From the NCBI GenBank assembly GCA_028704885.1, contig JAQWEN010000001.1, forward strand, positions 651,203-715,202: a stretch of 64,000 bases of DNA, read 5' to 3'. This stretch comes from Candidatus Shapirobacteria bacterium (GTDB lineage Bacteria > Patescibacteriota > Microgenomatia > UBA12405). Shown one piece after another: positions 1-64,000 of the stretch. Numbering within the stretch: position 1 is the stretch's first letter; every line of letters starts with the position of its first letter. The notes beneath the pieces are model-generated. The model saw nothing but the letters and a program-made list of their open reading frames with translations, searched no databases and was not told where the DNA came from. A program made the translations under genes and the position numbers.

Positions 1-1475
1 TTAATATACAACACGTCAGCTTCACTATTGTGAAAATTACGAAAAGCATCTTCTATTGAATCAACAATAGGTTCCCCTGCAATATTTAAAGAACTATTCA
101 TAAGTATTGGAACTCCAGTGATCTTACCAATCTCAACGAGAAGCTCATGAAGTACCGGATTGTCTGATTTGCTAATTGTTTGTATTCTTGATGTGTCATC
201 ATAATGAACAATTGCTGGGGCTATTTTTTTTAAAACCTGATTTATTTTTGGCGAAAAAGTCATAAAAGGTGATGGGTGATTGATTTTGAAAAATTTTGAT
301 AAATTTTCTTCGGTTGTTATTGGTGATATTGGACGATAAGGTTCTCTTTTTTTTATATCTATACTAAGTTTATCTTTTAATTTAATAGTTGATGGAAGAC
401 CTAAAAAACTTCTATGACCTAACGCTCTCGGACCAATTTCACTTTTTCCTTGATACCAAGCAATAATTTTTTTATCAACTAAATCTTGAATTAGTCTATT
501 TGGAATCTTTTTAATATCATCACCAAAATGTCTACCTAAAAATGGATACTTGCAAATAGTGTTTGGATATCTATACATAATTGCACCTAATGATTGTCCA
601 CAATCACTAGCTATCGGAGTTGTAATTATTTTTTTAAAAATTTTTAAATCATCTAAGGCTGATATTAAAGAAACATTTAAAGCACAACCTCCGACTAAGG
701 CTATATTTTTACTAATATTGCTATGTTTTAATATTTTTTCTATAAAATTATTTTGCCAGTACAGCTGAGCTGTAAATGCTAAATCACATCTTTTTTCATC
801 TCGCCATGGTTTTGAATAATCATTGGATAAACCGAATATTTTATTAAGATTTTCAACACCATCATTATGAAGTTTATTTATCTCTTTGCCATTTTTTTCT
901 AATAAATTATTATAATTTACTGAATATTTACCTAATCCAGCAAGACCCATGGTTTTTCCTGGATAAGTATCGTGTGCTCGACCAACGTTTGGATCAATAA
1001 CCATCTGTGTTATAGTTCCATAGAATTTTCCAGTAATAACTTCACTATCATAATCTGCTATTAAAGAAATATTGTTGTTATTGTCTTTATAATAAAATTT
1101 AGTGGTTCCATCTTCTGACCCACCATCGGCACAAACAATTAAACAATCAGATTTGTGAATAGGAAAAATTGTACCAATATGATTATTGTGATGTCCTGTT
1201 TCTATTAGATTAAAATTCTTACCATTTATTGTTTCGTTTGAATTAAATTGATTGTTCCACTTTGCTACCAAAACTTCTTTTACTTGTTTTATATCTATAT
1301 TTAAATAGTGAAGTGAATAATTTATTAACTCGAACATTTGTTCTTTGTTTAAATGAATGTGTTTTTTTCTAAAATATCTTTCTGCTTCTAAATGAAGAAT
1401 TATTTCTTTGTCGTCGGCGAAGGTAATAGATGAATCATGGTAACCAAAATATACTGAAAGTATGTAATTTTTCAT
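1..1475 (-). CDS. NodU/CmcH/TobZ-family carbamoyltransferase (3'-partial; C-terminus runs off the window start)
   Basis: Not in the ORF track because no stop lies in the window. Start ATG = revcomp of cat at 1473-1475. The N-terminus MKNYILSVYFGYHDSSITFADDKEIILHLEAERYFRKKH matches the carbamoyltransferase N-terminal signature (YHDS...EERF.R.KH). The Kae1-like core has LVGGCALNVSL (GGVALN motif) and SDCGQSLGA. The C-terminal YrdC-like carbamoyltransferase domain has RSFLG...REPYRPISP...PAIVHYDDTSRIQT...PILMNSSLNIAGEPIV. It lies 9 nt downstream of the viperin-like gene. Confidence 0.85.
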   Translation of the reverse strand, partial: MKNYILSVYFGYHDSSITFADDKEIILHLEAERYFRKKHIHLNKEQMFELINYSLHYLNIDIKQVKEVLVAKWNNQFNSNETINGKNFNLIETGHHNNHIGTIFPIHKSDCLIVCADGGSEDGTTKFYYKDNNNNISLIADYDSEVITGKFYGTITQMVIDPNVGRAHDTYPGKTMGLAGLGKYSVNYNNLLEKNGKEINKLHNDGVENLNKIFGLSNDYSKPWRDEKRCDLAFTAQLYWQNNFIEKILKHSNISKNIALVGGCALNVSLISALDDLKIFKKIITTPIASDCGQSLGAIMYRYPNTICKYPFLGRHFGDDIKKIPNRLIQDLVDKKIIAWYQGKSEIGPRALGHRSFLGLPSTIKLKDKLSIDIKKREPYRPISPITTEENLSKFFKINHPSPFMTFSPKINQVLKKIAPAIVHYDDTSRIQTISKSDNPVLHELLVEIGKITGVPILMNSSLNIAGEPIVDSIEDAFRNFHNSEADVLYI

Positions 1476-1484
1476 ATTTTTTAA

Positions 1485-2456
1485 TTACTTTATTGTCCAC
1501 TCTCTATTATTGATTGTTTTTTTAATTGTTTTTTGAAATTTGGTTATCGTTTCATATATATCTTCTTTGTTTGCATTGTTAGTATCTAAAATACTTCTAT
1601 GTTTATTATCTACCAACTGAAGCATTCCATCTGGAGAAACAAAAAAATAAGCATTATTGTGATCTGAGTTTGCACGAGGAGCTATATTTGCCTGAGGAAA
1701 TCTTTTTTTTAGATGATTAATAACTGACCAAAATTTTTGATCGTCAATTTCGTATCGTTTAGCATTATTTTCTCCCCTTTCTATTTTTTCAAATTGATAA
1801 ATTCGCCAAATGTCGGGATGAGATATCCCTGGTGTTTCATATAATAAGACTCCTATATTTTCAATATCATCAATATTTATTTTTGAAACTATTGTCCCAA
1901 TTTTAATTTTATGGTCTGGTTTTTCTTTATCTAAATAAACAAGTATAGATTTTACATTATCAATCATATAAGAAGCCCTTCCCATCAAATTGTTCATTTT
2001 TTTATTTGATCCATCAAGAGGTAACCCTAAAACTTTGATATTATCTTTAATTTCTTTATATCTTGTAGAGAGATATGTACCATTTGTCGATAAATATACT
2101 GAAATATCTAAATTATTTGCAATTTTTATAATTTCTGGAGTATCTTTTCTAAGAAGCGGTTCCCCACCACCAATATTAATCTTTTTTAATCCTAACTCAG
2201 CAAATGTTATTAATAATTTTGTAATTTGATCAAATGTTAATTCAGGTCTAGATTCATTTAATCCAGTTATATTTATAGTTTCAATACTAGGTTTGTATAA
2301 AAAGACCTCTTGTGAATTTATCTCTTTAATATTTTGATTATCTATTGGATTATCAGCACCATAACAAAAAGGACATTTCATATCACACCTACCAGTTATA
2401 AAAAAATCGATTATAAGATCTGGACTTAATTTATTATTTTTATTTTTTTTTATCAT
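1485..2456 (-). CDS. radical SAM enzyme, viperin-like (prokaryotic viperin/pVip candidate; predicted ddhNTP synthase)
   Basis: CxxxCxxC motif in ITGRCDMKCPFCYG. The SAM-binding motif INIGGGEPLL is present. Blocks resemble animal viperin: KINIGGGEPLL vs KINFSGGEPFL; YLSTNGTYL vs SIVSNGSLI; PLDGSNKKMNNLMGRAS vs SCDSFDEEVNVLIGRGQG; and the viperin-specific C-terminal block DIWRIYQFEKIERGENN vs VRWKVFQCLLIEGENCG. Its 323 aa matches the viperin core length. It is adjacent to a P-loop nucleotide kinase, as for described pVips. Confidence 0.65.
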   Translation of the reverse strand: MIKKNKNNKLSPDLIIDFFITGRCDMKCPFCYGADNPIDNQNIKEINSQEVFLYKPSIETINITGLNESRPELTFDQITKLLITFAELGLKKINIGGGEPLLRKDTPEIIKIANNLDISVYLSTNGTYLSTRYKEIKDNIKVLGLPLDGSNKKMNNLMGRASYMIDNVKSILVYLDKEKPDHKIKIGTIVSKINIDDIENIGVLLYETPGISHPDIWRIYQFEKIERGENNAKRYEIDDQKFWSVINHLKKRFPQANIAPRANSDHNNAYFFVSPDGMLQLVDNKHRSILDTNNANKEDIYETITKFQKTIKKTINNREWTIK

Positions 2457-2465
2457 TTTAAATGA

Positions 2466-3296
2466 TTAAATTATGTGTGATTTGATTATTGAAACAATAT
2501 CATCTATTGGCTTGTCTGTTTCTATCACAATATATTCAAGACCAATTTCTTGTTTGGCTATTTCCAAGGCTTGATGAAAACCTCTTGATTCATTTACAAT
2601 TACATTATAACTACTATAATCCCAGAGACTAATTTCTTTTTTAAGTAAATTGGGATTTTTTTCAATAATTTTTTTTGTATTTAAAATGATTTTTTCTCTT
2701 ACATCTGAAGGAGGCTGGATAATATCTAATGCATTATTTATCATTGAATCTTGATTTTCGACGCCAATAGTAGATCTTGCTAATTGTCTAGATATAGAAA
2801 TAACAGGATCAATATCAAGTAAAAATATTTTCTTAATATTAAGAAGTTTTGTGAGCTTTAAGGCTTCTTCTTTAATTTCATCTATATAGGGATTATTAGG
2901 ATCTTCAGAAAGACAAAAGGCTAAAGTCATTAGTGGAGTGCGATCTAAAAGATGATAGGTATTTTCATTATATGAATCAAGACTTTTTAAAAATAAATTT
3001 GTTTGATATTTTGTGGCAAGTCTAAACAATTTTTGTTTTTTATGATCTTCAAGTTGGCGTTCGGTTTGATTACCTTGTTTTCTTTGTTCTTCTCTGGCAT
3101 ATAAAATTTTTTTTAATGTACCTACTCTTTCGGAATTTCCCATTCCAGCAATTTTAGAAATTACAACCTCATTTTCATTAGATTTAAGAGATTCACTAAG
3201 TTTTATTAACGAATGGCTTTTTCCAGAACCGCCTATACCATCAATAGCGTATATTTTTCTATTAAATATTTCCCTATGTTCACATTCAATATTCAC
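2466..3296 (-). CDS. thymidylate-kinase-family P-loop nucleoside-monophosphate kinase (Tmk-like, divergent)
   Basis: P-loop IYAIDGIGGSGKSHS matches Tmk G-x-DG-xGKST. A DR motif is present (LLDRTPLMTLAF). An insertion rich in charged residues is present. The start is GTG. It ends 10 nt upstream of the viperin-like gene. Confidence 0.65.
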   Translation of the reverse strand: MNIECEHREIFNRKIYAIDGIGGSGKSHSLIKLSESLKSNENEVVISKIAGMGNSERVGTLKKILYAREEQRKQGNQTERQLEDHKKQKLFRLATKYQTNLFLKSLDSYNENTYHLLDRTPLMTLAFCLSEDPNNPYIDEIKEEALKLTKLLNIKKIFLLDIDPVISISRQLARSTIGVENQDSMINNALDIIQPPSDVREKIILNTKKIIEKNPNLLKKEISLWDYSSYNVIVNESRGFHQALEIAKQEIGLEYIVIETDKPIDDIVSIIKSHII

Positions 3297-3357
3297 ATTT
3301 TGTATTATATCAGGTAATTTTTTTTATTGTTTATTTGATAATAAACCGCAAATAAAA

Positions 3358-3864
3358 TTAAAATTCCTTATTCGGTTGAGAGATATCTATTAATTTAATT
3401 TTTGTTTTGTTCATCATTGTTTCGTCACCAGGTTTCAATTTATTTAATCTACTAATAATGGGTGCTTGAAAAGATATTGTTTCTGAATTATTTTCTACTT
3501 CTGTTGAGATTGTTGCATCCCATGGAGTACCGATTTTAAGAATTGTATTTTTATCTTCATTTTCAAATCTAATAACTAATTTTCTGCCAATAATAAAACC
3601 TTCTACAGATTCACCTTCTCTAATTATCACTGCATTATTCAATGCTTTTGTTCTTCTCGAGATTTCATCTTCAATACTATTCCAACCACCTAAAGCATCT
3701 AAAACTGTAGCTGATTGTCTAAAAGTACCGAGATCATAAGATTCATTAACAGTTGTTAGTTCTGCTTCTCTTTTTTTTTCTAGAGTTTCAATGCTGACTT
3801 TTAATAAATCTCTAGTTTTTTGTGTCATATAATCAGATATTTTTTCCATATGGTATTTTATCAT
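3358..3864 (-). CDS. greA: GreA/GreB-family transcription elongation factor
   Basis: N-terminal coiled-coil region. The C-terminal FKBP-like block IIGRKLVIRFE...ISFQAPIISRLNKLKPGDE matches the GreA ISxxSPxGxALxGKxVGD region. Size is 168 aa. Confidence 0.65.
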   Translation of the reverse strand: MIKYHMEKISDYMTQKTRDLLKVSIETLEKKREAELTTVNESYDLGTFRQSATVLDALGGWNSIEDEISRRTKALNNAVIIREGESVEGFIIGRKLVIRFENEDKNTILKIGTPWDATISTEVENNSETISFQAPIISRLNKLKPGDETMMNKTKIKLIDISQPNKEF

Positions 3865-3912
3865 TTAAAATTATTACTTTAAAAGTAAATAAATCTTGAT
3901 TATTAAGATAAT

Positions 3913-3949
3913 TTGTAACCAAAAACCCTCCGATGTTTTTCGGAGGGTT
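3913..3949 (-). terminator. rho-independent terminator downstream of pnp
   Basis: Hairpin aaccctccg-N8-cggagggtt (3924-3949) followed on the minus strand by a T-run (revcomp of ttgtaaccaaaaa). Confidence 0.6.
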
Positions 3950-3971
3950 AAAATTTTAATTTAAATTTTAT

Positions 3972-6179
3972 TTATCTTCGAGGGCGGAAGCCACCAGAGC
4001 GATTATCGTCTCGGCGAGGTGGAGTGAAATTTCGGAAACCACCAGTGCGATTATCTTGACCTTGGCCTTCTTCGCGAGGTTGGCCTGGGTGAGCGGCTTT
4101 AAACTCTGGAGAAGCTAATTTAATTTGATGGTTGTCATTGAATCCGGCAATTTTGACGTTTAGATGATCACCAACTTTAATAATAGAAGATGGATCAGAT
4201 AAAAATCCGCCTGACATTTCAGAGACATGAAGCAAAGCTTCACGACCTGGTAAGAATTCAACAAAAGCACCATAGGCTTCGACTCGGGTAACAATACCTT
4301 CATAGTCTTCACCAATTTCAACTTCTTTAATCATGGATTCAATTTCGTAAGCAGCTTTGTCAATATTTTCCTGATTTTGGGAAGAAATTGAAGCTTTTCC
4401 AAAATCATCAATGTCGATTTGGACATCGTATTTTTCCATGAGAGCTTTGATGGTTTTACCACCGCTGCCGATAACTTCACCGATTTTGTCTTCTGGAAGA
4501 GCAACCATTTTAATTTTTGGAGCAAATTCAGAAAGTTGGGCTCGTGGAGCAGCCAAAACTGATTCCATTTTGTCTAAAATTTGAAGTCTGGCTTTAGTTG
4601 AAGCGACAAAAGTGTCGGTGATCATTTTTAAAGTAAGACCGGCTCTTTTGATGTCTAATTGAATAGCAGTGATGCCATTTCTGGTTCCAGTGATTTTGAA
4701 ATCCATGTCACCATTATGATCTTCGGTTCCAGCAATGTCGGTTAAAAGAACATAGTTATCGTCAGTTTCAGCAACTAGACCGATGGAAATTCCAGCGACT
4801 TTGTCTTTGATGGGAACACCAGCGTCCATAAGGGACATAGTGGATCCACAAGTTGAAGCCATAGAAGATGAACCGTTTTGAGATAAAACTTCAGAGGTTA
4901 AAACAATAGTATAGGGAAATTCTTCTTCAGTAGGAATGACCGGAATTAAGGCTTTTTCAGCAAGAGCACCATGACCGATTTCGCGACGACCTGGACGACC
5001 AACTCGACCGGTTTGACCAGTGGAGAAAGGTTGAGCAGAATAATAATGAAGATATCTTTTGGTGGTTTCACCGCTGGAATCTTCGAGATATTGTTTTTCA
5101 GATAAAGGAGCAAGGGTGGTAACCGTAATAGCTTGAGTTAAACCTCTTTGGAAAAAAGCTGAACCATGAACACAAGGAAGAACACCAACTTCGATAGTCA
5201 AAGGACGGATTTCGTCCATTTTTCGATGATCAAAACGAATGCCTTTTAAAGTTCGAATACGAAGAGTAGTTCTAATAACTGAATCAACAGCCGCAATTAA
5301 ATGATTTTTAGAAATTTCTTCAGATTCAATTTTGGCTTCATAAGCCTCTAAAACTTGATCAACAATTTTTTCTTGACCAGCCATATGAGAACCATCAACA
5401 CCAGCTTCTAAAAAGGCCTCAACATCGGCTTTAATTTTAGATTCGATTTCTTTAATCAAATCAGCGGATGGACCAGCTGATTCATATTTGATCTTTTCCT
5501 TACCGCATTCTTTGGCCCAGGCAGTGATTTCTTTATTAACTTCATCACTAGTAGTTTTAGCTAATTCAATACCTTTTAGGGCAATATCATTGGCAACGAT
5601 ATTAGCGTCACATTCAATCATATTGACGCCAGCAGGGCTAGTACAAACTAAAAGATCCATATTGGATTTTTCTAATTCTTTGGATGAGGGATTTAAAGTT
5701 AATTGATCATTAATATAACCAACACGGACAGCGGAAACTGGACCGTTAAATGGGATATCAGAGATGGCTAAAGCGGCAGCAGCGGCAGTGAAGGCAGGAA
5801 TAACAACATCATTATCTTTATCATTACTTAGAACAGTAGCGATAATTTGAACTTCGTTCATAAAATCACTAGGGAAAAGAGGGCGAAGAGATCGGTCGAT
5901 AATTCGGCCAAAAAGGACAGCACTATCAGAAGGACCACCATCGCGTTTAATCCATTTTCCACCTTTAACGATGCCGCCAGCATAAAGCTTGTCGACAAAT
6001 TCGATAGACAAAGGAAAATAATCCTTAGAATCGTCGGTTTTACCCATAATAACGGTGGCTAAAACAGTAGTATTGCCGTATTGAGCCACGACTGAGGCAT
6101 TGGTTTGAGGAGCGAGTTTACCAGTTTGGAGAGTAATCTTTTTGCCGCCCACTAGAATATCTTTTGTATACATTTCCAT
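3972..6179 (-). CDS. pnp: polynucleotide phosphorylase (PNPase) with Gly/Arg-rich C-terminal tail
   Basis: Two RNase PH-like domains plus KH and S1 domains (IGSGGKTIKAL...; GIVTRVEAYGAFVEF). The C-terminal tail is EEGQGQDNRTGGFRNFTPPRRDDNRSGGFRPRR. Conserved rpsO-pnp pair. Confidence 0.95.
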   Translation of the reverse strand: MEMYTKDILVGGKKITLQTGKLAPQTNASVVAQYGNTTVLATVIMGKTDDSKDYFPLSIEFVDKLYAGGIVKGGKWIKRDGGPSDSAVLFGRIIDRSLRPLFPSDFMNEVQIIATVLSNDKDNDVVIPAFTAAAAALAISDIPFNGPVSAVRVGYINDQLTLNPSSKELEKSNMDLLVCTSPAGVNMIECDANIVANDIALKGIELAKTTSDEVNKEITAWAKECGKEKIKYESAGPSADLIKEIESKIKADVEAFLEAGVDGSHMAGQEKIVDQVLEAYEAKIESEEISKNHLIAAVDSVIRTTLRIRTLKGIRFDHRKMDEIRPLTIEVGVLPCVHGSAFFQRGLTQAITVTTLAPLSEKQYLEDSSGETTKRYLHYYSAQPFSTGQTGRVGRPGRREIGHGALAEKALIPVIPTEEEFPYTIVLTSEVLSQNGSSSMASTCGSTMSLMDAGVPIKDKVAGISIGLVAETDDNYVLLTDIAGTEDHNGDMDFKITGTRNGITAIQLDIKRAGLTLKMITDTFVASTKARLQILDKMESVLAAPRAQLSEFAPKIKMVALPEDKIGEVIGSGGKTIKALMEKYDVQIDIDDFGKASISSQNQENIDKAAYEIESMIKEVEIGEDYEGIVTRVEAYGAFVEFLPGREALLHVSEMSGGFLSDPSSIIKVGDHLNVKIAGFNDNHQIKLASPEFKAAHPGQPREEGQGQDNRTGGFRNFTPPRRDDNRSGGFRPRR

Positions 6180-6201
6180 AATTAATTATAAACGAACAGA
6201 A

Positions 6202-6471
6202 TTATTTTTTAAGACCAAGAGCTTTGGTTATTGCGGTATATCTATCAGCATTGTGAGCCGAGACATAACGAAGTAGACGTCGTCTTTTGGAAATCTTGCT
6301 TAAAATACCGCGTTTAGCAGGAGAATCGTGTTTGTTTTCGGTTAAATGACCTTGAAGCTTGTCGATTTCTTTGGTTAAAATAGCGATTTGAACTTCTGGA
6401 GAACCAGTATCACCCTTATCTTGAGCAAACTTAGTAATAATTTCTTGTTTTTCTTCTTTGGTTAATGCCAT
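6202..6471 (-). CDS. rpsO: 30S ribosomal protein S15
   Basis: 89 aa. MALTKEEKQEII...HLTENKHDSPAKRGIL...RRLLRY is a typical S15. Immediately upstream of pnp. Confidence 0.95.
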   Translation of the reverse strand: MALTKEEKQEIITKFAQDKGDTGSPEVQIAILTKEIDKLQGHLTENKHDSPAKRGILSKISKRRRLLRYVSAHNADRYTAITKALGLKK

Positions 6472-6652
6472 AGAATTATGCGGCTATTATCGGTTAAAAA
6501 TTAATATTTTGGAATGGCTACCAAAAGACCGAATATAGTCAGAAACGATTATAACATGAAGGAAGAAAAAAAGAACAGGTGTGAAGAATGGGGTTGGGTG
6601 GTGCTGAAGAGCAATAAATGCTTTATTTTTTGTTTCAACACCACCCGGATTA

Positions 6653-7006
6653 TCAAGTTTTTTCAAGATCAGACTGAAGCTTTTCATAAAGATGGAGGGA
6701 TTTTTGAATTATTTTGCTATTCGATTTGTTATCAACAAAAAATCTCTTTGTTGCTTCCGTTAACAGATTTACGTCTGTTAATGTAATATTGTTCTCGGAA
6801 GTTAGTATACCGGCAATCCCCCTAAATAACTTATAAGAAATCACGAGAGATTCACGATCAAGATCACTATTGATATAGTAATTCTTGATTTTGTCGGCAA
6901 TTACTGATCGAACTTCTGGATCGAGGATTTCATTTAATTCTTTGACTTTAATTGTAATACTAGTGATGATGTTAAAAATTTTTACGAGATCATTGCCATC
7001 TTTCAC
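6653..7006 (-). CDS. hypothetical protein (weak resemblance to DUF503/YlxP-like proteins found near infB)
   Basis: 117 aa with a GTG start. The block LFRGIAGILTSEN...LLTEATKRFFVDN loosely fits the YlxP pattern (LW..A.LGVAVVSNS...ML.AV.RFVESH). Position is between infB and rpsO. Confidence 0.35.
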   Translation of the reverse strand: MKDGNDLVKIFNIITSITIKVKELNEILDPEVRSVIADKIKNYYINSDLDRESLVISYKLFRGIAGILTSENNITLTDVNLLTEATKRFFVDNKSNSKIIQKSLHLYEKLQSDLEKT

Positions 7007-7082
7007 AAAAACCGCCTCCTTTCCTTATTTTTCACACCTGTTTTTAAAGAACTGGGGAATTTTATCATAAATAGGTTCAAAC

Positions 7083-7108
7083 ATCAAAAAACCCCGCAGC
7101 AGCGGGGT
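7083..7108 (-). terminator. rho-independent terminator downstream of the 7130-7825 gene
   Basis: GC hairpin ccccgc-agca-gcgggg (7092-7107) followed by a T-run on the minus strand. Confidence 0.55.
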
Positions 7109-7129
7109 TTAAAAAGACTTTTTTAAAAA

Positions 7130-7825
7130 TTAGATTTGAGTGGCGCGGAGACAAACAGCACCAGCTTCAAATGTTTCAGGAGAAACATTGACTGAGAAAG
7201 ATTGAGTGGCAACTCGAAGGGCAATTAAAAGGTTTTTAGCTGAATCTGGGGTTAATTCCAAACCAAGCATAGGCAATAAGAAAGTTAAGATTTCAGAAAA
7301 AGGAGCATCTTGATCGATGATATTAGCCTTAGCCCAAGATTTTTCAACATTGGTTGGAGAAATATTAATCCAAGCACCTTTATCAACGATGTTGGAGTGA
7401 GCACCTAAAAGGGTTTCATCACCAAAGACAAAATTAATATCAGCAGTGCTGGCTTGATTACTAATTAAGATTTGATTTTCAGCAACTTTTGGAGAACCAT
7501 CTTTGGTTTGAACAACCAAATTTAATTTTCCGCCGTCTTGATTATAAGTAACTTTTTCAATTTGATCTAAAGGATAATCCAAAGTGACAATTAAGTCGTT
7601 TGGATTATAAATATCGGTTAAAAGTTCAAGTCCACTTAATTTAGTGTAATTGGCATCAGTTTTTTGAGGACAAAAAACTTTGGTAGTAATATTGGATTTT
7701 TTTAAAAGCAAAGCTAAAGCTAGAGCTGAACCGATGGAATCAACATTGAGTTGAGGCACAGCGATTAAAGCTGTTTTAGCGGTAGAAAGTAAATTTTTGA
7801 CTTCAGAAACGTTATAGTTTTTCAT
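7130..7825 (-). CDS. DHH-superfamily-like protein with degenerate catalytic motifs
   Basis: The N-terminus TALIAVPQLNVDSIGSALALALLL fits the DHH motif-I region (H..PDGDAIGS) but lacks the Asp/His residues. Located directly downstream of infB, as DHH phosphoesterases are in Actinobacteria (infB-rbfA-nrnA). Confidence 0.4.
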   Translation of the reverse strand: MKNYNVSEVKNLLSTAKTALIAVPQLNVDSIGSALALALLLKKSNITTKVFCPQKTDANYTKLSGLELLTDIYNPNDLIVTLDYPLDQIEKVTYNQDGGKLNLVVQTKDGSPKVAENQILISNQASTADINFVFGDETLLGAHSNIVDKGAWINISPTNVEKSWAKANIIDQDAPFSEILTFLLPMLGLELTPDSAKNLLIALRVATQSFSVNVSPETFEAGAVCLRATQI

Positions 7826-7842
7826 AAAAATCCTGCTTATTT

Positions 7843-9276
7843 TTAATTCTTATAGGCTATTATAGCATCCCCTACCTTAAAGTCAACATAAGGCTTAAAA
7901 GTCATACCACAATCGTTACCTGACTTTAATTTATCGATGATATTTTTACCTTGGTGAATACCTTCAACTTTAGTATCTTTAATGATTTTGCCATCGCGTT
8001 TGAGATGAATTAAATCACCTTTTGAAATTTCACCTTTAATACATTGCACTCCAGAAATACGAACTTTATCAATTTTAAATTCAGCTTTAATTAGGCCTTC
8101 ACCAACGATGGTTTCATCAATAGTTGGTTCAAGTAAATGAAGAACTTGATTTTGAATATCTTCAATAATTTCGTAAATAATTCGGGATTCAAAAATTCTG
8201 ACTTTCGAAGCTTCAGCAATTTGTTGAATATGTTTAGGAGTAGAGACATTAAAGGCAAAAATTTGAGCTTTGGCGGCTTCGGCCATAAAAACGTCATTAT
8301 CACTAACAGCACCAATGCCACAGGAAATAACAATAACATCATCATTGAAACTGTTCTCTAGAGCTTCTAAAGTGCCCTTAACATCGGCTTTTAAAATCAC
8401 TTTTAATTTTGGATTTTCTTCGGTTGATTCCAATAAAACTTTATGTTCTTTATTGGCAGTAGAGGCGGTTTTAACTGAAGTAACGAGACTGCTAACAGAA
8501 GGCACTTTTTCAAAACCTAAAACTTCAACTGGGGTACTGGGACTAGCTTCTTTTAATTGTTGACCGTTACAATCAATAAGAGCCTTGACTTTACAAGAAA
8601 TATCTTCGGAATAAACAATATCTCCAGGTTTAAGAGTGCCATTAATGACGATCAAAGAAGCAACTGGACCACGACTTTTATCAAGGCGAGATTCAATAAT
8701 AACAGCTTCTAAAGGACCATTAGGATCGGCAGTTAATTCTAAAATTTCAGCATTTAAAAGGATCATTTCCAAAAGATCATCAATACCTTTGCCGGTTTTA
8801 GCCGAAACAGGGATAACGGCCAATTGACCGCCGTATTCTTCTGGAGTAAAACCTAATTCAACCAATTGACCTTTAACTTTATCAGGAGCAGCATTTTCGA
8901 GATCCATTTTATTCAAGGCAACAATGAAAGGTAATTCGCATTTTTTGATATGTTCAAGACATTCTTTGGTTTGAGGCATAACGCCTTCAACAGCCGAGAT
9001 AACTAAAATCACCATATCAGTGGCTTTGGCACCGCAGGCACGCATATTGATAAAGGCAGCATGGCCAGGGGTATCAATGAAGGTGATAAGTTTAGTTTGA
9101 CCATTCTTTTCGGTAACTTTGGCTTGATAAGAAGCAATATGTTGAGTAATGCCACCAGCTTCCTTTTTCAAGACATTAGTAGAACGGATTTTATCTAAAA
9201 GAGAAGTTTTACCGTGATCGATATGACCCATAACAGCCACAATTGGCGGACGAGTTAATTTTATATTAGTAGTCAT
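7843..9276 (-). CDS. infB: translation initiation factor IF-2 (short form lacking N-terminal domains)
   Basis: The G domain starts near the N-terminus with [28 protein letters not shown] and NKMD. Domain II and the C-terminal domains are present. 477 aa. Confidence 0.9.
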
Positions 9277-9327
9277 ATTTGATTTTAAGGAATAAATCCC
9301 TCTAAATCTCCCTTTGATAAGGAAGAT

Positions 9328-10308
9328 TTATTCTTGGGTTAATTTAATTTCGAGACCAACCAATTGACCAGCCAAGCGAACGTTTTCGCCACCGCCACCA
9401 ATAGCCAAAGCTAATTGGGATTCGGGAACTGTAACGTTGGCATAATTCTTACCGACTTCAATAACTTTGACGTTTTGAGCTGGAGAAAGAGCTTGAGCAA
9501 TAAATTGATTTAAATTTTGAGAGAAAGCGACCACATCGACTTTTTCGTCGGTGGGCAATTCGCTTAAAATGGCCTGGATTCGAGAACCTTTTTGGCCAAT
9601 ACAAGAACCGACAGGATCAATACCCGGCTGATTTGAAGAAACGGCAACTTTGCTTCTTTCACCAGCAGTTCGAGCTATTCTTTCAAGGACGACTGAACCG
9701 TTGGCAACTTCTGGAACTTCACGAGAAAATAATTCAGAAATAAAAGCATTGTCGCGTCGAGATAAAATGATTTCACTGCGACCAGTTTCGTCTCGAATAA
9801 TTTCTTTTAATAAAAATAATTTTTTAGCGCCAAGAGGAATAATTTCATTTCGAATTTGTTCATCTTTAGGGCAGATACCTTCGGTTTTACCAACACCAAC
9901 AACCATTTTATAGGGATCATTTTTGAGAACAATACAGGGAATAAGAGTGCCTATTTTTTTGGCAAATTCAGCGACAACAGTTTCTTTTTCGACTTCATGA
10001 ATTCTCTGATCGATAACTTGTTTAGCGGTCTGAGCAGCAATTCGACCAAAACCAGGAGGAGTGACGTCGGTCTTTTTTTCACCATCAATTTTATAGACTT
10101 TAAAAGAACCATTTTCTGGGGCTAATTCGGCAGTAAATTGATCTTCTTCAGAAACTTCAATACCATGTTCTTTTTGGTCACGTTTGTAGGCAGAGATAAG
10201 ACCAAACTCAATTGAGTCCAAGATAGATTGAACTTCAATGTTTCTTTCACCAGCAATTTGAGCCACAGCTGCGGCAAATTCTGTTTTAGGTAGTTTTTTT
10301 AAGTCCAT
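9328..10308 (-). CDS. nusA: transcription termination/antitermination factor NusA
   Basis: N-terminal domain plus S1 and two KH domains (IGQKGSRIQAI..., IGGGGENVRLAGQL). Upstream of infB. Confidence 0.9.
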   Translation of the reverse strand: MDLKKLPKTEFAAAVAQIAGERNIEVQSILDSIEFGLISAYKRDQKEHGIEVSEEDQFTAELAPENGSFKVYKIDGEKKTDVTPPGFGRIAAQTAKQVIDQRIHEVEKETVVAEFAKKIGTLIPCIVLKNDPYKMVVGVGKTEGICPKDEQIRNEIIPLGAKKLFLLKEIIRDETGRSEIILSRRDNAFISELFSREVPEVANGSVVLERIARTAGERSKVAVSSNQPGIDPVGSCIGQKGSRIQAILSELPTDEKVDVVAFSQNLNQFIAQALSPAQNVKVIEVGKNYANVTVPESQLALAIGGGGENVRLAGQLVGLEIKLTQE

Positions 10309-10331
10309 TTTGATCCTTTAAATATGCAGGA

Positions 10332-10356
10332 TTAAAAAAGGGGCTTTGTTAGCCCC
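10332..10356 (-). terminator. rho-independent terminator downstream of the dnaJ-like gene
   Basis: Hairpin ggggc-tttgtta-gcccc followed on the minus strand by tttttt. Confidence 0.55.
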
Positions 10357-10404
10357 AGGGTTTAAACACTGCAAAATTATTATGAGTAGATTATACCAGA
10401 AAAA

Positions 10405-11262
10405 TTACAAATCGAGCTGTTTTAGAAGGTCTTTTTGGTGAGAATTTAGTTTGGTTGGAATTTCGACGAAAAGGCGGATATAGAAATCGCCCTGGCCATA
10501 ACCATTGACATCTTTAATTCCCTGACCTCGCAATCTGACTAAAGTATTGGGTTGAGTGCCTGGTTTAACTCGGACTTTTAAAGGATCTTTTAAGGTTGGA
10601 ACTTCGATAGTATCACCAAAAATGGCTTGAGTTAGACTAATATTGAAATTAATATAAACATCATTGCCTTCGCGTTTAAAAACTTTATCTGGTTGAACAT
10701 CAATATAGAGAACAAATTCAGAAAAACGGATTTTTTGACCATCATCAACACCAGCGGGAATTTTGATGGTTCTTTTGTGGCCATCAATAGAAACTTCTTT
10801 TTGACAACCATTGGCAGCATCTAAAAAAGAAATAGAAATTTTATAGGTTTCGAGACGTTTACTTTGTCTTTGTTGACCGCCAAAAGAGGCACCAAAAAAT
10901 TGTTCAAAAATATCAAAAGGATTAGAAAAACCACCAAAATCAAAATCGGCACCACCAAAAGGATTGCCACCAGTCTGGGTGTAAGTAAAATTGGGACCAT
11001 TTTGCTGAGTGTAAGTATGACCGCCAAAACCGCCTGAAGATGGGTCAAAAGCTGCATGGCCATATTGGTCATAAGCGGCTTTTTTTTGATCATTACTTAA
11101 AACTTCGTAAGCTTCATTAATTTCTTTAAAATGTTCTTCAGCATCAGGGGCCTTATTACGATCGGGATGAAATTTAAGAGCAGACTTTCGATAAGCGCTT
11201 TTTATTTCATCCTTACTGGCATCTTTGGAGACGCCTAATAACTCGTAAAAATCTTTTTTCAT
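10405..11262 (-). CDS. dnaJ: DnaJ-domain co-chaperone (J domain + G/F region + C-terminal substrate domains, no zinc finger; CbpA/class-B-like)
   Basis: J domain DFYELLGVSKDASKDEIKSAYRKSALKFHPDRN with the HPD motif. Gly/Phe-rich linker. No CxxCxGxG repeats. Last gene of the hrcA-grpE-dnaK-dnaJ operon. Confidence 0.85.
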   Translation of the reverse strand: MKKDFYELLGVSKDASKDEIKSAYRKSALKFHPDRNKAPDAEEHFKEINEAYEVLSNDQKKAAYDQYGHAAFDPSSGGFGGHTYTQQNGPNFTYTQTGGNPFGGADFDFGGFSNPFDIFEQFFGASFGGQQRQSKRLETYKISISFLDAANGCQKEVSIDGHKRTIKIPAGVDDGQKIRFSEFVLYIDVQPDKVFKREGNDVYINFNISLTQAIFGDTIEVPTLKDPLKVRVKPGTQPNTLVRLRGQGIKDVNGYGQGDFYIRLFVEIPTKLNSHQKDLLKQLDL

Positions 11263-11318
11263 GACTCTTATTATACACAGACATCCCGCGCCTGCGGGAT
11301 GTCTGAATTAATTAATTT

Positions 11319-13232
11319 TTATTGTACAACTTCCCCTTCTTCGGCTTCTTTTTTAGAGTCGTCGGATTTTTTGGGTTCTTCAGCATTTGGCTGTTCAGTT
11401 TGAGCTTCTGGACCTGGTTGACCAGGTTGTTGCTGTTGATAAATAGCAGCGCCAACAGTTTGAAGAATTTGATTTAAATCTTCAGAGGCTTTATCAAGTT
11501 CATCTTTTTTAACATCAGTTTTAGTCAAAATTTCACGAGCTGTTTTTAATTGAGCTTCAATTTTTTCCTTATCTTCTGGTTTAACTTTATCAGCAAAATC
11601 TTTTAAAGTTTTTTCACCAGAAAAAATGGCACCATCTAATTTATTTCGACTTTCAGCTAAACCTTTCTTTTCTTCGTCTTCACGAGCATGAGCTTCAGCT
11701 TCTTTTTTCATTTGCTCGATTTCTTCTTCTTTAAGGTTGGTAGCATTTTGAATGGTAATCTTTTGTTCTTTATTTGTACCCTTATCTTTGGCAGAAACAG
11801 AAAGAATACCGTTACTGTCGATGTCGAAAGTAACTTCGATTTGAGGAGTGCCACGAGGTGCTGGTGGAATGCCATCTAAAACGAAACGGCCAAGAGATTT
11901 ATTGTCATTAGCCATTGGCCTTTCACCTTGAAGAACATTGATCTCCACTTGAGGCTGACTGTCAGCATAGGTAGTGAAAACTTGAGATTTCTTGGTAGGA
12001 ACGGTAGTATTTCGTTCAATTAAAGGAGTACGAACACCACCAGCGGTTTCAATACCAAGAGTTAATGGAGTGACATCCAAAAGAACGACATCTTTAACTT
12101 CACCGGTTAAAACAGCACCTTGGACAGCAGCACCGATAGCGACGACTTCATCTGGATTGACAGTGTTATTTAATTCTTTGCCAAAAAAGTTTTTGACGAC
12201 TTCTTGAACTTTTGGCATACGAGTCATACCGCCGACCATGATGATTTCTTTAATATCAGCTTTGGTGACTTTAGCGTCTTTAAGAGCTTTTTCGACTGGA
12301 GCAATAGTTTTTTGAATTAAATCATCAACTAATTTTTCCAATTCAGATCGAGTTAACTTTTTGGTTAAATGAAGAGGCTGACCATCTTTTTGGGTAATAA
12401 ATGGCAAATTAATTTCGGTTTCAGCAGCCGAGCTTAATTCAATCTTGGCTTTTTCAGCAGCTTCACGAACACGCTGTAAAGCTTGAGAATCTTTACTGAG
12501 ATCGACACCATTTTGCTTTTGAAAATCGTCAGTGATCCAGTTAATAATCTTTTGATCAAAATCATCGCCACCAAGGAAAGTATCACCGTTGGTAGATTTA
12601 ACTTCGAAAATGCCACCACCGATTTCGAGAATGGAAATATCAAAAGTACCGCCACCTAAATCGTAGACAGCAACTAATTCATTACCTTTTTTATCCAAAC
12701 CATAGGCTAAAGCAGCAGCAGTTGGTTCGTTGACAATTCTTTGAACATTAAGACCAGCGATTTCACCGGCTTGTTTAGTAGCTTGGCGTTGAGCGTCGTC
12801 AAAATATGCAGGAACAGTAACGACGGCATCGGTAACTTTTTCACCTAAATATTTTTCAGCATCGGCTTTACATTTCTGTAAAATCATAGCGGAAATTTCT
12901 TGAGGAGTGTAGGCTTTACCATTAATTTCAACCGAGGCAGTATTATCTTTACCGGCGACAATTTTATAAGCAGCAACACCTTGAGTTTTTTTAACCTCTG
13001 GATCGTCCATGCGTCGACCCATTAAACGTTTGACACTATAGATAGTGTTTTGAGAGTTAAGAACCATTTGACGCTTGGCTAAATCGCCGACCAATTTTTT
13101 GACTGGTTCAACAACTGAAGGAATAGTATTGCGGCCTTCAGCGCTGATGATAACTTTTGGTTTACCACCTTCCATAACAGCAACGCAGGAGTTGGTAGTA
13201 CCTAAATCGATTCCGATTATTTTGTTTGACAT
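11319..13232 (-). CDS. dnaK: molecular chaperone DnaK (Hsp70)
   Basis: [22 protein letters not shown] and the full Hsp70 architecture with an acidic C-terminus. 637 aa. Confidence 0.97.
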
Positions 13233-13285
13233 AATATTTAGTTCGCTAGAGCGTTAGAACGCTAGAGCTTTAGATAAAATAATAA

Positions 13286-13750
13286 TTAATTAGTAATTTG
13301 GTCAGCGGTTTTTCCGACTGTTACTTGGGCCGGTCGGATGACATGACCATTTAATTTGTAACCTAGTTTTTTGACTTCAATAACAAAGTTCTCTTGGCCG
13401 TCGACTGCCTGGATACACTCCATTGATTGAGGATCAAATTCTAAATTAACAGGATTAATTTCTTCGAGTCCTTCGGTTTTTAAAACCGAATTGAATTTAT
13501 CGATGGCCATTTTTAGACCAGGATCATTAAGATGTTTTTGGGCTAAATAAAAATCATCTAAAACTTCGACCATTTTACTTAAAATGGAAGTAGTAGCCAA
13601 GGTGACAAATAATTGACGTTGAGATTCAATTCTTTTTTCTAAATTAGAATAATCAGCTAATGATCGGGCTAATTTATCTTCAAGTGAATTTACTTTATCT
13701 AGTAATTCAGAGGTTTTAATATTGATGTTTTTAGTTTTTTTGTCTGTCAT
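13286..13750 (-). CDS. grpE: nucleotide exchange factor GrpE
   Basis: 154 aa with a coiled-coil N-terminus and the GrpE C-terminal block (GLEEINPVNLEFDPQSMECIQ...). Sits between hrcA and dnaK. Confidence 0.88.
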   Translation of the reverse strand: MTDKKTKNINIKTSELLDKVNSLEDKLARSLADYSNLEKRIESQRQLFVTLATTSILSKMVEVLDDFYLAQKHLNDPGLKMAIDKFNSVLKTEGLEEINPVNLEFDPQSMECIQAVDGQENFVIEVKKLGYKLNGHVIRPAQVTVGKTADQITN

Positions 13751-13758
13751 AATTTTGA

Positions 13759-14496
13759 TTAACGACTAATAGTTGAAAGAAGCTCGGCAAAGTAATCGAC
13801 AACGGGAACGACGTAGGGATAATGACAACGAGCTGGACCGATAACACCAACGATACCTCGATGAGGGCCGGCTTCGTAGTTTTGATAGACAAAACCACAA
13901 GGTTCAAGGTGTTCAAGACCTAAGTCTTCACCAATTAAAAGATGAACAATTTCGGCAGATTCGGGATTAAGATTACCGGCCTTACTGATAATTTCAAACC
14001 AAAAAGTGGCATTATCAATTAAAGAAAGAACGGTTTTAGTAACATCGATGTTGAAAAATTCTGGTTCTTCCAATAAATTGGAAGCACCATAGCTGTAAAT
14101 TGTGCCATGGTCAGTAGTAGCGATGGCCATGGAACGAGTGCGTTGAGCCAATTCTTTAGTAGTTTCACGAAGTAAACGGTCGAATTCATTTCTAAATTCC
14201 CAAATTTTTTCTTTGGCGCCAATTTCGTCACTGACAGATAAATTTTTGGGAGTCATTAAATTACGAACGTAATATTTGAGACCCATGGAAGTTGGAGTGC
14301 GACCAGAAGAAAGATGACCTTTTTTTAAAAATCCAAGCTGAGTAAGAGCCATCATTTCGTTTCTGATAGTGGCGGAAGAAATACCTAAAGAATATTTTTT
14401 TTCGAGGGTTTCTGAACCGACAGCATTGGCGGTTTCAATAAATTCCTCGGCAATACATTTAAGTATTTTTATTTGTCTTTGAGTTAAATCTGACAT
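13759..14496 (-). CDS. hrcA: heat-inducible transcription repressor HrcA (short form)
   Basis: N-terminal winged helix MSDLTQRQIKILKCIAEEF...GSETL...LGISSATIRNEM..L. First gene of the chaperone operon. Confidence 0.85.
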   Translation of the reverse strand: MSDLTQRQIKILKCIAEEFIETANAVGSETLEKKYSLGISSATIRNEMMALTQLGFLKKGHLSSGRTPTSMGLKYYVRNLMTPKNLSVSDEIGAKEKIWEFRNEFDRLLRETTKELAQRTRSMAIATTDHGTIYSYGASNLLEEPEFFNIDVTKTVLSLIDNATFWFEIISKAGNLNPESAEIVHLLIGEDLGLEHLEPCGFVYQNYEAGPHRGIVGVIGPARCHYPYVVPVVDYFAELLSTISR

Positions 14497-14497
14497 A

Positions 14498-14524
14498 TTA
14501 GCAATATAATAGGACGACTGCTAA
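14498..14524. promoter_or_regulatory. degenerate CIRCE-like inverted repeat (TTAGCA-N15-TGCTAA) immediately upstream of hrcA
   Basis: The outer arms match CIRCE (TTAGCACTC-N9-GAGTGCTAA) with the correct 15-nt inner spacing. The inner CTC/GAG arms are not conserved. It abuts the hrcA start codon. Confidence 0.3.
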
Positions 14525-14632
14525 ACAGTGTCAAGGGGTAAAATTGGGGCCGACTAAATATTTGTGCAAAAAGCACTGAATACCTGTCGGCCCTGTTGCT
14601 TGTGCCCATAATGTCATTTGTTTTTCCTTTCT

Positions 14633-14887
14633 TTAATCGTTATGGTAACTCTTGGCCAGTTCTTGGAATTTCTTCTGATATTTCGAAGAGCAGATACCCT
14701 TATTCTTGATACAAGTATCACAATACCCAGAGTTACCTGTGAGAAGGCTATCAACAAGAGTATCGACGATGTTGCTGATTTTGCCTTTTTCTTCTTCGGT
14801 AAACATATCGAGAAACTCTTTTTTAAGTTCTTCTCTGGCCTTTGCGGCTGATTTTGCCTGAGATCCTTTTTTGAAAAATGAAAACAT
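14633..14887 (-). CDS. hypothetical small Cys-containing protein
   Basis: 84-aa ORF with a CDTC...C motif. No recognisable family. Confidence 0.35.
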   Translation of the reverse strand: MFSFFKKGSQAKSAAKAREELKKEFLDMFTEEEKGKISNIVDTLVDSLLTGNSGYCDTCIKNKGICSSKYQKKFQELAKSYHND

Positions 14888-15046
14888 ATTTTTTCTCCCT
14901 TCTTTTGAAATAAGACATAAAATATATAAAACCCTTAAAAAGGGATTATTTTCATGACATTATGGGTGAATTATCAAAGAACAAGATTTAGATATCGCAA
15001 ATTAATATAAATCTTTATCTAGGCCTATTATATACCCCAAAAACAG

Positions 15047-15364
15047 TTAATGACCAAGACGAGTGTCTTTTTTATTTGTCTTAGTTAAAAATATTATAGT
15101 GACTAACAATGCGGTTAAAATAAGGGAATTTAGCCAATTAAACTGATTGAAAAATAATAATAAAATTAAAGAAATTAAATAAATTGAAAGTATTAGATTC
15201 AAAAAATGTTTTTTGGAAAAGATATATAAAACAGAAATTAAAAAACAAAAAATGGTGAAAAAGAAAACAATTTTTGACCAAAGAAATACAGGAGAAACTA
15301 AATTAACAAAAATTAAAAAAACAGAGGCAAGAGTTAATGAATAGTAGAAAAACTTTTTATTCAT
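15047..15364 (-). CDS. hypothetical small membrane protein (3 predicted TM helices)
   Basis: 105 aa, highly hydrophobic. Overlaps the rmuC start by 8 nt. Confidence 0.4.
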   Translation of the reverse strand: MNKKFFYYSLTLASVFLIFVNLVSPVFLWSKIVFFFTIFCFLISVLYIFSKKHFLNLILSIYLISLILLLFFNQFNWLNSLILTALLVTIIFLTKTNKKDTRLGH

Positions 15365-16442
15365 GAAGCTTTAGATCGGAATCTGGTTCTTCGGTTTTAA
15401 TTTTGTTAACAATTTTAACTAATTGGTTGGTACGAGTGGTGTCGACAGCGGTGTATCTCTTTTGAAGAGATTCAATACCAGCTCCAATATCCTTGAAACC
15501 TTTATTATAATTGTCGAATTCTTCGGCAAATTTTTTAATATAACCAATGATAGTGGCAACATTTTTTTGATAACGGAAATTGTCGTAAGCTTGATGGACC
15601 ATTCTTAAAATAGCAGTGAAGCTAAAAGGGCCGGCTAAAATAACTTTTTTAGCCATAGCGTCTTGCCAGATTTCCGGAAAACGATCGTAAATAAAACTGA
15701 AAATCATTTCGTTGGGAATAAAAAGAATGACAAAATCGACAGTATTTTCTTCGGGATTAATATATTCACGACTAGTCACCTCTTTAACTTTAGTTTTAAT
15801 ATCTTGTTCAAATAATTTTTTAAATCTTTCCTTATCTTCTTTGTTGTCGGTTTCGGACATTTTAACTAAATTTTGATAGGGGAATTTGGAGTCAATATTA
15901 ATCTTCATGCGATCGGGCATATAGACAGTAAAATCGGGGCGAGAAGAGTCACCTGATAGTTGTTTATCATAACTGACACCACTGACAAAGCCGGACATTT
16001 TTAATAAATCCTCAGCCACTTGTTCACCAAAAGCTCCACGCATTTGGTTATTACTCAAAACGTTTTTAAGACCTTCGGTGGTGACTCGAAGTTGATGAGT
16101 GAGAGTTTTTTGTTCTTCCATTTTTTCGGTTAAAGCGGAAAAGGAACCAATACGACTTTTCTCAACTTCTTCCATTTTGGCGTTATTTTTGGTTATTTCC
16201 AGTAGAGCTCGGTTGACTAATTCTTCAATCGCCTGCTTTTTATTATTTAAATCGGTGCCGATTTTTTGATCGGCCATGGTGATTAATTGCTGGTTGGCGT
16301 TTTTCAAAACTTCAGGAAAAATTTGATTTAAACTATTGGAAATTTCTTTATTTAAATCTTCGGAACTAGATTTTTTGGATTTGAAAATTAAAAAAAGTAG
16401 AGTGGCGAGAATTAGAAGTAAGAGAACATAAACAAAGGTCAT
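15357..16442 (-). CDS. rmuC: DNA recombination protein RmuC
   Basis: N-terminal TM segment, a long coiled coil and the RmuC signature NNQMRGAFGEQVAEDLLKMSGF. Confidence 0.85.
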   Translation of the reverse strand: MTFVYVLLLLILATLLFLIFKSKKSSSEDLNKEISNSLNQIFPEVLKNANQQLITMADQKIGTDLNNKKQAIEELVNRALLEITKNNAKMEEVEKSRIGSFSALTEKMEEQKTLTHQLRVTTEGLKNVLSNNQMRGAFGEQVAEDLLKMSGFVSGVSYDKQLSGDSSRPDFTVYMPDRMKINIDSKFPYQNLVKMSETDNKEDKERFKKLFEQDIKTKVKEVTSREYINPEENTVDFVILFIPNEMIFSFIYDRFPEIWQDAMAKKVILAGPFSFTAILRMVHQAYDNFRYQKNVATIIGYIKKFAEEFDNYNKGFKDIGAGIESLQKRYTAVDTTRTNQLVKIVNKIKTEEPDSDLKLHE

Positions 16443-16445
16443 GGT

Positions 16446-16871
16446 CTATTTTACTGTTTTTAATGCCTCTTCGTCAAAGCCATCTTTGGCAACATTAAAA
16501 TGAAACTCAATATTGGAGTAATTTTCTTTTATATAATCAACAATTTGGGGAATAACTGCACTATTATTTATTCCAACCCACGATCCATCACCTAGTAATG
16601 AATGAAAGCCTTTTTCTTCTTCCACAAAAGTAGCTAAATTATTTTTAGGAAAATATTGGTCAAATTCAGTATTAATACTCGCAATCATATCTATTAATTG
16701 ATGCTGGAGTTTTTGTCTGTTTTCGGCTGAATATTTTTTTGAGCCTTTAATATCAAATAAAAATAAACAGGCGCCATTTTTTTTGATAAAAGAGTCAGCT
16801 TTTTTAACACATTCTTCAATAGATATTCCTTTTGTTGGTTTATTTTCTATATTTTTTAAATTTTCTTTCAT
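16446..16871 (-). CDS. hypothetical protein
   Basis: 141-aa ORF tightly packed between dut and rmuC. No confident family. Confidence 0.45.
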   Translation of the reverse strand: MKENLKNIENKPTKGISIEECVKKADSFIKKNGACLFLFDIKGSKKYSAENRQKLQHQLIDMIASINTEFDQYFPKNNLATFVEEEKGFHSLLGDGSWVGINNSAVIPQIVDYIKENYSNIEFHFNVAKDGFDEEALKTVK

Positions 16872-16874
16872 AAA

Positions 16875-17306
16875 TTATTTTATCCCAGTAGAACCGAAAC
16901 CGCCGCGACTAACTTCATCCATTTTGTCGACTTCGTCGAATTCAAAATTTTCACACTTAATTAAAACTAGTTGAGAAAGACGAGTGCCTTTTTTAATTGA
17001 AATTGTTTTGTCAGTAAAGTTGTAGGCTGGAAAAAGATATTCATCGTCGTTGCCACAATAATCACGATCAATAATACCAACGCTATTGACAGCAATTACG
17101 CCTAATTTATGAGTGGAACTACGAGGAACTTGCATAATAAAATAAGCATCGGGAATTTTTATGGCCACATTCATGGGAATATAAGCAATTTCTTTGGCTT
17201 TAATTTCAACATCGAGGCGAGAATATAAATCAACGGCGACTGACCCACTGGTTTTATGAACCGGTAAGGGTAAAGTTTTGTCGAAGCGTTTTATTTTTAA
17301 TTTCAC
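16875..17306 (-). CDS. dut: dUTP diphosphatase (dUTPase)
   Basis: Motifs GIIDRDYCG and RGGFGSTG. 143 aa. GTG start. Confidence 0.9.
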   Translation of the reverse strand: MKLKIKRFDKTLPLPVHKTSGSVAVDLYSRLDVEIKAKEIAYIPMNVAIKIPDAYFIMQVPRSSTHKLGVIAVNSVGIIDRDYCGNDDEYLFPAYNFTDKTISIKKGTRLSQLVLIKCENFEFDEVDKMDEVSRGGFGSTGIK

Positions 17307-17309
17307 GCG

Positions 17310-20300
17310 TTATTTTAATAAATAATGTAAATGGTCTTTGTCTTTACAGTCTTTACCGATTTCAAAGAATTCTAAATTCAAGATTTTTTGATAGACATCT
17401 TCAATTTGAGTTTTTAATTTATTTAAATCCTCATCGGCAACACTTATTTCTTTTCTGATAAAACTCTTTTTTAATTTGCTTTTTTCAATAAAATCAATGA
17501 TACCTTGATTAAATTTAAAACGAGAATCGTTTTTAATATCTAGTAATAATTTATAAAAAACAATTTGGCGATAGTAATCTCCATCGGAAGAAAGTTCTTT
17601 ATATTTATTATCAGAATTACCGGTTTTAAAATCGATAACATTGATTTTACCGTTGGCTTCTTTTTCAATTAAATCGATTTTTCCGGTTAAAGGAATATTT
17701 TTGTAAACAATATTTTCAGCGGCGAAATTATATTCAGAAATGTTGTCGTCTTTGACAGAATTCACATATTGATCATAATATTGCGTCAAAATTTTGTGGC
17801 CGTTTTCCAAACACCATTGATAATCTGCCTTGGGTAATCTTTCATTTTTTAAACTTTGTTCAAAAGTTTTTAAAATTTCTTCTTGAGATTTTTTTTGATA
17901 AAAAACGGAAAGAGCGGTATGAATAGCAGTGCCAAAACTACTAAATTTTTCCTTGTTTTGGGGAATTCTTAAAATAGTTTTGTAATAAAAACAGAGCGGA
18001 CAACGAAGGTAGGAATTTAAATGGCTGACATTAAATTTATAATGATTGGTTAAATAATCTTTTAAATATTCTGATAAATCTGGTTTTAGGTCGTGAGAAA
18101 CGTCAGTAAACTGGTAATAAGTTTTGAGAGCAGCGGTTTTGTCATTAAACTTAATATTTTCGATTAATTTAGAATCGATTTCAGAAACAAAGATGGAGGG
18201 ATTTTGATTTTTACCATTTTCTTTATATTGGGAATAAGAAAGATAAATTTGTTTTTTGGCACGAGTAAGAGCCACATAAAAAAGACGACGGTCTTCTTCG
18301 TAATCATCTTCGATACTTTTGGTAATTTCACTTCTTAGAATTCCAAAAGGTAGTTTTAATTTATTAAAATCGCGTTGTTTTTCCCAAGAATCTTCAAGGA
18401 GCCGATAAATAAAAACATGATCAAATTCTAAACCTTTAGCCCCATGGACAGTTAATATTTTTATAGAATCAGAGGAATCATAAGTGATGGATGGAGAAGA
18501 AACGGAAATTTTATTTTCATCATATAAATGAATTCGGTCAATAAATTCTTTTAGAGAGAGATCTTTTTTAGCGACAGTGTCTTTTAAAAGTTTATAAAAA
18601 GAATGAACTTGGTTAAGAGATTCAATATCGTTTTTTGATAAGCAATATTTTAAAATTCTAAATCTTTTTAGAATTTTATTTAAAACTTTTTCTAAAGGAT
18701 AATTTTCCAAATCAACCTTAGTTTTGGCAATTCTTTTACCAAATTTAGAAATTATTTGCTTTGATTTATCTGAGACGTTAAGTTTGTCAATTTCTTTCTC
18801 GTCAAAAATTAAATTACAAAGGATAGTTTTTGATTTTAAAATTTTTACTAAATCAAGAGAATTTAATTTAATAAAAGGGGCAGCCAAAATGTGATAAACC
18901 GATTCATTAAGATTGGGATTATCAACAAATTCTAATAATTTGATTATTTGAATAATGAGAGGATTTTTTAAAAGGTTAGAATCGGAAGGAAGAAAAAATT
19001 TAATATTAAAAGCCGATAACATTTTAGTTAATTCCTCAGCATCACGATTTTTACGAAGTAAAATAGCAATTTCACTCGGGCTTTGACCAGATTTAATTAG
19101 ATCAGAAATTTTTTGAGCGACATAATAATCTTCTTCAATATTTGAATTTAGAGTAATTAAATTAATCGGGTCGGGATCATAATTTTTGTTGGCAATTAGA
19201 GTTTTGTCAATGTCGGTAATTAAGTTGGCAATGCGATTTTTATTATGAGAAATGACACTGTCAGAAGAATCCAAAATAAGTTTATGACTACGATAATTAT
19301 TTTTTAAAACAATTTTTTTAGGATTATATTTTTGATAAAAATTGTAAATATTTTCAATAGAAGCACCTTGAAATCTAAAAATTGATTGGTCGTCATCCCC
19401 AACCACAAAAATATTAGGGTTATCGTAATAACTTCCCAATAAATCGATTATTTGGCTTTGGCTGGAGTTAGTGTCCTGATATTCATCGACGAGAATATAT
19501 TGGTATTTTTCCTGAAAATTGAGTAAAAGATCAGGATTGTCATTGAAAGCTTTGATAACAAATAAAATCATATCTTCGTAATCATAAAGGGCTCTTTTTT
19601 GAAGTTCTTGTTGATATTGATCAAAGATTTTGACAAATTCCTTTTGTTTAGGAATATTTTTTTCGAAATCTTGATAGAACTTGCGAACTTCATTTTTTAC
19701 TTGGCTTAAGTTTTCATTACCGCTTCTAATTATTTGCAGATGACTTTTGAGATTGAGGGAAATAAATTTAGAATTTTCTAATTCATCAAATATTTTATTT
19801 ATTTCTGAATAATTATTTTTAGTCGCCCGAATATTACTAAGTTGATTAATAAAATCGCCTGAATTTTGGAAAAAATTTTCCTCATCTTTAATTAAATCTA
19901 ATAGAGTTTCTTTTGAGATATTTTCTCTTTTGGCTAAATGAAGACAATCGAGAATACTTCTTTGATAACAATAACGATCACCCCAAGTAATTAATGGCGA
20001 AGAATTGTCTAAATGATCGATAATATTTTTAATTATTTCGATGGTTTCAAGGTCATCAATGGCTTTTAAACTAGACGAAGCGAAAGGAAAATATTGAGGA
20101 TTTGAAGAAATAATGTCGTTGCAAAAAGCATGGAAGGTACAAATTTTAACTTTGTAAGCGTCGGGGCCAATCATATCCAGTAAACGATTTCTCATATTGT
20201 TGGCGGCAACATCGGTGTAAGTTAAACATAAAACGGAACTAGGTTTAGTGTCGGTTTTGTCCAAAATATTGGCGATACGAAGGGCAATGGTTTGAGTTTT

Positions 20301-20405
20301 ACCAGTGCCGGCACCAGCAATAACCATAACTGGACCTTCAATGGTATTGACGGCCAGTTTTTGTTCGAGATTTAGTTTTTGGTATTCGTTTTGGAAATTG
20401 GTCAC
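17310..20405 (-). CDS. UvrD/Rep-family ATP-dependent DNA helicase fused to a C-terminal PD-(D/E)xK (RecB/Cas4-like) nuclease domain
   Basis: Walker A AGAGTGKTQT. Helicase motifs VDEYQDTNSSQ and VHGAKGLEFDHVFIY. The C-terminal 250 aa have a CPLCFYY... Cys cluster and a nuclease-like fold. 1031 aa. GTG start. Confidence 0.85.
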   Translation of the reverse strand: MTNFQNEYQKLNLEQKLAVNTIEGPVMVIAGAGTGKTQTIALRIANILDKTDTKPSSVLCLTYTDVAANNMRNRLLDMIGPDAYKVKICTFHAFCNDIISSNPQYFPFASSSLKAIDDLETIEIIKNIIDHLDNSSPLITWGDRYCYQRSILDCLHLAKRENISKETLLDLIKDEENFFQNSGDFINQLSNIRATKNNYSEINKIFDELENSKFISLNLKSHLQIIRSGNENLSQVKNEVRKFYQDFEKNIPKQKEFVKIFDQYQQELQKRALYDYEDMILFVIKAFNDNPDLLLNFQEKYQYILVDEYQDTNSSQSQIIDLLGSYYDNPNIFVVGDDDQSIFRFQGASIENIYNFYQKYNPKKIVLKNNYRSHKLILDSSDSVISHNKNRIANLITDIDKTLIANKNYDPDPINLITLNSNIEEDYYVAQKISDLIKSGQSPSEIAILLRKNRDAEELTKMLSAFNIKFFLPSDSNLLKNPLIIQIIKLLEFVDNPNLNESVYHILAAPFIKLNSLDLVKILKSKTILCNLIFDEKEIDKLNVSDKSKQIISKFGKRIAKTKVDLENYPLEKVLNKILKRFRILKYCLSKNDIESLNQVHSFYKLLKDTVAKKDLSLKEFIDRIHLYDENKISVSSPSITYDSSDSIKILTVHGAKGLEFDHVFIYRLLEDSWEKQRDFNKLKLPFGILRSEITKSIEDDYEEDRRLFYVALTRAKKQIYLSYSQYKENGKNQNPSIFVSEIDSKLIENIKFNDKTAALKTYYQFTDVSHDLKPDLSEYLKDYLTNHYKFNVSHLNSYLRCPLCFYYKTILRIPQNKEKFSSFGTAIHTALSVFYQKKSQEEILKTFEQSLKNERLPKADYQWCLENGHKILTQYYDQYVNSVKDDNISEYNFAAENIVYKNIPLTGKIDLIEKEANGKINVIDFKTGNSDNKYKELSSDGDYYRQIVFYKLLLDIKNDSRFKFNQGIIDFIEKSKLKKSFIRKEISVADEDLNKLKTQIEDVYQKILNLEFFEIGKDCKDKDHLHYLLK

Positions 20406-20479
20406 TAAGCTAGTTTATCAAAGAAAAAGCCCCGAGGTTTGATAATGAATATCAAAAGCCTTGAGGCTTAATCACAGTA

Positions 20480-20824
20480 CTAAAAATCAACCAAATCAGG
20501 TGGAAGTTCAACTATAATCAATTCTGCTTTAGAATCTTTTTTAATTTTAATATTGAACCCCCTCATCACGCTGATAATGTTCCATTCTGTAGTAAACGGA
20601 AGATTGGTAATGTTATTTAATTTCAAAATATCCTTGAAGCGGTAGATCATTTGATTATCCTTCTTGAGGCAATGGAGACAACCATTACAAATATCTTGGA
20701 TAATAAAAAGAGAGATTTTCTGTTCAGTCATTATTAGAGAAACGACATTACTGTGACGTTCGACTTCGTCGTTGATTTTGCCTTGGAAAAAATTATTGAT
20801 GAAAGAATTAAAGTCATAAGACAT
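20480..20824 (-). CDS. hypothetical protein (orphan small gene A)
   Basis: 114 aa. Strong SD (AGAGGGGG) and a strong promoter upstream. Contains CNGCLHC. Confidence 0.5.
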   Translation of the reverse strand: MSYDFNSFINNFFQGKINDEVERHSNVVSLIMTEQKISLFIIQDICNGCLHCLKKDNQMIYRFKDILKLNNITNLPFTTEWNIISVMRGFNIKIKKDSKAELIIVELPPDLVDF

Positions 20825-20914
20825 GATGAAGGACCCCCTCTTATTTAATTTGGATATAGCTGTGATTTAAAAGAACTTTACCGTTACAAACAAGATGTTT
20901 TTTAACGTGGGTGG

Positions 20915-20942
20915 ATTTTACCTAATTTTAGGGAAAAGTCAA
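20915..20942 (-). promoter_or_regulatory. sigma70-like promoter for small gene A (-35 TTGACT, 16-nt spacer, -10 TAAAAT)
   Basis: The minus strand reads TTGACTtttccctaaaattaggTAAAAT. A nearly identical module lies at 21487-21514. Confidence 0.6.
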
Positions 20943-21040
20943 TAAAAAGCCCCGAAAAAAGAAAAATGATAATAAATTATCATTAATCCTCTTTTGAGGC
21001 TTTAATTACATCGCTGCTGACGATTTAGGTGTTCAAGTTG

Positions 21041-21397
21041 TTATTGAGGGTATTTAATTTTGATAGTATGGGTATAGGATTCAAGTAGAGTTGAGACATA
21101 ACTTTTTTCGGCTATGATATTAAAAACTTTCAAATCATCACAAGCATGGCTGGCTTGAAGTGAAAATCTATCCGTATTATCAATATTAATAGCTTTAAAA
21201 AGGTTTTTGTCAAACTTAAATTGAATATGTTCGGCATCGATTTTTTTGCCAAAATTAAGACCATTTTCAATTTCATTAACAATGAAAGAGACAATGGCTT
21301 TGATGGCTTCAAAATCAGAGAACTCGTTATTAAATTTTGATTCGAGTTCGTTTTTCTTGTTAGTGTAGTATTTATTGACAAAATCTTTCATTTCCAT
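21041..21397 (-). CDS. hypothetical protein (orphan small gene B)
   Basis: 118 aa. SD GGAGGA. Preceded by a duplicated promoter and bounded by 15-bp perfect inverted repeats. Confidence 0.5.
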   Translation of the reverse strand: MEMKDFVNKYYTNKKNELESKFNNEFSDFEAIKAIVSFIVNEIENGLNFGKKIDAEHIQFKFDKNLFKAINIDNTDRFSLQASHACDDLKVFNIIAEKSYVSTLLESYTHTIKIKYPQ

Positions 21398-21486
21398 TTA
21401 TTATTTCCTCCAATATTGGGAATGTCAGCAGCGATGTAAAGGTGCTTTTTTTATGTTACAAAACGCGACGTTTTGAACATGGGTAT

Positions 21487-21514
21487 ATTTTACCTAATTA
21501 TAGGTGAAAGTCAA
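21487..21514 (-). promoter_or_regulatory. sigma70-like promoter for small gene B (-35 TTGACT, 16-nt spacer, -10 TAAAAT)
   Basis: The minus strand reads TTGACTttcacctataattaggTAAAAT. Downstream leader carries the 7-3-7 palindrome caaaacg-tcg-cgttttg. Confidence 0.6.
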
Positions 21515-21543
21515 GAAATGATAAATTGTCGAAATAATTTTTT

Positions 21544-21696
21544 TTAAAGAAACTTAAATAAAAAGGCAAAGGCGATAATAGAACTGGCAAGTAAAATTAC
21601 AAGAAAATTTGGATTTTCGGTGAAACATTTGTGATTTTTGCAGCAAACAGATTTTTTAGAAACTATTTTTTTTGGAGCAGATTTTTTCTTGGTCAT
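21544..21696 (-). CDS. possible small Lys-rich protein with C-terminal TM segment (50 aa)
   Basis: Manual translation gives MTKKKSAPKKIVSKKSVCCKNHKCFTENPNFLVILLASSIIAFAFLFKFL. Below the ORF-track size cutoff. No clear SD. Confidence 0.2.
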   Translation of the reverse strand: MTKKKSAPKKIVSKKSVCCKNHKCFTENPNFLVILLASSIIAFAFLFKFL

Positions 21697-21726
21697 ATTA
21701 ATTAATACTAGCAGATTTTAGAAAAA

Positions 21727-23175
21727 TTAATTTAATAATTTTTCTAAAATTTCTTTGGCGAGTTTGGGATTGGCGGAACCTTTGGAGGCTTGCATTAATT
21801 TGCCAATTAAAAAGCCAATAGAAGCGGGATTTTTGAGATAGTCGGAAACTGCTTTTGAATTAGCGGCGATGACTTCTTTAGCTAATTTTTCAATTTCACC
21901 AGAATCGGAAACTTGAATTAATCCACTATTTTTGGCAATAACAACGGGATCTTGGCCAATATGATAACTTTCAATAATCACCTGCTTGGCCACGGTGGCA
22001 GAAATTTCGGATTTAGTAACTGAGTCAAAAAGATTTTTGAAATATTCAGGATTAATTTTATTAATATCTAAACTTTCTTGAGATTCATTTAGATAAGTTT
22101 TGATGGCACCTAAAAATAAATTAGCGGTAAATTTAGCCATTTCTGGAGTAGGATTTTGACCGATGGCTTTTTCAAATATTTGAGAAAAATTAATATCGGA
22201 AACTAACAAATTGGCATCGTAATCATTTAATCCAAAATCTTTTTGATATCGAGAAAATTTTTGGTCTGGTAATTCAGGAATAGATTTTCTGATCGCTTCA
22301 ATTTCGGCTTTAGTAAATTCAATATGAGGAATATCGGGTTCGGGAAAATAGCGATAATCGGAGGAGCCTTCTTTTTCGCGTTGTAAAAAGGTTTGATTCT
22401 TGTCAGCATCCCAACCAAAAGTATTTTTGTTGTTTTTTGATTTGACTTCACCAGTTTGTTTAAAAGCTTCAGTTTGACGTTTGATTTCAAAATCAATGGC
22501 GGTTTGGACGCCAGTTAATGAAGCCACATTTTTAATTTCGACTAGTGGAGTATAAAAAACCTGATCGTTGTCTTCGATTTTTAAATTGACAGTTGGCTCA
22601 CAACGCATACTGCCTTTTTCAATATCAGCATCAGAAATGCCTATATATCGGATAATTTGCTGCATTTTAAGTAAATAATCTTTGGCCATTTGAGCTGAAG
22701 TGATGTCTGGCTCAGAAACAATTTCGACAAGGGGAACGCCACAGCGGTTGTAATCGATTAGAGTTAATTCTTGACCATTGTCTTTGATATGAACCGATTT
22801 GCCGGTGTCCTCTTCCATATGGGCGCGATTAATTCGGACTTCTTGATCGCCGATTTTGATTTTGCCATTAATGACAAATGGTTTTTCGTATTGAGTAAGC
22901 TGATAACCTTTGGCTAAATCGGGATAAAAATAATTTTTTCTTTCAAAAAAACTGGATTCATTGGGAGTACAGCCAAGAGCAAGACCTAATTTAATACACC
23001 ATTCACAAGCAGTTTTATTTGGCACTGGCAGAGCACCTGGAAGACCCAAACAAGTTGGACAAGTGTGAGTATTTGGATCAACATGAAAATGTTCGGCTGA
23101 ACAAGAACAAAACATTTTTGATTTAGTGTTTAATTCGACGTGAACTTCGAGACCGATAATAGGAGTTATTTTCAT
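21727..23175 (-). CDS. gatB: aspartyl/glutamyl-tRNA(Asn/Gln) amidotransferase subunit B
   Basis: MKITPIIGLEVHVELNTKSKMFCSCS...CPTCLGLPGALP and the full GatB length of 482 aa. Confidence 0.95.
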   Translation of the reverse strand: MKITPIIGLEVHVELNTKSKMFCSCSAEHFHVDPNTHTCPTCLGLPGALPVPNKTACEWCIKLGLALGCTPNESSFFERKNYFYPDLAKGYQLTQYEKPFVINGKIKIGDQEVRINRAHMEEDTGKSVHIKDNGQELTLIDYNRCGVPLVEIVSEPDITSAQMAKDYLLKMQQIIRYIGISDADIEKGSMRCEPTVNLKIEDNDQVFYTPLVEIKNVASLTGVQTAIDFEIKRQTEAFKQTGEVKSKNNKNTFGWDADKNQTFLQREKEGSSDYRYFPEPDIPHIEFTKAEIEAIRKSIPELPDQKFSRYQKDFGLNDYDANLLVSDINFSQIFEKAIGQNPTPEMAKFTANLFLGAIKTYLNESQESLDINKINPEYFKNLFDSVTKSEISATVAKQVIIESYHIGQDPVVIAKNSGLIQVSDSGEIEKLAKEVIAANSKAVSDYLKNPASIGFLIGKLMQASKGSANPKLAKEILEKLLN

Positions 23176-23180
23176 AGAAA

Positions 23181-23222
23181 CCCCTCCGCCCTGCGGGCAC
23201 TTCCCCTTGATGAAAGGGAGGA
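23181..23222 (+). repeat. GC-rich double-hairpin repeat element, copy R1 (gatA-gatB spacer; supplies the gatB SD)
   Basis: Sequence acccctccgccctgcgggcacttccccttgatgaaagggagg, with hairpins gccc-tgc-gggc and tcccctt-gatgaa-agggagg. Related copies lie at 29654, 43359 and 43676. Confidence 0.6.
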
Positions 23223-23253
23223 ATTAATTTTTTTTAAAATATTTTTTTTCATT

Positions 23254-24717
23254 TTATATTTTTGGGGTTTGAAGATGATAATCGGTAAATTGCTGATATT
23301 GATTAGCAATCGAAAGAATCTTTGATTCTTCAAAGAAATTTCCGATTAATTGAAAACCAATGGGAAGATTTTCTTGATTAAAACCACAAGGAAGAGCAAC
23401 TGAGGGAACCCCGGCAACATTGATACAAACAGTAAAAGCATCAACCAAATACATTTGAAGCGGATCATTGGCTTTGGCACCAATATCCCAAGCAACGGTC
23501 GGAGAAACAGGAGCCAAAATAACATCGACTTCTTTTAGGGCATTAGTAAATTCATTTTTAATAAGAGTGCGGACTTTTGAAGCTTTGGTGTAATAGGCAT
23601 CATAATAGCCAGAAGATAGGGCATATGTACCAATTAAAATTCGACGTTTGACTTCGGCTTCCATATATTGACCACGAGTATTCATATAATAAGAAGTGAT
23701 GTCAGGATTATTATCGGTGTTGCGACCAAAACGAATACCATCATAACGAGCCATGTTAGCGGAAATTTCGGAAGGAACCAAAATATAATAAACAGCAATA
23801 CCAAGATTGGTGTTGGGCAAGGAAATATCGACCAAAATGGCACCTTTGCTTTGAAAAAGTTTGGCGGCGGCCATGACTTTTTCTTTAACTTCGGTATTAA
23901 TCGGATCAATAAAATATTCTTTTGGTAAGCCAATTTTTAGGCCTTTTAAATCAACATTATTTAAAATTTCTGAATAATCTGGGACTGGATTATCAATGGT
24001 GGTGGCATCTTTTGGATCAACTCCGGCAGTAATTTTAGTAAGTAAAGCTAAATCGGCGACATTTTTGGCGAAAACACCAGGACAATCGAAAGATGAAGCC
24101 ATGGCGGTGATACCGTAACGAGAATTTAATCCGTAAGTTGGTTTTAAACCACTGATATTGCATAATGAAGCCGGTAAACGAATGGAACCACCAGTGTCAG
24201 TACCGAGGGCAAATTGACAAAGATCGGCCGCTACAGCGGCAGCAGAACCACCAGAAGAACCACCGGGTACCTTAGATAAATTCCAGGGATTTTTGGTGGT
24301 GAAAAAACCAGAATTTTCAGTTGAACCACCGAAAGCAAAAGGATCAGTATTGGTTTTGCCAATAATTATGGCATCTTCGTCAATCAATTTTTGATAAATA
24401 GTAGAAGAATATTGAGGAAGGTAATCTTTTAGAACCTGAGAACTGGCAGTAGTTTGAATATCTTTGGTAAGAAAAATATCTTTAACAGCCATGACAGCAC
24501 CGGCTAACTTACCAACTGATTCCCCCTTTTTAATTTTTGAATCTATAATTTCTGCCTGTTTTAAGGCTTCTTTTTCAGTAATTGTAATAAAGGCTTTGAT
24601 CTGAGGATCGATTTTTTTTATTCTTTGCAAATAAAATTTAACAATATCGACGGCAGAAATTTGCTTTGAAAAAAGCAATTCTTGAATTTGAGAAATAGTT
24701 AAACTTTTTAAATCCAT
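23254..24717 (-). CDS. gatA: glutamyl-tRNA(Gln) amidotransferase subunit A
   Basis: Amidase signature GGSSGGSAAAVAA and conserved K...S. The start is chosen at MDLKSL (24717), which abuts the gatC stop. The 34-aa upstream extension in the ORF track is not conserved-looking. Confidence 0.93.
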   Translation of the reverse strand: MDLKSLTISQIQELLFSKQISAVDIVKFYLQRIKKIDPQIKAFITITEKEALKQAEIIDSKIKKGESVGKLAGAVMAVKDIFLTKDIQTTASSQVLKDYLPQYSSTIYQKLIDEDAIIIGKTNTDPFAFGGSTENSGFFTTKNPWNLSKVPGGSSGGSAAAVAADLCQFALGTDTGGSIRLPASLCNISGLKPTYGLNSRYGITAMASSFDCPGVFAKNVADLALLTKITAGVDPKDATTIDNPVPDYSEILNNVDLKGLKIGLPKEYFIDPINTEVKEKVMAAAKLFQSKGAILVDISLPNTNLGIAVYYILVPSEISANMARYDGIRFGRNTDNNPDITSYYMNTRGQYMEAEVKRRILIGTYALSSGYYDAYYTKASKVRTLIKNEFTNALKEVDVILAPVSPTVAWDIGAKANDPLQMYLVDAFTVCINVAGVPSVALPCGFNQENLPIGFQLIGNFFEESKILSIANQYQQFTDYHLQTPKI

Positions 24718-24718
24718 A

Positions 24719-25018
24719 TTATTTTCGAATAGTCCCAGGAACAACAAAATAACCGTCTTGAGTTTTTGGAGCGGTGGAAAGAGCTGTTTTTTGATCAAAA
24801 GATTCGACAACCTCATCATTTCTTAAGACATTTTTTTGGTCGTTAACGCGATAAGTAGGCTCAATATTATCAACATTGGCCTGATTTAAAACATCGAGAT
24901 ATTCTAAAACAGACTCGAGTTGAGGCAAAAAGGTGGTTTTTTCGGATTCGGATAAGTTGATGCGGGCTAATTTGGCAATATGTTCCAAATCGGCCATAGA
25001 AATCTTTGGTTCAGACAT
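24719..25018 (-). CDS. gatC: aspartyl/glutamyl-tRNA amidotransferase subunit C
   Basis: 99 aa with a GatC-like N-terminus (ISMADLEHIAKLARINLSESE). Confidence 0.85.
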   Translation of the reverse strand: MSEPKISMADLEHIAKLARINLSESEKTTFLPQLESVLEYLDVLNQANVDNIEPTYRVNDQKNVLRNDEVVESFDQKTALSTAPKTQDGYFVVPGTIRK

Positions 25019-25031
25019 AATGTATTTTACC

Positions 25032-26075
25032 TTATTTTCTTAAAATTGAAGCTTTGAGACGAAGAATTTTCCAGCGGATTTTATCAACAGAATTGTAGGC
25101 TTGGTATAAAAGTGGATTGATGACTAAATCATAGGTGCCGACATACTCGACTAACTGACCACCATAACCTTGTTTAAAACGATGGAAACCGTAACCATTT
25201 TCCCCTTCTTTGGCATGAGGGCCAAGGCAACCCCACATATCAAAAGTGGTACATTTTAATTTTTGACCAAGTTTTATTACTTCCCACATTAAAAGAGTTG
25301 GAGCCATGACTTGACGATTAATATCGAGAGAGGCACCATAAGGATAAAATAATTTATCTTTAATATTAAAAATCATAAAAGCGGAAAGAACTTGGTTTTG
25401 ATAAGAAGACAACATAATGTGAATCATGCCGGTATCTTTTAGTTTTTTCCATAAATCACGATGATATTTTTCACTGTGAAGATAAAATCCTTGGCGTTTG
25501 GTGGTATCAAAAAGTAACTCTAAATAAATTTCAAAACCTTTATCGTCGGTTTGTTCTTTAACTTCGACACCATAACGATTGGCAACCCGAATGTTGTAAC
25601 GAGTTTTAGGATGCATTGATTCTAAAAGCTGGTCTTCGGTTTTATTTAAATCAACTAAATAAGTAAAAGGATAAAAGGCAACCTTGGGGGATTTTTTAAG
25701 ATGATTAAACTGTGGCTTTGGATTTAAATTAGTTTCATTACCAAAACTATCAATATTTTTATGAATTATATTGGGTTCGAATTTGACAAAAATAGCATTT
25801 TCTTTTTTGGCAATTTCGGTGATTTTTTCAATCATAAAATCATCAATATTTGGACCCCGAAGTGAAGTACCAATGGAAAATTTGGTTTTAGGAATTTTAT
25901 GAAAACTGACAGAATAGGCAGAAATCATTTTATCGTTATCATCGAAAACACCAAAACGATAAACAGTGTGGCCTTGAGTTATTTGAAAATCGCCCCAATC
26001 CCAAGTCTGAACTGGATGAACAATTAATGAGTCATATTTTTCTTTATCTTTATCGGTAAGAATTCGGGTAATCAT
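25032..26075 (-). CDS. FemAB-family aminoacyl-tRNA-dependent peptidoglycan peptide-bridge transferase
   Basis: 347 aa with FemX/FemA-like blocks (HPKTRYNIR, KLFYPYGASLD, MWG, GYGFHRFKQGYGG). Confidence 0.7.
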   Translation of the reverse strand: MITRILTDKDKEKYDSLIVHPVQTWDWGDFQITQGHTVYRFGVFDDNDKMISAYSVSFHKIPKTKFSIGTSLRGPNIDDFMIEKITEIAKKENAIFVKFEPNIIHKNIDSFGNETNLNPKPQFNHLKKSPKVAFYPFTYLVDLNKTEDQLLESMHPKTRYNIRVANRYGVEVKEQTDDKGFEIYLELLFDTTKRQGFYLHSEKYHRDLWKKLKDTGMIHIMLSSYQNQVLSAFMIFNIKDKLFYPYGASLDINRQVMAPTLLMWEVIKLGQKLKCTTFDMWGCLGPHAKEGENGYGFHRFKQGYGGQLVEYVGTYDLVINPLLYQAYNSVDKIRWKILRLKASILRK

Positions 26076-26084
26076 AATAGTAGT

Positions 26085-27980
26085 TTAGTATATATCAGGA
26101 TCGTAGATGAGATCATCGTCATTTTTGGAATTTTTTCCATGACGATAATCGTGAATAATTTCTAAACTTTCTTCAAATTCAACTAATTCTGGTGGAATAT
26201 CAGCTAAAAATCGACTTGGTTCATTTAAACTGCTTTTGCCAAAAAATAAACGACGAGTGGCATAGGAAATATAAAGATAATCTTTGGCGCGAGTAATGCC
26301 AACATAACAAAGACGACGTTCTTCTTCTATTTCTGATTCATTAATTAAACACCTAGAATGAGGCAAAATTCCCTCTTCAAAACCAACCATAAAAACAACT
26401 TCAAATTCCAAACCTTTAGCACTGTGGAGGGTCATTAATTTTACACCGTCTCTGTTTTCTTTTTTCTTATTTTTTTCCTGGAGGGAATATTCTTGTTGAA
26501 CTAAAGTAATGTTTTCCAAAAATCCAATAAGACTAGGATGAGCGGCGGCAACCGATTTTAATTCCTTAATGTTTTCAATTCTTTTTTGATCCTCTTCATC
26601 TTTGGCATCAAATTTATCAAGATAGCCAGAATTAACAACTAATGATTCTAAAATTTGAAGAGAAGTGAGATTTTCTAAATCCATACTTTTAAGATGTTCA
26701 AGAAGAACGGCTTTTTTGCGTTTACCTAAAGCTTTTTCGATTCTTTCTTCAGAAATATGGTCAGAATCATTACTGGCAAAACGAAGCATAGATAAAATAT
26801 CTTTGATTTCGGCACGTTCATAAAAACGAATACCGCCCAATAAAACATAAGGAATACTAAGACGTAAAAAGGCTTCTTCGAGAACACGGGACTGAGCATT
26901 CATGCGGTAAAGAACGGCTATATTTCGAAGAGGAATTTTTAAATTGTCATTTATAAATTTAACTTTTTGAGCAATAAAATCAGCTTCGGCAACTTCTGAT
27001 TCGGCTTCAAAAATTTTTATTTTATCTTCTGAAATTTTTTTGGTAAATAATTTTAAAATAGGATGAGAATTATTTTTGGAAATAACAGCATTAGCAGCAT
27101 CAAGAATAATTTGAGTAGAGCGATAATTTTCCTCAAGATTAATAACTTTAGTATTTTTAAAATCGGCGGTAAAACTGACAAGGTTTCGGTAATCAGCTCC
27201 GCGCCAGCCATAGATAGCTTGAGAGGCATCACCAACAACAGTGATTTGATTGTATTTTTTGGCGAGAAGTTTAGTGAGAAGATATTGGATTTGGTTAGTA
27301 TCCTGATATTCGTCAACCATAATAAATTTATATATTTCTTGGTATTTAGCCAAAACATCGGGATATCCTAATAATAATTCGGCGGTTTTAAAAAGAAGAT
27401 CATTAAAATCGAGAGCATGAAATTCAAATAATTTTTTTTGATAAAGTGAATAAATTTTGACAGCATAATCTTGCCAAAAACCATGACTTTGGGCACTCAT
27501 TTCTTTTGGAGTTTGAAAAGAATTTTTGGCGGCTTCGATAAAATATAAGACACTAGATGGTTTAAATTCTTTAGTAGTTAAACCTAATTCATGAAGAATA
27601 TTCTTAATTAAATTCTCTTGATCATTGGTGTCATAGATAACAAATTTGGAAGGGATGCCAATATTGTGACCATCGACACGTAAAACCCGACAACAAAAAG
27701 AATGGAAAGTCCCAGCAAAAAAGGAATTAGGTTGGAGATCTTTGATCGTAGATAGGAGTTTGTTAGTACGGGTTTTCATCTCTTCAGCGGCCTTGTTGGT
27801 AAAAGTGAGAAGTAAAATTTCTGATGGTTTAGCGATTTTTTGTTGAATAAAATAAGCAACCCGATGAGTTAGAACCCGAGTTTTACCAGAACCGGCACCG
27901 GCTAATAGAAGAAGCGGCGAGCCAACATGGGTGACGGCTTCTTTTTGAGGTGGATTTAATCCTTCTAAAATATCTTGCAT
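26085..27980 (-). CDS. uvrD: UvrD/PcrA-family ATP-dependent DNA helicase
   Basis: LNPPQKEAV...AGAGSGKTRVLTHRVAYFI, VDEYQDTNQIQ and LMTLHSAKGLEFEVVFMVG. The ATG at 27980 is preferred over the TTG at 27986. Confidence 0.9.
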   Translation of the reverse strand: MQDILEGLNPPQKEAVTHVGSPLLLLAGAGSGKTRVLTHRVAYFIQQKIAKPSEILLLTFTNKAAEEMKTRTNKLLSTIKDLQPNSFFAGTFHSFCCRVLRVDGHNIGIPSKFVIYDTNDQENLIKNILHELGLTTKEFKPSSVLYFIEAAKNSFQTPKEMSAQSHGFWQDYAVKIYSLYQKKLFEFHALDFNDLLFKTAELLLGYPDVLAKYQEIYKFIMVDEYQDTNQIQYLLTKLLAKKYNQITVVGDASQAIYGWRGADYRNLVSFTADFKNTKVINLEENYRSTQIILDAANAVISKNNSHPILKLFTKKISEDKIKIFEAESEVAEADFIAQKVKFINDNLKIPLRNIAVLYRMNAQSRVLEEAFLRLSIPYVLLGGIRFYERAEIKDILSMLRFASNDSDHISEERIEKALGKRKKAVLLEHLKSMDLENLTSLQILESLVVNSGYLDKFDAKDEEDQKRIENIKELKSVAAAHPSLIGFLENITLVQQEYSLQEKNKKKENRDGVKLMTLHSAKGLEFEVVFMVGFEEGILPHSRCLINESEIEEERRLCYVGITRAKDYLYISYATRRLFFGKSSLNEPSRFLADIPPELVEFEESLEIIHDYRHGKNSKNDDDLIYDPDIY

Positions 27981-27992
27981 GGACAAAATTAA

Positions 27993-30335
27993 CTATAGTT
28001 GGTAAATCTTAGTTTTACCAGACTGAAATATAATTTGCCCACCAATTTTTATAAAATTATCTTCATTTAATTCAGGATATTTTTCGTATTCTTTGGTACC
28101 AACAAAAATATATTGAATATTATATTTTTGAATTAATTTTTTTAATCGATTAAGATCTGAACTTGATGATTCGTTTTTAGTTTCTGGAATTTCGGCATAC
28201 AGAATTAATTTTTGATTTGGATGAATTAATGAGGGATTTTCTAAATTATTAAGCGATGCAATTTCTTTCCATAAATATTCATTTTTAAGTTGTTCTTTTG
28301 AAATTTTCCAAAGTGTATCTCCAGAAGAAACAGTATATTCAATATTTTTATTATTTTCTAATGGTTCATTGTTTTTAGTTGATGATTCATAGATGGCTTG
28401 AACGTCGTCTTGGCGTTGTTTTGGTTTATCGTAACCTCCACGCCAAAGCCATTCATGAACTATCCAACCTTCAACAGTTGGAAGGCCGGTAGCGACAGAA
28501 ATTTGATTGAAAGTAGTATAACTATCACCTACTGCTTCAAGCATGACTGGTTGACCGGAAATATTTTTGTTAATCCAATCAATCGCTTTAAAATTATCAG
28601 AATAACCGTCTTTTAAGTAATTTAAACCCCACAATCCTTGATAAGTTTTTGAGCCGTAAAATGATTTAATGGCAAAATAGGGATAAATTAAATGGATTGA
28701 AAAAATTAAAGTAAAAAGAATACCATATAAAATATTTGGAATTTTGGATTTTAATAATAATCTGGTTTTGTAAAAAACATAGCCGGAAACTAGGGCATAC
28801 ATCATGAAGGCCTGATAAACTAATTTGAACATGGTGTTGGCGCGACGGTGTTCGTAAATATAAATATCCTTTAAGTAAACTAATTCGGGAATAATAATCA
28901 AAATAGTGGCGGTAATGATCAGAGCAAAAACAAAAAGATCAGAATTTGAATTATAATTTTTAATTTTTAATTTGAAATTTTTAATAAACGATAATATCAG
29001 GGGTAAAACAATTAACCAAAAACCACCATATAAAATAAACAATTGATAAAAAGCACTGTGACCATCAGAAATTCTGATACCATTAGTCATGGGAACAAAA
29101 TTTGAAGAGAAGGGAATACTAAAAATAAACCAAGCTGCAATTGTTAAGACTCCATTGATTAAAGTTTTTTTAATAGCTGATTTTCGATCATTTTTAAGAT
29201 TCAAAAAGAAAGTAAAAACAGCAAAAAGAAGACCATAAATAGCAAAATCCCAAGCATTGGTCATATAAGCAATTGACAAAACAAAACCGGAAATAATAAT
29301 AACAGGATAGTTAATTAAAGCAGAAGAAAAAAAACTTGAAGCTAATAAAAAAGCCATAAAAAATAAGACAATAGGAATGTCATTCATATGACCATGAAGG
29401 TCAGCAACGACAAAACTATAAAGTGGAAACTCGTGAATAGTTTTATCTTTAATATCAGGGTCGTGACCAATAAAACGAGTGGCGTCTGGATACCAATATT
29501 TATCGGCTGACTCACTAATAGCTTTTTTTGATAAAACTAATTTGCCATTATCTTGAATATCTATTTTGGCAATTTTATAAACTGAATGAAGATTGCCACC
29601 AAAAGTTAGAAGAAGAGCTGAAATTAAACCAGCGATGATAATTTTTGGAACAAACCCACCCGCCCTATGGGCACCCTCCCTTGACAAGGAGGGCTTTATT
29701 GTTAAAAAAACTAGATTTGAAGCAATAGAAAAAGTAAAAGAAAAGGTAAAAGCACAAACAGTGGCTATAGATAAATTGTAAGTAATAGCCGAACTAATGG
29801 TGCTTAATTTAGTTAAAACAGCAAAAATTATATGACCAAAATAATAATAATTAATAATTTCACCAGAAAACCACATGTCTTGGGGAGGTAAAAATTTAGA
29901 ACGTAGGGCTGAATTAATAAAACCCCAATCCATATATTTTTCCAAACCTTCAATATCTGAGGCAAAACCCCTAACAAAAGACCAAACAACTAGAATTGAA
30001 AGAAATAAAATTTCTTGAAAAATGAAAACCTTATAATTTTCTTTAATAATTTTTAAAAATAGAGATAAATTATTTTTGTATCTAAGAAATAAAATATTTA
30101 GTAATAAAATTAGGGCTAAGATTAAAAATAAATTTAAATTACTAAAAACTAAAATTTTAAAAACACCACCGACTAAAATTAGATAAGTTGAAAAAACAAT
30201 ACAAATAATTTTGGAAAAAATATAACCCTTATCCCAAAATTTTTTAAATAGGAAAACAGTTATTGGCAAAGTTAAAAGACCTAAAGAAAAAATCAAAAAC
30301 CACCAAGAAATAATTGGAGTTAGATCGGACAACAT
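27993..30335 (-). CDS. large polytopic membrane protein (about 13+ TM helices) with C-terminal LysM domain
   Basis: Hydrophobic N-terminal 500 aa with the YWYPDATRFIGHDPD...HEFPLYSFVVADLHGH block. The C-terminal LysM is YTVSSGDTLWKISKEQLKNEYLWKEIASLNNLENPSLIHPNQKLIL. Contains the in-frame GC-rich element R2. Confidence 0.6.
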   Translation of the reverse strand: MLSDLTPIISWWFLIFSLGLLTLPITVFLFKKFWDKGYIFSKIICIVFSTYLILVGGVFKILVFSNLNLFLILALILLLNILFLRYKNNLSLFLKIIKENYKVFIFQEILFLSILVVWSFVRGFASDIEGLEKYMDWGFINSALRSKFLPPQDMWFSGEIINYYYFGHIIFAVLTKLSTISSAITYNLSIATVCAFTFSFTFSIASNLVFLTIKPSLSREGAHRAGGFVPKIIIAGLISALLLTFGGNLHSVYKIAKIDIQDNGKLVLSKKAISESADKYWYPDATRFIGHDPDIKDKTIHEFPLYSFVVADLHGHMNDIPIVLFFMAFLLASSFFSSALINYPVIIISGFVLSIAYMTNAWDFAIYGLLFAVFTFFLNLKNDRKSAIKKTLINGVLTIAAWFIFSIPFSSNFVPMTNGIRISDGHSAFYQLFILYGGFWLIVLPLILSFIKNFKLKIKNYNSNSDLFVFALIITATILIIIPELVYLKDIYIYEHRRANTMFKLVYQAFMMYALVSGYVFYKTRLLLKSKIPNILYGILFTLIFSIHLIYPYFAIKSFYGSKTYQGLWGLNYLKDGYSDNFKAIDWINKNISGQPVMLEAVGDSYTTFNQISVATGLPTVEGWIVHEWLWRGGYDKPKQRQDDVQAIYESSTKNNEPLENNKNIEYTVSSGDTLWKISKEQLKNEYLWKEIASLNNLENPSLIHPNQKLILYAEIPETKNESSSSDLNRLKKLIQKYNIQYIFVGTKEYEKYPELNEDNFIKIGGQIIFQSGKTKIYQL
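29654..29693 (+). repeat. GC-rich double-hairpin repeat element, copy R2, located in-frame inside the 27993-30335 CDS
   Basis: Sequence acccacccgccctatgggcaccctcccttgacaaggaggg. It encodes KPSLSREGAHRAGG in a loop between TM helices. Confidence 0.55.
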
Positions 30336-30337
30336 AA

Positions 30338-30910
30338 CTATTTAATAAAGAAAACAAAATTAAAAATCGTTCTGATTATTTCAGTAAGAAAAACTGGTAA
30401 AACAATCCATTTTGAAAGTAGCCAAATAAGGCTACCAGCAATTATTCCACCAAACATATCGATTGGATAATGAAAACCAATAAAAATACGGAAAAACAAA
30501 AGGGGTGAAACTATTGATAAAAATAAAGGAACTGAAAAAACTTGATATTGGATAATAAACAAAAGAAAATAAAGACTTTTAATGGTGTGACCAGAAGGGA
30601 AGGAACCAGTTTTATACCATTTTTTAACTAAACCTGGAGGAAGATTATCATTTTTCTCAAAAAGTGGTCGACGCCAATAAATTTTGCTTTTTAAAAAACG
30701 TTCAAAAAATTCAGCAATAATTGTAGCAATAAGAATCTGCCAAAAAATATTGGCATCTTTTCTGATTAAGAGATAAGAAACATAAAAGAAAAAAAACCAG
30801 ATTATATAATTAAGAATAATTAAGATTTTTTTTCTTAATAAGTTTTGTTCAAACCAGAGTAGCCAATCTTTTTTAGGCTGCCAAAATAAAAGCGATTTTA
30901 AAAAACTCAT
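30338..30910 (-). CDS. PAP2-family lipid phosphate phosphatase
   Basis: Motifs KSKIYWRRP (KxxxxxxRP), FPSGHT (PSGH) and FRIFIGFHYPIDM (SRxxxxxHxxxD-like). Six TM helices. Confidence 0.8.
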   Translation of the reverse strand: MSFLKSLLFWQPKKDWLLWFEQNLLRKKILIILNYIIWFFFFYVSYLLIRKDANIFWQILIATIIAEFFERFLKSKIYWRRPLFEKNDNLPPGLVKKWYKTGSFPSGHTIKSLYFLLFIIQYQVFSVPLFLSIVSPLLFFRIFIGFHYPIDMFGGIIAGSLIWLLSKWIVLPVFLTEIIRTIFNFVFFIK

Positions 30911-30953
30911 TCATTTATTATAAAACCTTTTTGAATATTGTTATAATTCAGTT

Positions 30954-32102
30954 GTGAAAATATTAATTTCAACACCTTATTATTTGCCTAATGTTTCGGG
31001 AATTACAGTTTATATTAATGTATTGGCAGAAGAACTGGTAAAAAGAGGACATAAAGTAACAATTTTAACCAGCAGACATGATTTAACGACAAAAAAGGAA
31101 GAAACTGTAAATGGAGTAAAAATAAGACGGTTAAAAATTGCTTTCAAAATAGGTAAAGGGTCGATTGTTCCCTCTTTTTTATTTGAATCAATAAAAGAAA
31201 TTAAAAAGCATGATGTAATTGACTGCCAACTTCCTCAGCCAGAATCTTTATGGATAGCAATTGTAGGAAAATTTTTAGGTAAAAAAGTATTTTTGACTCA
31301 TCATACTGATTTAAGTTTTTGGAAAGGATTTAAAAATAAAATAATTGACGGGGGAGTTTTTATTTGTCAATATTTAGCGGCATTATTATCAACTAAAATA
31401 ATCCCCTATACTGATGATTATGCTAAGAATTCATATTTCTTAAAAAGATTTTTTGATAAAACAGTGGCGATTTATCCACCAATCAAATTTGAGGAAAAAG
31501 AAGATTTTAATCTAGAAGTAAAGATTAATACATTGGTTAAAAATAAAAAATATGTGATTGGATTTTGCGGTCGAATTGCTAAACAAAAAGGAATTGAATT
31601 ATTAATAAAATCGAGTAAGTTATTGGATAAAAAATTAGGAAAAGATAATTATGTGATTCTGATGGTAGGACCAATAACGGTAATTGGAGAAAATTATTAT
31701 GATTATTTACAAAATAAATATAAATCAATCTTGAAAGAAAGATTTATTTTTATGGACAATATTGAAAGAAAATTTCTTTCTACTTTTTACAAAAAAATTG
31801 ATTTATTGGTTTTACCAAGTGACGACAGATTAGAATCTTTTGGTTGGGTGCAAATTGAAGCAATGAAATGTGGAACGCCATGCGTGGCGACAAATTTACC
31901 AGGAATGAGAATTCCTGTTTTAGAAAGTAAATTTGGGGAATTATTTGAAAATAAAAACGAGATTGATTTGGCTAATAAAATAGAATTGGTTTTGAAAAAT
32001 GGAAAAAAATATTACCAAAATAAATTTATTAAAAATATCGATATTTTTAATTACGAAAAAAGTTTAGATGATTACGAAAAATTATTTTCAGAAAGAGTTT
32101 AA
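30954..32102 (+). CDS. GT4-family glycosyltransferase (GT-B fold)
   Basis: 382 aa with a GTG start. C-terminal EAMKCGTPCVATNLPGM matches the GT4 E-x7-E region. The N-terminus ISTPYYLPNVSGITVY is typical of GT4. Confidence 0.85.
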   Translation: MKILISTPYYLPNVSGITVYINVLAEELVKRGHKVTILTSRHDLTTKKEETVNGVKIRRLKIAFKIGKGSIVPSFLFESIKEIKKHDVIDCQLPQPESLWIAIVGKFLGKKVFLTHHTDLSFWKGFKNKIIDGGVFICQYLAALLSTKIIPYTDDYAKNSYFLKRFFDKTVAIYPPIKFEEKEDFNLEVKINTLVKNKKYVIGFCGRIAKQKGIELLIKSSKLLDKKLGKDNYVILMVGPITVIGENYYDYLQNKYKSILKERFIFMDNIERKFLSTFYKKIDLLVLPSDDRLESFGWVQIEAMKCGTPCVATNLPGMRIPVLESKFGELFENKNEIDLANKIELVLKNGKKYYQNKFIKNIDIFNYEKSLDDYEKLFSERV

Positions 32103-33758
32103 ACTAAAAGCTGAGGTTTTTTGAAATATTAAGACTTTAGGATGATCATAAACAGTAAAAGCTTCTTCGGCAGAAGTGTCATTAAAGACAGGATAAGAAG
32201 TGAATTCGGCAACTTGTTTGAAACCCAAAGAACCATCAAAAAGTGATTGATAATATTTAGCGGTTAAGGGATAAATATTTGAATTTCTGGGAATGGGTAA
32301 ATAAAAACGATTTGAAGAAATAATAATATAATCTGATTTGATTAATTGGTCTTTTATAATAGAAATCTTTTCTTGGCTGTCTGAATCTGCAATAGCAAGA
32401 CTTTGGTATTGGTAATCATAAATAGATTTATTTTTCAAAAACAAAGGCAAGGAATCATCCCAATATTCAGTTGCTAAAGTTGAACCAATTGGAATATTTT
32501 GATAAATCCACTTGGAGGCAGTTACTCGGGTGTGATCTTTTAAATAAATAGAGATAAAACAAATTGGATAAATTAATAAAATTATAAAAAAGAAAATTTT
32601 TACTAATTTTAAATTTAATAGTTTTGTTTGATGAATAAAAAAAGCAGAACTAATACAAAGAAAAGGATAAATTGGTAAAAAGTAACGCATGGTGGTAACG
32701 TGTTGAATTCCCTGATAAAAAAATAGAAGTAATATCCAGAAAATGATAATTAATAATTCATAATTTTTAATTTTTGATTTGAAATTTTTAATGATTGAAT
32801 AAAAAATGGAGAGGATAAAAATAATTCCTAAAGGTAATCCGGCACCCCAAAGGATAATATTTTTAAGAGGAAAAATTAGAGGAATAGTTTTTAACCATTG
32901 AATCCCCGGTGGATAATAAGACATTTGATTGTAGCTTTGAAGTTCTTTTAAATTAGAAATAAATTGAGGATTAAGATTCCAATTTATTAAATTACCTGAA
33001 GAAAAAGCTTGAGGTTGATTAAACCTGAAAATTAATGAAGTAAATAAAACAAAAATTAGACCATAAAAAATTAGTAATTTGGGGTTTTTATAAAAAATAA
33101 ACAAAAAATAAATAAAGATTACCGGCAAAAAATAAATGGCAGAAATTTTGCAAGATAAAGCAATTCCAAAAGATAAAGATAATAAAAAAACTTTTTTAAA
33201 TATATTTTTTTTGTCTTTAATTATGACTAAAAAATAAAAGGAGAGAACTATAAATAAATTTAAAAATGGATCGACAGTATAGAAATGAGATAGCTGAATT
33301 GGCAAAACACAAATGGAATAAAAGAAAGAAGATAGCAGAGCAATTTTTTGATTAAATATTTTTTGAGAAATTAAATAAATTAATAAAACAATTAAAACAT
33401 CAGCTAAGATAGTTAAGCCACGGCCAACAAAATGAATTTGATCGTAAGTTATTTTATTTAAAAATTCGCCTGCTATCTTAACTAAATTTAAAGGAAAAGC
33501 ACCATAAACAAAAAAAGAAAAATTATTATTGTAGGGATTCAATGTTGAAGTTTGAGGATTTAGATATTGACTAAGAGAAGTTGGTATTTTAATAGTAGTT
33601 AAAACCATGGTTAAAAATCTTTCATCTGGATGGAGATGTTGATTTTGATCCCAATTAAAACCAATAGTTCTAAAAAAAAGAGCTATAGATAAAATCGATA
33701 ATAGCAAAAAAATATTTTTTTTAGATTTAATTAGATAGAAGCAATTCTTGATAGTCAT
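32088..33758 (-). CDS. GT-C-fold polyprenyl-phosphate-dependent membrane glycosyltransferase (ArnT/PMT-like), paralog 1
   Basis: N-terminal loop motif HPDERF (the DE motif of GT-C enzymes). About 12 TM helices and a C-terminal soluble domain shared with the neighbouring paralog (YYQSLFDGSLGF...VYDHPKVLIFQK). Confidence 0.6.
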   Translation of the reverse strand: MTIKNCFYLIKSKKNIFLLLSILSIALFFRTIGFNWDQNQHLHPDERFLTMVLTTIKIPTSLSQYLNPQTSTLNPYNNNFSFFVYGAFPLNLVKIAGEFLNKITYDQIHFVGRGLTILADVLIVLLIYLISQKIFNQKIALLSSFFYSICVLPIQLSHFYTVDPFLNLFIVLSFYFLVIIKDKKNIFKKVFLLSLSFGIALSCKISAIYFLPVIFIYFLFIFYKNPKLLIFYGLIFVLFTSLIFRFNQPQAFSSGNLINWNLNPQFISNLKELQSYNQMSYYPPGIQWLKTIPLIFPLKNIILWGAGLPLGIIFILSIFYSIIKNFKSKIKNYELLIIIFWILLLFFYQGIQHVTTMRYFLPIYPFLCISSAFFIHQTKLLNLKLVKIFFFIILLIYPICFISIYLKDHTRVTASKWIYQNIPIGSTLATEYWDDSLPLFLKNKSIYDYQYQSLAIADSDSQEKISIIKDQLIKSDYIIISSNRFYLPIPRNSNIYPLTAKYYQSLFDGSLGFKQVAEFTSYPVFNDTSAEEAFTVYDHPKVLIFQKTSAFSLNSF

Positions 33759-35301
33759 CTGGACTTAGATTATTAACTTTTTTATAAATTCTAATAGTTG
33801 GTTGATCAAAAACAGACCAAGTTTCTTCAGCGTTTTCAGAATTTAAAAATAAATCCTTTTGATTACTAATTTTGATTATTTCCGAAAATCCAAGGTTTTG
33901 AGAAAATAAATTTCGATAATATTTTTGAGATAAGGGATAGTTTTCATTATTTTGATTTTTAAAAACTCGACGAGAAGGAATAAAAATATAATCGGCTGAA
34001 GTTAAAGCATCGGCTAGTTTGTTTAGATTATTTTTATCTGAATCCAATTCATAAAAATTAAAATTATCAACCTGAAGACTAGGGTAAGAAACTGGAAAGT
34101 TAACAACATTCCCCGATTCAGATAAAATAAAGGAATTGGATGGAATGTTGGATTTAACTAAATTTGAGGCATAAATTCTAACGTCAGGTGAAAAATATTT
34201 TTTGAAAAAATAAATACCTGGACTAATCATTAATAAAAGCAAAATAATAGTTAATATTTTATTGTTAATTTTTTTAAAAAGATAAAGACAAAAAAATGGA
34301 CCGATAAAAAAGAGGGGGGACATAAAACGAGTCCATTTTACAAATAGCTGACCAGCGTACAAAAAATAAATTATTGCTGGAACAAAAATTAATAATAATT
34401 CTTTTTTTAATTTGGTTTTTATAAAAAAGAAAAAACCAATAAAAGAGAAAATAAAAATAAATATTCCATTAGCATAGGGAAAAATATTTTTAAGCTGAAA
34501 AATATACGGCAGGGAATTTTCAAATTGACGGGTATAAAAAACTCTTAATTTACCGGTGGCAACTGCTGTTTCGTAAATCATTGATGATTTAAAATCTGAA
34601 AATTTGATTAGGTTAAAAGGAGAAAAAATAATTGCTAGTAATAAAAATATAATAGTAAATATTAAAGAGGTTAAAATAAATTTTGATATTTTTTTGTCTT
34701 TTAGAAAAAGCAAAAAGAAACAAAGATAAGTTGGTAAGACAAAAAAAATGGCGGTTATCTTCGAAGCCAGACCAACAGCACTAATTAAAATTAGAAATAA
34801 TAAATATTTCTTTTTTTGGTGTTGAAAATATTTTAAAGATAGGAGGATGTTGGCCGAAAAAACAAAGGTGAGAATTGATTCAGTGGTGCCAAAATGGGCA
34901 GATTGAATGAGACCAGGAGTAAAAATAAGAAGCAAAATGAATAAATAACTTATTTTTCTTGATTTAAAAATTATTTTGGAAATTAAATAAAAACAATAAA
35001 TCGAGAGACAGGAAAAGGTAGCTGACCAAAAACGCAAAGTCAAAATTATGGTGGAAAAATTATGTAAAGGGGTGGTTAGAAAGGTTAAAAAGAGAGGAAA
35101 TTGGCCGTAAGCAAAAAAATTGGGATTAAGGTTTTTAAAATTCATTTGAGCCACTGATGTGGCCATATTGTTTTCATCGGGATTAAAAAAATAACCATTA
35201 CCCCAATTTAGAAAACAAAAACGAGTAATAAGAGTAATTATCAATAAAAACAGCGGAAACAATATTTTTTTGACTTGATTAAATTGCATAAACAATACCA
35301 A
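33727..35301 (-). CDS. GT-C-fold polyprenyl-phosphate-dependent membrane glycosyltransferase (ArnT/PMT-like), paralog 2
   Basis: N-terminal NPDENN motif. Polytopic. The C-terminal domain YYRNLFSQNLGF...VFDQPTIRIYKK is paralogous to the 32088-33758 protein. Confidence 0.6.
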   Translation of the reverse strand: MVLFMQFNQVKKILFPLFLLIITLITRFCFLNWGNGYFFNPDENNMATSVAQMNFKNLNPNFFAYGQFPLFLTFLTTPLHNFSTIILTLRFWSATFSCLSIYCFYLISKIIFKSRKISYLFILLLIFTPGLIQSAHFGTTESILTFVFSANILLSLKYFQHQKKKYLLFLILISAVGLASKITAIFFVLPTYLCFFLLFLKDKKISKFILTSLIFTIIFLLLAIIFSPFNLIKFSDFKSSMIYETAVATGKLRVFYTRQFENSLPYIFQLKNIFPYANGIFIFIFSFIGFFFFIKTKLKKELLLIFVPAIIYFLYAGQLFVKWTRFMSPLFFIGPFFCLYLFKKINNKILTIILLLLMISPGIYFFKKYFSPDVRIYASNLVKSNIPSNSFILSESGNVVNFPVSYPSLQVDNFNFYELDSDKNNLNKLADALTSADYIFIPSRRVFKNQNNENYPLSQKYYRNLFSQNLGFSEIIKISNQKDLFLNSENAEETWSVFDQPTIRIYKKVNNLSPDDYQELLLSN

Positions 35302-36208
35302 TTATCATCAGTCCCCAAGTTAGAACTGAAATCAAAAGAGGTATATCGGTAGCAATTATTCTCTCTGGTCGCTCGCCTTCCTGCATCTCAAAAATTATTT
35401 GACCATAACGCATCATGCCAAAAATTACCGGTAAAAGAGTGATCATATACCATTTTCGATTTAAAGCATTAGGGATGTTTTCCAAAAGAAAACGATGCAG
35501 AAGACCTGATCCGGTAAAAGCAACTGATTCTTCAAAAAAAGTGAACATGGCGTAAGTAATTAGAGTACAAACGGCAAACATGGTGGTGTAAAAATTTAGT
35601 AAATTTTTGCCGTAACCAGCAAGAGCAGAGCGAGTTTTAATTCCACTATTAACTAATTCACTGCGACGTTTACCACTAGCAATAAATAAAGATAAAAAGA
35701 TTACAGCTAACATAATCCAAATTGGAAGATGATATCCAGTAACAATTTCTCCAGCATAGGCGCGAATTATAAAAAATAAAGCAATACCAACAATATCGAT
35801 GATGGCTTTTTTCTTAAGGAATAAAGAATAAGCATATTGCAGTAAAATAAAAAACAAAGAGATTATAAAAAATCCGTAACTAGTGAAAAGAGCAATTGTT
35901 AAACCTAAAATAAGGAGGATTATAGCGATAAAAGCAGCTAAATATTCAGGAATATCGCCCCTGGCAATTGGTCGATTTTTTTTAACTGGATGAAGACGAT
36001 CTTTATTTACATCAAGAAGGTCATTTATTATGTAAGAAGAAGAAGATAGTAAACAAAAAGTTATAAAAGCAAAAATACTTTTAATAAATAATTCTTTGTT
36101 AAACAATTGGCCATTTAAAATTATGGCAGCAAAGATAGCTAAGTTTTTTATCCATTGAATAGGACGAAGTTCTTCTAATATAGAATTTAATTTGACGGTT
36201 CTTAACAT
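35279..36208 (-). CDS. UbiA-family prenyltransferase, decaprenyl-phosphate phosphoribosyltransferase-like
   Basis: NDLLDVNKD (NDxxDxxxD) and a second Asp-rich region. 8-9 TM helices. The context (PAP2 + GT-C) parallels mycobacterial Rv3806c-Rv3807c. Confidence 0.75.
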   Translation of the reverse strand: MLRTVKLNSILEELRPIQWIKNLAIFAAIILNGQLFNKELFIKSIFAFITFCLLSSSSYIINDLLDVNKDRLHPVKKNRPIARGDIPEYLAAFIAIILLILGLTIALFTSYGFFIISLFFILLQYAYSLFLKKKAIIDIVGIALFFIIRAYAGEIVTGYHLPIWIMLAVIFLSLFIASGKRRSELVNSGIKTRSALAGYGKNLLNFYTTMFAVCTLITYAMFTFFEESVAFTGSGLLHRFLLENIPNALNRKWYMITLLPVIFGMMRYGQIIFEMQEGERPERIIATDIPLLISVLTWGLMIIGIVYAI

Positions 36209-36254
36209 CGATATACTATCATACCACCAAAAATGTTTAGCTCTAAAAACGAAA

Positions 36255-37589
36255 TTATTTTTTTCTAAAAGAAAAAAGAGAGAAAGTAATAAATGATGAA
36301 GAAATTAAAAGTAAAATGATGGTTGGAGCTAAATTACCAGTAGTTGGAATACCTGAACTGGTACTTGGTTTACTAGTACGAACTGTTGGGACGGAAGTAA
36401 TAGTAGCGGTTTTAGCAGGAGTAATGATGGCTGTAGGGATTGCAGTAACAACAGGAGTGGTAGCGACTGTTGGAGCAATGGTGACTATGGGAGTAACAGT
36501 AGAAGATGCTGATGGTGAAGCTGAATAAGAAAGACTATTGTCGGCAGCCAGAATTGTAAATTTTTTAGAAATAATTTTATCAATACCATTATCTTTCACC
36601 GTAACAGTAATTGTATGTTCGCCTGGAGATAAATCTGCTGGAGGAGACCAATTCCAGGAACCGTCATCGTTAACAGTGACTTCACCAGTATAAACAGTTG
36701 GTGAATGAATTTCTATTTTAATAGTGGCTTTACTTGGGCCAGTACCAAAAAAGTCTGGTTTTTGGGTAGAAATTGATTCACTATCTTTTGGATTCAAAAT
36801 ATCTAATTCTTTAGAATTAGGAACTGGGGTAACTGAGGATAATGAACCAGTATTAGTTGCAGCATCAAAAGTAACTGGCAATGACGAAAATTGGTTTTGA
36901 CCTAAAATTATATCCGGAGTAGGATCATTTTGAGAAGTATTGGCATTAATTTGAGTGGTTTGTTTTTCTTGATCAATGACAATAATTTCCTCTGAAGTAT
37001 TATCAGTCGGAGTGAACCTGTTTGTTTTTGATTCATTGAAACTATTAGCTAAAGAAATATTCCAATTACCGGAAGTGGTTACTAAAGCGGATAAAGGTGA
37101 AGCATTAGGGATATTAATAAACACCATAACTTTACTGGCAGCTTTTAATTCTGGAGTAAAAACTCGACCCCAAGCTAAATTAGAAGAAGGTATCGAACCA
37201 TTTGGATTTGAAGCTGTTTCAAATTGATAAGTGGAACTTTTATATGTTTTTCCATCATTAATAAATGAATAATCATATTTGATTGAATTATCTAAGTTAT
37301 TAACATCAAAATAATGAATTTTACTTTTTTGGTCATTACTTAAAACAGCAGAATTACTGATAGTTTGATTATTTATTAATAAAGATGATAAACAAAATGA
37401 CTCGGTAACAAAGGAAATTGAGGCTGAATTGTTAGTAATATTAGTAACCTGAGGATTTATTGGTTGACAATCACCACTAGCCTTGGAAATAAAATTCGTA
37501 TTTTTATTAGTAAAAACAGCACCAGCAAAAATAGCACCAATTAATATAAAAAGCCCTAGAATAGTTGGTATTTTTTTTTCTTTAAGCAT
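36255..37589 (-). CDS. secreted surface protein with Ig-like domains, Thr/Pro/Val-rich stalk and C-terminal sorting-signal-like tail (IPTTG + TM + RKK)
   Basis: N-terminal signal/anchor. FN3/Ig-like blocks (KATIKIEIHSPTVYTGEVTVNDDGSWNWSPPADLSPGEHTITVTV). The C-terminus is PSTSSGIPTTGNLAPTIILLLISSSFITFSLFSFRKK. Confidence 0.55.
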   Translation of the reverse strand: MLKEKKIPTILGLFILIGAIFAGAVFTNKNTNFISKASGDCQPINPQVTNITNNSASISFVTESFCLSSLLINNQTISNSAVLSNDQKSKIHYFDVNNLDNSIKYDYSFINDGKTYKSSTYQFETASNPNGSIPSSNLAWGRVFTPELKAASKVMVFINIPNASPLSALVTTSGNWNISLANSFNESKTNRFTPTDNTSEEIIVIDQEKQTTQINANTSQNDPTPDIILGQNQFSSLPVTFDAATNTGSLSSVTPVPNSKELDILNPKDSESISTQKPDFFGTGPSKATIKIEIHSPTVYTGEVTVNDDGSWNWSPPADLSPGEHTITVTVKDNGIDKIISKKFTILAADNSLSYSASPSASSTVTPIVTIAPTVATTPVVTAIPTAIITPAKTATITSVPTVRTSKPSTSSGIPTTGNLAPTIILLLISSSFITFSLFSFRKK

Positions 37590-37925
37590 TTATGGTGTGG
37601 TTTTGTTTAATGTACCTGCGGATGTACTTGTAGGTGTGATTATTGGCTCAATTTGAATTGGATTTATAGTATCTTCTGTTGGTTTGAAAGATTTAATAAT
37701 TGAAAAATCAAAAGGTTCTTCTGTATTTTTATTTTTTGATTCAATAGTAGAAATAATAGATAAATCTAGTGTTGGATTAATCTCTTTTAATAAAACATTA
37801 TTTTCAACCAATGTCTGTGGTTTTTTAAAAGAAAAATAACTCTTTTGAACAATAGAGAAAAATATAGTTACAAAAGTAAGAAAAGATATAAAAACAAAAT
37901 AGGAAGTAATTCTATTTTTTTTCAT
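37590..37925 (-). CDS. hypothetical small membrane protein with Pro/Thr-rich tail
   Basis: Start chosen at MKKNRITSYFVFISFLTFV, which overlaps the pilO-like gene by 14 nt. The ORF-track start at 37997 would overlap 86 nt. Confidence 0.3.
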   Translation of the reverse strand: MKKNRITSYFVFISFLTFVTIFFSIVQKSYFSFKKPQTLVENNVLLKEINPTLDLSIISTIESKNKNTEEPFDFSIIKSFKPTEDTINPIQIEPIITPTSTSAGTLNKTTP

Positions 37926-38550
37926 TGTTGTTGGGTAAAAAATATAAATCACTGGAAAGACTAATTTTAATATTTTTTGAATTAGCTTGATTGACACTAT
38001 CTGAATTTATTTGATTAATTTTAATATTGACAGTGTTGGCCAAGCGACGATTATTAAATATTTTCTTTACCATTTCTAAAACTGAAGAATATTGACCTTC
38101 ACCATTTATGTTAACTTGATAAGATTTATAAAATTGATTTTTATTATTTTCTTCTTTGTCTAAATTTAGACTAATTTGATTTATGTCTAATGATGATTCT
38201 TTAAAAATGGTAGCTAAATTAGAAGTACCTTTATAATATTGACCAAGAGTAGGAAAACTGTCTTCAATTAGAGAATATTTTTCCTGCACCTTAGCGTATG
38301 ATTCTTGAGCTTTAATAACATTGGCAATTTTTGAATCAACTTTTTCGATAAAAGCCTCTTTAGACTTTATGTCTCCCATCAAAGAAAAAATAGTAGTCAT
38401 AGTCGGCATGATGGCAAAAAAGAGAAAAATAGCGATTAAAGTGAAAGTACCACCAATTTCCAAATATTTTAAGAATTTCTCATTTTCAGCCTGTTTACGA
38501 ATGTAACTATACATTGGTCGAAGCTGAAACCAGTTTTTAGTGTCGATCAT
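37912..38550 (-). CDS. pilO: type IV pilus assembly protein PilO-like
   Basis: N-terminal cytoplasmic segment, one TM helix (GTFTLIAIFLFFAIMP), a coiled coil and a C-terminal periplasmic domain. Follows the PilN-like gene with a 4-nt overlap. Confidence 0.45.
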   Translation of the reverse strand: MIDTKNWFQLRPMYSYIRKQAENEKFLKYLEIGGTFTLIAIFLFFAIMPTMTTIFSLMGDIKSKEAFIEKVDSKIANVIKAQESYAKVQEKYSLIEDSFPTLGQYYKGTSNLATIFKESSLDINQISLNLDKEENNKNQFYKSYQVNINGEGQYSSVLEMVKKIFNNRRLANTVNIKINQINSDSVNQANSKNIKISLSSDLYFLPNNNEKK

Positions 38551-39125
38551 ATTTTAGTAACTGCCTTGGTTGTTTTAAAAAATAAAGTAAGGGAAATGGA
38601 ATATTTATTTTCTTTTTCTTTCTTTTCTATTTTATTAATATCTACCTGATCAATGTCAGGATTTAGCATAAGGTTAGTAATAAAAGAAACTATACTTTCC
38701 TCTTTATATGCGGTTAAGGAAGTATCAATAACAGTTGATTTTATTTTTTCATCCCTGGAAACTGAAAGACTTTCATAAAATAAATCTTCGGGAGTACTTG
38801 TGATTAGTGAATTGATTTGGTTGCTATATTCTGGTTGATTGGAATAAAAATCCTTGATATAGCTTAGTCTTTGCTGTAATTGGACAAATTCTGTCTCAAA
38901 AGGAACAATGCTTTCCAACACTGCTTGTTTTTGACGAGCAATTTCGGAAAGATCAGAATTTTTACGATCTAACCAAAAACGAGAAATAAAAACAGAAATA
39001 ACAATTAGTTCGGTTAAAATTATAGTGACTCTACCGGTAGTAGTAATCCATTTGAAAAAACGAGCCCCAAATGATCTTGGGTTTTCGGATTCAGGTAAAA
39101 GAGAAATCTCTTTTTTTACAGCCAT
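38547..39125 (-). CDS. pilN: type IV pilus assembly protein PilN-like
   Basis: N-terminal ISLLPE (the INLLP-type motif), one TM helix and a coiled coil. 192 aa. Confidence 0.5.
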   Translation of the reverse strand: MAVKKEISLLPESENPRSFGARFFKWITTTGRVTIILTELIVISVFISRFWLDRKNSDLSEIARQKQAVLESIVPFETEFVQLQQRLSYIKDFYSNQPEYSNQINSLITSTPEDLFYESLSVSRDEKIKSTVIDTSLTAYKEESIVSFITNLMLNPDIDQVDINKIEKKEKENKYSISLTLFFKTTKAVTKI

Positions 39126-39142
39126 ATATTCAGTATATACGA

Positions 39143-40756
39143 CTATTTGCGGAAAATAAAATCCTTAAATTTAAAATAGTATTTTTGGTAATCTTTAACT
39201 TCTTCCAACTTTAAGAAGTTAACTGAAAATATGTAGGTAATTAAGCCAATAAATGAAGAAATCAGAGTTAAAGTTAGAACTGGAATAACATGGGTAGTAT
39301 CTAAAATAAAAAGATCTAGAAATTTAATAGATAACCAACTGCTAATCCCCATTAAAACTGCTGATATTGATATTTTGTAAAATTTAGTGAACATAGTAAA
39401 CCAATTAAAACCATCCACAATCTTAATAAACATAGTTAATAAACCAAAAAGCTGAATTAAGTTACCAACAGATGCACTAATAGCCAAACCAACAACACCG
39501 AGACTAGTAAAGTTAACAAAATAATAACTGGTAACAATATTTACAGCCAAGGAGATCATGGAGATAAAAAATGGAACTTTAGTATTATGAAGAGCATAAA
39601 ATGCTCTAATTAAAATTTGAATTACGGCTTGACAAATTATGCCGGGAACTAAAAAGGCTAAAATTTTGGAAGTTAAAATAGTGGCTGTCCAGGGAAACTC
39701 ACGAGATCCATAGAGAAGTCTAATAATAGAGACTCTTTCGACTAAAATTAAAATACTAATAGGAACAGCAATAAATAAACTTTGAATTATAATTCGATGG
39801 ACGGTAGTTCTAAAAGTGTTTAATTCATTTCGGGCGATGTTTTTTGAAAGAATTGGTAATGAAGCTTGACCAACAGTAGTACCAAAGATACGACTAGGCA
39901 AATACATAAATTGGAGAGCTAAATTTAGAAGAGAGATAGATCCAGAAGCTAAGGTACTGGCAAAAAAGAGAGTAACAGTATTTTCAATTTCACCCAAACC
40001 TAGGGATAAAATTCTGGGGATCATGAGACGAAAAATTTCTTTAACTCCACTTAATTTTGTCCTGATTATAGGGTAATAAACAAAACCCTGACGGCGGAGG
40101 ACGGGGACTTGAATGGCAAAATGAAAAAAGGCACCAACAACAGCGCCGATGGCAACTCCATAAATACCAAAAATTGGAGCTAGGGTAAAAATACTGATAA
40201 TAATGAAGAGATTGTAAATAATAGGGGTGAGGGCAGGAACAATAAAAACTTGATTAACTTGAAGAATGGCAGTGGCAAAATTACTAAGAAGAAAAAATAT
40301 TTGAGCAATAAGTAAAATTCGACTAAGACTGGCCATTAAAGATAGTTGATCCGGAGAAAAACCAGCAGCGATAAGGCTAGAGATTGGTTTAATAAAAATA
40401 AAAGCAATTATGGAAATAATTGTGAAGGCAATTAAAAGAAGATTAATAACAGTGGAAGCAATTTCGTCGGCAACTTTCTTATTTTTATGTAAATAATTCG
40501 AAAAAACTGGGATAAAAGAGGCTGACAGAACACCGGTAACTAATAATTTAAAAATTAGGTCGGGAAGGCGAAAAGCGGCATTATAAACATCGAGTTGGGC
40601 TAAACAGCAGGAAAAAAACTTAGCATATAAAAAACGATTTCTTAAAAGACCAAGGATTGAAGAAAGACCAAAAGCTATGGCTAAAACTAAAGAAGCTGAC
40701 AAAATGGTACTTTGTTTTTTTTGACTTATTAGCTGAATCCTCTCTTTAAAGGTCAT
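39143..40756 (-). CDS. murJ: lipid II flippase MurJ (MviN family)
   Basis: 537 aa, 14 TM helices. N-terminal LSASLVLAIAFGLSSILGLLRNRFLYAKF and RLPDLIF blocks typical of MurJ. Confidence 0.85.
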   Translation of the reverse strand: MTFKERIQLISQKKQSTILSASLVLAIAFGLSSILGLLRNRFLYAKFFSCCLAQLDVYNAAFRLPDLIFKLLVTGVLSASFIPVFSNYLHKNKKVADEIASTVINLLLIAFTIISIIAFIFIKPISSLIAAGFSPDQLSLMASLSRILLIAQIFFLLSNFATAILQVNQVFIVPALTPIIYNLFIIISIFTLAPIFGIYGVAIGAVVGAFFHFAIQVPVLRRQGFVYYPIIRTKLSGVKEIFRLMIPRILSLGLGEIENTVTLFFASTLASGSISLLNLALQFMYLPSRIFGTTVGQASLPILSKNIARNELNTFRTTVHRIIIQSLFIAVPISILILVERVSIIRLLYGSREFPWTATILTSKILAFLVPGIICQAVIQILIRAFYALHNTKVPFFISMISLAVNIVTSYYFVNFTSLGVVGLAISASVGNLIQLFGLLTMFIKIVDGFNWFTMFTKFYKISISAVLMGISSWLSIKFLDLFILDTTHVIPVLTLTLISSFIGLITYIFSVNFLKLEEVKDYQKYYFKFKDFIFRK

Positions 40757-40832
40757 AATTTGAATTATATCTGATTATTAACTAGATTATATATGGTTGT
40801 AAATAAGGAAAAGATAAGATAAAATATTGCTC

Positions 40833-41153
40833 ATGCCAATCAGTTTATCTGCAAAAAAATCACTAAGAAAGTCCTTAAAAAATCATAAGGATAATGTTTC
40901 TTTTAAAAATACGCTTAAAACTACTGTTAAAAAGTTTTTAGCTAAGCCAACTGCTGAAGGTTTAAAAGAAGTTTATTCTATTTTAGACAAGGCTGTAAAA
41001 AAGAATCTTTTTCACAAAAATAAAAGCGACAGACTTAAGTCTAACTATTCCAAAAAAGTTGGAACCGAAGGGGTTAAGAAAGTTGTAGTTAAAAAAAGAC
41101 CAGCTAAAAAAGTGGTTAAAAAGACAGGTAAAAAGTCTAATAAAAAAATGTAA
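40833..41153 (+). CDS. rpsT: 30S ribosomal protein S20 with Lys-rich C-terminal extension
   Basis: MPISLSAKKSLRKSLKNHKDN...KNLFHKNKSDRLKS matches S20 (SAKKR...; G.IHKNKAAR.KS). The ATG at 40833 is preferred over the TTG at 40827. Confidence 0.75.
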   Translation: MPISLSAKKSLRKSLKNHKDNVSFKNTLKTTVKKFLAKPTAEGLKEVYSILDKAVKKNLFHKNKSDRLKSNYSKKVGTEGVKKVVVKKRPAKKVVKKTGKKSNKKM

Positions 41154-41197
41154 TAGCCACAGAAGTTTGGATTTATCCAAATAATGTGGCAAAATAG

Positions 41198-41228
41198 GAG
41201 TATCGAAAGATACTCTTTTTTGTTTTTT
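41198..41228 (+). terminator. rho-independent terminator after rpsT
   Basis: Hairpin gagtatc-gaaa-gatactc followed by ttttttgtttttt. Confidence 0.65.
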
Positions 41229-41239
41229 AAAGTTAAACT

Positions 41240-42646
41240 ATGAACAAATTTTTTATAACAACCCCAATTTATTACATTAATGATATTCCTCATATCGGTC
41301 ATACCTGTACAACGGTGGCGGCTGATGTGGTGGCCAGACTTCACCGAGCCAAAGGAGAAGAGGTTTTCTTTTTGACCGGAACTGATGAGCATGGACAAAA
41401 AGTGGCGGAAACAGCCCAAAAAGAAGGCTTGGAAGTTAAAGCATATTGCGATAAAATTTCACCAAGATTTGAAGAAGCTTGGAAAAAGTTGGACATTAGT
41501 TTTGATTTTTTTATCAGAACTACTGATCCTCGACATGAAAAAGTGGTAGCCGAAGTTTTGCAAAAAATTTACGATAAAGGTGATGTTTATAAAGCCAAAT
41601 ATGAAGGCTTATATTGTGTCGGCTGTGAAAAATTTTTAACTGAATCAGAATTAGTTGATAATCATTGTGGACTTCATCCACCAGAAAAAACCGTTTTTAA
41701 AAGTGAAGAAAATTGGTTTTTTAAATTGAGTAAATATGTGCCGGAAATTATTAAACTGATTGAAAATGATAAAACTAATTACATCTACCCTATTGGAAAA
41801 AAACTGGAAATATTGGCAAAACTTAAGTCTGGAGTAAAAGATGTTTCGATATCCCGGGAAAATGTGGAATGGGGAATTCCAACCCCTTGGGACAAAAGCC
41901 AAACAGTTTATGTATGGTTTGACGCTTTAATTAATTATTACAGTGCAACACAGTTTGTCGAAGGTAAAAAAGACTTTTGGCCGGCTGATTTACATTTATT
42001 AGGAAAAGAGATTTTATGGTTTCATACTGTTATCTGGCAAGCAATGTTGTTGTCGGCTGAAATTTCGTTACCTAAAAAAACTTATACTCACAGTTTTTAT
42101 ATGATTGATGGTCAAAAAATGTCCAAATCATTGGGAAATGTAATTTCGCCACAACAATTAGTTGATCTGTTTGGAGTAGAGGAGAGTAAATATTTAATTG
42201 TCAGATCTTTTCCGTCAGAAAATGATTCGGATGTGGGTATTAATCGATTTAAAGAAAAATATAATGCAGATTTAGCCAATAATTTGGGAAATTTAGTTTC
42301 TAGAGTAGCTAAATTAGCTGAAGGACAAAAAACAGAAGAAGAGAAAATTGAGTTTGATAATGAATTTGAAGAATTAATTAATAATCTTAAATTAGACGAA
42401 GCATTTGAATTGGTTTTTAATAAATATGTTGATGCTTCAAATTTAAAACTAAATCAAACTAGTCCATGGAAATTGGAAAAAGAAAATCCAGAAAGAATTG
42501 CTGTCTTAAACGAATGTATCAAAAACATTCGAAAAGCTGCCTTTCATCTCCAAATTTTAATGCCAAAAGTGGCAGAAAAAATCGAAAATTGCTTTAAAAA
42601 TGAAGTAAAACCGCTTTCAGAATCTTTATTTCCGAGGATAAAATAA
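41240..42646 (+). CDS. metG: methionine--tRNA ligase (short form, no C-terminal tRNA-binding domain)
   Basis: HIGH motif (DIPHIGHT), KMSKS (KMSKSLGN), zinc knuckle CVGCEKF...HCGLH and YVWFDALINY. 468 aa. Confidence 0.92.
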   Translation: MNKFFITTPIYYINDIPHIGHTCTTVAADVVARLHRAKGEEVFFLTGTDEHGQKVAETAQKEGLEVKAYCDKISPRFEEAWKKLDISFDFFIRTTDPRHEKVVAEVLQKIYDKGDVYKAKYEGLYCVGCEKFLTESELVDNHCGLHPPEKTVFKSEENWFFKLSKYVPEIIKLIENDKTNYIYPIGKKLEILAKLKSGVKDVSISRENVEWGIPTPWDKSQTVYVWFDALINYYSATQFVEGKKDFWPADLHLLGKEILWFHTVIWQAMLLSAEISLPKKTYTHSFYMIDGQKMSKSLGNVISPQQLVDLFGVEESKYLIVRSFPSENDSDVGINRFKEKYNADLANNLGNLVSRVAKLAEGQKTEEEKIEFDNEFEELINNLKLDEAFELVFNKYVDASNLKLNQTSPWKLEKENPERIAVLNECIKNIRKAAFHLQILMPKVAEKIENCFKNEVKPLSESLFPRIK

Positions 42647-42647
42647 G

Positions 42648-43358
42648 ATGATTGATACCCATGCTCACTTGGAAAGATTGTGCGACATTGATAAGGGGAT
42701 TGATAAAATCATTTTGGCGGCATCAGATGTGACTGATTCAAAAAATAACCTATTATTGGGCGAAATATATCCAGATAAATTATTGGTAAGTGTAGGTATT
42801 CACCCAATGGAAAGCCAAGACTCCCCTGCTAAACTTGAAAAAATAGTTGAGGAAAATTATCAAAAAATTGGGGCAATTGGTGAATGTGGATTAGATTTCT
42901 CGGGTGAATTTGATAAAGAGAAGCAGATTATTGTTTTTAAAAAACAAATAGAATTGGCTCAAAAATATAAATTACCCTTAATCATTCATGCCAGAAAAGC
43001 AGTTGATGAAGTAGTGGAAATTTTAAAAGAATATAAGGATTTATCCGGAGTATTTCATTGTTATGCCGGTGGTAATAAAAGAATTAAAAAAATATTAGAT
43101 CTGGGATTTTATTTTGGAATTGACGGAAATTTGACTTATGAAGCGGGGTTGGAAGAAGTTGTGAAAAATATACCTAAAGATAGGCTGGTTTTAGAAACTG
43201 ATTCCCCTTATTTAACACCAGTACCATTTAGAGGTGAAATTAATAGTCCAAAAAATGTGGAATATATTTATAAAAAAGTGGCGGAAATTTGGGATTTAAG
43301 TTTTGAAGAAACAGAAAAAATAGTTGACGGAAATGCAAAAAGATTATTTGGTTTTTAA
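42648..43358 (+). CDS. tatD: TatD-family metal-dependent DNase/hydrolase
   Basis: MIDTHAHLE, GECGLDF and the conserved His/Asp/Glu pattern of TatD. 236 aa. Directly downstream of metG, as in many bacteria. Confidence 0.9.
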   Translation: MIDTHAHLERLCDIDKGIDKIILAASDVTDSKNNLLLGEIYPDKLLVSVGIHPMESQDSPAKLEKIVEENYQKIGAIGECGLDFSGEFDKEKQIIVFKKQIELAQKYKLPLIIHARKAVDEVVEILKEYKDLSGVFHCYAGGNKRIKKILDLGFYFGIDGNLTYEAGLEEVVKNIPKDRLVLETDSPYLTPVPFRGEINSPKNVEYIYKKVAEIWDLSFEETEKIVDGNAKRLFGF

Positions 43359-43403
43359 ACCCCTCTCTGGATAAACCGGCATCTCCCCTTGATAAAGGGG
43401 AAA
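43359..43403 (+). repeat. GC-rich hairpin repeat element, copy R3 (acts as convergent terminator after tatD)
   Basis: Sequence acccctctctggataaaccggcatctccccttgataaaggggaaa followed by a T-run. Hairpin tcccctt-gataa-aggggaa. Confidence 0.6.
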
Positions 43404-43405
43404 TA

Positions 43406-43648
43406 TTATTTTTGAAAGTCGGAAATGATGACTTCGAGCTCTTTAATTGATGGGTAGCGGTCCATAAAAGCAACTTCACCATCGATTAAAAGAATAGTTT
43501 TGCCTTGTAGACCCATACTGATTACTTTTGACATATCTTTGACATATTCCGGATCGTAATCAATTTGAAGACGCTGACAAGCAAGTTCGAGATTGGTAAA
43601 TAATTGCTTGCCTTGTGGAGTACCACGATCAAAAAGTTGAATTTTCAT
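43406..43648 (-). CDS. thioredoxin-fold small protein related to 'redox-active disulfide protein 2' but lacking the CxxC pair
   Basis: 80 aa. MKIQLFDRGTPQGKQ... aligns to the MKI-v-GtGCpkC family N-terminus with Cys replaced by T/Q. The C-terminus ILLIDGEVAFMDRYPSIKEL is conserved. Confidence 0.5.
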   Translation of the reverse strand: MKIQLFDRGTPQGKQLFTNLELACQRLQIDYDPEYVKDMSKVISMGLQGKTILLIDGEVAFMDRYPSIKELEVIISDFQK

Positions 43649-43675
43649 AATCTATTATAACAAAATCTCTCTCGG

Positions 43676-43717
43676 CTTCGCCGCATCTCCCTTTAATAAA
43701 GGGAGAAATTTTTTATT
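43676..43717 (+). repeat. GC-rich double-hairpin repeat element, copy R4
   Basis: Sequence ctctctcggcttcgccgcatctccctttaataaagggagaaa. Hairpins cggc-ttc-gccg and tcccttt-aataa-agggaga, followed by a T-run. Confidence 0.6.
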
Positions 43718-43718
43718 T

Positions 43719-44240
43719 TTACATAAAAAATGAAAATAAATCTGAAATTGTTTGATTTATCTGATTCATTTCTAATTTAAGTTCATCAAGATTAACTTGT
43801 TTATAAGCCGATAAAAAATCAAAATTTTTCCCTCTTTGAAACGCTTTTTGCATATTAGTTTTAGTCGTAGATGGTGAAATTCCTTCTTTGTTATTTCCAA
43901 ATTCTATACTCCATAAAGAATGAGAAATGTCATTCCTAATTTCGCATGCTTTTTTACATTTTATATAAATTTCTTTAAATTCTTCTGCTTTTTCAATTCC
44001 TTTTCTTTCAATAATTAGGGATCTTAATAATTCTAGTTTTTCAATATATTCTAAATTGACAGTAATTCTTTCTCCTATTAATTGGCTTTTATTAGCGTTA
44101 TCAACTTTTGGATTAATTAATTCCCAAATCATAAACTCAATAAAATGCTCTAAATGATTTAAGCAAACAACTATTCCTCCAATAGAAGCTAAATATTCTT
44201 TTGTTTTGGAATTTTCGAAATTAAATAATATTGCTGCCAT
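43719..44240 (-). CDS. hypothetical alpha-helical protein with Rx4H motif (possible HEPN-like)
   Basis: 173 aa. KKACEIRNDISHSLWS contains R-x4-H. No other recognisable family. Confidence 0.4.
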   Translation of the reverse strand: MAAILFNFENSKTKEYLASIGGIVVCLNHLEHFIEFMIWELINPKVDNANKSQLIGERITVNLEYIEKLELLRSLIIERKGIEKAEEFKEIYIKCKKACEIRNDISHSLWSIEFGNNKEGISPSTTKTNMQKAFQRGKNFDFLSAYKQVNLDELKLEMNQINQTISDLFSFFM

Positions 44241-44252
44241 TTCTGGATTATA

Positions 44253-45083
44253 TTAATTTTTTGCAATTTGGACGGTATTGAAAAGAAGAGAAGCAATAGT
44301 CATGGGACCGACACCGCCGGGAACTGGAGTGATAAAACTAGCAATTTTTGAAACTTGGTCAAAATCAAAATCACCGGAAACTTGGCCATTTGAATCGGTG
44401 CCAAAACCAACATCAATAACAACAGCCCCTTCTCTAATAAAATCTTTGGTTAAAAATTTTGGCTTACCGACTGCGGAAATTAAGATATCAGCCTTTTGAC
44501 AAATTTCTTTTAAATTTTGGGTATGAGAATGACAAATAGTTACGGTAGAATTTTTACCTAATAATAGGGCAAATAATGGAATAGAAACTTCAGAACTACG
44601 ACCAATTATTACCGCGTTTTTACCGCTGATATCAATTTTATATTCTTCTAGAAGTTTGATTATTCCACAAGCAGTGGCCGAGGCGATTCCAGTGGAGCCT
44701 TTTTGAAAAAGAAGACCAAGATTAAAAGGGTTAAGGCCATCGGCATCTTTTTTATGATCAATATTAGCTAAAACTTTTTCAGTGTCAATTTGGGAAGGAA
44801 GAGGAAGTTGAACCATAAAAGCAGTAATTGAATCATCTTTATTTAATTTATTTACCAAAGATAAAAGATCGGCGGTAGTTGAAGATTCGCTAAGTTGATG
44901 AACATTACCACTGATACCAATTGATTGAGCTTTTTGCTGTTTTAGAGCCACATATTTTTGACTGGCAGAATCGGTACCAACAATAATTATGTCTAGAGTT
45001 GGTTTTAATTTGAAATTTGAAATTTTTAATTTTAAATCGTCAAGAATTTTTTGAGAAAGAGTTTTGCCATCAAGAATGATCAT
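44253..45083 (-). CDS. folD: bifunctional methylenetetrahydrofolate dehydrogenase/cyclohydrolase
   Basis: MIILDGK...VQLPLP...GKNAVIIGRSSEVSIPL...PVPGGVGPMTIASLL. 276 aa. Confidence 0.92.
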   Translation of the reverse strand: MIILDGKTLSQKILDDLKLKISNFKLKPTLDIIIVGTDSASQKYVALKQQKAQSIGISGNVHQLSESSTTADLLSLVNKLNKDDSITAFMVQLPLPSQIDTEKVLANIDHKKDADGLNPFNLGLLFQKGSTGIASATACGIIKLLEEYKIDISGKNAVIIGRSSEVSIPLFALLLGKNSTVTICHSHTQNLKEICQKADILISAVGKPKFLTKDFIREGAVVIDVGFGTDSNGQVSGDFDFDQVSKIASFITPVPGGVGPMTIASLLFNTVQIAKN

Positions 45084-45835
45084 ATTGTTAGTATCTCATA
45101 ACCAGTTTTAGTAATTAAAACAGTGTGTTCGAATTGGGCTGATAACGATCCATCTAGAGTACGAATAGTCCAACCATCATGTCGATCGAGAGTAACTCTA
45201 TAATTTGTAGAAGCATTAATCATAGGTTCGATAGTAAAAATCATTCCCTCTTTTAAAATAACTTTTTCTTGGTTGGTGTCGAAATGAAAAATAAAAGGAT
45301 CTTCGTGAAAACTAAGGCCAACCCCATGACCACCAAGTTCACGAACTATACTGTAACCTTTTTTATTGGCGATTGGCTCGATTACTTTACCAACACAATT
45401 ATTTAATAATTTGCCTGGTTTAAGGCATTTTATAGATTGATTTAGGGCATATTTTGTGGTCTCAATTAAATCTTGAGCTTTTTTGGTAATTTTACCGACT
45501 GGAAAAGAAGCAGAAACATCGCCATAATAACCATTTAAAATGGTGGTGACATCAAGATTGATAATATCCCCTTCTTTTAAAATTTCATTAGGAGAAGGAA
45601 TACCATGACAAACAACATTATTAATGGAAGTACAGATGCTTTTGGGAAAACCGCTGTAATTTAGAGGAGCTGGAATGGCATCATGGTCGATAATAAATTT
45701 ATGACCAAGTTCATTTAGCTTTTCAGTAGAAATTCCCGGTTTAACAAATCGGGAAAGATACTTTAAAGTGACCGCCGCTAATTTGGACGATTGACGAATA
45801 CCTTCAATTTGAGTTTGATTTTTAATGATAATCAC
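45080..45835 (-). CDS. map: type I methionine aminopeptidase
   Basis: VVCHGIP, metal ligands D...D...H...E...E (DVSASF, HGVGLSFHE, FTIEP and QFEHTVL). 251 aa. Overlaps folD by 4 nt. Confidence 0.92.
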   Translation of the reverse strand: MIIIKNQTQIEGIRQSSKLAAVTLKYLSRFVKPGISTEKLNELGHKFIIDHDAIPAPLNYSGFPKSICTSINNVVCHGIPSPNEILKEGDIINLDVTTILNGYYGDVSASFPVGKITKKAQDLIETTKYALNQSIKCLKPGKLLNNCVGKVIEPIANKKGYSIVRELGGHGVGLSFHEDPFIFHFDTNQEKVILKEGMIFTIEPMINASTNYRVTLDRHDGWTIRTLDGSLSAQFEHTVLITKTGYEILTI

Positions 45836-45867
45836 TGGCTAATTATACCGCATGTTAAAATTCAGTC

Positions 45868-46623
45868 ATGGGAAATAATAGTTCTTGGCAAAAAGTAAGT
45901 AAATGGTACAACAAAAGCGTCGGTGACGAAGGCAATTATTATCATCAACATGTAATAATGCCAAATTTAAAACGAATTTTAAATTTAAAAGAAAATGAAT
46001 CGCTAATCGATTTAGCCTGTGGACAGGGTGTTTTAGAAAGAAACATGAATGAAAAGATTGAATATGTAGGAGTTGATTTGGCAAGCAGTTTAATTAGAGA
46101 GGCAAATGATAAAAAAATAAATTCAAAACATAAATTTATAATTGCGGATGTGAGCAAAGATTTGCCAGTCAGTAAAACTGATTTTGATAATGGAGCAATA
46201 ATTTTGGCACTACAAAATATTAAAAAGGAATTCGGGGTTATTAGAAATTTTGCTAAACATTTAAAAAAAGAGGGAAAATTGGTAATTGTTTTAAATCATC
46301 CAATTTTTAGAATCCCCCGACATAGCAGCTGGGGTGAAGATATTAGTGGTAATAAAATTCAATATCGTCGAATTGATGATTATATGACACCGCAAGAAAT
46401 TCCAATTGTGGCTAATCCTGGAAAAAATATAAGTGAAGAAACTTGGTCGTATCATTATCCCCTATCGGCTTATAGTGAAATGCTTTTTGACAATGGTTTT
46501 GTAATTGAAAAAATTGAAGAATGGATATCTGACAAAATAAGTACTGGATCTAATGCAAAAGTGGAAGACAGAGCCAGAAAAGAATTTCCCTTATTTATGG
46601 CGATAATTGCAAGAAAAAGCTAA
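45868..46623 (+). CDS. class I SAM-dependent methyltransferase
   Basis: Motif I LIDLACGQGVL, an acidic residue after beta-2 (VGVDLASS) and motif II IIADVSKDL. 251 aa. Confidence 0.75.
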   Translation: MGNNSSWQKVSKWYNKSVGDEGNYYHQHVIMPNLKRILNLKENESLIDLACGQGVLERNMNEKIEYVGVDLASSLIREANDKKINSKHKFIIADVSKDLPVSKTDFDNGAIILALQNIKKEFGVIRNFAKHLKKEGKLVIVLNHPIFRIPRHSSWGEDISGNKIQYRRIDDYMTPQEIPIVANPGKNISEETWSYHYPLSAYSEMLFDNGFVIEKIEEWISDKISTGSNAKVEDRARKEFPLFMAIIARKS

Positions 46624-46626
46624 AGA

Positions 46627-46932
46627 TTACCAAGGCTTGTCGTTTTTGACTTTTTTAAATTCAACTAGTTCTTCATCTCTGTGATCAAAACCAAGTCGTT
46701 TTATCAGATCTCTTTCTTTATCAAAATAACGATGATTACCGTCGTAAATATAAAATTTACGAGATTTATCTTCCCGATAAATTTCGATTGGTTCATCTGT
46801 CATCGAGATTTTACCATCATCAACATCAGTGGGGTGGACTATAGAAATTGGTAATTTGACGAGACCATTAATCGGTAATCGATCAAATTGTTCATCAAAA
46901 GTTAAATTAGGTTCTTGGTCTCTTTTTTCCAT
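46627..46932 (-). CDS. small ParB/sulfiredoxin-fold-like protein (DGxHR motif)
   Basis: 101 aa. FYIYDGNHRY resembles the ParB-like nuclease-domain DGxHR motif. It lies 2 nt downstream of the OFOR beta subunit gene. Confidence 0.35.
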   Translation of the reverse strand: MEKRDQEPNLTFDEQFDRLPINGLVKLPISIVHPTDVDDGKISMTDEPIEIYREDKSRKFYIYDGNHRYFDKERDLIKRLGFDHRDEELVEFKKVKNDKPW

Positions 46933-46933
46933 T

Positions 46934-47554
46934 TTATGATTTTAGTTGTTTGCCGAAGGCGACACATTCTTGAAGAGTTTCGACTAGGGCAAAACCTTTA
47001 AATTCAAGAGCTTCTTTGAAATTTTTGGTAACTTCGGCAATGTTTTTGGCATCGACTGATTTAACAAAAACATGAGGATTTACTGCTTTAAGTAGTTCAA
47101 CTATGTTAACTGGTTCGCTGGGATTGCCTAATGGAGTTGATTTGGTACGAGAACCTTTGGGAGTGGTTGGACTAGTTTGACCGGTGGTTAAACTGTAAAG
47201 AAAATTATTGGAAACAAAAACCGTAATATTGATATTGGCACGAGCAGCGGCAATCAAATGATTCAAACCTTCTCCATAAGTGCCACCATCGCCACCAAAA
47301 ACACAAACAGTTAAATTGGGGTTGATCATCTTTTCTCCCATAGCAACGGCAATAGCTCGACCGTGAAGAGTGTGAACACCATAGGTTTTGAAAAAATCAG
47401 CCATATTACCAACACAACCAATATCATAGTTAATAACTAGATCTGATGGTTTTAACTCGAGAGCATTAAAGGCGGCTTGAACAGCAGAAAAAACTAAAAA
47501 ATTATGACAACCGGGACACCAAGTAGGATTGATTTTGGATCGATAATTTATCAT
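46934..47554 (-). CDS. 2-oxoacid:ferredoxin oxidoreductase beta subunit (TPP-binding)
   Basis: WCPGCHN N-terminal motif and GGDGG TPP-binding motif. 206 aa. Confidence 0.9.
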   Translation of the reverse strand: MINYRSKINPTWCPGCHNFLVFSAVQAAFNALELKPSDLVINYDIGCVGNMADFFKTYGVHTLHGRAIAVAMGEKMINPNLTVCVFGGDGGTYGEGLNHLIAAARANINITVFVSNNFLYSLTTGQTSPTTPKGSRTKSTPLGNPSEPVNIVELLKAVNPHVFVKSVDAKNIAEVTKNFKEALEFKGFALVETLQECVAFGKQLKS

Positions 47555-47556
47555 AA

Positions 47557-49245
47557 TTATTTTTTGGTTAATAAATCAATAATTTCTTCTGGAAAGAAAG
47601 GACGGCCATTATTCTTATTAATAATTTTGGTAGGATGAAAATCAAATTGAGATTTCAGGAGAGTGATAAGTTGATTGGTGCCATTATTTTCAATGACAAT
47701 AGTTTCTTTAAAAGCATCAATGATATTTTTGATTTCTGGATTGATTGGCCAGAGAGTTTTTAATTGCAAAAAAGCAAAATCTTCTTTATTGTCCATTAAT
47801 TTTAAGGCCTCTAGAATAGCACCTTTGGGAGATCCCCAACTGATTATTAGTTTTTTGGCATTTTTTGAGCCAAAAAAGTTGGCTTTAGGAGAAATCTTTA
47901 AAGCAGTTTTGACTTTTAACATTCTTTTATTAAACATTTTTTCAGAAAGATCGGCATCTTCGGTAGCAAAACCGTATTCATCATGCTCATAACTGTTGGC
48001 TAAAAATTCACCACCGACAGTGCCTGGAAGAGAAAGTGGCGAAATGCCATCTTTAGTAAAAGCATATCTTTTAAAATCATCGGAATCGATTTCGTTTAGA
48101 ATTTTACCTTTGTTAATTTTTACTTCAATGTCGGGGAAAAATTTAGTACTGGCACTGGATTCACCAATTAATTTATCACTCAAAACAATGACTGGAGTTT
48201 GAAGTTCAGCAGCTAGATCAAGTGCATTGTGGCTTAATTCAAAAGATTCATCAATATCACCTGGGGCAAGAACAACCTTAGGGAATTCACCGTGGCCAGA
48301 ATAAATGGCATGAAAAAGATCACCTTGACTAGTCCAAGTGGGAAGCCCAGTGGCTGGACCAGGACGGGAAACTAGATAATAAACCATACCTATTTCTGCG
48401 ATGCCACAAAAACTGACAGCTTCGTTCATAAGGGCAAAACCACCACCTGAAGTGCCCGTAGCCGATCTGGCACCAGTGAAAGCAGCTCCAGCAGCCATGT
48501 TGGCTGAAGATATCTCATCTTCGGGATGAACTACGGTTAATCTAAATTCAGCTTGTTTACTGGCCAGAAAATGAAGAGCACCAGTAGCTGGAGTCATGGG
48601 ATAAGCGGAATAAAAAACACCACCACCTTTAATGAATCCCCAACCGAAGGCTTCGTTGCCATCATAAAAACCCATTTTAACAATTTTTTTAGATTTGTTT
48701 ATCTTAATTTGAAATTTGGAAAAATTTTCTTTAGCGTAATTATAGGCAATATTAAAGGCATTTAAGTTTAAATCGGCATATTTAACATAGGCTTCACAAA
48801 TAAGATCTTTGGCTAATTTAGTGTCCAAATTATAAAGATAAGCAGCAACACCTAAACAAAGAGTATTGACGACCAATAAGCTGCCAGCTTGAGTGGCCAT
48901 TTCTTTTAGAGGTAAATTTAGAAAATTAGATTTGCTTTTGACTTCGGAGAAATCTTCATCGGAAAATACTAATGTGTTTTTAGTAAATTCTTTGAGATGT
49001 TGCTGCCAATGACCGGGATAAACTGAAAAAAATAAATCAACATTAAAATGAGTAGAAAAAACTTTTTTATCGGAAAAAGTGATTTGATAAGTGTTGTGCC
49101 CGCCTCTAACCAGAGATGGATATTCACCGTAATCAACTAAATTAAAACCGTGATCAATTAATAATTTAGAAAAAAGCTGACCGGCAGATTTGATACCCGA
49201 ACCAGCTGGACCAGCAATTTTAATAGTGGAAGAATTTAAGATCAT
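47557..49245 (-). CDS. 2-oxoacid:ferredoxin oxidoreductase alpha subunit with fused N-terminal gamma domain
   Basis: N-terminal gamma-like domain (IKIAGPAGSGIKSAGQ). Alpha domain GNEAFGWGFIKGGGVFYSAYPMTPATG. 562 aa. Confidence 0.88.
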   Translation of the reverse strand: MILNSSTIKIAGPAGSGIKSAGQLFSKLLIDHGFNLVDYGEYPSLVRGGHNTYQITFSDKKVFSTHFNVDLFFSVYPGHWQQHLKEFTKNTLVFSDEDFSEVKSKSNFLNLPLKEMATQAGSLLVVNTLCLGVAAYLYNLDTKLAKDLICEAYVKYADLNLNAFNIAYNYAKENFSKFQIKINKSKKIVKMGFYDGNEAFGWGFIKGGGVFYSAYPMTPATGALHFLASKQAEFRLTVVHPEDEISSANMAAGAAFTGARSATGTSGGGFALMNEAVSFCGIAEIGMVYYLVSRPGPATGLPTWTSQGDLFHAIYSGHGEFPKVVLAPGDIDESFELSHNALDLAAELQTPVIVLSDKLIGESSASTKFFPDIEVKINKGKILNEIDSDDFKRYAFTKDGISPLSLPGTVGGEFLANSYEHDEYGFATEDADLSEKMFNKRMLKVKTALKISPKANFFGSKNAKKLIISWGSPKGAILEALKLMDNKEDFAFLQLKTLWPINPEIKNIIDAFKETIVIENNGTNQLITLLKSQFDFHPTKIINKNNGRPFFPEEIIDLLTKK

Positions 49246-49318
49246 TGACTATTTTACTATAGAATTAATTACTTTTCTCGTGACTAGATTTAATTTTTAA
49301 AAACAGATATCTTTAAGT

Positions 49319-50593
49319 GTGATATTAAAAAAAGTTAGGAATTTTTTTAAAAGAATTGGACCGGGATTTATTACTGGAGCGGCTGATGATGATCCATCGG
49401 GAATTGCAACTTATTCGATAGCTGGGGCAAAATATGGCTATAAACTGAATTGGACAATGGTGTTTTTGTGGCCAGCAATGATGTCGATTCAGGAAATGTG
49501 CGGCAGAGTCGGAATGGTAAGTGGTAAAGGTTTAGCAACTATTATTAAAAAATATTATTCAAAAAGAATGTTAGTGTTGGCTACTTCCCTGTTGGCAATT
49601 GCTAATATTATTAATATTGGGGCTGATTTGGGAATAATGGCGGCCTCGATGCAAATGTTGTTTGATTTTAATTATTTTTATTGGTTGGCAATTGCGGCAA
49701 TTTTTATTGTGTGGATGCAAATTGCCGTTCCTTACAGAAAATATGTAAAATATTTGCAATGGCAAAGTATGATTTTGGTAGTTTATTTAATTACGGCTTT
49801 TTTGGTTAAACACGATTTTAATAATTTGGTTTGGGATAGTTTTGTGCCACAAGTAGAGATAAATTTGGAATATTTAATGGTGGTTATAGGACTGGTCGGA
49901 ACAACAATTTCACCTTATTTATTTTTTTGGCAAAGCGCTGAAGAAGTGGAAGAAGAAATTGCTGAGGGTAAATTAAAAGATTTTAATTATCATCCAAAAG
50001 TAGTCAAAAAAGACATAAAAAAAATGGAATTTGATACAAAAGCGGGAATGTTGTTTTCTAATTTAATTGCCTTGGCAATTATGTTAACAACAGCCGGAAC
50101 TTTGCATGCTAACGGTATTTTTTCAATTGACACACCTCAACAAGCAGCTCAAGCATTAAGACCATTAGCCGGAAATTTTGCCTATATATTATTTGCCGTG
50201 GGAATTATTGGAATTGGCTGGCAATCGATTCCAGTTTTGGCTGGATCATTGGCCTACGCAATATCGGAAGCTTTTGGATTAAAAGAAGGATTATCTAAAA
50301 AATTTAGTCAAGCTAAGGTATTTTATATAATTATTGCGGTGGCGACTGGAATTGGCTTTTTAATAAATTTATTGGGGATTAATGTGATGGATGCTTTGTA
50401 TTATGCGGCGATTATTAATGGTGTAGCCTCGGTGCCATTGATTGCTATCATTATTAAAATTGCCGATGATGAAAGAGTGGTGGGAAAATTTAAAAGCAAG
50501 AAAAAACATAAATGGGCAGCCTTAATAACTTTATTTTTTATGACAATTGGAGTCGGGATAATGTTGTGGCAAATCGTGGCGAATAAACTATAA
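49319..50593 (+). CDS. mntH: NRAMP-family divalent metal cation transporter (MntH-like)
   Basis: GPGFITGAADDDPSGIATYSIAGAKYGY matches the NRAMP GPGFL..A..DPGN...QAGA.YGY signature. 11-12 TM helices. GTG start. Confidence 0.85.
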   Translation: MILKKVRNFFKRIGPGFITGAADDDPSGIATYSIAGAKYGYKLNWTMVFLWPAMMSIQEMCGRVGMVSGKGLATIIKKYYSKRMLVLATSLLAIANIINIGADLGIMAASMQMLFDFNYFYWLAIAAIFIVWMQIAVPYRKYVKYLQWQSMILVVYLITAFLVKHDFNNLVWDSFVPQVEINLEYLMVVIGLVGTTISPYLFFWQSAEEVEEEIAEGKLKDFNYHPKVVKKDIKKMEFDTKAGMLFSNLIALAIMLTTAGTLHANGIFSIDTPQQAAQALRPLAGNFAYILFAVGIIGIGWQSIPVLAGSLAYAISEAFGLKEGLSKKFSQAKVFYIIIAVATGIGFLINLLGINVMDALYYAAIINGVASVPLIAIIIKIADDERVVGKFKSKKKHKWAALITLFFMTIGVGIMLWQIVANKL

Positions 50594-50722
50594 ATAAATT
50601 TGCAATTGGAAGTAGTTGTGATAAACTACAGACTGATTTGAGCAATTGGTGCGTTAATACTTTGTGGGCACCGCAAGTTTCTAGGCCACGGCCGAAAAAC
50701 AGGTTTGGGTCAACAAAATATT

Positions 50723-51991
50723 ATGTATCAGAATAAATTCACCAATAACATTGGTGGCAGAACTCAACAAAGACCAAGTTTTGGTCGAAATAATTTTTCC
50801 AGCAGAAACAGCGGCGGTAATGGTGGCGGCAGATTTGGAGGTGGAAATAGAAGTGGAGGTGGAAGAAACCGAAGTTTTGAAAGCCGAATAGATATTTCCA
50901 TGTTCATTAAAAAAGCTGAACCAATGGTGAAAATTGAAGATGTCCAAGTTAAAAACAATTTCCAGGATTTTGATTTTAGCCCAATTTTAATGGATAACAT
51001 TAAAGCTAAGGGTTATTTGAAACCAACTCCAATTCAAGATGAAATAATCCCCCATATTTTAGATGGTCGTGATGTTTTGGGAGTTGCTAACACTGGAACT
51101 GGAAAAACAGCTGCTTTCGCCTTACCTTTAATTAATGAAATTCTATTAGATCCTAACAAGAGAATACTTATTATGGCGCCAACTAGAGAATTGGCTCAAC
51201 AAATTAAACAAGATATTAGATCTTTTACTTTTGGAATGAGAGTTTACGTGGCTTTGGCCATTGGCGGAGCTTATATTAGAGAACAAATTATGGATATTAG
51301 ACGAGATCCACACATAATTGTGGGAACTCCAGGCAGAATTAAAGATTTAGCTGAACGCCGAATAATTAATTTTTCAAAAATAAATACGATAGTTTTGGAT
51401 GAAGTTGATCGAATGTTGGATATGGGATTTGTGGCTGACATTAAAGAAATTATTAGTCAAATTCCCTCCCCTCATCAAACATTATTTTTCTCAGCGACAG
51501 TTGATAAAAAAATTGAACACTTAATTGATTCATTTTTAGTTAATCCAGTTAAAATTTCAGTTAAAACTCAAGAAAGTTCTAAAAATGTGGAACAAAATGT
51601 GGTTCGAGTTCGCCGAGAAGATAAAGAAAATATGCTGCATAAATTATTAGGACAAGAAGAATTTAAAAAAGTCTTAGTTTTTGGAGCAACTAAATCGATG
51701 GTAGAAAAAATCTATGTCGGTTTAAATCAAAAAGGATTTAAAGTTGGATCGCTTCACGGTGATAAAGCTCAATTCCAAAGACAAAGAACTTTGAGAGCTT
51801 TTAAAGAAAACGAAATAAATATTTTAGTTGCAACTGACGTAGCTGCCAGAGGCTTAGATGTGGCCGATATTACCCATGTAATTAATTTTGATAAACCAAA
51901 TAATTACGAGGATTATGTTCACCGAATCGGGAGAACTGGTCGAGCTAATAAAACCGGATTTGCGTTGACGTTTGTGGAAAGCCAATATTAA
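50723..51991 (+). CDS. DEAD-box ATP-dependent RNA helicase (DEVD variant) with N-terminal Gly/Arg/Asn-rich tail
   Basis: Q motif. AQTGTGKT-like GVANTGTGKTAAF, PTRELAQQ, DEVDRMLDMGF, SAT and HRIGRTGRA. The ATG at 50723 is preferred over the TTG at 50705. Confidence 0.92.
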   Translation: MYQNKFTNNIGGRTQQRPSFGRNNFSSRNSGGNGGGRFGGGNRSGGGRNRSFESRIDISMFIKKAEPMVKIEDVQVKNNFQDFDFSPILMDNIKAKGYLKPTPIQDEIIPHILDGRDVLGVANTGTGKTAAFALPLINEILLDPNKRILIMAPTRELAQQIKQDIRSFTFGMRVYVALAIGGAYIREQIMDIRRDPHIIVGTPGRIKDLAERRIINFSKINTIVLDEVDRMLDMGFVADIKEIISQIPSPHQTLFFSATVDKKIEHLIDSFLVNPVKISVKTQESSKNVEQNVVRVRREDKENMLHKLLGQEEFKKVLVFGATKSMVEKIYVGLNQKGFKVGSLHGDKAQFQRQRTLRAFKENEINILVATDVAARGLDVADITHVINFDKPNNYEDYVHRIGRTGRANKTGFALTFVESQY

Positions 51992-52006
51992 ATTTTTTGT
52001 GATATT

Positions 52007-52043
52007 GTAGGGGACAGGCATGCCTGTCCCCTACTTTTGTTTT
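52007..52043 (+). terminator. rho-independent terminator after the DEAD-box helicase gene
   Basis: Perfect 28-nt palindrome gtaggggacaggca|tgcctgtcccctac followed by ttttgtttt. Confidence 0.75.
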
Positions 52044-52809
52044 AAAGATTTATTTTTTGTTTTTTGGAATTGTTGTATTTGCGGCCAGTGAGGGCTTTGG
52101 AAAGAGCTTCACGGTATGCAATTTTGGGTAAAGTGTCTTTATTCTTTTCCAAATAATCTAATAGTTCATCTTGGTGAAAAGCGACTAAAGATCGAAGCAA
52201 CCAAGAAACGGCTTTAGTAATTAAAATTTCTTTTTCTGATTTAAGATTCTCAATATTTTGAAAAGCTAATTTGGATAAACGCGGATCGTCAGATTGACGA
52301 AGTGATTTAGTTAATAAAACTAGAGAAGCACGGCGTTTGTTAATATTGCGGTCTTGATTGAATTGTTTTAATATTTTTTGCCAGTTTGACCAATTATTAA
52401 GAATAATTTCACTGGTAAAATTTGATTGGCATAAAACATCATTTTCTGCCCAACCACAGGTGTAATTTAGCCATAAATCTAGATTTTTGGGATCAAAATC
52501 TTTTAGAGTTTCTGAAGATAATGACAAAATCATAGGACCAATAACAATTTCGGTATAACTGGTATTGTTTTGATAAAGAGAATTGAGTAATTCGATAATC
52601 TGATCTTTTTTTAGATTATTTTCGGTGATTATTTTTTTGGCCAAGTCAGATATCTGTTTAGTGGAAAAGCCGTGATAAGTTTTATTGGTTCCAATATATT
52701 TTTGACCAAAAGCAATATTCAATCTCTCTAAATCTCTCTTTAACAAGAGAGATTTTTCAAGTTCAGAAATATCTTTTAGAATTTGAAGATGGATTGGATT
52801 TTTAATCAT
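52042..52809 (-). CDS. DNA alkylation repair protein (AlkD/AlkC-like HEAT-repeat glycosylase family)
   Basis: C-terminal ILITKAVSWLLRSL...LPKIAYREALSKAL resembles AlkD (FYVRKAIGWVLRELS...LSGLSVREASKYL). The W-x4-W...D.L block LDLWLNYTCGWAENDVLCQ is present. The ATG at 52809 is preferred over the TTG at 52830. Confidence 0.6.
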   Translation of the reverse strand: MIKNPIHLQILKDISELEKSLLLKRDLERLNIAFGQKYIGTNKTYHGFSTKQISDLAKKIITENNLKKDQIIELLNSLYQNNTSYTEIVIGPMILSLSSETLKDFDPKNLDLWLNYTCGWAENDVLCQSNFTSEIILNNWSNWQKILKQFNQDRNINKRRASLVLLTKSLRQSDDPRLSKLAFQNIENLKSEKEILITKAVSWLLRSLVAFHQDELLDYLEKNKDTLPKIAYREALSKALTGRKYNNSKKQKINL

Positions 52810-53407
52810 TTTTGAGAGTACTGATAACAACTAAACGTTTTAAAGTGGTTCCTGGAGGCCAACAAGTCATTAAAGTGAGTTGATTTTGGCCGATTTTACT
52901 TGACATATAATTTAATTCATTGCCATTAATAATTTTTGTTTCATTAACAGTGTAAATATATTTTTGAGATTGATAATAAACAATAATTTCATCCCCTGTT
53001 TCTAATTTATTCAAAAGATAAAAGACGGCATTAAATTGATTGGCTTCATACCAATTACCAGCAGAATGGGCAAAAATAAAAGTGTTGCCGGATTTATCAG
53101 GGGTAGAAGTATCTTTGGCATGAGCAACCCCCTGAGTTAGAGCTCGTTGATAAATTTTAGAATTAAAAGGATCAACATTTTTAATAACTTTAGCATTGGC
53201 GTTAATTTTGGGAATAATAATGGAAAAGTCAAGATTAATTGGGACAATTTCAGTAGGTTTATCGGTTTTTTTATCTAGTTGATAAATTATTTCCGATTTT
53301 AATACTGGAGCAAAAGTAGAGACGGGAATTGTTAAAGAAATAAAAATAAAAAGAATTCCAACTAGAATAAATTTATTTCTTTTTATTCCTAATTTTTTTG
53401 ACAACAT
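52802..53407 (-). CDS. sortase (class A/E-like transpeptidase)
   Basis: N-terminal membrane anchor. Catalytic TLxTC as QLTLMTCWPPG, a His region (TFIFAHSAG) and an Arg (TTLKRLVVI). Immediately downstream of the giant surface protein. Confidence 0.72.
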   Translation of the reverse strand: MLSKKLGIKRNKFILVGILFIFISLTIPVSTFAPVLKSEIIYQLDKKTDKPTEIVPINLDFSIIIPKINANAKVIKNVDPFNSKIYQRALTQGVAHAKDTSTPDKSGNTFIFAHSAGNWYEANQFNAVFYLLNKLETGDEIIVYYQSQKYIYTVNETKIINGNELNYMSSKIGQNQLTLMTCWPPGTTLKRLVVISTLKND

Positions 53408-56400
53408 AACCAATTATAAACAAAACCAGAAGAGCTACTAGAGCCGAAGAGAATTTGTGACGGCTAATGAATGACTGGAATTGAGTGGAAAAACTTTTTG
53501 GATTTGGAGTTTCGGTACCTAAAATTGAGCCTTCTTGGTTTTCATCAGAAATGGCTTCTTGATCGATTTCTGACCCGTCTTTAGGAATATTATCGTCGCC
53601 AATAACCGGAATGGCACCGAGTACACTACCGGTAGTGGTTGTGGTTGTAGAAGTATAGACGGTAATAAAATCACCAGCTAGACCGCTGCCGTTGCCTGCT
53701 TCATCAAAGGCACGTATAACGTAATAATAGGTTTTATTACAGTCGGGAACATTAACGTCGGTAAAACTTCCTTTTTGATCGGGACTTATACCAACTTGAC
53801 CAATCTGGGAACCAGAGTCAGCAATAAATTTAGTGACATCAGCGCGATAAATTCTAATTATATTAGTTTTACCGTCATTGCTAGCCTTGAAACTGATTTT
53901 GTAATTACACCCCTCTCTCTCTTTGGAATAATCATTTGGAGTACCAGGACCAGAACTATCATAATCAACAGCCACAGAATCACTGCGATATTCTTCTCCA
54001 CCAGAGGAAGCGATGGCATAGAAATAATAGGTTTTTTCACTTTCAGTGAGCGGATTATTTTCTAAATTACATTCACCGGAATTACCACCAGCTTTGACAT
54101 CAACCGTGCCAATTTGAATTTCACTGGAATCGGGATTGACCTTAAAACATTTGACAGTTAAAGGTCGATTAAGAATATCAAGAGCGGTAAAGCTAAGAGT
54201 AAATTTGTCTTTATTAGTTGGAGAAATTGGATTTTCAACGCTAATAAAAATATTACTACTTTGAACAGCATTGGCAGCCTTGACGGAGAAAAGTGAAACT
54301 AAACTAATGAGGGTAATAATAATTAGACTTTTCATAATATTTTTTTCTTTTTTTAATCCGTAAATTATAAAACCAATGCCCAACAAGGATAAAATACCGA
54401 AGATAATCATCCAAACGGTCTGAGCACCAGTACCAGGCATTTCGGTGGTGGCACCAAGAACTTGGCCTTCTTCTTTGACAATATTAACGTCTTGGCTGGC
54501 AAAAACTGGATCAATTTTAATTTGAGTGCCAACGAAAGTAGAAGCTAAATAACCTGGAGCAATAGCGCTGGCTAAAAGTTTGTCAGAACTTTCAAGTGTA
54601 CATTCTTGGCTGTCTTGACAACCATAAGCCCAAGCGGCGTCTTTGTAGGTGCCAGGGTCGACAGAATTATCGATGGTGGCAACATATTTAAGAGTAACAA
54701 CATCGTCTTTATTAAGATCACCGATTTGCCATTTACCTGGAGAATGATAGACAGGTTCAGGAATCGATCTTTCAGTTCCATTAATTAAAACTTTCCAACT
54801 ACCGGCTTTATAAGTAAAGCCAAATGGTGGCAAATCTATAACTGAAACTCCTTTTATATTATTTTCTTGGACATTAAGAGTAATTGTATATTCAACTTCG
54901 GAACCATTGGTTTGAGCAGTTGGCCAACGATTGTTGGTTTTAGAAATTGTGAGTTTAGCAGGAACTTTCCAATTGATAAAGTTTACTGATTTGGATTCAC
55001 CGCTAGTGACTGTTATTGTAATATCATTATCTGATTTAAGTTTATAAGCAGAGGGAATATTTATTTCTGACAAAGTGTAAGTTCCTGGATTTAGTTTATA
55101 AACAGCTGGAGATAATTCGGAAAAATTACTATTTTCTTGACCCGTAACAGAAGTAGTAAATACATTATTATCTTCAATCTGTTGTCCAAGATTATCTAGA
55201 ACATCTTTATTAACAGTGACGGTAGCTTTTTGATAATTACCGATGTAACAAGTTTTATTTGCTCCAGCACTAATTATTAATCTATTGCTTGGGGATGATT
55301 GAGCTAATACTTCGCCCACTTTAAATATATCTTTTAAATTAAAAGCAGCTTCTCCTGGTGGAGTTGGAGTGGGAGTAGGATTGCTGGAACGATTAGTACA
55401 TTTAATGTCGGTTACACCACTAACACCACACCAATTACCCCAATCCCAATCGATGCTTCCTCTGTTGTAAAACAAATGGCAATTATTAAATTGCGTACAA
55501 GGTCTGTCTTCTCCATATGAAACTAGACTGTCATATCCATTTACTTCGCAAGCCCAAAGAGCACAGGTGGCGGCATCTCCACAACCATTCCAACCTCCGC
55601 AATTTCCGTGATGTCCATAAGCCTCTCCTGTTTTAGTAATTAAAACACCAGGGCCATTATCTTCGCAATATATATTGGATTGATACCAACCTTCCTGCAT
55701 ATTTTCCCCTAGAACATACTCTCCGGGAATTAAGCTAAAGATTGTTTTTCCAGTTTCGTCAGTTTTTTGAGTGGAACCAGTAGTATTCTGATCCATAGTA
55801 ATATCCCAATTTGGCAAATAAGGTTCATTTTTATCATGTTTTCCATTACCGTTAAGATCGTTAAATTTATAGACAACTACTTCACCTTTTTGTTGATTGC
55901 CGAAATTATATTCGTGACCTTCCACATAATTTAAACTTGAAGGAAATTCATTAGAATTATCATCCGGTAAATTTATGACATGACAATTGTCATTTTGATT
56001 TAGTGGATACGTTTGAATCCAACCATTTTGTAAAACTTCACAGACTTTGTATTGTCCAGGCAAAAGATGTTCAAACCAATACCAACCAAAGTGAAATTGG
56101 GTACTATCGGTGGTTGTTGATTTTAAAGGAATTGACTCAAACCCACCATCATCGTTAGATTCATAAAGATTAATGGTCCAATCGGAAAGCAAAGACTCTC
56201 CAATTCCGACAGTTGGCCCACCACTAGCATTCATATCACTCCATTTGTAACCATGAATAGTACCATTGGGAGTATTATAAAAAGTACAAATCGTATTTGT
56301 GTCTTTATAAACATCTACACTATCAACACTATCTGTGTTGTCAAAAGTACCATTTTCAAGACCGCAATTAGCACTGAATAAATCGTAGCCATTTTGTTTT

Positions 56401-59400
56401 GTTTCAATTACAGTGTATTCACCTGTTTTTAAATTTGAGAATATTTTTGTTCCATTGGCATCGGTTACGTCGGCAGAGGCATCGGTTGTATCAGCTCCTG
56501 TGCCATCGACATCAAACTGCCAATTTCCGGCAGATGTTTGATCATTGGTGGTATAAAGATCACCATCTATATCAATAATTTTATTAACAGTAATCGAGCC
56601 GGTGTCGCGGGTGTTGGTGATAGTACAAGTACCGCCTTCAGTATGAACATTTAAAGTAATAACTTTGGTTGATGGGTCCATTGAACAAACACCAGAAGCT
56701 CCGGTTAAAGTATAATTTGAGGCACCAGATTCAGTGACGGTGTAAGAACCAGTATCGTAAGTTTTAGTATCACCATCTTTGGCGGTTTCTTGACCGGAAA
56801 TAGTAAAAGTCCAATCAGTGTCTTGGGCAGAACCACCAAGAACAACTTTATCGAATTTAATATCGCCTGTTTTACGCGTATTAGTGTAGATACAAATAAT
56901 ATGTTGATCTTTGGCAACTGAAACACTATCATTGGCGCCAATGGAAATTACTGGTTCGGTATCGTTTGTGCCATTGTTATTGACATCGTTAAAACAAGAA
57001 AGTGGAGAAGCGGTGTAATTATCTAATCCATTAGTTTCGGATAAATAATAAGTACCAGTAATAACATTATTTTGGCCAGTTGATAAAGGTATAGCTCCGT
57101 TAATTCCGGTTTGTTGAGAATCAATATCACTTCCACCGGAAACTGTACCAATCTTAAGAGTTGTTTGACCACCATTACCTGACCAAGATTTTATTAATTC
57201 GATGGTTCCAGTGTCACGAGCATTAACAAAAGTACAAACTACATTTGCGTTTTCACCGATACCAACTACATGTCCACTAGCAGAATCAAATTCGTATAAA
57301 TCTCCAGTACATGAAATTGATACTTGGTGAAAATTTGTTTTAGGAGTTTCAGAAATAAAATGATTTCCTGTTACTGCTGTTATGGCAGAATCACCAGTAT
57401 AACCAGAATGAGCATATTCAGGAACTCCTAACCAACTAGTTTGCCATTGCCAATCAGTGGCTCCGGTTTCACCAGCATCGGTATAATCACCATCACCGTT
57501 TAAATCGACATTTTTTAAAACTCTTAAAGTGCCTGTCTTTCGGGTATTTGTAATAGTACAAGATTTGACATCTCCGGGAGCCAGAGTAATAGCGCCATTT
57601 GAGGCACAATCACCAGTAATGGCCTTATTATAGTCAGGGAAATTGGCACCAGTATTGTCATATTCAGAAACGACATAGTTTCCGGCATTAAATCCATTTT
57701 GAACGCCGGTTAAAACAGTAGTTGCTCCAACTTTTAGAGTAAATGAAGAAGCGGGCTTTGAATCCCCAACTACAATTTTGGTGACAGTAAGTTTTGGCTG
57801 AATATCATTATTGGTAATTGAACAAACAGTAGTTTGGCCAAGACCAAGTGTTATTTCACTGTTTCCATTTACAATAATTCCATTTGTACAAGTCCAAGCA
57901 CTGGCACTATAACCTGAAGGGCCGGATTCAGATAAAGTATAAGTACCAACTTTAAAGGATGATCCGCTAATAACATCGGTACTTCCAGATGCACCATGAC
58001 CTGATAAAGTACCAGCTGGTCCACCATTGGCAGTCAAAGTCCATGCTGATTCAAGAGCAGTACTTCCATTATCTTTTATTAAAATTTTATTTAAAGTTAA
58101 AGATGGAGCAATATCATCATTAGTGATAGTACAGGTTTTGCTTTGACCTAAACCAACAACAACATTACCTTGAGTATTGCAATCTCCTCCCCAATTACCA
58201 GCAGAATAACCCAAAAGATTGGTTTCGCCGACGAGGTGAGAGCCAGGATTGACAGCATAAGTAACTTCATCAAAAACAGGATTACTATCCACAGTAAGTT
58301 TAAAATCGTTTGGCTCAGCAATACCACCGTTATTATTAATTACAGTTTTATTAACAATGAGATAGGATTGTTGATCATCATTAGTAATGGTACATTTTTT
58401 AGTTTCACCTAATTTAACAGTAACTTTACCATCTAAACCACAATCCATTCCCCAAGTTCCGGCAGTGTAACCGGAAAGATTAATCTCACCGACAGTGTGT
58501 TCACCTGGGTTAACAGCATAAGCAATTTCGTCTAAGACAGCATTACCATCAACAGTTAGTTTAAAATCATCAGGTTTAGCTGATCCACCATTATCATTAA
58601 CAACTGTTTTGTCGACAATAATATAAGACTGCTGATCATCATTAGTAATAGTACAAGTAATATCTTGCCCTTCGCTTAGAGTTACAGTGTCACCTAAATT
58701 AGCAGGACAACCGGTACCACTAATTGAGACAAAGGAATAACCAACTAAACCAGTTTCATTAATAGCATATGGAATATTAGATTTAATAGAATATTTTTGG
58801 CTAGAATTAACTAAGGTTCCATCAATACTTAGTCCAAAGTCGTTAATACCAGCAGTACCACCATTATTGTTAATAACATTTTTGATTAAAGTAATTGAAG
58901 AAGCAATGTCGTCGTTGGTGATTGTACATGATTTATCGTCACCTAAGGCCAGAGTGATGGAACCATCTGGGGCGCAGGCACCACTGATAGTCGAAGAATA
59001 ACCTGGTTGATTAGTTTCGCTAATTTTATAATTACCAACATTAAATCCATTTTCTTGGCCGCTAGTAACTTGAAGGGAACCGACATATAACGGAAAATCA
59101 GAAACAACTTTGGTGCCGCCATTATCATTAACTACAATTTTAGTGACAGTTAGTTTTGGTTGAATTGGGGTATTGGTAATGGTACAAGTTATACTTTGTC
59201 CTAAAGATAGGGTTAAAATATTTCCAGTTGGAGTGGCGCCGCCAGTACAATCCCAAACTGAAGAATTAGTGCCGGTTGGACCACTTTCAGATAAAGTGTA
59301 AGTACCAGCTAAAACATTGCCAGTAACACTGCCCTGCCCTACTAAAGACGAACCGGTGCCAATAGCTGATAGTGTCCAACTACTGGGAGTATATCCACTA

Positions 59401-62400
59401 TTGTAAGTATCAGTCCAGCTTTTGATTAAAGTTAAGGTTGGAGCGATATCATCGTTAGTAATAGTACAAGTCTTATTTTCACCAGCAGCTAAAGAAACAG
59501 TACCGTCGGCAGCACAGTCTCCTCCCCAATTACCAGCAGAATAACCGGTTAAGGTTGTTTCACTGGCGGTGTGAGAAGTTAAAGAAACTGTTTGAGCAAC
59601 TTCCCAAGGAACATTATTACCATCAATTCTGGCTTGAAAATCATTGATAACTGCAGTTCCACCATTATCATTTACAACAGTTTTTACTAAAGTAAGAGTG
59701 GCGTCTTTAGTATTAGTAAAAGTACAAGTAACAGTTTCGCCTGGGTCTACACGGAAGATTGCTGACCTTGTGGGTAAATCAAATAGACTTGGATTTACCG
59801 ATGAGCCATCGTCGCAAGATATATCAGTCAAATTCCAACCTATTTTTAATGATTCTTGTGATGCGTAATCATAATTGGTCAAAGCATTATTTATCTCTAA
59901 ATTTCCATTGTTGGTACTAATAGTACCTGCAACGTCTCCGGTAAAATCAAAACTGTCGGTTCCGCCGACCATCACTTTTTTAACAATAATTTTTCCAAGT
60001 TTAGTATTGGTGATATTGCAATATTTAGTTTCACCGGCGCCAATAACAACATTCTGACAAGTATCGCCAGTTTTAGACCAACCAGTAGGAACGGTTTCGG
60101 TAACAGAATAGGTACCTGGAGTGACTTCATAATCTTTATCAACTGTATTTGATATTGTCTGTTGGGTTGTATCGATGGTTCCGGTTCCGCTTGCTGTAAT
60201 AAAAAATGATGCAGAATCTGCAGGAATAGTGGTTTTCTGAACAATTAAATGACCTTTTTGTTTAGTATTGGTAAAAGTACAAGTAATATTTTCTCCCGGT
60301 TGCAGAGAAATTGCGGTGATTGGGCTGCCGTCACTACAAACGGCGCTGGTTTGAGTCCAACCGGCAACTGCACCTTCTGAGACAGAGAAGGTTCCCGGCA
60401 TTAAGTTACTAAAGACTTTAGTATTTGATAATGTTGCATCAGAATTGTCGTCGAGTGAAAAATTAGACAAACCACTACCGGTGGTGGTGAAACTGAAATC
60501 TTGAGGATCATTGGGAACAGCGTCTTTAATAATAGTTATTGAGCCTTTATTAGTGGTATTGTAAAAGTTACAAGTAATAATACTGTCGGCAGTTACGGCA
60601 ATATCTTTAACACCCGGATTGGTTGGATCTGTTACACCGCTGGTACAAGTGGCATGATCAAAGGAGTAACCAGAGGGAATAGAAACTTCAGAAATAGAAT
60701 GATTGCCAACACTTAATGTTCCACTGGCTACCTGACCATTGGTGTCAGTAGTTAATGTGGTGGTGCCATCAATTTTAAATGACCAAGTTTGACCGTCACT
60801 TTTTTGAACACCATCAACCCATTTATTGACACTTATTTTTCCTCCACAGGTTTGTTTAGCAAAGGTGGCTAATTGGGCGGCGAGACCGGAAAAATCAGTA
60901 GTAATAACATCGGAAGTTAAAACACTACCAGTATTTACATTATGTCCAGAAATGGCTTTTAAATTTTCAACACTTAATTCATTTCCAATACCTAAAGTAA
61001 GAACTCTTCTTCCAGCTGTTTTAGCAATATTAGCTTTACCTACGGCAGCATTTAGAGCGGTTGATTCATTGGCACCACAGCCTGATCCATTAATAATGGT
61101 ATTTGGATTACCATCGGAAGCAAAAAGAATTAAATCTGGTTTATCAGCTCTACCTCCAAAGGTACCATTGGCTTTAAAAATACTATCGTCCCAATTGGTG
61201 CAGTCTCCGCCTCCAGCAGAATTAATTTTAGTTTTAACGGCGGTAAAATCAGAAGTAAAAGGTTGAAGTATGTCTGCGGTCGTGTCAAATTGAGTAACTG
61301 AAAATTGAGTTGGAGTACCATTGAGAGCATCGACGAAACCGGTAAAAGCAGATTTCATTTGATTTAGCTCAGTATTATTAATACTTCCAGAAACATCGAT
61401 AACAATAGCAATATCAAGACCACAGACTTGGGAAAGAGTTGGATTAGTGACAGGAGCTGGAGTAGTTGATTTGACTTCAAAAGTGGCAATACCTGTTTCG
61501 GTTTTACTGGTTGGGGCATTACAATTTGTAAGGCTATCATATTTTGTAATTTCAGCTTTCCAATTAGTGCCAATCGGAGCGGCGCCGTCGAGAGTATAAG
61601 AACCCTTCAGGGAAGTAACCCCGGTGGTACATGGAGCGGATGAATGTCTGGTTGTCCCATTTTGTTCAATAATATCAACACGATAAAATTTGCTCGCTGT
61701 TAGACTAGTAGAATTTATATAGACAGTATCTCCTTGCAGATAAACTGATTCTGATAGAGTTATTCCTAAATCGGCATAAGTAGCGATAAAGATAGTGAAA
61801 TGGTCAATAGAAACGGCTTTGACGGTGTCGCCGGATTGTTCGATTTTGGAATCTTCAATCTTATTAATATCAAAAAAAGATAAATCAGATTTGGCTTCGT
61901 CAATAGATTTTTCGATGTAGGAAATTTCGGCAGTAGAATCGACTGGTTTTGGAAGAGTAACATCGTATTCAAAATCACCGTCTTTCATACCAGTGGTGAT
62001 GTCAAAAGCATATTCACCGACACTACCCATAGTGTCTGGAAGAACTAAATCGGCGGTTTTAATTTTTTGGATTTTTAGCGAGGTGCGCAAAGATTCATCT
62101 TTGGGAAGACATTTAAAAGTAATTGAAACTTTATTTTTTTGAGGATAAATATATTTAACTCCAAGCTGAACCTTGCCTTTGGTTTCAGAAATTCCGGTGG
62201 TGTCATTAATAATCCATTCTTCATTGGTAGTATCTTTTATTTGTTCATCAGTGAGACAAACTTTTTCAAAAACAGTACCTAAAACTGGGGCTTCGGTTGG
62301 AGTGGATTCTGGAGTTGGAGTGTTCTCTGGAACGGTTATTATTTCTGGAGCTGGAGTGATACTAACATCTAAAACTGGAGCAGTCGGTTCTATTACTATG

Positions 62401-62711
62401 ATTGGACTTGGTTCTGGAGTTATTTCGGGAGTGACTTCAAGAGTAACTTCTGGTGTTATTTCAGGGATAATTTCTGGTGTGACTTCAGGAGTTATTTCTG
62501 GACTTGGAATTATTTCTGGGGTTGGGGTTATTTCAACAATAGCTGGGGCTTCGGGGGCTGGAGTTGGTTCAACAATGACTTCTTCGACAGCAGGCGCTTC
62601 TTGGGCATAAACAGGTTGGACGGCCAGCAAAAAAGGCACGAAGGAATTAAAGAGGAGGGAAACATTTGCAAGAATAGCAACAAACTTTCTTGCGACACCT
62701 AATTTGATCAT
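53373..62711 (-). CDS. giant cell-surface protein: signal peptide, Pro/Glu/Thr-rich spacer, vWA domain, about 15 tandem beta-sandwich repeats, Cys-rich module, DUF11-like domain with sorting-signal-like segment, FN3-like C-terminal module with TM anchor
   Basis: About 3112 aa from the ATG at 62711 (MIKLGVARKF...). The ORF-track TTG at 62738 gives 3121 aa. Spacer repeats PEITPEVTPEIIPEITPEV. vWA MIDAS motif IAIVIDVSGSIN...ASDG. Repeats end in C-T-[IF]-T-N. Internal segment TEMPGTGAQTVWMIIFGILSLLGIGFIIYGLKKEKN. Terminal TM SALVALLVLFIIGYVVKKIRNKKK. Confidence 0.8.
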   Translation of the reverse strand: MIKLGVARKFVAILANVSLLFNSFVPFLLAVQPVYAQEAPAVEEVIVEPTPAPEAPAIVEITPTPEIIPSPEITPEVTPEIIPEITPEVTLEVTPEITPEPSPIIVIEPTAPVLDVSITPAPEIITVPENTPTPESTPTEAPVLGTVFEKVCLTDEQIKDTTNEEWIINDTTGISETKGKVQLGVKYIYPQKNKVSITFKCLPKDESLRTSLKIQKIKTADLVLPDTMGSVGEYAFDITTGMKDGDFEYDVTLPKPVDSTAEISYIEKSIDEAKSDLSFFDINKIEDSKIEQSGDTVKAVSIDHFTIFIATYADLGITLSESVYLQGDTVYINSTSLTASKFYRVDIIEQNGTTRHSSAPCTTGVTSLKGSYTLDGAAPIGTNWKAEITKYDSLTNCNAPTSKTETGIATFEVKSTTPAPVTNPTLSQVCGLDIAIVIDVSGSINNTELNQMKSAFTGFVDALNGTPTQFSVTQFDTTADILQPFTSDFTAVKTKINSAGGGDCTNWDDSIFKANGTFGGRADKPDLILFASDGNPNTIINGSGCGANESTALNAAVGKANIAKTAGRRVLTLGIGNELSVENLKAISGHNVNTGSVLTSDVITTDFSGLAAQLATFAKQTCGGKISVNKWVDGVQKSDGQTWSFKIDGTTTLTTDTNGQVASGTLSVGNHSISEVSIPSGYSFDHATCTSGVTDPTNPGVKDIAVTADSIITCNFYNTTNKGSITIIKDAVPNDPQDFSFTTTGSGLSNFSLDDNSDATLSNTKVFSNLMPGTFSVSEGAVAGWTQTSAVCSDGSPITAISLQPGENITCTFTNTKQKGHLIVQKTTIPADSASFFITASGTGTIDTTQQTISNTVDKDYEVTPGTYSVTETVPTGWSKTGDTCQNVVIGAGETKYCNITNTKLGKIIVKKVMVGGTDSFDFTGDVAGTISTNNGNLEINNALTNYDYASQESLKIGWNLTDISCDDGSSVNPSLFDLPTRSAIFRVDPGETVTCTFTNTKDATLTLVKTVVNDNGGTAVINDFQARIDGNNVPWEVAQTVSLTSHTASETTLTGYSAGNWGGDCAADGTVSLAAGENKTCTITNDDIAPTLTLIKSWTDTYNSGYTPSSWTLSAIGTGSSLVGQGSVTGNVLAGTYTLSESGPTGTNSSVWDCTGGATPTGNILTLSLGQSITCTITNTPIQPKLTVTKIVVNDNGGTKVVSDFPLYVGSLQVTSGQENGFNVGNYKISETNQPGYSSTISGACAPDGSITLALGDDKSCTITNDDIASSITLIKNVINNNGGTAGINDFGLSIDGTLVNSSQKYSIKSNIPYAINETGLVGYSFVSISGTGCPANLGDTVTLSEGQDITCTITNDDQQSYIIVDKTVVNDNGGSAKPDDFKLTVDGNAVLDEIAYAVNPGEHTVGEINLSGYTAGTWGMDCGLDGKVTVKLGETKKCTITNDDQQSYLIVNKTVINNNGGIAEPNDFKLTVDSNPVFDEVTYAVNPGSHLVGETNLLGYSAGNWGGDCNTQGNVVVGLGQSKTCTITNDDIAPSLTLNKILIKDNGSTALESAWTLTANGGPAGTLSGHGASGSTDVISGSSFKVGTYTLSESGPSGYSASAWTCTNGIIVNGNSEITLGLGQTTVCSITNNDIQPKLTVTKIVVGDSKPASSFTLKVGATTVLTGVQNGFNAGNYVVSEYDNTGANFPDYNKAITGDCASNGAITLAPGDVKSCTITNTRKTGTLRVLKNVDLNGDGDYTDAGETGATDWQWQTSWLGVPEYAHSGYTGDSAITAVTGNHFISETPKTNFHQVSISCTGDLYEFDSASGHVVGIGENANVVCTFVNARDTGTIELIKSWSGNGGQTTLKIGTVSGGSDIDSQQTGINGAIPLSTGQNNVITGTYYLSETNGLDNYTASPLSCFNDVNNNGTNDTEPVISIGANDSVSVAKDQHIICIYTNTRKTGDIKFDKVVLGGSAQDTDWTFTISGQETAKDGDTKTYDTGSYTVTESGASNYTLTGASGVCSMDPSTKVITLNVHTEGGTCTITNTRDTGSITVNKIIDIDGDLYTTNDQTSAGNWQFDVDGTGADTTDASADVTDANGTKIFSNLKTGEYTVIETKQNGYDLFSANCGLENGTFDNTDSVDSVDVYKDTNTICTFYNTPNGTIHGYKWSDMNASGGPTVGIGESLLSDWTINLYESNDDGGFESIPLKSTTTDSTQFHFGWYWFEHLLPGQYKVCEVLQNGWIQTYPLNQNDNCHVINLPDDNSNEFPSSLNYVEGHEYNFGNQQKGEVVVYKFNDLNGNGKHDKNEPYLPNWDITMDQNTTGSTQKTDETGKTIFSLIPGEYVLGENMQEGWYQSNIYCEDNGPGVLITKTGEAYGHHGNCGGWNGCGDAATCALWACEVNGYDSLVSYGEDRPCTQFNNCHLFYNRGSIDWDWGNWCGVSGVTDIKCTNRSSNPTPTPTPPGEAAFNLKDIFKVGEVLAQSSPSNRLIISAGANKTCYIGNYQKATVTVNKDVLDNLGQQIEDNNVFTTSVTGQENSNFSELSPAVYKLNPGTYTLSEINIPSAYKLKSDNDITITVTSGESKSVNFINWKVPAKLTISKTNNRWPTAQTNGSEVEYTITLNVQENNIKGVSVIDLPPFGFTYKAGSWKVLINGTERSIPEPVYHSPGKWQIGDLNKDDVVTLKYVATIDNSVDPGTYKDAAWAYGCQDSQECTLESSDKLLASAIAPGYLASTFVGTQIKIDPVFASQDVNIVKEEGQVLGATTEMPGTGAQTVWMIIFGILSLLGIGFIIYGLKKEKNIMKSLIIITLISLVSLFSVKAANAVQSSNIFISVENPISPTNKDKFTLSFTALDILNRPLTVKCFKVNPDSSEIQIGTVDVKAGGNSGECNLENNPLTESEKTYYFYAIASSGGEEYRSDSVAVDYDSSGPGTPNDYSKEREGCNYKISFKASNDGKTNIIRIYRADVTKFIADSGSQIGQVGISPDQKGSFTDVNVPDCNKTYYYVIRAFDEAGNGSGLAGDFITVYTSTTTTTTGSVLGAIPVIGDDNIPKDGSEIDQEAISDENQEGSILGTETPNPKSFSTQFQSFISRHKFSSALVALLVLFIIGYVVKKIRNKKK
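56600..60650 (-). repeat. about 15 tandem ~265-bp (about 88-aa) domain repeats inside the giant surface-protein gene
   Basis: Periodic recurrence every 260-275 bp of the antisense motif ...atcatcattagtaatNgtaca... (encoding C-T-I-T-N-D-D). Adjacent units are near-identical, e.g. QSYIIVDKTVVNDNGGSAKPDDFKLTVDGNAV vs QSYLIVNKTVINNNGGIAEPNDFKLTVDSNPV. Confidence 0.7.
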
Positions 62712-62823
62712 ATATAAGATTAATCTTGGGCAGACCAAATTTATAATAGTATCTACAAAGAGTATATTACTTTTTTATAGGAATTCAAGTCGAGCTGAAG
62801 ATAAACTTAATATGTTTTTATTA

Positions 62824-64000
62824 TTAAGCTTTTTTAGATTTTATTTTTATTAATATAGGAATTAATCCAGATAAAATATTACCAATCCAAAAATAATTAC
62901 ATAACCAGCTAGGACCAAAACAGCAGTGAGATTTTAATAAACGACTATCAATAAAATATGTTGTTAAAGAAATTATTATGGGAATTAAAATATCTTTAGT
63001 TGGAAGTCTGAAATAAATTAAATTAATTAAAAAAGCGACAATAAATAAAAGAGGTAACCAATGTTTAGTACAAGAGGAATCTTGAGAACCTAATATTTTT
63101 GGTTCTTCAATTGAATTGTTTTCAGTGGTATCTCCTAAAACATTTGGTTGAAAACCGGTGGGAATGATATTGGTTGGAGTTACAGTGGCACCGGGATTAA
63201 TACAATATTCGGGAGTGCGACCGCCGGGCATACAACCATTTAAACTACGAACATAAAAACAATATTGAGCCCCTGGAGTTAAACTGCCAACGGTGTAAAA
63301 ATCTTCATTACCAACATTAGGATTACCGTAAATATAGTTGTTGGGATTTGGTCCATAAGCAATCAAATAACCAGTATGCGGGGAAGTTGAATGAGTCCAA
63401 TGGAGGGTAATTGACCCAGAAGAATTCGCGACAGCATAAAATCTAGTTGGAGCAGTGGGGACCGAATTAGTACACTCAGCAGTGCCTTGATTTGAAGATG
63501 GATTATCAGAAATACTTGATAAAACATCCCCTGTTTCTTCATCGCATTCGAAATTAAAATTAATGCCAAAATTAGTATTGAGATTTTGATAAACATTAGT
63601 GGCCTCTGAATCGAAAGTTACTGACCATAAATAACTATTTTTTTTATCTTTATTGACATGACCAAGCGAGACTACTGGTTTATTTGGATCTAATAAATCG
63701 CTTAAAGAATAATTTACTAAACTATAATCGTTTTCATTATTAGTGGCTAAAATATTGATAAGAATTTTTTGAGATAAAACATCTGGAATCTGACTACTGG
63801 AAACAGCTTTAAATTTTAATTGACAGGGAGCATTACGATTATTGTCAATATAAAAATTCTGAGATTTAGTAAAGCCTGGATAAATATTGGTTTCGTCAAA
63901 AAGGGGTAATTCTGAACTTTTAGTACATTCTGAACCAGAATTACAAGTAATGGTTATGTCGTTTCCGGCAAAAATTGGTTTAGATAAAAAAAGAGAGAGA
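62824..64000 (-). CDS. FN3-domain-containing membrane-anchored protein (5'-partial; N-terminus lies beyond the window end)
   Basis: The frame is open from 64000 down to the stop at 62824. The ORF track starts it at an internal TTG (63366). The upstream in-frame translation gives a textbook FN3 block ...VPTAPTRFYAVANSSGSITLHWTHSTSPHTGYLIAYGPNP...YTVGSLTPGAQYCFYVRSLNG. The C-terminus has 3 hydrophobic segments. Confidence 0.55.
   Translation of the reverse strand, partial: LSLFLSKPIFAGNDITITCNSGSECTKSSELPLFDETNIYPGFTKSQNFYIDNNRNAPCQLKFKAVSSSQIPDVLSQKILINILATNNENDYSLVNYSLSDLLDPNKPVVSLGHVNKDKKNSYLWSVTFDSEATNVYQNLNTNFGINFNFECDEETGDVLSSISDNPSSNQGTAECTNSVPTAPTRFYAVANSSGSITLHWTHSTSPHTGYLIAYGPNPNNYIYGNPNVGNEDFYTVGSLTPGAQYCFYVRSLNGCMPGGRTPEYCINPGATVTPTNIIPTGFQPNVLGDTTENNSIEEPKILGSQDSSCTKHWLPLLFIVAFLINLIYFRLPTKDILIPIIISLTTYFIDSRLLKSHCCFGPSWLCNYFWIGNILSGLIPILIKIKSKKA

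Follow-up and report, generated by a model that had tools for sequence, protein, structure and literature searches.

To our knowledge, the ddh-nucleotides made by viperins are the only natural chain-terminator antivirals common to bacteria and humans, and all described viperin systems end at the bare ddh-nucleotide. TobZ and NodU O-carbamoylate sugar hydroxyls; enzymes of their family and family 2 glycosyltransferases (GT2s) usually act on sugars or glycans, and in the NodC-NodU pair a GT2 and a carbamoyltransferase work on the same glycan. T4-type phage hypermodification uses a dNMP kinase, a dNTP pyrophosphatase, and glycosyltransferases. Kinases are found near 12% of bacterial viperins (bioRxiv 10.1101/2023.09.13.557418).

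The locus studied here lies in a window of 64,000 nt (the whole stretch of DNA that was analyzed). It resembles the prokaryotic viperins (pVips) with adjacent kinases, and the vertebrate viperin-CMPK2 pair, in that a viperin-fold radical SAM enzyme (rSAM) adjoins an NMP-kinase-type gene. It differs from them in that the rSAM and its whole clade score under the curated viperin cut-off, in a 35-aa insertion following the Fe-S motif, in a kinase that is an enlarged thymidylate kinase (TMK)-fold protein without a Pfam match, and in additional conserved genes for a carbamoyltransferase (CT), a GT2, a Ham1 or HD protein, and a Gre-like protein; moreover, most of its loci lie outside defense islands. 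A preliminary description of the locus knew of no pVip system with a carbamoyltransferase, and our literature search for viperin linked with a carbamoyltransferase, or for a description of this cassette, likewise found no such paper.

Layout of the operon

Our open reading frame check placed three genes on the minus strand of the window in the order kinase (3296..2466), rSAM (2456..1485), and CT (1475..<1), with gaps of 9 nt between kinase and rSAM and between rSAM and CT, and a terminator scan between these genes returned no terminator-like site. The proposal that they are cotranscribed is therefore borne out by the shared strand, the short gaps, and the terminator-free interval. A promoter-like site on the same strand (3333..3304, TAAACA-18-TATAAT with a TG-extended −10; 10/12 matches in a consensus scan, a pattern match only) lies directly 5′ of the GTG start of the kinase. 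Farther upstream, a strong intrinsic-terminator-like hairpin on the minus strand (3949..3924, 10-bp stem with six GC pairs, T-run) closes pnp and sets the right-hand limit of the cassette.

The CT gene starts with ATG at 1475 and is cut off by the window edge at position 1, so that 491 of its 498 codons are in the window and the last seven outside. A public contig (L001) encodes an rSAM protein identical in sequence to that of the window, and a 60-nt stretch of its kinase region is found exactly in the window. Extension past position 1, suggested in the preliminary description, was possible through this contig: the full-length CT (498 aa) was taken from it, and beyond CT it carries a GT2 gene (320 aa, L001 3986–4948) whose start overlaps the CT stop, a Ham1p-like gene (196 aa, L001 4956–5546), and then the N-terminus of Lon protease. 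The operon is thus one of five genes, encoding a TMK-fold kinase, a viperin-fold rSAM, a CT, a GT2, and a Ham1-type NTP pyrophosphatase, with a Gre-like gene upstream. A system of only three components, as first envisaged, did not hold up, since an orthologous GT2, a nucleotide phosphohydrolase (Ham1/HD), and the Gre-like gene also belong to it. GC content is 0.27–0.28 in the cassette region vs. 0.34–0.40 in the flanks, and no membrane helix was predicted in any of the five operon proteins.

Identity of the encoded proteins

The kinase (2466..3296, minus strand, 276 aa) is an NMP kinase of the thymidylate-kinase fold. It has the P-loop GIGGSGKS, and its single-sequence match to dTMP kinases is weak (E = 0.0018); with a family profile, thymidylate kinases are the best match (E = 8e-6), and all 50 best Foldseek matches to its AlphaFold model (pLDDT 90.5) are thymidylate kinases. 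In the 25-member kinase family the P-loop at G20-K26 (G20, G25, and K26), D118-R119, and R170 and R174 (LID arginines) are invariant. The protein is ∼80 aa longer than canonical TMK; against curated models it reaches 18 bits for TIGR00041 (threshold 83.25) and matches neither PF02223 nor any other Pfam family, PF02223 being carried by three members of its family (P0078, P0082, and P0088). Fold and family profile together sustain the earlier view of a Tmk-like kinase beside the viperin-like gene.

The rSAM (1485..2456, minus strand, 323 aa) has its best family match in NCBIfam viperin_w_prok (NF038283), at 117.9 bits against a curated cut-off of 180; 10 relatives in its clade score 72–129 bits against the same cut-off. 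It matches PADLOC pVip (E = 2e-34), and its clade profile finds mouse viperin as the best PDB entry (E = 1.8e-17; MoaA, 1.6e-9). The AF2 model (pLDDT 89.8) is closest in Foldseek to mouse viperin with UTP or CTP bound (TM 0.71/0.78), and ranks 1–15 are all viperin or viperin-like (E ∼1e-14), followed by SkfB at rank 16 and MoaA at ∼1e-10. The label viperin-like is consequently upheld for the fold, by Foldseek and the PDB profile, but not by the curated viperin threshold. The Fe-S motif C24-x3-C28-x2-C31 and the SAM-binding GGE (G97-G98-E99) are invariant across the clade, and a clade-specific insertion of ∼35 aa follows directly after CxxxCxxC. Among the mouse viperin residues that we take to bind the NTP (K120, R194, K220, R245, K247, and Y302), R194, K220, K247, and Y302 align with R160, K185, R218, and Y270, whereas the K120 position is variable and R245 is replaced by I or V; viperin N77 and H79 correspond to D17 and F19. 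Given the score below the cut-off, the missing equivalents of K120 and R245, and the insertion at the cluster loop, the rSAM may not make a ddh-nucleotide. The usual partners of its clade are an AdoMet decarboxylase and a BpsA-like aminopropyltransferase.

CT (1..1475, minus strand) belongs to the TobZ/NodU/CmcH family, with both Pfam domains above threshold (Carbam_trans_C: E = 1.1e-52, 178.5 bits, cut-off 27; Carbam_trans_N: E = 1.2e-16, 61.6 bits, cut-off 24) and a weak match to Sua5/YrdC (E = 0.0037). Its best solved relatives are the carbamoyltransferase 7xb6 (E = 7e-39) and TobZ (E = 2e-33), with which the motifs GPRALGHRS and MNSSLN align. The catalytic motifs are GHHNNH at 94, ADGGSEDG at 116, SDCGQS at 290, GPRALGHRS at 348, and MNSSLN at 459, and the Kae1-type metal residues H95/H96-x-x-H99, D117, and D291 are present; we take these motifs to be a Kae1-type His/His/Asp/Asp metal site and a YrdC-type carbamoyl-adenylate site, with roles as in the TobZ structure. 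The two-domain architecture (Kae1-like and YrdC-like) assigned in the preliminary description is confirmed by the Pfam domains and aligned motifs, and CT shares it with TobZ, NodU, and CmcH, together with the carbamoyl-adenylate motifs and metal-binding His/Asp. CT differs from its solved relatives (576–702 aa) in being ∼70–200 aa shorter, with a reduced N-terminal domain, and its subfamily stands out by an association with nucleotide enzymes and by a specific GT2 that is either coupled to it or fused with it. It is not NodU proper, scoring 139.9 bits against the NodU equivalog NF041651 (cut-off 1000). A distant phage CT was found within a plain sugar-nucleotide cluster.

The GT2 matches PF00535, has a DxD motif (DDD at 90–92), and has GT-A relatives in the PDB, its closest solved relatives being wall-teichoic-acid and polysaccharide transferases. 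The Ham1/ITPase-type NTP pyrophosphatase matches PF01725 (78.1 bits, threshold 22.5); the C-terminal SHR motif was looked for in this protein and not found, so its specificity may differ.

Immediately upstream of the operon (3358..3864, minus strand) is a gene for a divergent Gre-factor-like protein of 163–168 aa. It matches NCBIfam greA over its full length (E = 8e-8) with only 32 bits (cut-off 139), the Pfam C-terminal domain with 17.8 bits (cut-off 26.9), and the “NDK regulator” Rnk (E = 3.8e-5), and a profile combining Gre-like proteins linked to cassettes matches Gfh1/GreB (E = 3.5e-4). Like GreA/GreB, Gfh1, Rnk, and DksA (which acts with ppGpp), it combines an N-terminal coiled coil with a C-terminal GreA_GreB domain; unlike them, it is well under the family thresholds, has a tip with a conserved Arg or Lys and one acidic residue, and is linked to nucleotide-tailoring cassettes. 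GreA cleavage needs two acidic tip residues (D41/E44 in E. coli); the tip YDLGTFRQ keeps one Asp and lacks the second acidic residue. Coiled-coil tip motifs with a basic residue are conserved (DxGTFRQ; DGPWQSKQ in type B cassettes). Comparison of the Gre-like groups by hhalign shows only a weak relationship among them (E = 0.073). Most cassette variants have a homolog, the position of which varies; one of them is an archaeal CT-GT2-Ham1 cassette without rSAM. In one locus (L098), a canonical GreA is encoded separately, two genes past the cassette Gre-like gene.

Recurrence and variants of the cassette

The kinase-rSAM-CT-GT2 combination is also found in six or more other independent contigs, one only probable, with rSAMs 49–70% identical (L088, L089, L090, L091, L092/L093, and probably a 5837-bp contig common to P0018 and P0119). 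Across the loci of this kind (type A), that of the window included, the flanks vary (pnp/lon; TruD; iPGM and a plasmid-like region; RM/OLD), and the order rSAM-CT-GT2 is nevertheless kept, with gaps of 9–16 nt or overlaps. The neighborhood is thus conserved beyond chance adjacency, which answers the question of co-occurrence in other genomes; however, the type A loci may all come from related CPR lineages, so that part of the conservation could be inheritance. Their rSAMs form a single clade in a neighbor-joining tree (without support values), and only about 30 close rSAM sequences exist among 5.8 billion proteins. Two loci (L089 and L090) have Ham1 replaced by a protein with HD motifs (an HD-like hydrolase), and L092 keeps rSAM-CT-GT2 in a rearranged locus with a nonorthologous kinase, a canonical 190-aa Thymidylate_kin protein, downstream. 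No transporter, flippase, or sugar-nucleotide gene was found in the type A loci (L001, L088–L093).

An orthologous GT2 always lies directly after CT, and many organisms have CT-GT2 fusions (∼820 aa), to whose C-terminal half the GT2 of our operon is 46% identical. As a unit, CT-GT2 greatly outnumbers the rSAM clade, and an archaeal contig (L103), a cyanobacterial plasmid (L102), and long contigs outside the rSAM match list have the unit but no rSAM of this clade. CT is therefore best seen as a recruited module, not a dedicated partner of viperin. The archaeal contig carries NTP_transf_2-CT-GT2-Ham1 with homologs of an unknown type B protein, a methyltransferase, and the Gre-like protein, and no rSAM. 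TMK-like proteins sit in 90% clusters of CT and CT-GT2 proteins and are related to kinases from other cassette types; equal longest-contig sizes suggest that the TMK-like and CT/CT-GT2 clusters share contigs. Other cassette types contain CYTH/NUDIX genes, nucleotidyltransferase cores, and, tentatively, an NDK-like protein.

Proposed product and competing explanations

The domain identities above come from the analysis itself, and the substrates, products, and chemistry of every step below are inferred from them. We propose, at about an even chance of being right, that this modular cassette makes a glycosylated, carbamoylated nucleotide inside the cell, aimed at RNA polymerase (RNAP). The kinase would supply or rephosphorylate a nucleotide, and the rSAM would remodel the ribose of an NTP, with 3′-deoxy-3′,4′-didehydro chemistry of the viperin type as the default guess. 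A sugar would be attached by GT2, and CT, by analogy with TobZ and NodU, would form carbamoyl-AMP and O-carbamoylate either that sugar or a remaining hydroxyl. The Ham1 enzyme, or the HD hydrolase in some relatives, may trim or detoxify the triphosphate. The product would most likely be an RNAP-directed nucleotide analog, antiviral or growth-arresting, and the Gre-like protein would work at the RNAP secondary channel, as a cofactor or as a protector of the host enzyme. The same kinase, Gre-like, and phosphohydrolase parts may combine with other cores and tailoring modules. T4-type hypermodification is similar in combining an NMP kinase, an NTP pyrophosphatase, and a glycosyltransferase, and different in that our cassette is chromosomal in a CPR bacterium, with no base-modifying enzyme or polymerase nearby; viral contigs searched for relatives of the cassette had no close ones. 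A defense role, put forward in the preliminary description, is plausible but only weakly indicated: one of about eight loci is in a defense neighborhood (RM, OLD, and PD-(D/E)xK genes), but the others are flanked by housekeeping genes, and a PADLOC scan of the accessory parts returned no match.

The far greater abundance of CT-GT2 and its presence without rSAM would also be expected if the pair were an independent module for cell-surface or protein glycans that shares an island with the viperin-kinase pair and has a separate substrate. NodC/NodU-type pairs and O-antigen carbamoylation are precedents for such glycan decoration, and the established sugar O-carbamoylation by the NodU family, the solved relatives of GT2, and the phage CT amid sugar-nucleotide genes point the same way; a CT that decorates the sugar installed by its GT2 would be the analog of NodU with NodC. 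However, the GT2 of the operon is predicted to lack membrane helices, its neighbors are nucleotide enzymes, and no further nod-like genes are present. We consider a glycan module unlikely, because type A loci lack genes for sugar-nucleotide synthesis, flippases, polymerases, and transporters and encode proteins without membrane helices, because the rSAM-free neighbors are still nucleotide enzymes (NTP_transf_2, Ham1, TMK-like kinase, and tentatively an NDK-like protein), and because the tight rSAM-CT-GT2 order is constant while the flanks differ. Rather unlikely, too, is a regulatory role, in which the modified nucleotide and the Gre-like protein would jointly act on the cell’s own RNAP, comparable to ppGpp and DksA, and so control the growth of a host-dependent bacterium whose genome is reduced. 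The Gre-like gene is linked to nearly all variants, in L098 beside a separately encoded canonical GreA, its tip motifs with their basic residue are conserved, and most loci have housekeeping flanks (pnp, lon, truD, and ribosomal proteins), but the patchy, combinatorial distribution fits accessory or conflict systems, as the rarity of close rSAMs illustrates, GC is lower than in the flanks, and one locus lies in a defense neighborhood.

The intracellular target implied by the Gre-like partner also argues against an exported metabolite resembling a nucleoside antibiotic and directed at a host bacterium or competitors. An rSAM, a CT, a glycosyltransferase, a kinase, and a phosphohydrolase are familiar parts of such pathways, for example those of polyoxin and tunicamycin; yet exporter, resistance gene, and regulator are absent from all loci (L001, L088–L093), the cassettes are very small, and the genomes are reduced, which leaves this explanation highly unlikely. 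Most improbable in our estimate is a protein-tailoring role, in which the tip of the Gre-like factor would be the substrate of the transferases, much as the tips of EF-P and eIF5A are modified. The invariant tip residues and the alternative modules (glycosyl plus carbamoyl, aminopropyl, or methyl), which recall the established variety of EF-P modifications, would fit, but the NMP kinase, the Ham1/HD/CYTH/NUDIX proteins, the tentative NDK-like protein, and the viperin-fold or nucleotidyltransferase cores would be left unexplained.

Under our preferred reading, that of an RNAP-directed nucleotide, an operon of a viperin-like enzyme, GT2, CT, and an NTP pyrophosphatase predicts nucleotide analogs that are further decorated; their chemistry would be new and might serve antiviral or antibiotic purposes. 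The Gre-like partner suggests shielding of the cell’s own multisubunit RNAP, or a new form of transcription control by a small molecule and a secondary-channel factor. Five small soluble genes make the hypothesis directly testable, and the organisms that carry the cassette belong to the CPR and DPANN groups, in which immunity and regulation are poorly known. A broader reading, which we regard as possible but doubtful, is that CPR bacteria, DPANN-type archaea, and some Clostridia share a single family of cassettes that tailor nucleotides in different combinations of parts, a previously unrecognized RNAP-directed immune or regulatory class whose products would be new natural nucleotide analogs. 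Such a family would have constant parts (a TMK-like kinase, a phosphohydrolase of the Ham1, HD, CYTH, or NUDIX type, and a Gre-like RNAP secondary-channel factor), a variable core (a viperin-like rSAM, a MoaA-like rSAM, or a nucleotidyltransferase), and a variable decoration (glycosyl plus carbamoyl, aminopropyl, or methyl). Sister cassettes carry an aminopropyl or methyl transferase in place of GT2 and CT.

The extended operon and its conservation

A strong terminator-like hairpin (3949..3924, −) closes pnp, and four genes come after it on the minus strand: a Gre-like gene (3864..3358, 163-168 aa), the gene of a P-loop protein, hereafter the kinase (3296..2466, 276 aa), a radical SAM gene (rSAM; 2456..1485, 323 aa), and the carbamoyltransferase (CT) gene, which starts at 1475 and continues past the window edge. 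Ahead of the kinase lies a promoter-like site (3333..3304, −) whose −10 element is TG-extended. The kinase and rSAM genes, and likewise the rSAM and CT genes, are 9 nt apart, and no terminator-like site was found between the three, which bears out their proposed arrangement in one operon. The TG-extended −10 ends 7 nt ahead of the GTG start of the kinase (3296-3333, −), the transcript of which may be leaderless, and obvious Shine-Dalgarno sequences are absent at the rSAM and CT starts.

The operon could be followed past position 1 on a public contig of 5,956 bp (L001), which encodes exactly the rSAM protein of the window and has a kinase-region stretch matching the window exactly. The CT is complete there (498 aa), and its stop codon overlaps with the gene start of a family-2 glycosyltransferase (GT2) of 320 aa; a 196-aa protein of the Ham1/ITPase family (Ham1) begins 7 nt past GT2, and the N-terminus of Lon protease lies 104 nt beyond Ham1. 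The run kinase-rSAM-CT-GT2-Ham1 has no predicted terminator-like site, and none of its five proteins has a hydrophobic segment that could be a membrane helix.

We compared the neighborhoods of rSAM homologues. The order kinase (276-279 aa)-rSAM-CT (498 aa)-GT2 (320 aa) recurs at the public loci L088, L089, and L091 (rSAM identity: 70, 61, and 59%, respectively), and L090 (58%) shows this gene set with one additional gene between kinase and rSAM. L092/L093 (50%) carry rSAM-CT-GT2, then a canonical 190-aa Thymidylate_kin and a Ham1 gene on the other strand, the kinase of L092 being a non-orthologous replacement. A further locus is implied by rSAM P0018 and CT P0119, whose longest recorded contigs are both 5,837 bp. 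Four loci have Ham1 as their fifth gene, and L089 and L090 have there a 269-288-aa protein with HD-phosphohydrolase motifs (HNxxH...CHDLGN). The flanks vary by locus, comprising Gre-like and lon genes, TruD, iPGM with a ParA-containing region, or defense genes. The last, directly downstream of the L090 cassette on the other strand (L090:6069-12020), encode a PD-(D/E)xK protein, an OLD-family AAA/TOPRIM ATPase, and a 1,015-aa MmeI-type restriction-modification enzyme, the only clear defense-island context seen. Accidental adjacency was rejected because rSAM-CT-GT2 is kept in at least six independent loci with different flanks. The conserved core, the differing flanks, and two non-orthologous replacements argue for functional coupling over inherited synteny alone. 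The preliminary description had suggested that other genomes be searched for conserved co-occurrence of kinase, rSAM, and CT; this was found, with GT2 added.

A viperin fold with mixed active-site conservation

The best family of the rSAM is the prokaryotic viperin model (117.9 bits vs. a cut-off of 180), and the PADLOC pVip models match it at E = 2e-34. Its predicted structure (pLDDT 89.8) retrieved viperin or viperin-like enzymes as the top 15 Foldseek matches, ahead of MoaA, and aligned to mouse viperin with UTP bound at TM 0.71/0.78. By the fold of this model the rSAM is a viperin, whereas the curated sequence threshold for viperins is missed by the rSAM and by the ten clade relatives tested. 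In a profile alignment, the active-site residues of the published viperin structures show a mixed picture: R160, K185, R218, and Y270 align with R194, K220, K247, and Y302 of mouse viperin, while the position of K120 is variable, R245 is replaced by I/V, and N77/H79 by D17/F19. A clade-specific insertion of ~35 aa directly past the CxxxCxxC Fe-S motif (2353-2244; residues ~35-72), in which Y54 and E72 are invariant and R70 nearly so, is predicted to form a β-hairpin and a helix and may reshape the substrate pocket. The substrate is likely a phosphate-bearing nucleotide, and ddh chemistry, as in viperin, would be a reasonable but tentative default.

The TobZ type assigned to the CT in the preliminary description was confirmed: Carbam_trans_N and Carbam_trans_C exceed their Pfam thresholds, carbamoyltransferase 7xb6 and TobZ are its best relatives among solved structures, and its carbamoyl-adenylate motifs are kept. 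The kinase is hardly recognizable from its sequence; its family profile matches thymidylate kinases best, and all 50 of the top 50 structural neighbors of its AlphaFold model (pLDDT 90.5) are thymidylate kinases. PADLOC returned no match for CT, GT2, Ham1, the window kinase, or the 222-227-aa protein described below, and only generic methyltransferase or nucleotidyltransferase matches for other cassette parts; membership of the accessory genes in known defense systems was rejected on these results.

Related cassettes and shared parts

Around rSAMs of the same clade, cassettes with CT and GT2 (type A) are less common than a second arrangement (type B, rSAM identity 31-50%), which consists of an AdoMet decarboxylase, a BpsA_C-type aminopropyltransferase-like protein, the rSAM, and a 222-227-aa unknown protein, often with a Gre-like gene (L002:9587-13332, L003:9553-13247, L095:136-3912, and L097:7607-11269; also L004, L006, L009-L011, and L013-L016). 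Its hosts are Woesebacteria (CPR), MAGs labeled Gammaproteobacteria, and Clostridia, and the clostridial cassettes add CYTH and thymidylate kinase-like genes. The gene content suggests aminopropylated nucleotides as the products. The 222-227-aa protein has an invariant KP... (KPD...) and a KYVHxPD histidine motif; its best PDB match is a nucleoside diphosphate kinase (E = 0.08), so that an NDK-like nature is tentative. Homology between it and the window kinase was rejected, none being found. A third arrangement (type C, L096) reads rSAM-methyltransferase-CYTH-Thymidylate_kin. In a neighbor-joining tree the rSAMs linked to CT-GT2 form one clade nested among the others, which points to a single recruitment of CT-GT2 into an older rSAM family.

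In L098:9392-10717, a gene for a 441-aa protein that gave neither a Pfam nor a PADLOC match lies between Gre-like and CYTH genes and adjoins a homologue of the window kinase, at the position of the core enzyme of other cassettes. In L100:6521-9407, a window-kinase homologue overlaps a MoaA-like rSAM outside the viperin clade, with an HD hydrolase upstream and a Gre-like gene on each side of the pair.

The CT search returned >1,500 homologues, and identity was 47% or higher for all 120 of the matches listed. A GT2 domain is also present in many of these homologues, fusions of ~820 aa that are abundant among proteins P0150-P0216, and the window GT2 aligns with residues 500-811 of one such fusion at 46% identity, which makes CT and GT2 a Rosetta-stone pair. 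The CT-GT2 unit far outnumbers the rSAM clade (~30 close sequences). Homologues 55-61% identical to the window CT lie on contigs of 290, 159, 773, and 72 kb that are missing from the rSAM hit list, and two loci have the unit without rSAM: L102, a cyanobacterial conjugative plasmid (GT-CT-HAD hydrolase, CT identity 51%), and L103:7196-13780 on a 773-kb contig (GCA_053535335.1). A strictly dedicated viperin-CT partnership was rejected on these grounds. Thus, of the three-component viperin system put forward in the preliminary description, the co-occurrence of CT with kinase and rSAM stood, but CT is not a dedicated partner of the viperin-like enzyme.

The L103 cassette comprises a 600-aa NTP_transf_2 nucleotidyltransferase, CT, GT2, and Ham1, continuing with a 200-aa homologue of the 222-227-aa type B protein (E = 1e-24 to L013), a methyltransferase, and a GreA_GreB-domain protein; its methyltransferase, Ham1, and Gre-like proteins also have homologues linked to type B. 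By these shared homologues, all cassette variants draw from a common list of parts. Furthermore, 203-218-aa "thymidylate kinase" members, related to the kinases of other cassette types, occur in the clusters formed at 90% identity around CT-GT2 fusion P0184 and CT P0202, and clusters whose longest contigs match in length suggest that these kinases lie on the same contigs as the CT proteins. Taken with the partners in L103, they indicate that CT-GT2 accompanies nucleotide enzymes even without a viperin-like enzyme, and there are hints that kinase and CT(-GT2) genes are adjacent, or occasionally fused, in many further genomes. L103 also encodes ribosomal protein L35Ae near the cassette and is probably archaeal, since L35Ae is not known outside archaea and eukaryotes. 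The apparently archaeal contig carries a Gre-like protein, although GreA-family proteins would not be expected in such an organism.

Gre-like proteins accompany nearly all cassette variants in changing positions: upstream of the kinase (3358-3864, − in the window; L088), between kinase and rSAM (L090:1245-1757), after GT2 (L089:4435-4872), on the opposite strand after the 222-227-aa protein (L002, L003, L095, and L097), after the kinase (L096, L098:8863-9390), and on both sides of the MoaA-like rSAM-kinase pair (L100:6521-6958 and 8856-9407); they also occur in L013, L016, L017, and L103:13316-13780. The window protein is matched full length by the greA model, far below threshold, and also by the "nucleoside diphosphate kinase regulator" (Rnk) model. 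A canonical GreA is encoded separately in L098, two genes past the Gre-like gene of the cassette; no canonical GreA was found elsewhere within the 64-kb window (genome ~735 kb). Each group has a conserved tip (DxGTFRQ; DGPWQSKQPDEM), with one Asp kept, the second acidic residue of GreA absent, and a conserved basic residue present. The window and type B groups are linked by a joint profile, which matches Gfh1 and GreB in PDB (E = 3.5e-4), and by cross-matches via L089, L100, and L103. Direct homology between the two groups is weak (BLASTP none, hhalign E = 0.073), and we therefore grade the association with the cassettes as no more than probable.

Proposed pathway and alternatives

The reading that we favor, with belief and doubt about equal, is a nucleotide-tailoring pathway. 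The analysis establishes which domains are present, how the operon is built and conserved, and which fusions and shared parts occur, whereas all substrates, the step order, and the target are inferred. The kinase would supply or re-phosphorylate a nucleotide, the rSAM would remodel the ribose of an NTP, GT2 would attach a sugar, and CT would carbamoylate that sugar or a remaining hydroxyl via carbamoyl-AMP, with Ham1 or the HD enzyme trimming or detoxifying the triphosphate. RNA polymerase would be the intracellular target of the product, and the Gre-like protein would act at the secondary channel of the polymerase. The proofreading activity of SARS-CoV-2 nsp14 removes incorporated ddh-nucleotide (PMC9415739), and by this precedent a protective role for a factor of the transcript-cleavage type is conceivable; the absence of the second acidic residue from the tip makes Gre activity of the classical kind less likely. 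Phage defense is the leading candidate for the biological role, a tentative choice and less likely than not on its own, and a regulatory role is nearly as likely.

An independent glycan module of CT and GT2 would accord with what NodU/TobZ and GT2 enzymes generally do and with the location of one distant CT, from a cyanophage, in a sugar-nucleotide cluster, but we consider such a module improbable, as no type A locus has glycan genes or membrane proteins and CT-GT2 keeps nucleotide-enzyme neighbors elsewhere. Export of the product as a nucleoside antibiotic is less probable still, an exporter being absent. Least probable, and very much so, is that the cassette enzymes modify the Gre-like protein itself, which would leave the kinases and phosphohydrolases unexplained.

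Viperin-kinase pairs are already known (bioRxiv 10.1101/2023.09.13.557418). The literature searched did not describe any coupling of a viperin-like enzyme with a carbamoyltransferase, GT2, Ham1, or Gre-like factor (text matching for GreA was unspecific), in agreement with the earlier remark that no described pVip system is known to include a carbamoyltransferase, and it held nothing relevant on the AdoMet decarboxylase/aminopropyltransferase variant, the CYTH link, or modified ddh-nucleotides. That the cassettes form a modular family of RNA-polymerase-directed nucleotide-tailoring systems is a possibility we rate as unlikely on balance; were it true, the family would come close to being categorically new.

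A phage origin was rejected on scans of viral contigs, in which the rSAM profile retrieved nothing but generic rSAMs (21-28% identity) and the CT retrieved no relative. GC is 0.27-0.28 in the cassette region (1-4000) vs. 0.34-0.40 in adjacent housekeeping genes, which is suggestive but not specific because other window segments are equally low (0.25-0.28; 18000-20000 and 30000-34000). The window also contains a giant ORF of 3,121 aa (53373-62738, −).

What the first reader, a model, noticed from the sequence alone, without database searches (positions are those of the whole stretch)
1485..3296. Viperin-like radical SAM enzyme paired with a Tmk-family nucleotide kinase (pVip-type antiviral module)
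The 323-aa radical SAM protein is not a generic MoaA/QueE-type enzyme. Beyond CxxxCxxC and GGEPLL it shares the viperin-specific blocks. These are the S-N-G block, the D...N..GR block and the C-terminal QFEKIERGENN (viperin VFQCLLIEGEN), which in viperin contacts the nucleotide substrate. Its partner 10 nt upstream is a thymidylate-kinase-family P-loop kinase. The kinase + viperin pairing is the hallmark architecture of prokaryotic viperins, which make chain-terminating ddh-nucleotides against phage. It mirrors the eukaryotic viperin-CMPK2 pair. A defence module embedded between greA and the pnp operon in a small-genome bacterium is notable.
Basis: partly seen in the sequence, partly recalled or inferred. 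Interest (0 to 1): 0.8.

Follow-up and report, generated by a model that had tools for sequence, protein, structure and literature searches.

The report
Viperin-like enzyme in nucleotide-tailoring island
The two genes are real, but they are the middle of a six-gene foreign island in which a distant cousin of the antiviral enzyme viperin is joined to a kinase, a carbamoyl-transferase, a sugar-transferase, a nucleotide-cleaning enzyme and an odd RNA-polymerase factor, so the island probably makes a decorated nucleotide analogue, not the plain viperin product.

Summary
Both ORFs exist as described. The radical SAM protein is closest to viperin by profile (NF038283, 117.9 bits; MoaA 66.6) and by predicted fold (top 18 PDB matches are all viperins). 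The partner has a thymidylate-kinase fold.

The protein is not a canonical pVip. It scores below the curated cut-off of 180 bits. It lies outside the clade of four canonical viperins. It differs at several residues invariant in those viperins: N77→D, N222→G, R245→V/I, and the C-terminal RGG loop→NRxW. The catalytic Tyr302 and K220 equivalents are kept.

The pair is also not the whole unit. A kinase–rSAM–carbamoyltransferase–GT2 cassette recurs in five close loci with different flanks. A GreA-like factor joins it in four of them and a Ham1 NTP pyrophosphatase in three. In this genome the six genes form a low-GC3 block (0.14–0.17 against 0.22–0.31) behind the pnp terminator. All six are under purifying selection.

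In relatives of the rSAM, carbamoyltransferase+GT2 is replaced by AdoMetDC+aminopropyltransferase or by a methyltransferase. An NTP hydrolase (Ham1, CYTH or NUDIX) lies nearby in most loci.

Best reading: a modular cassette making a tailored nucleotide analogue, probably for defence. The chemistry and the role are inferred, not shown.

The parts
3..1475 (-). TobZ/NodU/CmcH-type carbamoyltransferase. The window holds the first 491 of 498 codons; the gene runs off the window start. It begins 9 nt after the rSAM stop.
   Evidence: Translation. Pfam Carbam_trans_C 178.5 bits and Carbam_trans_N 61.6 bits, both above cut-off. The full gene is in L001. Nearest PDB sequences are carbamoyltransferase 7xb6 (137 bits) and TobZ (118 bits). 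It follows the rSAM in 13 loci.
1485..2456 (-). Viperin-like radical SAM enzyme, 323 aa. It belongs to a distinct family from canonical viperins and carries a ~32-aa insertion (about res 34-75) after the CxxxCxxC motif.
2466..3296 (-). Thymidylate-kinase-fold P-loop kinase, 276 aa, very divergent. It has P-loop GIGGSGKSH, an LLDRTP motif and invariant Arg170/Arg174.
   Evidence: AF2 model pLDDT 88.4. All top 50 Foldseek PDB matches are thymidylate kinases, TM up to 0.75. Sequence profiles are only weak: TIGR00041 at 18 bits. Only 8 homologues were found, 5 of them including this protein beside the rSAM on the same contig.
3358..3849 (-). Cassette-specific GreA-like protein, 163 aa as called in public records (the ORF extends to 3864). 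The coiled-coil tip reads D(L/P)GTFRQ, not the canonical acidic D..E.
   Evidence: NCBIfam greA E=8e-8 over the full length but 32 bits against a cut-off of 139. Only 2 relatives among 5.8e9 proteins. GreA-like genes occur in 4 of 5 close cassette loci at three different positions; the one in L003 rests on a weak match (Pfam GreA_GreB E=0.049, 24% identity in the alignment). GC3 is 0.148, like the rest of the cassette.
3924..3949 (-). Intrinsic-terminator-like hairpin (10-bp stem, 6 GC pairs, T-run) between the pnp stop and the GreA-like start. It marks the island boundary and the start of a separate transcription unit.
   Evidence: It coincides with the GC3 step from 0.26 (pnp) to 0.15.

Best explanation
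The finding is the centre of a six-gene, horizontally acquired island. The gene order is GreA-like factor, Tmk-fold kinase, viperin-like radical SAM enzyme, TobZ/NodU-type carbamoyltransferase, GT2 glycosyltransferase and Ham1/RdgB NTP pyrophosphatase. The last two genes lie just outside the window. SHOWN: the gene content, its recurrence with different flanks, its distinct composition and purifying selection; that the rSAM has a viperin fold and keeps the Tyr302 and K220 equivalents but belongs to a separate family from canonical viperins; and that relatives of this rSAM swap the transferase set while usually keeping a nucleotide kinase (or the p227 protein) and an NTP hydrolase. INFERRED mechanism: (1) the kinase raises the phosphorylation state of a nucleoside monophosphate; (2) the rSAM binds that nucleotide and uses a 5'-deoxyadenosyl radical to abstract a ribose hydrogen, giving a viperin-type dehydrated or otherwise activated nucleotide; (3) the carbamoyltransferase and the GT2 decorate a hydroxyl or amino group of the product; (4) Ham1 either trims the triphosphate or keeps the analogue out of the cell's own pools; (5) the GreA-like factor acts in the secondary channel of the cell's own RNA polymerase, to rescue or shield it from the analogue. 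The likely role is chemical conflict, most probably anti-phage, using a tailored nucleotide analogue and not plain ddhNTP.
For: Cassette: kinase-rSAM-CT-GT2 occurs in L001 (this genome), L002, L003, L004 and L005 with different flanks (pnp, TruD, OLD+RM) and with tight or overlapping gene junctions. More distant rSAM-CT-GT2 loci are L006, L007, L014, L022, L026, L034, L035 and L037. Island: GC3 is 0.14-0.17 for the six genes against 0.22-0.31 for neighbours, and a terminator follows pnp. dN/dS is 0.10-0.26 for all six genes. The island is rare: 8 kinase homologues and 2 GreA-like homologues among 5.8e9 proteins. Viperin-likeness: NF038283 117.9 bits against MoaA 66.6; PADLOC pVip E=2e-34; family profile against PDB gives viperins 86-92 bits and MoaA 65; AF2 model pLDDT 93 with the top 18 Foldseek PDB hits all viperins, TM 0.75-0.81. 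Y270=Y302 in all 40 family members with a known partner set, and K185=K220 in 39 of 40 (R in one). Nucleotide theme: Tmk-fold kinase. Canonical Tmk genes in L006 and L010 weakly hit PADLOC VakA and PDC-M51B. Ham1, CYTH or NUDIX genes lie in or beside most loci. An E. coli plasmid carries a sub-threshold rSAM + deoxynucleoside kinase + NudI. Eukaryotic viperins fused to a triphosphatase/cyclase domain are reported (preprint 10.1101/2023.09.13.557418). Modularity: the NJ tree mixes the CT+GT2, AdoMetDC+aminopropyltransferase and methyltransferase architectures within one rSAM clade. Conflict context: the L004 cassette abuts an Old nuclease and a type IIG RM system, and L059 lies near Helicase-DUF2290. 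Distant relatives are fused to TIR or caspase domains.
Against: There is no biochemical evidence, so substrate, product and order of steps are inferred. Four positions invariant in canonical viperins (N77, N222, R245 and the RGG tail) are changed, so the substrate may not be an NTP and the reaction may not be dehydration. A carbamoyltransferase with a GT2 is also a typical glycan-tailoring pair (NodU/NodC-like). In this genome the island sits beside pnp/rpsO, not among defence genes. Defence-island enrichment was not tested statistically. No family member was found in IMG/VR or in phage genomes, and no infection sensor is evident. The GreA-like assignment rests on a 32-bit sub-threshold match. 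The trees are neighbour-joining only.
Confidence: 0.55

Rival explanations
1. Plain pVip plus kinase. The rSAM makes unmodified ddhNTP from NTP supplied by the kinase, and the carbamoyltransferase, GT2, Ham1 and GreA-like genes are unrelated neighbours.
For: Viperin is the best profile and fold match. The Tyr302 equivalent is conserved. The kinase is adjacent with a 9-nt gap. About 12% of bacterial viperins have a neighbouring kinase (preprint 10.1101/2023.09.13.557418).
Against: CT and GT2 follow the rSAM with 9-nt and overlapping junctions in five close loci with different flanks, and again in distant phyla. The six genes share a distinct GC3. The rSAM is below the curated pVip cut-off and outside the canonical clade. 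The kinase matches no viperin-associated kinase model.
Confidence: 0.12
2. A nucleoside-antibiotic-type biosynthetic cluster. The cassette makes a decorated nucleoside or nucleotide used against other cells, such as competitors or the host of this episymbiont, and not for intracellular antiviral immunity. The kinase and Ham1 would serve self-resistance.
For: The enzyme set (radical SAM, carbamoyltransferase, glycosyltransferase, kinase) resembles actinomycete nucleoside or aminoglycoside clusters. TobZ, novobiocin and geldanamycin carbamoyltransferases are the closest named solved relatives of the CT. A CT+GT2 version exists in a Micromonosporaceae genome (L014). Swapping of tailoring enzymes is typical of natural-product clusters.
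Against: No exporter or regulator is seen in the conserved cassette. One cassette lies next to OLD and RM defence genes and another near Helicase-DUF2290. The cassette-specific GreA-like factor points to an intracellular RNA-polymerase-linked action.
Confidence: 0.2
3. Cell-envelope glycan or NDP-sugar tailoring. The rSAM modifies a nucleotide-sugar, the carbamoyltransferase O-carbamoylates it and the GT2 transfers it to a surface polymer. The system would be an accessory surface-variation island.
For: The GT2's best NCBIfam hits are exopolysaccharide glycosyltransferases (HpsE, EpsD), all far below cut-off, and its best solved relative is the teichoic-acid enzyme TarP. NodU-type carbamoyltransferases act on oligosaccharides. 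Two positions invariant in canonical viperins (R245 and the RGG tail), which I recall as gamma-phosphate contacts, are lost. That would fit a diphosphate-linked substrate.
Against: Neither CT nor GT2 hits any PADLOC model and no flippase, polymerase or lipid-carrier genes accompany the cassette. The same rSAM family pairs with AdoMetDC+aminopropyltransferase or a methyltransferase plus Tmk, CYTH or Ham1, which do not fit glycan synthesis. The GreA-like partner is unexplained by this reading.
Confidence: 0.1
4. Nucleic-acid hypermodification. The kinase, rSAM, carbamoyltransferase and GT2 modify bases in DNA or RNA, as in phage DNA hypermodification pathways.
For: From my own knowledge, P-loop kinases, radical SAM enzymes, glycosyltransferases and carbamoyltransferases all occur in phage DNA hypermodification clusters. 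The Kae1-like half of TobZ-type enzymes is related to the t6A tRNA-modifying enzyme.
Against: No relatives were found in 2.9 million viral contigs, and only weak partial hits in 50,697 phage genomes. No polymerase, glycosylase, hydroxymethylase or tRNA-binding domain is in the cassette. The rSAM keeps a small-molecule viperin fold with a closing C-terminal tail.
Confidence: 0.05

Closest known systems
Prokaryotic viperins (pVips; NCBIfam NF038283; Bernheim et al. 2021, cited from memory and), with or without a neighbouring nucleotide kinase
   Same: Radical SAM core with CxxxCxxC and GGEP. Viperin fold including the C-terminal extension. Conserved Tyr302 and Lys220 equivalents. An adjacent NMP-kinase-fold gene. 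Patchy distribution across phyla.
   Different: It is below the curated family cut-off, 117.9 against 180 bits, and outside the clade of canonical viperins. Family-wide substitutions are N77→D, N222→G, R245→V/I and an RGGxxxW tail→NRxW. It carries a ~32-aa insertion. It is embedded in a cassette with a carbamoyltransferase, a GT2, Ham1 and a GreA-like factor. The kinase is not of the CMPK2/VakA type.
Eukaryotic viperin (RSAD2)-CMPK2 pair
   Same: Genetic linkage of a viperin-fold radical SAM enzyme with a nucleotide kinase. The best solved structural match is mouse viperin with CTP, 6q2p.
   Different: About 19% identity. The beta-8-loop selectivity residues (Cys314/Lys319) have no clear equivalent. 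The kinase is Tmk-fold, with no detectable match to viperin-associated kinase models. Extra tailoring genes are present.
TobZ / NodU / CmcH O-carbamoyltransferases in antibiotic and Nod-factor pathways
   Same: The downstream gene has both Carbam_trans domains above the Pfam cut-off. By direct reading of the sequence it keeps the N-terminal GYHDSS and HHNNH metal-site motifs.
   Different: At 498 aa it is shorter than TobZ (576 aa). Its N-terminal half is very divergent; only residues 330-491 align well. A carbamoyltransferase partnered with a viperin-like rSAM was not found in the literature searched.
MoaA (GTP 3',8-cyclase), the usual outgroup of viperins
   Same: Radical SAM core acting on a nucleoside triphosphate. 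It is the second-best named family by profile, at 62-67 bits.
   Different: MoaA aligns only over the N-terminal core, to about residue 165-200. It is a poorer fold match, TM about 0.59 and rmsd about 8 Å. No C-terminal auxiliary-cluster cysteines are conserved in the family.
Gre-family secondary-channel factors (GreA/GreB, Gfh1, Rnk)
   Same: The 163-aa protein aligns over its full length with greA models (E about 1e-7) and with Rnk (E=4e-5).
   Different: It scores 32 bits against a cut-off of 139. The tip motif D(L/P)GTFRQ lacks the second catalytic acid. It is restricted to these cassettes.

Membership tests
Canonical prokaryotic viperin (pVip, NF038283 equivalog) | Radical SAM CxxxCxxC cluster motif and GGEP SAM-binding motif | tested here: met
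   C24/C28/C31 and G97-G98-E99-P100 are invariant or nearly invariant in 53 family members. Pfam Radical_SAM scores 69.5 bits.
Canonical prokaryotic viperin (pVip, NF038283 equivalog) | Full-length profile score at or above the curated cut-off (180 bits) | tested here: not met
   The score is 117.9 bits. Twenty relatives scanned individually scored at most 129 bits; 17 scored 76-129 and three of the cluster representatives had no hit at E≤1e-20. Of the 134 nearest cluster representatives only 3 reach E≤1e-45, best 7e-50, which I estimate at about 173 bits. It does match PADLOC pVip models at E=2e-34, so tools with looser thresholds might label it pVip.
Canonical prokaryotic viperin (pVip, NF038283 equivalog) | Branches with validated or eukaryotic viperins in a phylogeny | tested here: not met
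   In an NJ tree of 181 sequences, mouse viperin, T. virens viperin-like enzyme 2, and the M. hollandica and Thiodictyon 'viperin family' proteins form an exclusive 4-member clade. The window protein's family is a separate 69-member clade. The canonical proteins rank 176-180 of 180 by distance from the window protein. Caveat: NJ only, few anchors, no MoaA outgroup.
Canonical prokaryotic viperin (pVip, NF038283 equivalog) | Viperin fold including the C-terminal extension | tested here: met
   The AF2 model has pLDDT 93.3 and pTM 0.91. The top 18 Foldseek PDB hits are all viperins, E about 1e-15 to 1e-12 and TM 0.67-0.81 on the target. SkfB and MoaA come next.
Canonical prokaryotic viperin (pVip, NF038283 equivalog) | Conserved tyrosine proposed as proton/electron donor (Tyr302; PMC9642334) | tested here: met
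   Y270 aligns with Tyr302. It is invariant in the 53-member alignment and in 40 of 40 family members with a known partner set.
Canonical prokaryotic viperin (pVip, NF038283 equivalog) | Residues invariant in canonical viperins around the substrate site (N77, K220, N222, R245, K247, C-terminal RGG...W) | tested here: not met
   K220→K185 and K247→R218 are kept. N77→D17 (40/40), N222→G187 (40/40), R245→V/I/T216 and RGGxxxW→NRxW (40/40) are changed. The roles of these residues in ligand binding are recalled from the structural literature, which I could not read here.
Canonical prokaryotic viperin (pVip, NF038283 equivalog) | Converts NTP to 3'-deoxy-3',4'-didehydro-NTP | not testable with these tools
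   This needs enzyme assays and LC-MS.
Canonical prokaryotic viperin (pVip, NF038283 equivalog) | Protects against phage; located in defence islands | tested here: inconclusive
   L004 abuts an Old nuclease (187 bits) and a type IIG RM system (914 bits). L059 is near Helicase-DUF2290. In the window the island sits beside pnp/rpsO. No enrichment statistics were computed. Protection cannot be tested here.
Viperin-associated kinase (CMPK2-like / PADLOC VakA and pVip-kinase fusion) | Sequence match to viperin-associated kinase models | tested here: not met
   The 276-aa kinase has no PADLOC hit at E≤1. The rSAM matches only the viperin half (positions 220-423) of the fusion model. By contrast, the canonical Tmk genes of L010 and L006 hit VakA weakly.
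Thymidylate kinase (Tmk; TIGR00041 / PF02223) | Tmk fold with P-loop, DR(Y/H)-type motif and LID arginines | tested here: met
   All top 50 Foldseek PDB hits are Tmk, TM up to 0.75. GIGGSGKSH, LLDRTP, R170 and R174 are conserved or invariant in 8 homologues.
Thymidylate kinase (Tmk; TIGR00041 / PF02223) | Profile score above the curated cut-off | tested here: not met
   TIGR00041 scores 18 bits against 83.25. PF02223 scores 11.3 bits against 27. The protein is about 70 residues longer than Tmk.
TobZ/NodU/CmcH carbamoyltransferase | Carbam_trans_N (Kae1-like) plus Carbam_trans_C (YrdC-like) domains above Pfam cut-offs | tested here: met
   Scores are 61.6 bits (cut-off 24) and 178.5 bits (cut-off 27). 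The protein is not an equivalog of NodU: 140 bits against 1000.
GreA/GreB transcript-cleavage factor | Profile score above cut-off and acidic D..E coiled-coil tip | tested here: not met
   The score is 32.4 bits against 139. The tip reads D(L/P)GTFRQ (the canonical tip is recalled from memory). phmmer finds no PDB hit.

The most novel reading that the evidence does not exclude
A previously undescribed, modular class of chemical-defence cassettes built on a sister family of viperin. The radical SAM enzyme makes a reactive or dehydrated nucleotide. Interchangeable transferase sets then convert it into different decorated chain-terminator-like analogues: carbamoyltransferase+GT2 here, AdoMetDC+aminopropyltransferase or a methyltransferase elsewhere. 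Cassette-encoded NTP hydrolases, and in this lineage a dedicated Gre-like secondary-channel factor, would protect the cell's own RNA polymerase.
Probability: 0.3. Interest if true: 0.85.

Novelty: new variant of a known kind. Interest (0 to 1): 0.68.

Why it matters
Viperins are the best example of an immune enzyme shared by bacteria, archaea and humans, and their known products are simple ddh-nucleotides. If a sister family feeds its product to swappable carbamoyl, glycosyl, aminopropyl or methyl transferases, the range of natural antiviral or antibiotic nucleotide analogues is much wider than thought. It would also be a source of new polymerase inhibitors. A cassette-specific Gre-like factor would be a new kind of self-protection for the cell's RNA polymerase. 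There is a practical point as well. Defence-annotation tools with loose thresholds may label this whole family 'pVip', which would hide a distinct system. The island also sits in a small-genome CPR bacterium (Shapirobacteria), where every accessory gene is costly.

Tried and rejected
1. I suspected from motif reading that p227, the conserved partner of the aminopropyl-type cassettes, was an NDK-like or Tmk-like kinase. A profile search against PDB found nothing (best E=0.036, SCO1, spurious). hhalign against the kinase family gave 0.2% probability.

2. I looked for flanking direct repeats or att sites around the island. Only AT-rich chance matches turned up.

3. I looked for phage-borne versions. 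None were found in IMG/VR. GenBank phages gave only five weak, partial hits to the radical SAM core.

There was no hit, and even the GreA-like gene was not detected. This says nothing about the rest of the genome.

5. I tried to read the viperin structural papers and Bernheim 2021. They are not held, so the ligand-contact roles of N77, N222, R245 and R347 are from memory.

6. Literature searches for viperin with carbamoyltransferase, with AdoMetDC or aminopropyl, with Nudix and kinase conflict systems, with Patescibacteria, and for PDB 7XB6 found no description of this architecture.

7. PADLOC models do not cover the CT, GT2, Ham1, AdoMetDC, p227 or CYTH partners.

8. I considered MftC/MftF, arsenosugar and BlsE-type pathways because of weak hits. 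I rejected them: the scores are far below cut-off and the partner genes are missing.
Full report
**1. The observation**

ORF listing confirms a 323-aa ORF at 1485..2456(-) and a 276-aa ORF (GTG start) at 2466..3296(-), 9 nt apart. Public records call the same two proteins in a Candidatus Shapirobacteria MAG with a 735-kb contig. They name them 'radical SAM protein' and 'hypothetical protein PHE32_03570'.

- CxxxCxxC
- GGEPLL / GGEPFL
- LSTNG / IVSNG
- LDGSNKKMNNLMGR / CDSFDEQVNALIGR
- WRIYQFEKIERGENN / WKVFQCLLIEGENS

Against the closest relative (L002), dN/dS is 0.26 for the rSAM and 0.11 for the kinase, so both are functional genes.

**2.

The gene immediately downstream of the rSAM (window 3..1475, minus strand, 9-nt gap) runs off the window start. 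It is a TobZ/NodU/CmcH-type carbamoyltransferase, with Pfam Carbam_trans_C at 178.5 bits and Carbam_trans_N at 61.6 bits.

A Logan contig from the same organism (L001) shows what follows. A GT2 glycosyltransferase overlaps the carbamoyltransferase by 11 nt. Next comes a Ham1/RdgB XTP/dITP pyrophosphatase, then an unrelated gene.

The 'greA' upstream of the kinase is not a normal greA:
- It scores 32 bits against a cut-off of 139.
- NCBI calls it hypothetical, and only two relatives exist among 5.8 billion proteins.
- Its coiled-coil tip reads D(L/P)GTFRQ. From memory, canonical GreA has D..E there.

**3. The unit is an island**

Codon third-position GC is 0.14-0.17 for the GreA-like gene, kinase, rSAM, carbamoyltransferase, GT2 and Ham1. 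It is 0.22-0.31 for pnp, rpsO, infB and the other neighbours, and 0.235 for the gene after Ham1. A strong terminator-like hairpin at 3949..3924(-) separates pnp from the GreA-like gene. All six genes have dN/dS of 0.10-0.26. No flanking repeats were found.

**4. Recurrence elsewhere**

The kinase-rSAM-carbamoyltransferase-GT2 order occurs in four other contigs at 51-89% protein identity (L002-L005). Their flanks differ: a 70-aa ORF, TruD, and an OLD nuclease with a type IIG restriction enzyme.

A GreA-like gene appears in four of the five close loci, at three different positions:
- before the kinase in L001 and L002;
- between the kinase and the rSAM in L004;
- after the GT2 in L003. This last assignment is weak: Pfam GreA_GreB C-terminal E=0.049 and 24% identity in the alignment.

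This pattern argues for functional linkage over inherited synteny. Ham1 follows the GT2 in three of the five loci. L003 has a NUDIX gene nearby instead.

**5. The radical SAM enzyme: viperin-like but not a canonical viperin**

Evidence for viperin-likeness:
- The best NCBIfam model is NF038283 'viperin family antiviral radical SAM protein' at 117.9 bits over model positions 2-270 of 281. MoaA is next at 66.6 bits.
- PADLOC pVip models score 117 and 106 bits.
- A profile of 53 family members finds viperins first in PDB (86-92 bits, near full length). GDGT-MAS scores 76 and MoaA 65, over the N-terminal core only.
- The AF2 model (pLDDT 93.3) has viperins as its top 18 Foldseek PDB hits, including mouse viperin with CTP (E=2e-15, TM 0.75-0.81). 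SkfB and MoaA follow.

Evidence against membership:
- 117.9 bits is well below the curated 180-bit cut-off.
- Ten family members scanned individually scored 76-129 bits. Seven of ten nearest cluster representatives scored 86-116 bits and the other three had no hit at E≤1e-20.
- Of 134 of the 150 nearest cluster representatives listed, from a library of 1.84 billion, only three reach E≤1e-45, the best at 7e-50.
- In a neighbour-joining tree of 181 sequences, four canonical viperins form an exclusive clade: mouse, T. virens viperin-like enzyme 2, and the PGAP-annotated M. hollandica and Thiodictyon proteins recovered. They rank 176-180 of 180 in distance from the window protein, whose family forms its own 69-member clade.

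Residue mapping:

| Canonical viperin | This family | Status |
|---|---|---|
| C84/C88/C91 | C24/C28/C31 | kept |
| K220 | K185 | kept |
| K247 | R218 | kept (basic) |
| Y302 (proposed H+/e- donor, PMC9642334) | Y270 | kept, invariant |
| N77 | D17 | changed family-wide |
| H79 | F19 in the window protein; variable in the family | changed |
| N222 | G187 | changed family-wide |
| R245 | V/I/T216 | changed family-wide |
| C-terminal RGGxxxW | NRxW | changed family-wide |

H79 is also Phe in the second T. virens enzyme (PDB 9dfn; the F40H variant is 9dfu). A ~32-residue insertion after the cluster motif forms a beta-hairpin and a helix in the model. It is confined to the mostly CPR 'long' clade.

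The enzyme therefore shares viperin's scaffold and probably its radical logic. Its substrate or reaction details may differ.

**6. The kinase**

Sequence profiles barely detect it: dTMP kinase at 18 bits and Pfam Thymidylate_kin at E=0.27. The AF2 model (pLDDT 88.4) matches only thymidylate kinases in its top 50 Foldseek hits, with TM up to 0.75. The P-loop, an LLDRTP motif and two LID arginines are conserved in all eight known homologues. It hits no viperin-associated kinase model.

**7. The wider family is modular**

Searches of GTDB genomes and JGI metagenomes with the family signature gave 48 more loci. tblastn mapping of partner genes shows three recurring architectures:
- rSAM + carbamoyltransferase + GT2, with a Tmk-type kinase or the p227 protein, and Ham1 or CYTH;
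- AdoMetDC + BpsA_C-type aminopropyltransferase + rSAM + the conserved 227-aa protein p227, with CYTH, Ham1, NUDIX or an MBL-fold enzyme nearby. About 30 loci across CPR, Clostridia, Ignavibacteriota and others;
- rSAM + methyltransferase + CYTH + Tmk.

In the NJ tree these architectures are interleaved within the rSAM clades, so the transferase sets were exchanged repeatedly. An E. coli IncK2/Z plasmid carries a related sub-threshold rSAM with a deoxynucleoside kinase and NudI next to IS600. More distant relatives are fused to TIR, caspase or wHTH/AsnC domains.

The constant theme is a viperin-like rSAM, a nucleotide kinase or p227, and usually an NTP hydrolase. The group-transfer enzymes vary.

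**8. Mechanism (inferred)**

The most economical model has five steps:
1. The kinase supplies a phosphorylated nucleotide.
2. The rSAM performs a viperin-type radical transformation on it.
3. The carbamoyltransferase (carbamoyl-AMP chemistry, as in TobZ) and the GT2 decorate the product.
4. Ham1 trims or detoxifies triphosphates.
5. The Gre-like factor works at the RNA polymerase secondary channel.

Canonical ddh-nucleotides act as RNA chain terminators (preprint 10.1101/2023.09.13.557418). A cassette-specific secondary-channel factor fits a product aimed at transcription, with the factor shielding or rescuing the cell's own polymerase. None of this was or could be tested here.

A defence role is supported only circumstantially:
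- patchy phyletic spread and rarity;
- adjacency to OLD and type IIG RM genes in L004 and to Helicase-DUF2290 in L059;
- TIR and caspase fusions in distant relatives.

In this genome the island sits beside pnp.

**9. Rivals**

- Plain pVip+kinase is disfavoured by the conserved four-to-six-gene cassette and by the failed membership tests.
- A secreted nucleoside-antibiotic reading fits the enzyme set but lacks an exporter.
- A glycan or NDP-sugar reading fits CT+GT2 and the altered tail residues. It does not fit the alternative aminopropyl or methyl modules, the kinases, the NTPases or the Gre-like gene.
- Nucleic-acid hypermodification is disfavoured by the absence of phage homologues.

**10. 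Novelty and verdict**

The literature searches found no description of a viperin-like enzyme coupled to a carbamoyltransferase and GT2, or to AdoMetDC and an aminopropyltransferase. PADLOC has no models for the partner genes.

I rate this a new variant of a known kind: viperin-type nucleotide-analogue systems. The real object is larger and more unusual than a pVip-kinase pair, but its chemistry and biological role remain inference.

Noticed in passing
L008/L011 (Woesebacteria CP055308), L012, L013, L015-L019, L021, L027-L032, L036, L038-L048, L059-L062: A second, more common cassette is built on the same rSAM family: AdoMetDC + BpsA_C-type aminopropyltransferase + rSAM + a conserved ~225-aa protein (p227). 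CYTH, Ham1, NUDIX or an Apyc1-like MBL enzyme often lies nearby. It is spread over CPR, Clostridia, Ignavibacteriota and others, and I found no description of it.
   Followed up: partly
L010:10001-12991; L024: A third architecture: rSAM + class I methyltransferase + CYTH + canonical Tmk. That Tmk weakly hits PADLOC PDC-M51B and VakA.
   Followed up: partly
L065 (E. coli plasmid NZ_CP027324.1, 116684-118694): A conjugative IncK2/Z E. coli plasmid carries a sub-threshold viperin-like 'radical SAM protein' followed by a deoxynucleoside kinase and NudI, next to IS600. This three-gene cassette could be studied in a culturable host.
   Followed up: no
Proteins P0141, P0163, P0136 (distant relatives): Distant relatives of the rSAM are fused to a TIR domain, a caspase (Peptidase_C14) domain, or wHTH/AsnC ligand-binding domains.
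   Followed up: no
Alignment A5; L014:8843-9360; L037:7850-8366: p227 has invariant K14, Y52, R112 and H176 and a YFKYVHxPD motif, but no detectable homology to any PDB sequence or to the Tmk-fold kinase. A p227-like ORF also sits between the rSAM and the carbamoyltransferase in the actinobacterial loci. Its fold and function are unknown.
   Followed up: partly
window 30001-34000: A second low-GC stretch (0.25-0.26 against a window mean of 0.33) covers ORFs 30338..30910, 30954..32102(+), 32088..33758 and 33727..35301. It may be another acquired segment.
   Followed up: no
window 53373-62738 (-): A giant ORF of 3121 aa (TTG start). It was not examined.
   Followed up: no
window 1485-2456, protein residues ~34-75: A ~32-residue insertion directly after the CxxxCxxC motif is predicted with good confidence as a beta-hairpin plus helix. 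It occurs only in the mostly CPR 'long' clade (311-343 aa) of the family.
   Followed up: partly
L003:4869-5678; L004:5222-6088: In two cassette loci the GT2 (L004) or the GreA-like gene after it (L003) is followed not by Ham1 but by a conserved 269-288-aa protein, 46% identical between the two loci. One of them has a faint 5'-nucleotidase-family hit (E=0.004), so it may be an alternative nucleotide hydrolase.
   Followed up: no

What the first reader, a model, noticed from the sequence alone, without database searches (positions are those of the whole stretch)
20825..21540. Two orphan small genes each driven by a duplicated strong promoter plus conserved leader palindrome
Upstream of both the 114-aa and 118-aa ORFs lies a near-identical ~60-nt module on the minus strand. 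It reads TTGACTtt-cc-ta-aattaggTAAAAT-(2)-ACCCA-GTT-AAAAAC-TC--TTTGTAAC (A: 20880-20942; B: 21450-21514). These are consensus -35/-10 hexamers with a 16-nt spacer. In B the leader carries a perfect 7-3-7 palindrome caaaacg-tcg-cgttttg, and A has an imperfect counterpart. Each gene also has a strong SD. The two proteins are unrelated to each other and to known families. Identical strong promoters with an operator-like palindrome suggest a co-regulated pair, for example stress- or damage-inducible. They sit next to a DNA-repair cluster (helicase-nuclease, dut, rmuC).
Basis: seen in the sequence. Interest (0 to 1): 0.5.

Follow-up and report, generated by a model that had tools for sequence, protein, structure and literature searches.

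The report
Duplicated small-gene unit with clamped mRNA
Two neighbouring small genes of an uncultivated Shapirobacteria bacterium are diverged copies of one lineage-specific gene, each keeping the same strong promoter and an mRNA whose two ends are predicted to fold and pair with each other; this is a tidy example of a known kind of mRNA design rather than a new regulon.

Summary
Two promoter-plus-leader modules lie at 20881-20942 and 21453-21514 (minus strand), and there are no other copies in the window. The interpretation needs correcting.

(1) The two proteins are not unrelated. They are diverged paralogues of a tiny family: 8 clusters among 1.84 billion representatives, and every member with a named source is Candidatus Shapirobacteria.

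(2) The repeated unit is larger than reported. It runs: promoter, a hairpin starting at the predicted +1, a 5'UTR segment that pairs with a 3'UTR segment around the whole ORF (16 perfect bp in B), a strong SD, the ORF, and a long terminator hairpin.

(3) The same unit precedes family members in four other lineages. There both stems keep pairing through compensatory and G·U changes. The module is far better conserved than synonymous sites, while the proteins drift almost freely.

(4) A profile of the module finds it only in front of this family in 479 kb, so it is neither the generic promoter nor a visible dispersed regulon.

Best reading: a tandemly duplicated, self-contained expression unit whose "palindrome" is a 5'-terminal RNA hairpin. 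Together with a 5'/3'-UTR clamp (as in B. subtilis hbs) it controls mRNA stability or processing. Protein function is unknown.

The parts
21487..21514 (-). Unit B promoter: -35 TTGACT (21514-21509), conserved 16-nt spacer, -10 TAAAAT (21492-21487)
   Evidence: Across six units the -35 is 100% conserved, the spacer 82% and the -10 94%.
21453..21480 (-). Unit B 5'-terminal hairpin. It starts at the predicted +1 (21480) and contains the 7-3-7 palindrome (21475-21459).
   Evidence: RNAfold MFE and centroid. Pair counts with compensatory and G·U changes.
21424..21439 (-). Unit B 5'UTR arm of the long-range closing stem (TTACATCGCTGCTGAC)
   Evidence: I22: 16 nt, 100% complementary to 21006-21021. 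Predicted in both MFE and centroid.
21407..21411 (-). Unit B Shine-Dalgarno GGAGG, 9 nt before the ATG
21041..21397 (-). ORF B, 118 aa (NCBI PHE32_03665, annotated from Met3)
   Evidence: Family membership.
21006..21021 (-). Unit B 3'UTR arm of the closing stem (GTCAGCAGCGATGTAA)
   Evidence: I22.
20944..21003 (-). Unit B long terminator hairpin (28-nt arms) plus U-run. It abuts the -35 of unit A.
   Evidence: I2.
20915..20942 (-). Unit A promoter: -35 TTGACT (20942-20937), spacer, -10 TAAAAT (20920-20915)
20881..20908 (-). Unit A 5'-terminal hairpin, the imperfect counterpart of the palindrome. Predicted +1 at 20908.
20856..20870 (-). Unit A 5'UTR arm of the closing stem (TTAAATCACAGCTAT)
   Evidence: RNAfold MFE and centroid. 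The sequence differs from B's arm but still pairs.
20834..20840 (-). Unit A Shine-Dalgarno GAGGGGG
20480..20824 (-). ORF A, 114 aa (NCBI PHE32_03660)
   Evidence: AF2 model pLDDT 77.5. Family membership.
20468..20482 (-). Unit A 3'UTR arm of the closing stem (TAGTACTGTGATTAA). It overlaps the TAG stop codon.
20424..20469 (-). Unit A terminator hairpin plus U-run (AAGCCTC...GGGGCTTTTT)
   Evidence: It is orthologous to the terminators that precede the helicase gene in relatives.

Best explanation
The two genes are a tandem duplication of one self-contained expression unit. That unit belongs to a small, fast-drifting protein family of unknown function, found here only in a subclade of Candidatus Shapirobacteria and always immediately upstream of the UvrD/PD-(D/E)XK helicase-nuclease gene.

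Each unit consists of:
- a near-consensus sigma-70-type promoter with a conserved spacer;
- a 13-17 bp duplex between the 5'UTR and the 3'UTR that encloses the SD and the whole ORF;
- a strong SD;
- the ORF;
- an unusually long intrinsic-terminator hairpin.

**Shown:** paralogy, conservation of the unit in other lineages, and maintenance of both stems through compensatory and G·U changes.

**Inferred:** the transcription start site. Also inferred is the function. With both mRNA ends locked in structure, the transcript is shielded from 5'-end-dependent and 3'-exonucleolytic decay. This would give high, stable expression in the manner of 5'-terminal stabiliser hairpins and the hbs 5'/3'-UTR interaction.
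For: **Paralogy and family**
- BLASTP A vs B gives E=3e-4.
- A profile of A+B finds only 8 clusters in 1.84e9 representatives.
- A profile built without A or B scores them at 4e-19 and 6e-17.

**Synteny and the unit in relatives**
- L024, L029/30/35/36, L042 and L043/44 carry the unit at the same locus (sequences).

**Constraint**
- Synonymous sites of gatB, the helicase and dut are near saturation between lineages (pS ~0.53, dS 0.7-1.1).
- dN/dS is 0.05-0.15 for those genes but 0.3-0.67 for the small genes.
- Yet the -35, spacer, -10 and hairpin stay 100/82/94/74.5% identical, against 40% for the discriminator.

**RNA pairing**
- 86.7-88.9% of cells pair, against <=49% when partners are slid.
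- 7 pairs change on both sides.
- There are 6 G·U pairs (all internal to the stems) against 4 A·C, only one of which is internal.
- All six units fold to the same architecture in both MFE and centroid, with z from -2.2 to -7.8.
- The hairpin always starts 7 nt after the -10 at a purine.

**Specificity**
- nhmmer finds the module only before family genes in 479 kb.

**Precedent**
- The hbs mRNA has a 14-bp 5'/3'-UTR interaction that protects it from RNase Y (PMC5737220).
Against: - There is no transcript data, so the +1 and the 3' ends are predictions.
- Covariation rests on six units from five lineages, and unit A aligns poorly in its 3' arm.
- The conserved spacer is not explained by an RNA mechanism and hints at a DNA-binding regulator.
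- In L024 and L029 the local terminator is missing after gene 1. The 3' arm is followed directly by a U-run and then a second gene, so the terminal clamp is not invariant.
- It is not known which RNases this organism has.
- A duplex of 13-17 bp could equally be an RNase III target, which would be destabilising rather than protective.
Confidence: 0.55

Rival explanations
1. The leader palindrome, and perhaps the conserved promoter spacer, is a DNA operator for a repressor. The two genes would then form a co-regulated stress- or damage-inducible pair.
For: - The palindrome lies at +1 to +28, a classic roadblock position.
- The 16-nt spacer is 82% conserved against 40% for the discriminator. Ordinary sigma-70 promoters do not need a conserved spacer.
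- The spacer contains CCTAA-N2-TTAGG.
- The locus adjoins repair genes and the hrcA-grpE-dnaK genes.
Against: - Changes in the palindrome keep RNA pairing rather than DNA symmetry: C-G becomes U·G in L029 and L042, and A-U becomes G·U in L043.
- Changes in the spacer palindrome are not symmetrical.
- Co-regulation is trivially explained by duplication of paralogues.
- There are no further copies in 479 kb.
- There is no resemblance to LexA, Cheo or CIRCE boxes (by inspection of the sequence, from my own knowledge of those consensus sites).
Confidence: 0.15
2. The RNA structures are real but act negatively or as processing signals. The 13-17 bp 5'UTR/3'UTR duplex would be an RNase III site, as in rRNA precursors or icaR. 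Cleavage would remove both terminal hairpins and either mature the mRNA or trigger its decay.
For: - The duplex is long and perfect: 16 bp in B and 15 bp in L029.
- icaR 5'-3'UTR pairing creates an RNase III substrate (review PMC7821165).
- The stem is placed outside the SD and ORF, like rRNA processing stems.
Against: - The stem tolerates bulges, mismatches and shortening to ~13 bp in A, L024 and L043.
- Nothing in the sequence distinguishes cleavage from protection.
- RNase III was not looked for in this genome.
- The strong promoter, strong SD and 5'-terminal hairpin suggest a design for high output.
Confidence: 0.15
3. The inverted repeats flanking each ORF are DNA recombination sites of an invertible on/off switch or a mobile cassette.
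For: - A perfect 16-nt inverted repeat brackets ORF B (I22).
- Presence of the unit is patchy among close relatives. For example L034 (gatB 92% identical) has a HAD hydrolase gene in that slot instead.
Against: - In L042, L043 and unit A the repeats contain G·T-type mismatches and bulges. These are tolerated in RNA but not expected in recombination sites.
- All 15 unit copies (13 related contigs plus the two in the window) have the ORF in the same orientation relative to the promoter.
- No recombinase gene lies in the locus.
- Conservation collapses at the start codon, not at the repeat.
Confidence: 0.03
4. The pair is a toxin-antitoxin-like module. It could be type I, with fold-back inhibition of the mRNA by 5'-3' pairing, or type II, with an autoregulated palindromic operator.
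For: - 5'-3' long-distance pairing is typical of hok-type and aapA-type toxin mRNAs (own knowledge).
- The genes are small, fast-evolving and patchily distributed.
- An antisense promoter-like site lies at 21375-21404 on the plus strand.
Against: - The proteins are soluble, 106-118 aa, and paralogous to each other.
- L042 and L043 carry a single gene.
- The antisense promoter-like site is not conserved in L029.
- There is no PADLOC or Pfam toxin or antitoxin hit.
Confidence: 0.02

Closest known systems
B. subtilis hbs mRNA 5'/3'-UTR interaction (Braun, Durand & Condon 2017, PMC5737220)
   Same: - A small, monocistronic, strongly translated mRNA.
- A structured 5'UTR and a strong SD.
- A ~14-bp long-range duplex between the 5'UTR and the 3'UTR. 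In hbs this duplex protects against endonuclease (RNase Y) entry.
   Different: - Here the duplex is 13-17 bp and sits next to a hairpin at the very 5' end and next to the terminator.
- It is conserved with covariation across lineages, whereas the review PMC7821165 reports that the hbs 3'UTR is not conserved among close relatives.
- No RNase data exist here.
- The encoded protein is unrelated to HU and is not basic (pI about 5-6 for most members).
5'-terminal stem-loop mRNA stabilisers (E. coli ompA leader; B. subtilis ermC/aprE-type 5' stabilisers; own knowledge)
   Same: A stem-loop with 0-1 unpaired nucleotides at the predicted 5' end, followed by a strong SD.
   Different: - The 5' end is predicted, not mapped.
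- The hairpin is combined with a 5'/3' clamp.
- The organism is a CPR bacterium whose RNase repertoire was not examined.
S. aureus icaR 5'-3'UTR pairing and rRNA-type RNase III processing stems
   Same: Base pairing between sequences flanking a whole gene, giving a double-stranded segment long enough for RNase III.
   Different: - In icaR the 3'UTR pairs with the SD and blocks translation.
- Here the SD lies 12-25 nt downstream of the 5' arm and outside the duplex.
Repressor-controlled promoters with operators overlapping the spacer or +1 (lac/LexA-type)
   Same: A conserved promoter spacer and a palindrome at +1 to +28.
   Different: - Substitutions preserve RNA pairing, including G·U, rather than DNA half-site symmetry.
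- No cognate regulator was identified and no other sites were found.

Membership tests
Sigma-70-type promoter | -35 and -10 hexamers close to TTGACA / TATAAT, 16-18 nt apart | tested here: met
   TTGACT-N16-TAAAAT scores 10/12 in both units. The hexamers are 100% and 94% conserved in six units.
Sigma-70-type promoter | Transcription initiates about 7 nt downstream of the -10 | not testable with these tools
   No transcript data. A purine lies at the 7th base after the -10 in all units.
5'-terminal stabiliser hairpin | A stable stem-loop with few or no unpaired nucleotides at the mRNA 5' end, conserved as structure | tested here: inconclusive
   The hairpin starts at the predicted +1 (+2 in unit A) in all six folds. 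Three pairs show changes on both sides, and G·U pairs occur. The 5' end itself is only predicted.
5'-terminal stabiliser hairpin | Removing the hairpin shortens mRNA half-life | not testable with these tools
   This needs an experiment.
5'/3'-UTR interaction (hbs/icaR type) | Complementary segments in the 5'UTR and 3'UTR of the same transcript | tested here: met
   16/16 bp in B (I22). 13-17 bp in A, L024, L029, L042 and L043.
5'/3'-UTR interaction (hbs/icaR type) | Pairing maintained in evolution by compensatory change | tested here: met
   Four pairs of the long stem change on both sides. 86-90% of cells pair, against <=49% in slid controls. The sample is small.
5'/3'-UTR interaction (hbs/icaR type) | The interaction alters RNase cleavage or translation | not testable with these tools
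   This needs an experiment.
   C-G to T·G and A-T to G·T changes break DNA symmetry but keep RNA pairing. There are 6 G·U pairs, all internal to the stems, against 4 A·C mismatches, only one of which is internal. Changes in the spacer dyad are asymmetric.
   nhmmer finds none at E<0.01 in 479 kb (window plus 44 loci) other than before family genes. Exact-pattern scans of genome and metagenome collections gave only chance hits. The rest of the 735-kb genome could not be read.
Invertible DNA element | Perfect inverted repeats, both orientations observed, recombinase nearby | tested here: not met
   The repeats are imperfect in A, L042 and L043. Only one orientation is seen in all 15 unit copies (13 related contigs plus the two in the window). 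No recombinase lies in the locus.
Toxin-antitoxin module | A distinct toxin and antitoxin (or antisense RNA) encoded together | tested here: not met
   The two proteins are paralogues. Other lineages have a single gene. There are no PADLOC or Pfam hits.
Any described protein family or fold | Significant sequence or structure match | tested here: not met
   - Pfam, NCBIfam, PHROGs, PADLOC and PDB profile searches gave nothing significant.
- Foldseek against PDB and BFVD found nothing at E<=0.001.
Any Rfam RNA family | A covariance-model match | tested here: not met
   No match at gathering score in the window. Only one chance-level hit at E<=1 in 20380-21560.

The most novel reading that the evidence does not exclude
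The conserved RNA frame (5' hairpin plus 5'/3' clamp) is not just a stabiliser. It could be a recognition scaffold for a trans-acting factor, possibly the encoded protein itself, whose AF2 model weakly resembles La-motif and winged-helix domains. In that reading the fast-drifting small proteins modulate, or act as decoys for, the adjacent helicase-nuclease in a virus-host or symbiont-host conflict in CPR bacteria. That would make this a new autoregulated accessory system tied to DNA-end processing.
Probability: 0.08. Interest if true: 0.7.

Novelty: new variant of a known kind. Interest (0 to 1): 0.38.

Why it matters
Almost nothing is known about gene-expression signals or mRNA decay in Candidate Phyla Radiation bacteria, because they are uncultivated. 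This locus offers three things.

1. It is a compact, comparative-genomics-supported example of a complete expression unit: promoter, 5'-terminal hairpin, 5'/3'-UTR clamp, SD and terminator. Its non-coding parts are under much stronger constraint than the protein they express.
2. If the clamp stabilises the mRNA, it extends the hbs-type mechanism to a distant phylum. It would also provide a ready-made strong, portable expression cassette.
3. It defines a new orphan protein family that is always placed next to a helicase-nuclease gene.

It does not reveal a new regulon or a damage response.

Tried and rejected
- **Collection scans for the module.** Exact-pattern scans used TAGGTAAAATNNACCCANGTT in GTDB genomes and AATTAGGTAAAATNNACCCA in JGI metagenomes. 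They returned only chance hits in unrelated taxa, without a -35 or a hairpin. The window's own genome is not in those collections. In hindsight ACCCA was a poor choice because it is not conserved.
- **Word-indexed protein search.** It found only the proteins themselves. The full HMMER scan was needed.
- **Jobs with relatives' proteins.** The single-sequence model of B was useless (pLDDT 37.6). afdb50 was unavailable.
- **Homology of the second small gene.** I first thought the second small gene of L024 and L029 (100-101 aa) belonged to the same family. hhalign (probability 0.2%) and hmmsearch reject this.
- **Positive selection.** dN/dS is 0.3-0.67, or dS is saturated. This is weak constraint, not demonstrated diversifying selection.
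- **Phage or plasmid origin.** There is no match in phage records or IMG/VR and no PHROG hit.
- **Other models.** Integron attC, inverton, TA, LexA and CIRCE readings were considered and rejected (see rivals).
- **Alignment of unit A.** MAFFT would not place unit A's 3' arm in register. The pair counts are therefore unreliable for unit A in the long stem: a few of its cells pair only by chance. Its stem is taken (alignment A5).

Full report
**Observation**

On the minus strand, both small ORFs are preceded by TTGACT-N16-TAAAAT: A (20824-20480, 114 aa) and B (21397-21041, 118 aa). The 28-nt pattern covering -35, spacer and -10 occurs exactly twice in 64 kb, with none expected by chance. The repeat finder reports 48 nt at 83% identity. 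B's leader holds the perfect 7-3-7 palindrome at 21475-21459, and A has an imperfect counterpart. Both ORFs have strong SD sequences. The neighbours are gatC-gatA-gatB and a 50-aa tail-anchored ORF upstream. Downstream lie a UvrD + PD-(D/E)XK helicase-nuclease, dUTPase, RmuC and hrcA-grpE-dnaK.

Each ORF is bracketed by an inverted repeat between its 5'UTR and 3'UTR. In B the arms are 21439-21424 and 21021-21006, 16 of 16 complementary (I22). In A there are about 13 bp with two bulges and a G·U, of different sequence. Each unit ends in an unusually long terminator hairpin with the same outer sequence, AAGCCTC...GGGGCTTTTT. RNAfold gives both transcripts the same architecture in MFE and centroid. 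A hairpin sits at the predicted 5' end, a long-range closing stem encloses the SD and ORF, and a terminator hairpin follows (z = -7.6 for B and -2.2 for A). The repeated thing is therefore a whole expression unit of about 570 nt, not a 60-nt module.

**The proteins**

Word-indexed searches of 5.8e9 proteins found only the proteins themselves. They are annotated as hypothetical proteins of a Candidatus Shapirobacteria MAG (PHE32_03660/03665, contig 735,491 bp).

The two proteins are related:
- BLASTP gives E=3e-4 over the N-terminal 69 residues.
- A profile of both, run against 1.84e9 cluster representatives, finds just six further clusters of 106-138 aa.
- A profile built only from those six non-window members scores B at 4e-19 and A at 6e-17.

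**Relatives**

gatB homologues at 79-94% identity gave access to the syntenic locus in other Shapirobacteria.

| Lineage | What sits in the slot |
|---|---|
| L024-28 and L029/30/35/36 | a family gene with the module, then a second small orphan gene |
| L042 and L043/44 | a single family gene with the complete unit |
| L032/33, L034, L037-39 | a HAD hydrolase gene on the other strand |
| L031, L040 | other ORFs |

The second gene in L024 and L029 has a plain promoter and no detectable homology to the family. The unit is therefore accessory and patchy. When present, it is always directly upstream of the helicase-nuclease gene. The window is the only genome seen with two family units in tandem.

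**Constraint**

Between the window, L024 and L029, synonymous sites of gatB, the helicase and dut are close to saturation (pS about 0.53, dS 0.7-1.1), with dN/dS of 0.05-0.15. The small genes have dN/dS of 0.3-0.67 where it can be estimated, and only 22-43% amino-acid identity. They are weakly constrained, and positive selection is not demonstrated.

The non-coding module is far better conserved than neutral sites:

| Segment | Mean pairwise identity |
|---|---|
| -35 | 100% |
| spacer | 82% |
| -10 | 94% |
| discriminator (internal near-neutral yardstick) | 40% |
| hairpin | 74.5% |
| 5' arm | 65.5% |

In the three-way alignment, conservation collapses at the start codon and returns at the 3' arm.

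**RNA or DNA?**

The distance from the -10 to the first base of the hairpin is fixed at 6 nt, and that base is a purine in all units. The hairpin therefore begins at the predicted +1.

On alignments of four and six units, 87-89% of cells pair, against at most 49% when partners are slid by 1-3 columns. Seven pairs change on both sides, for example A-U to G-C and U-A to C-G at the base of the hairpin, and T-A to C-G and G-C to A-T in the long stem of L029. The non-Watson-Crick pairs number six G·U on the sense strand, all internal to the stems, against four A·C, only one of which is internal. That asymmetry is expected for an RNA structure, not for a DNA operator or a recombination site. All six units fold to the same architecture. 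The sample is small, so this is good but not overwhelming evidence.

**Regulon test**

An nhmmer profile of the module (-35 to ATG, seven sequences) was searched against all sequence held: 479 kb, made up of the window and 44 loci. It hits only in front of family genes. Exact-pattern scans of GTDB genomes and JGI metagenomes gave only chance matches. No Rfam family matches. There are no phage or viral matches. The module is thus neither the generic promoter consensus nor, as far as can be seen, a dispersed regulon. The "co-regulated pair" is a duplicated gene. The remaining ~670 kb of this genome could not be examined.

**Mechanism**

I commit to the following, at about 0.55. It is a self-contained high-expression unit whose mRNA is closed at both ends. 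A 5'-terminal stem-loop hinders 5'-end-dependent decay. A 5'/3'-UTR duplex joins the 5' leader to the region just before the terminator. A long terminator hairpin blocks 3' exonucleases.

This matches what is established for 5'-terminal stabiliser hairpins (own knowledge). It also matches the 14-bp 5'/3'-UTR interaction of B. subtilis hbs, which protects against RNase Y (PMC5737220; review PMC7821165).

- **Shown:** the anatomy, the paralogy, the conservation and the covariation.
- **Inferred:** the start site, the 3' end and the effect on stability.

The main rivals are:
- an RNase III processing or decay site in the same duplex (0.15);
- a DNA operator (0.15). The conserved spacer is its best remaining argument, and the RNA model does not explain that conservation.

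Inverton and toxin-antitoxin readings are essentially excluded.

**Verdict**

This is a real, well-defined feature whose interpretation shifts from "regulon of two unrelated orphans with an operator" to [quoted passage not shown]. It is a new variant of known cis-acting mRNA elements, attached to a new orphan protein family in an uncultivated phylum. Interest is moderate.

Noticed in passing
window 20403-20420 (minus strand); L024 ~12545-12566, L031, L032, L034, L037, L040, L042, L043 upstream of the helicase gene: In every lineage a -10-like TAAAAT/TAAACT sits 6-7 nt before the GTG (ATG in L040) start of the UvrD/PD-(D/E)XK helicase-nuclease gene. Several lineages also have a TGn extension. 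No SD is present. This suggests a conserved leaderless mRNA with a GTG start. It also means the small-gene terminator abuts an independent helicase promoter.
   Followed up: partly
window 21480-21451 (minus strand); L024 11684, L042 1358, L043 7923: The predicted +1 of the unit is the A of an AUG (GUG in L029, ACG in unit A). This opens a leaderless mini-ORF MFKT..., which is 9 codons in B, 4 in L042 and L043, and in frame with the main ORF in L024 (one search lists it as a 133-aa ORF). It may be a by-product of the hairpin sequence or a 5'-terminal ribosome-binding feature.
   Followed up: no
window 21544-21696 (minus strand): A 50-aa ORF with a lysine-rich N-terminus, a CC motif and a C-terminal hydrophobic helix follows gatB. 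It is conserved (65-76% identity) in relatives, including lineages that lack the small-gene unit (e.g. L032 and L034). No family match was found.
   Followed up: partly
L024 12162-12464; L029 4768-5073: A second orphan small gene (100-101 aa, 45% identical between the two lineages) lies between the family gene's 3' arm and the terminator. It has its own TTGACA-N17-TATAAC/TGTAAT promoter. It has no detectable homology to the family and is absent from the window.
   Followed up: partly
slot between gatB and the helicase gene: L032 11619-12257, L034 1769-2368, L037 2686-3994, L031 4654-6620, L040 11441-12046: The slot is a small hot spot of gene-content variation among close Shapirobacteria. Depending on the lineage it holds a HAD hydrolase on the opposite strand, an HD-domain protein, or unrelated ORFs, in place of or beside the small-gene unit.
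   Followed up: partly
window 21375-21404 (plus strand): An antisense promoter-like site (TTGACA-N18-TATTAT, 11/12) lies inside the 5' end of ORF B and points into its SD and 5'UTR. The -10 part is not conserved in L029, so it is probably chance.
   Followed up: partly
window 16446-16871 (minus strand): A 141-aa ORF without a Pfam match lies between dut and rmuC. It is present in L029, L030, L035 and L041 but absent in L024.
   Followed up: no
L041 1-144: GC-rich sequence unlike the rest of the AT-rich contig replaces the promoter and leader upstream of the family gene. It is probably an assembly chimera or contig-end artefact.
   Followed up: no
window 21493-21508 and 20921-20936 (minus strand): The promoter spacer contains a second -10-like TAAAAT (TATAAT in B) exactly 10 nt upstream of the assigned -10. 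In B it pairs with an upstream TTATCA as an alternative promoter (21524-21497). This may explain part of the spacer conservation.
   Followed up: no
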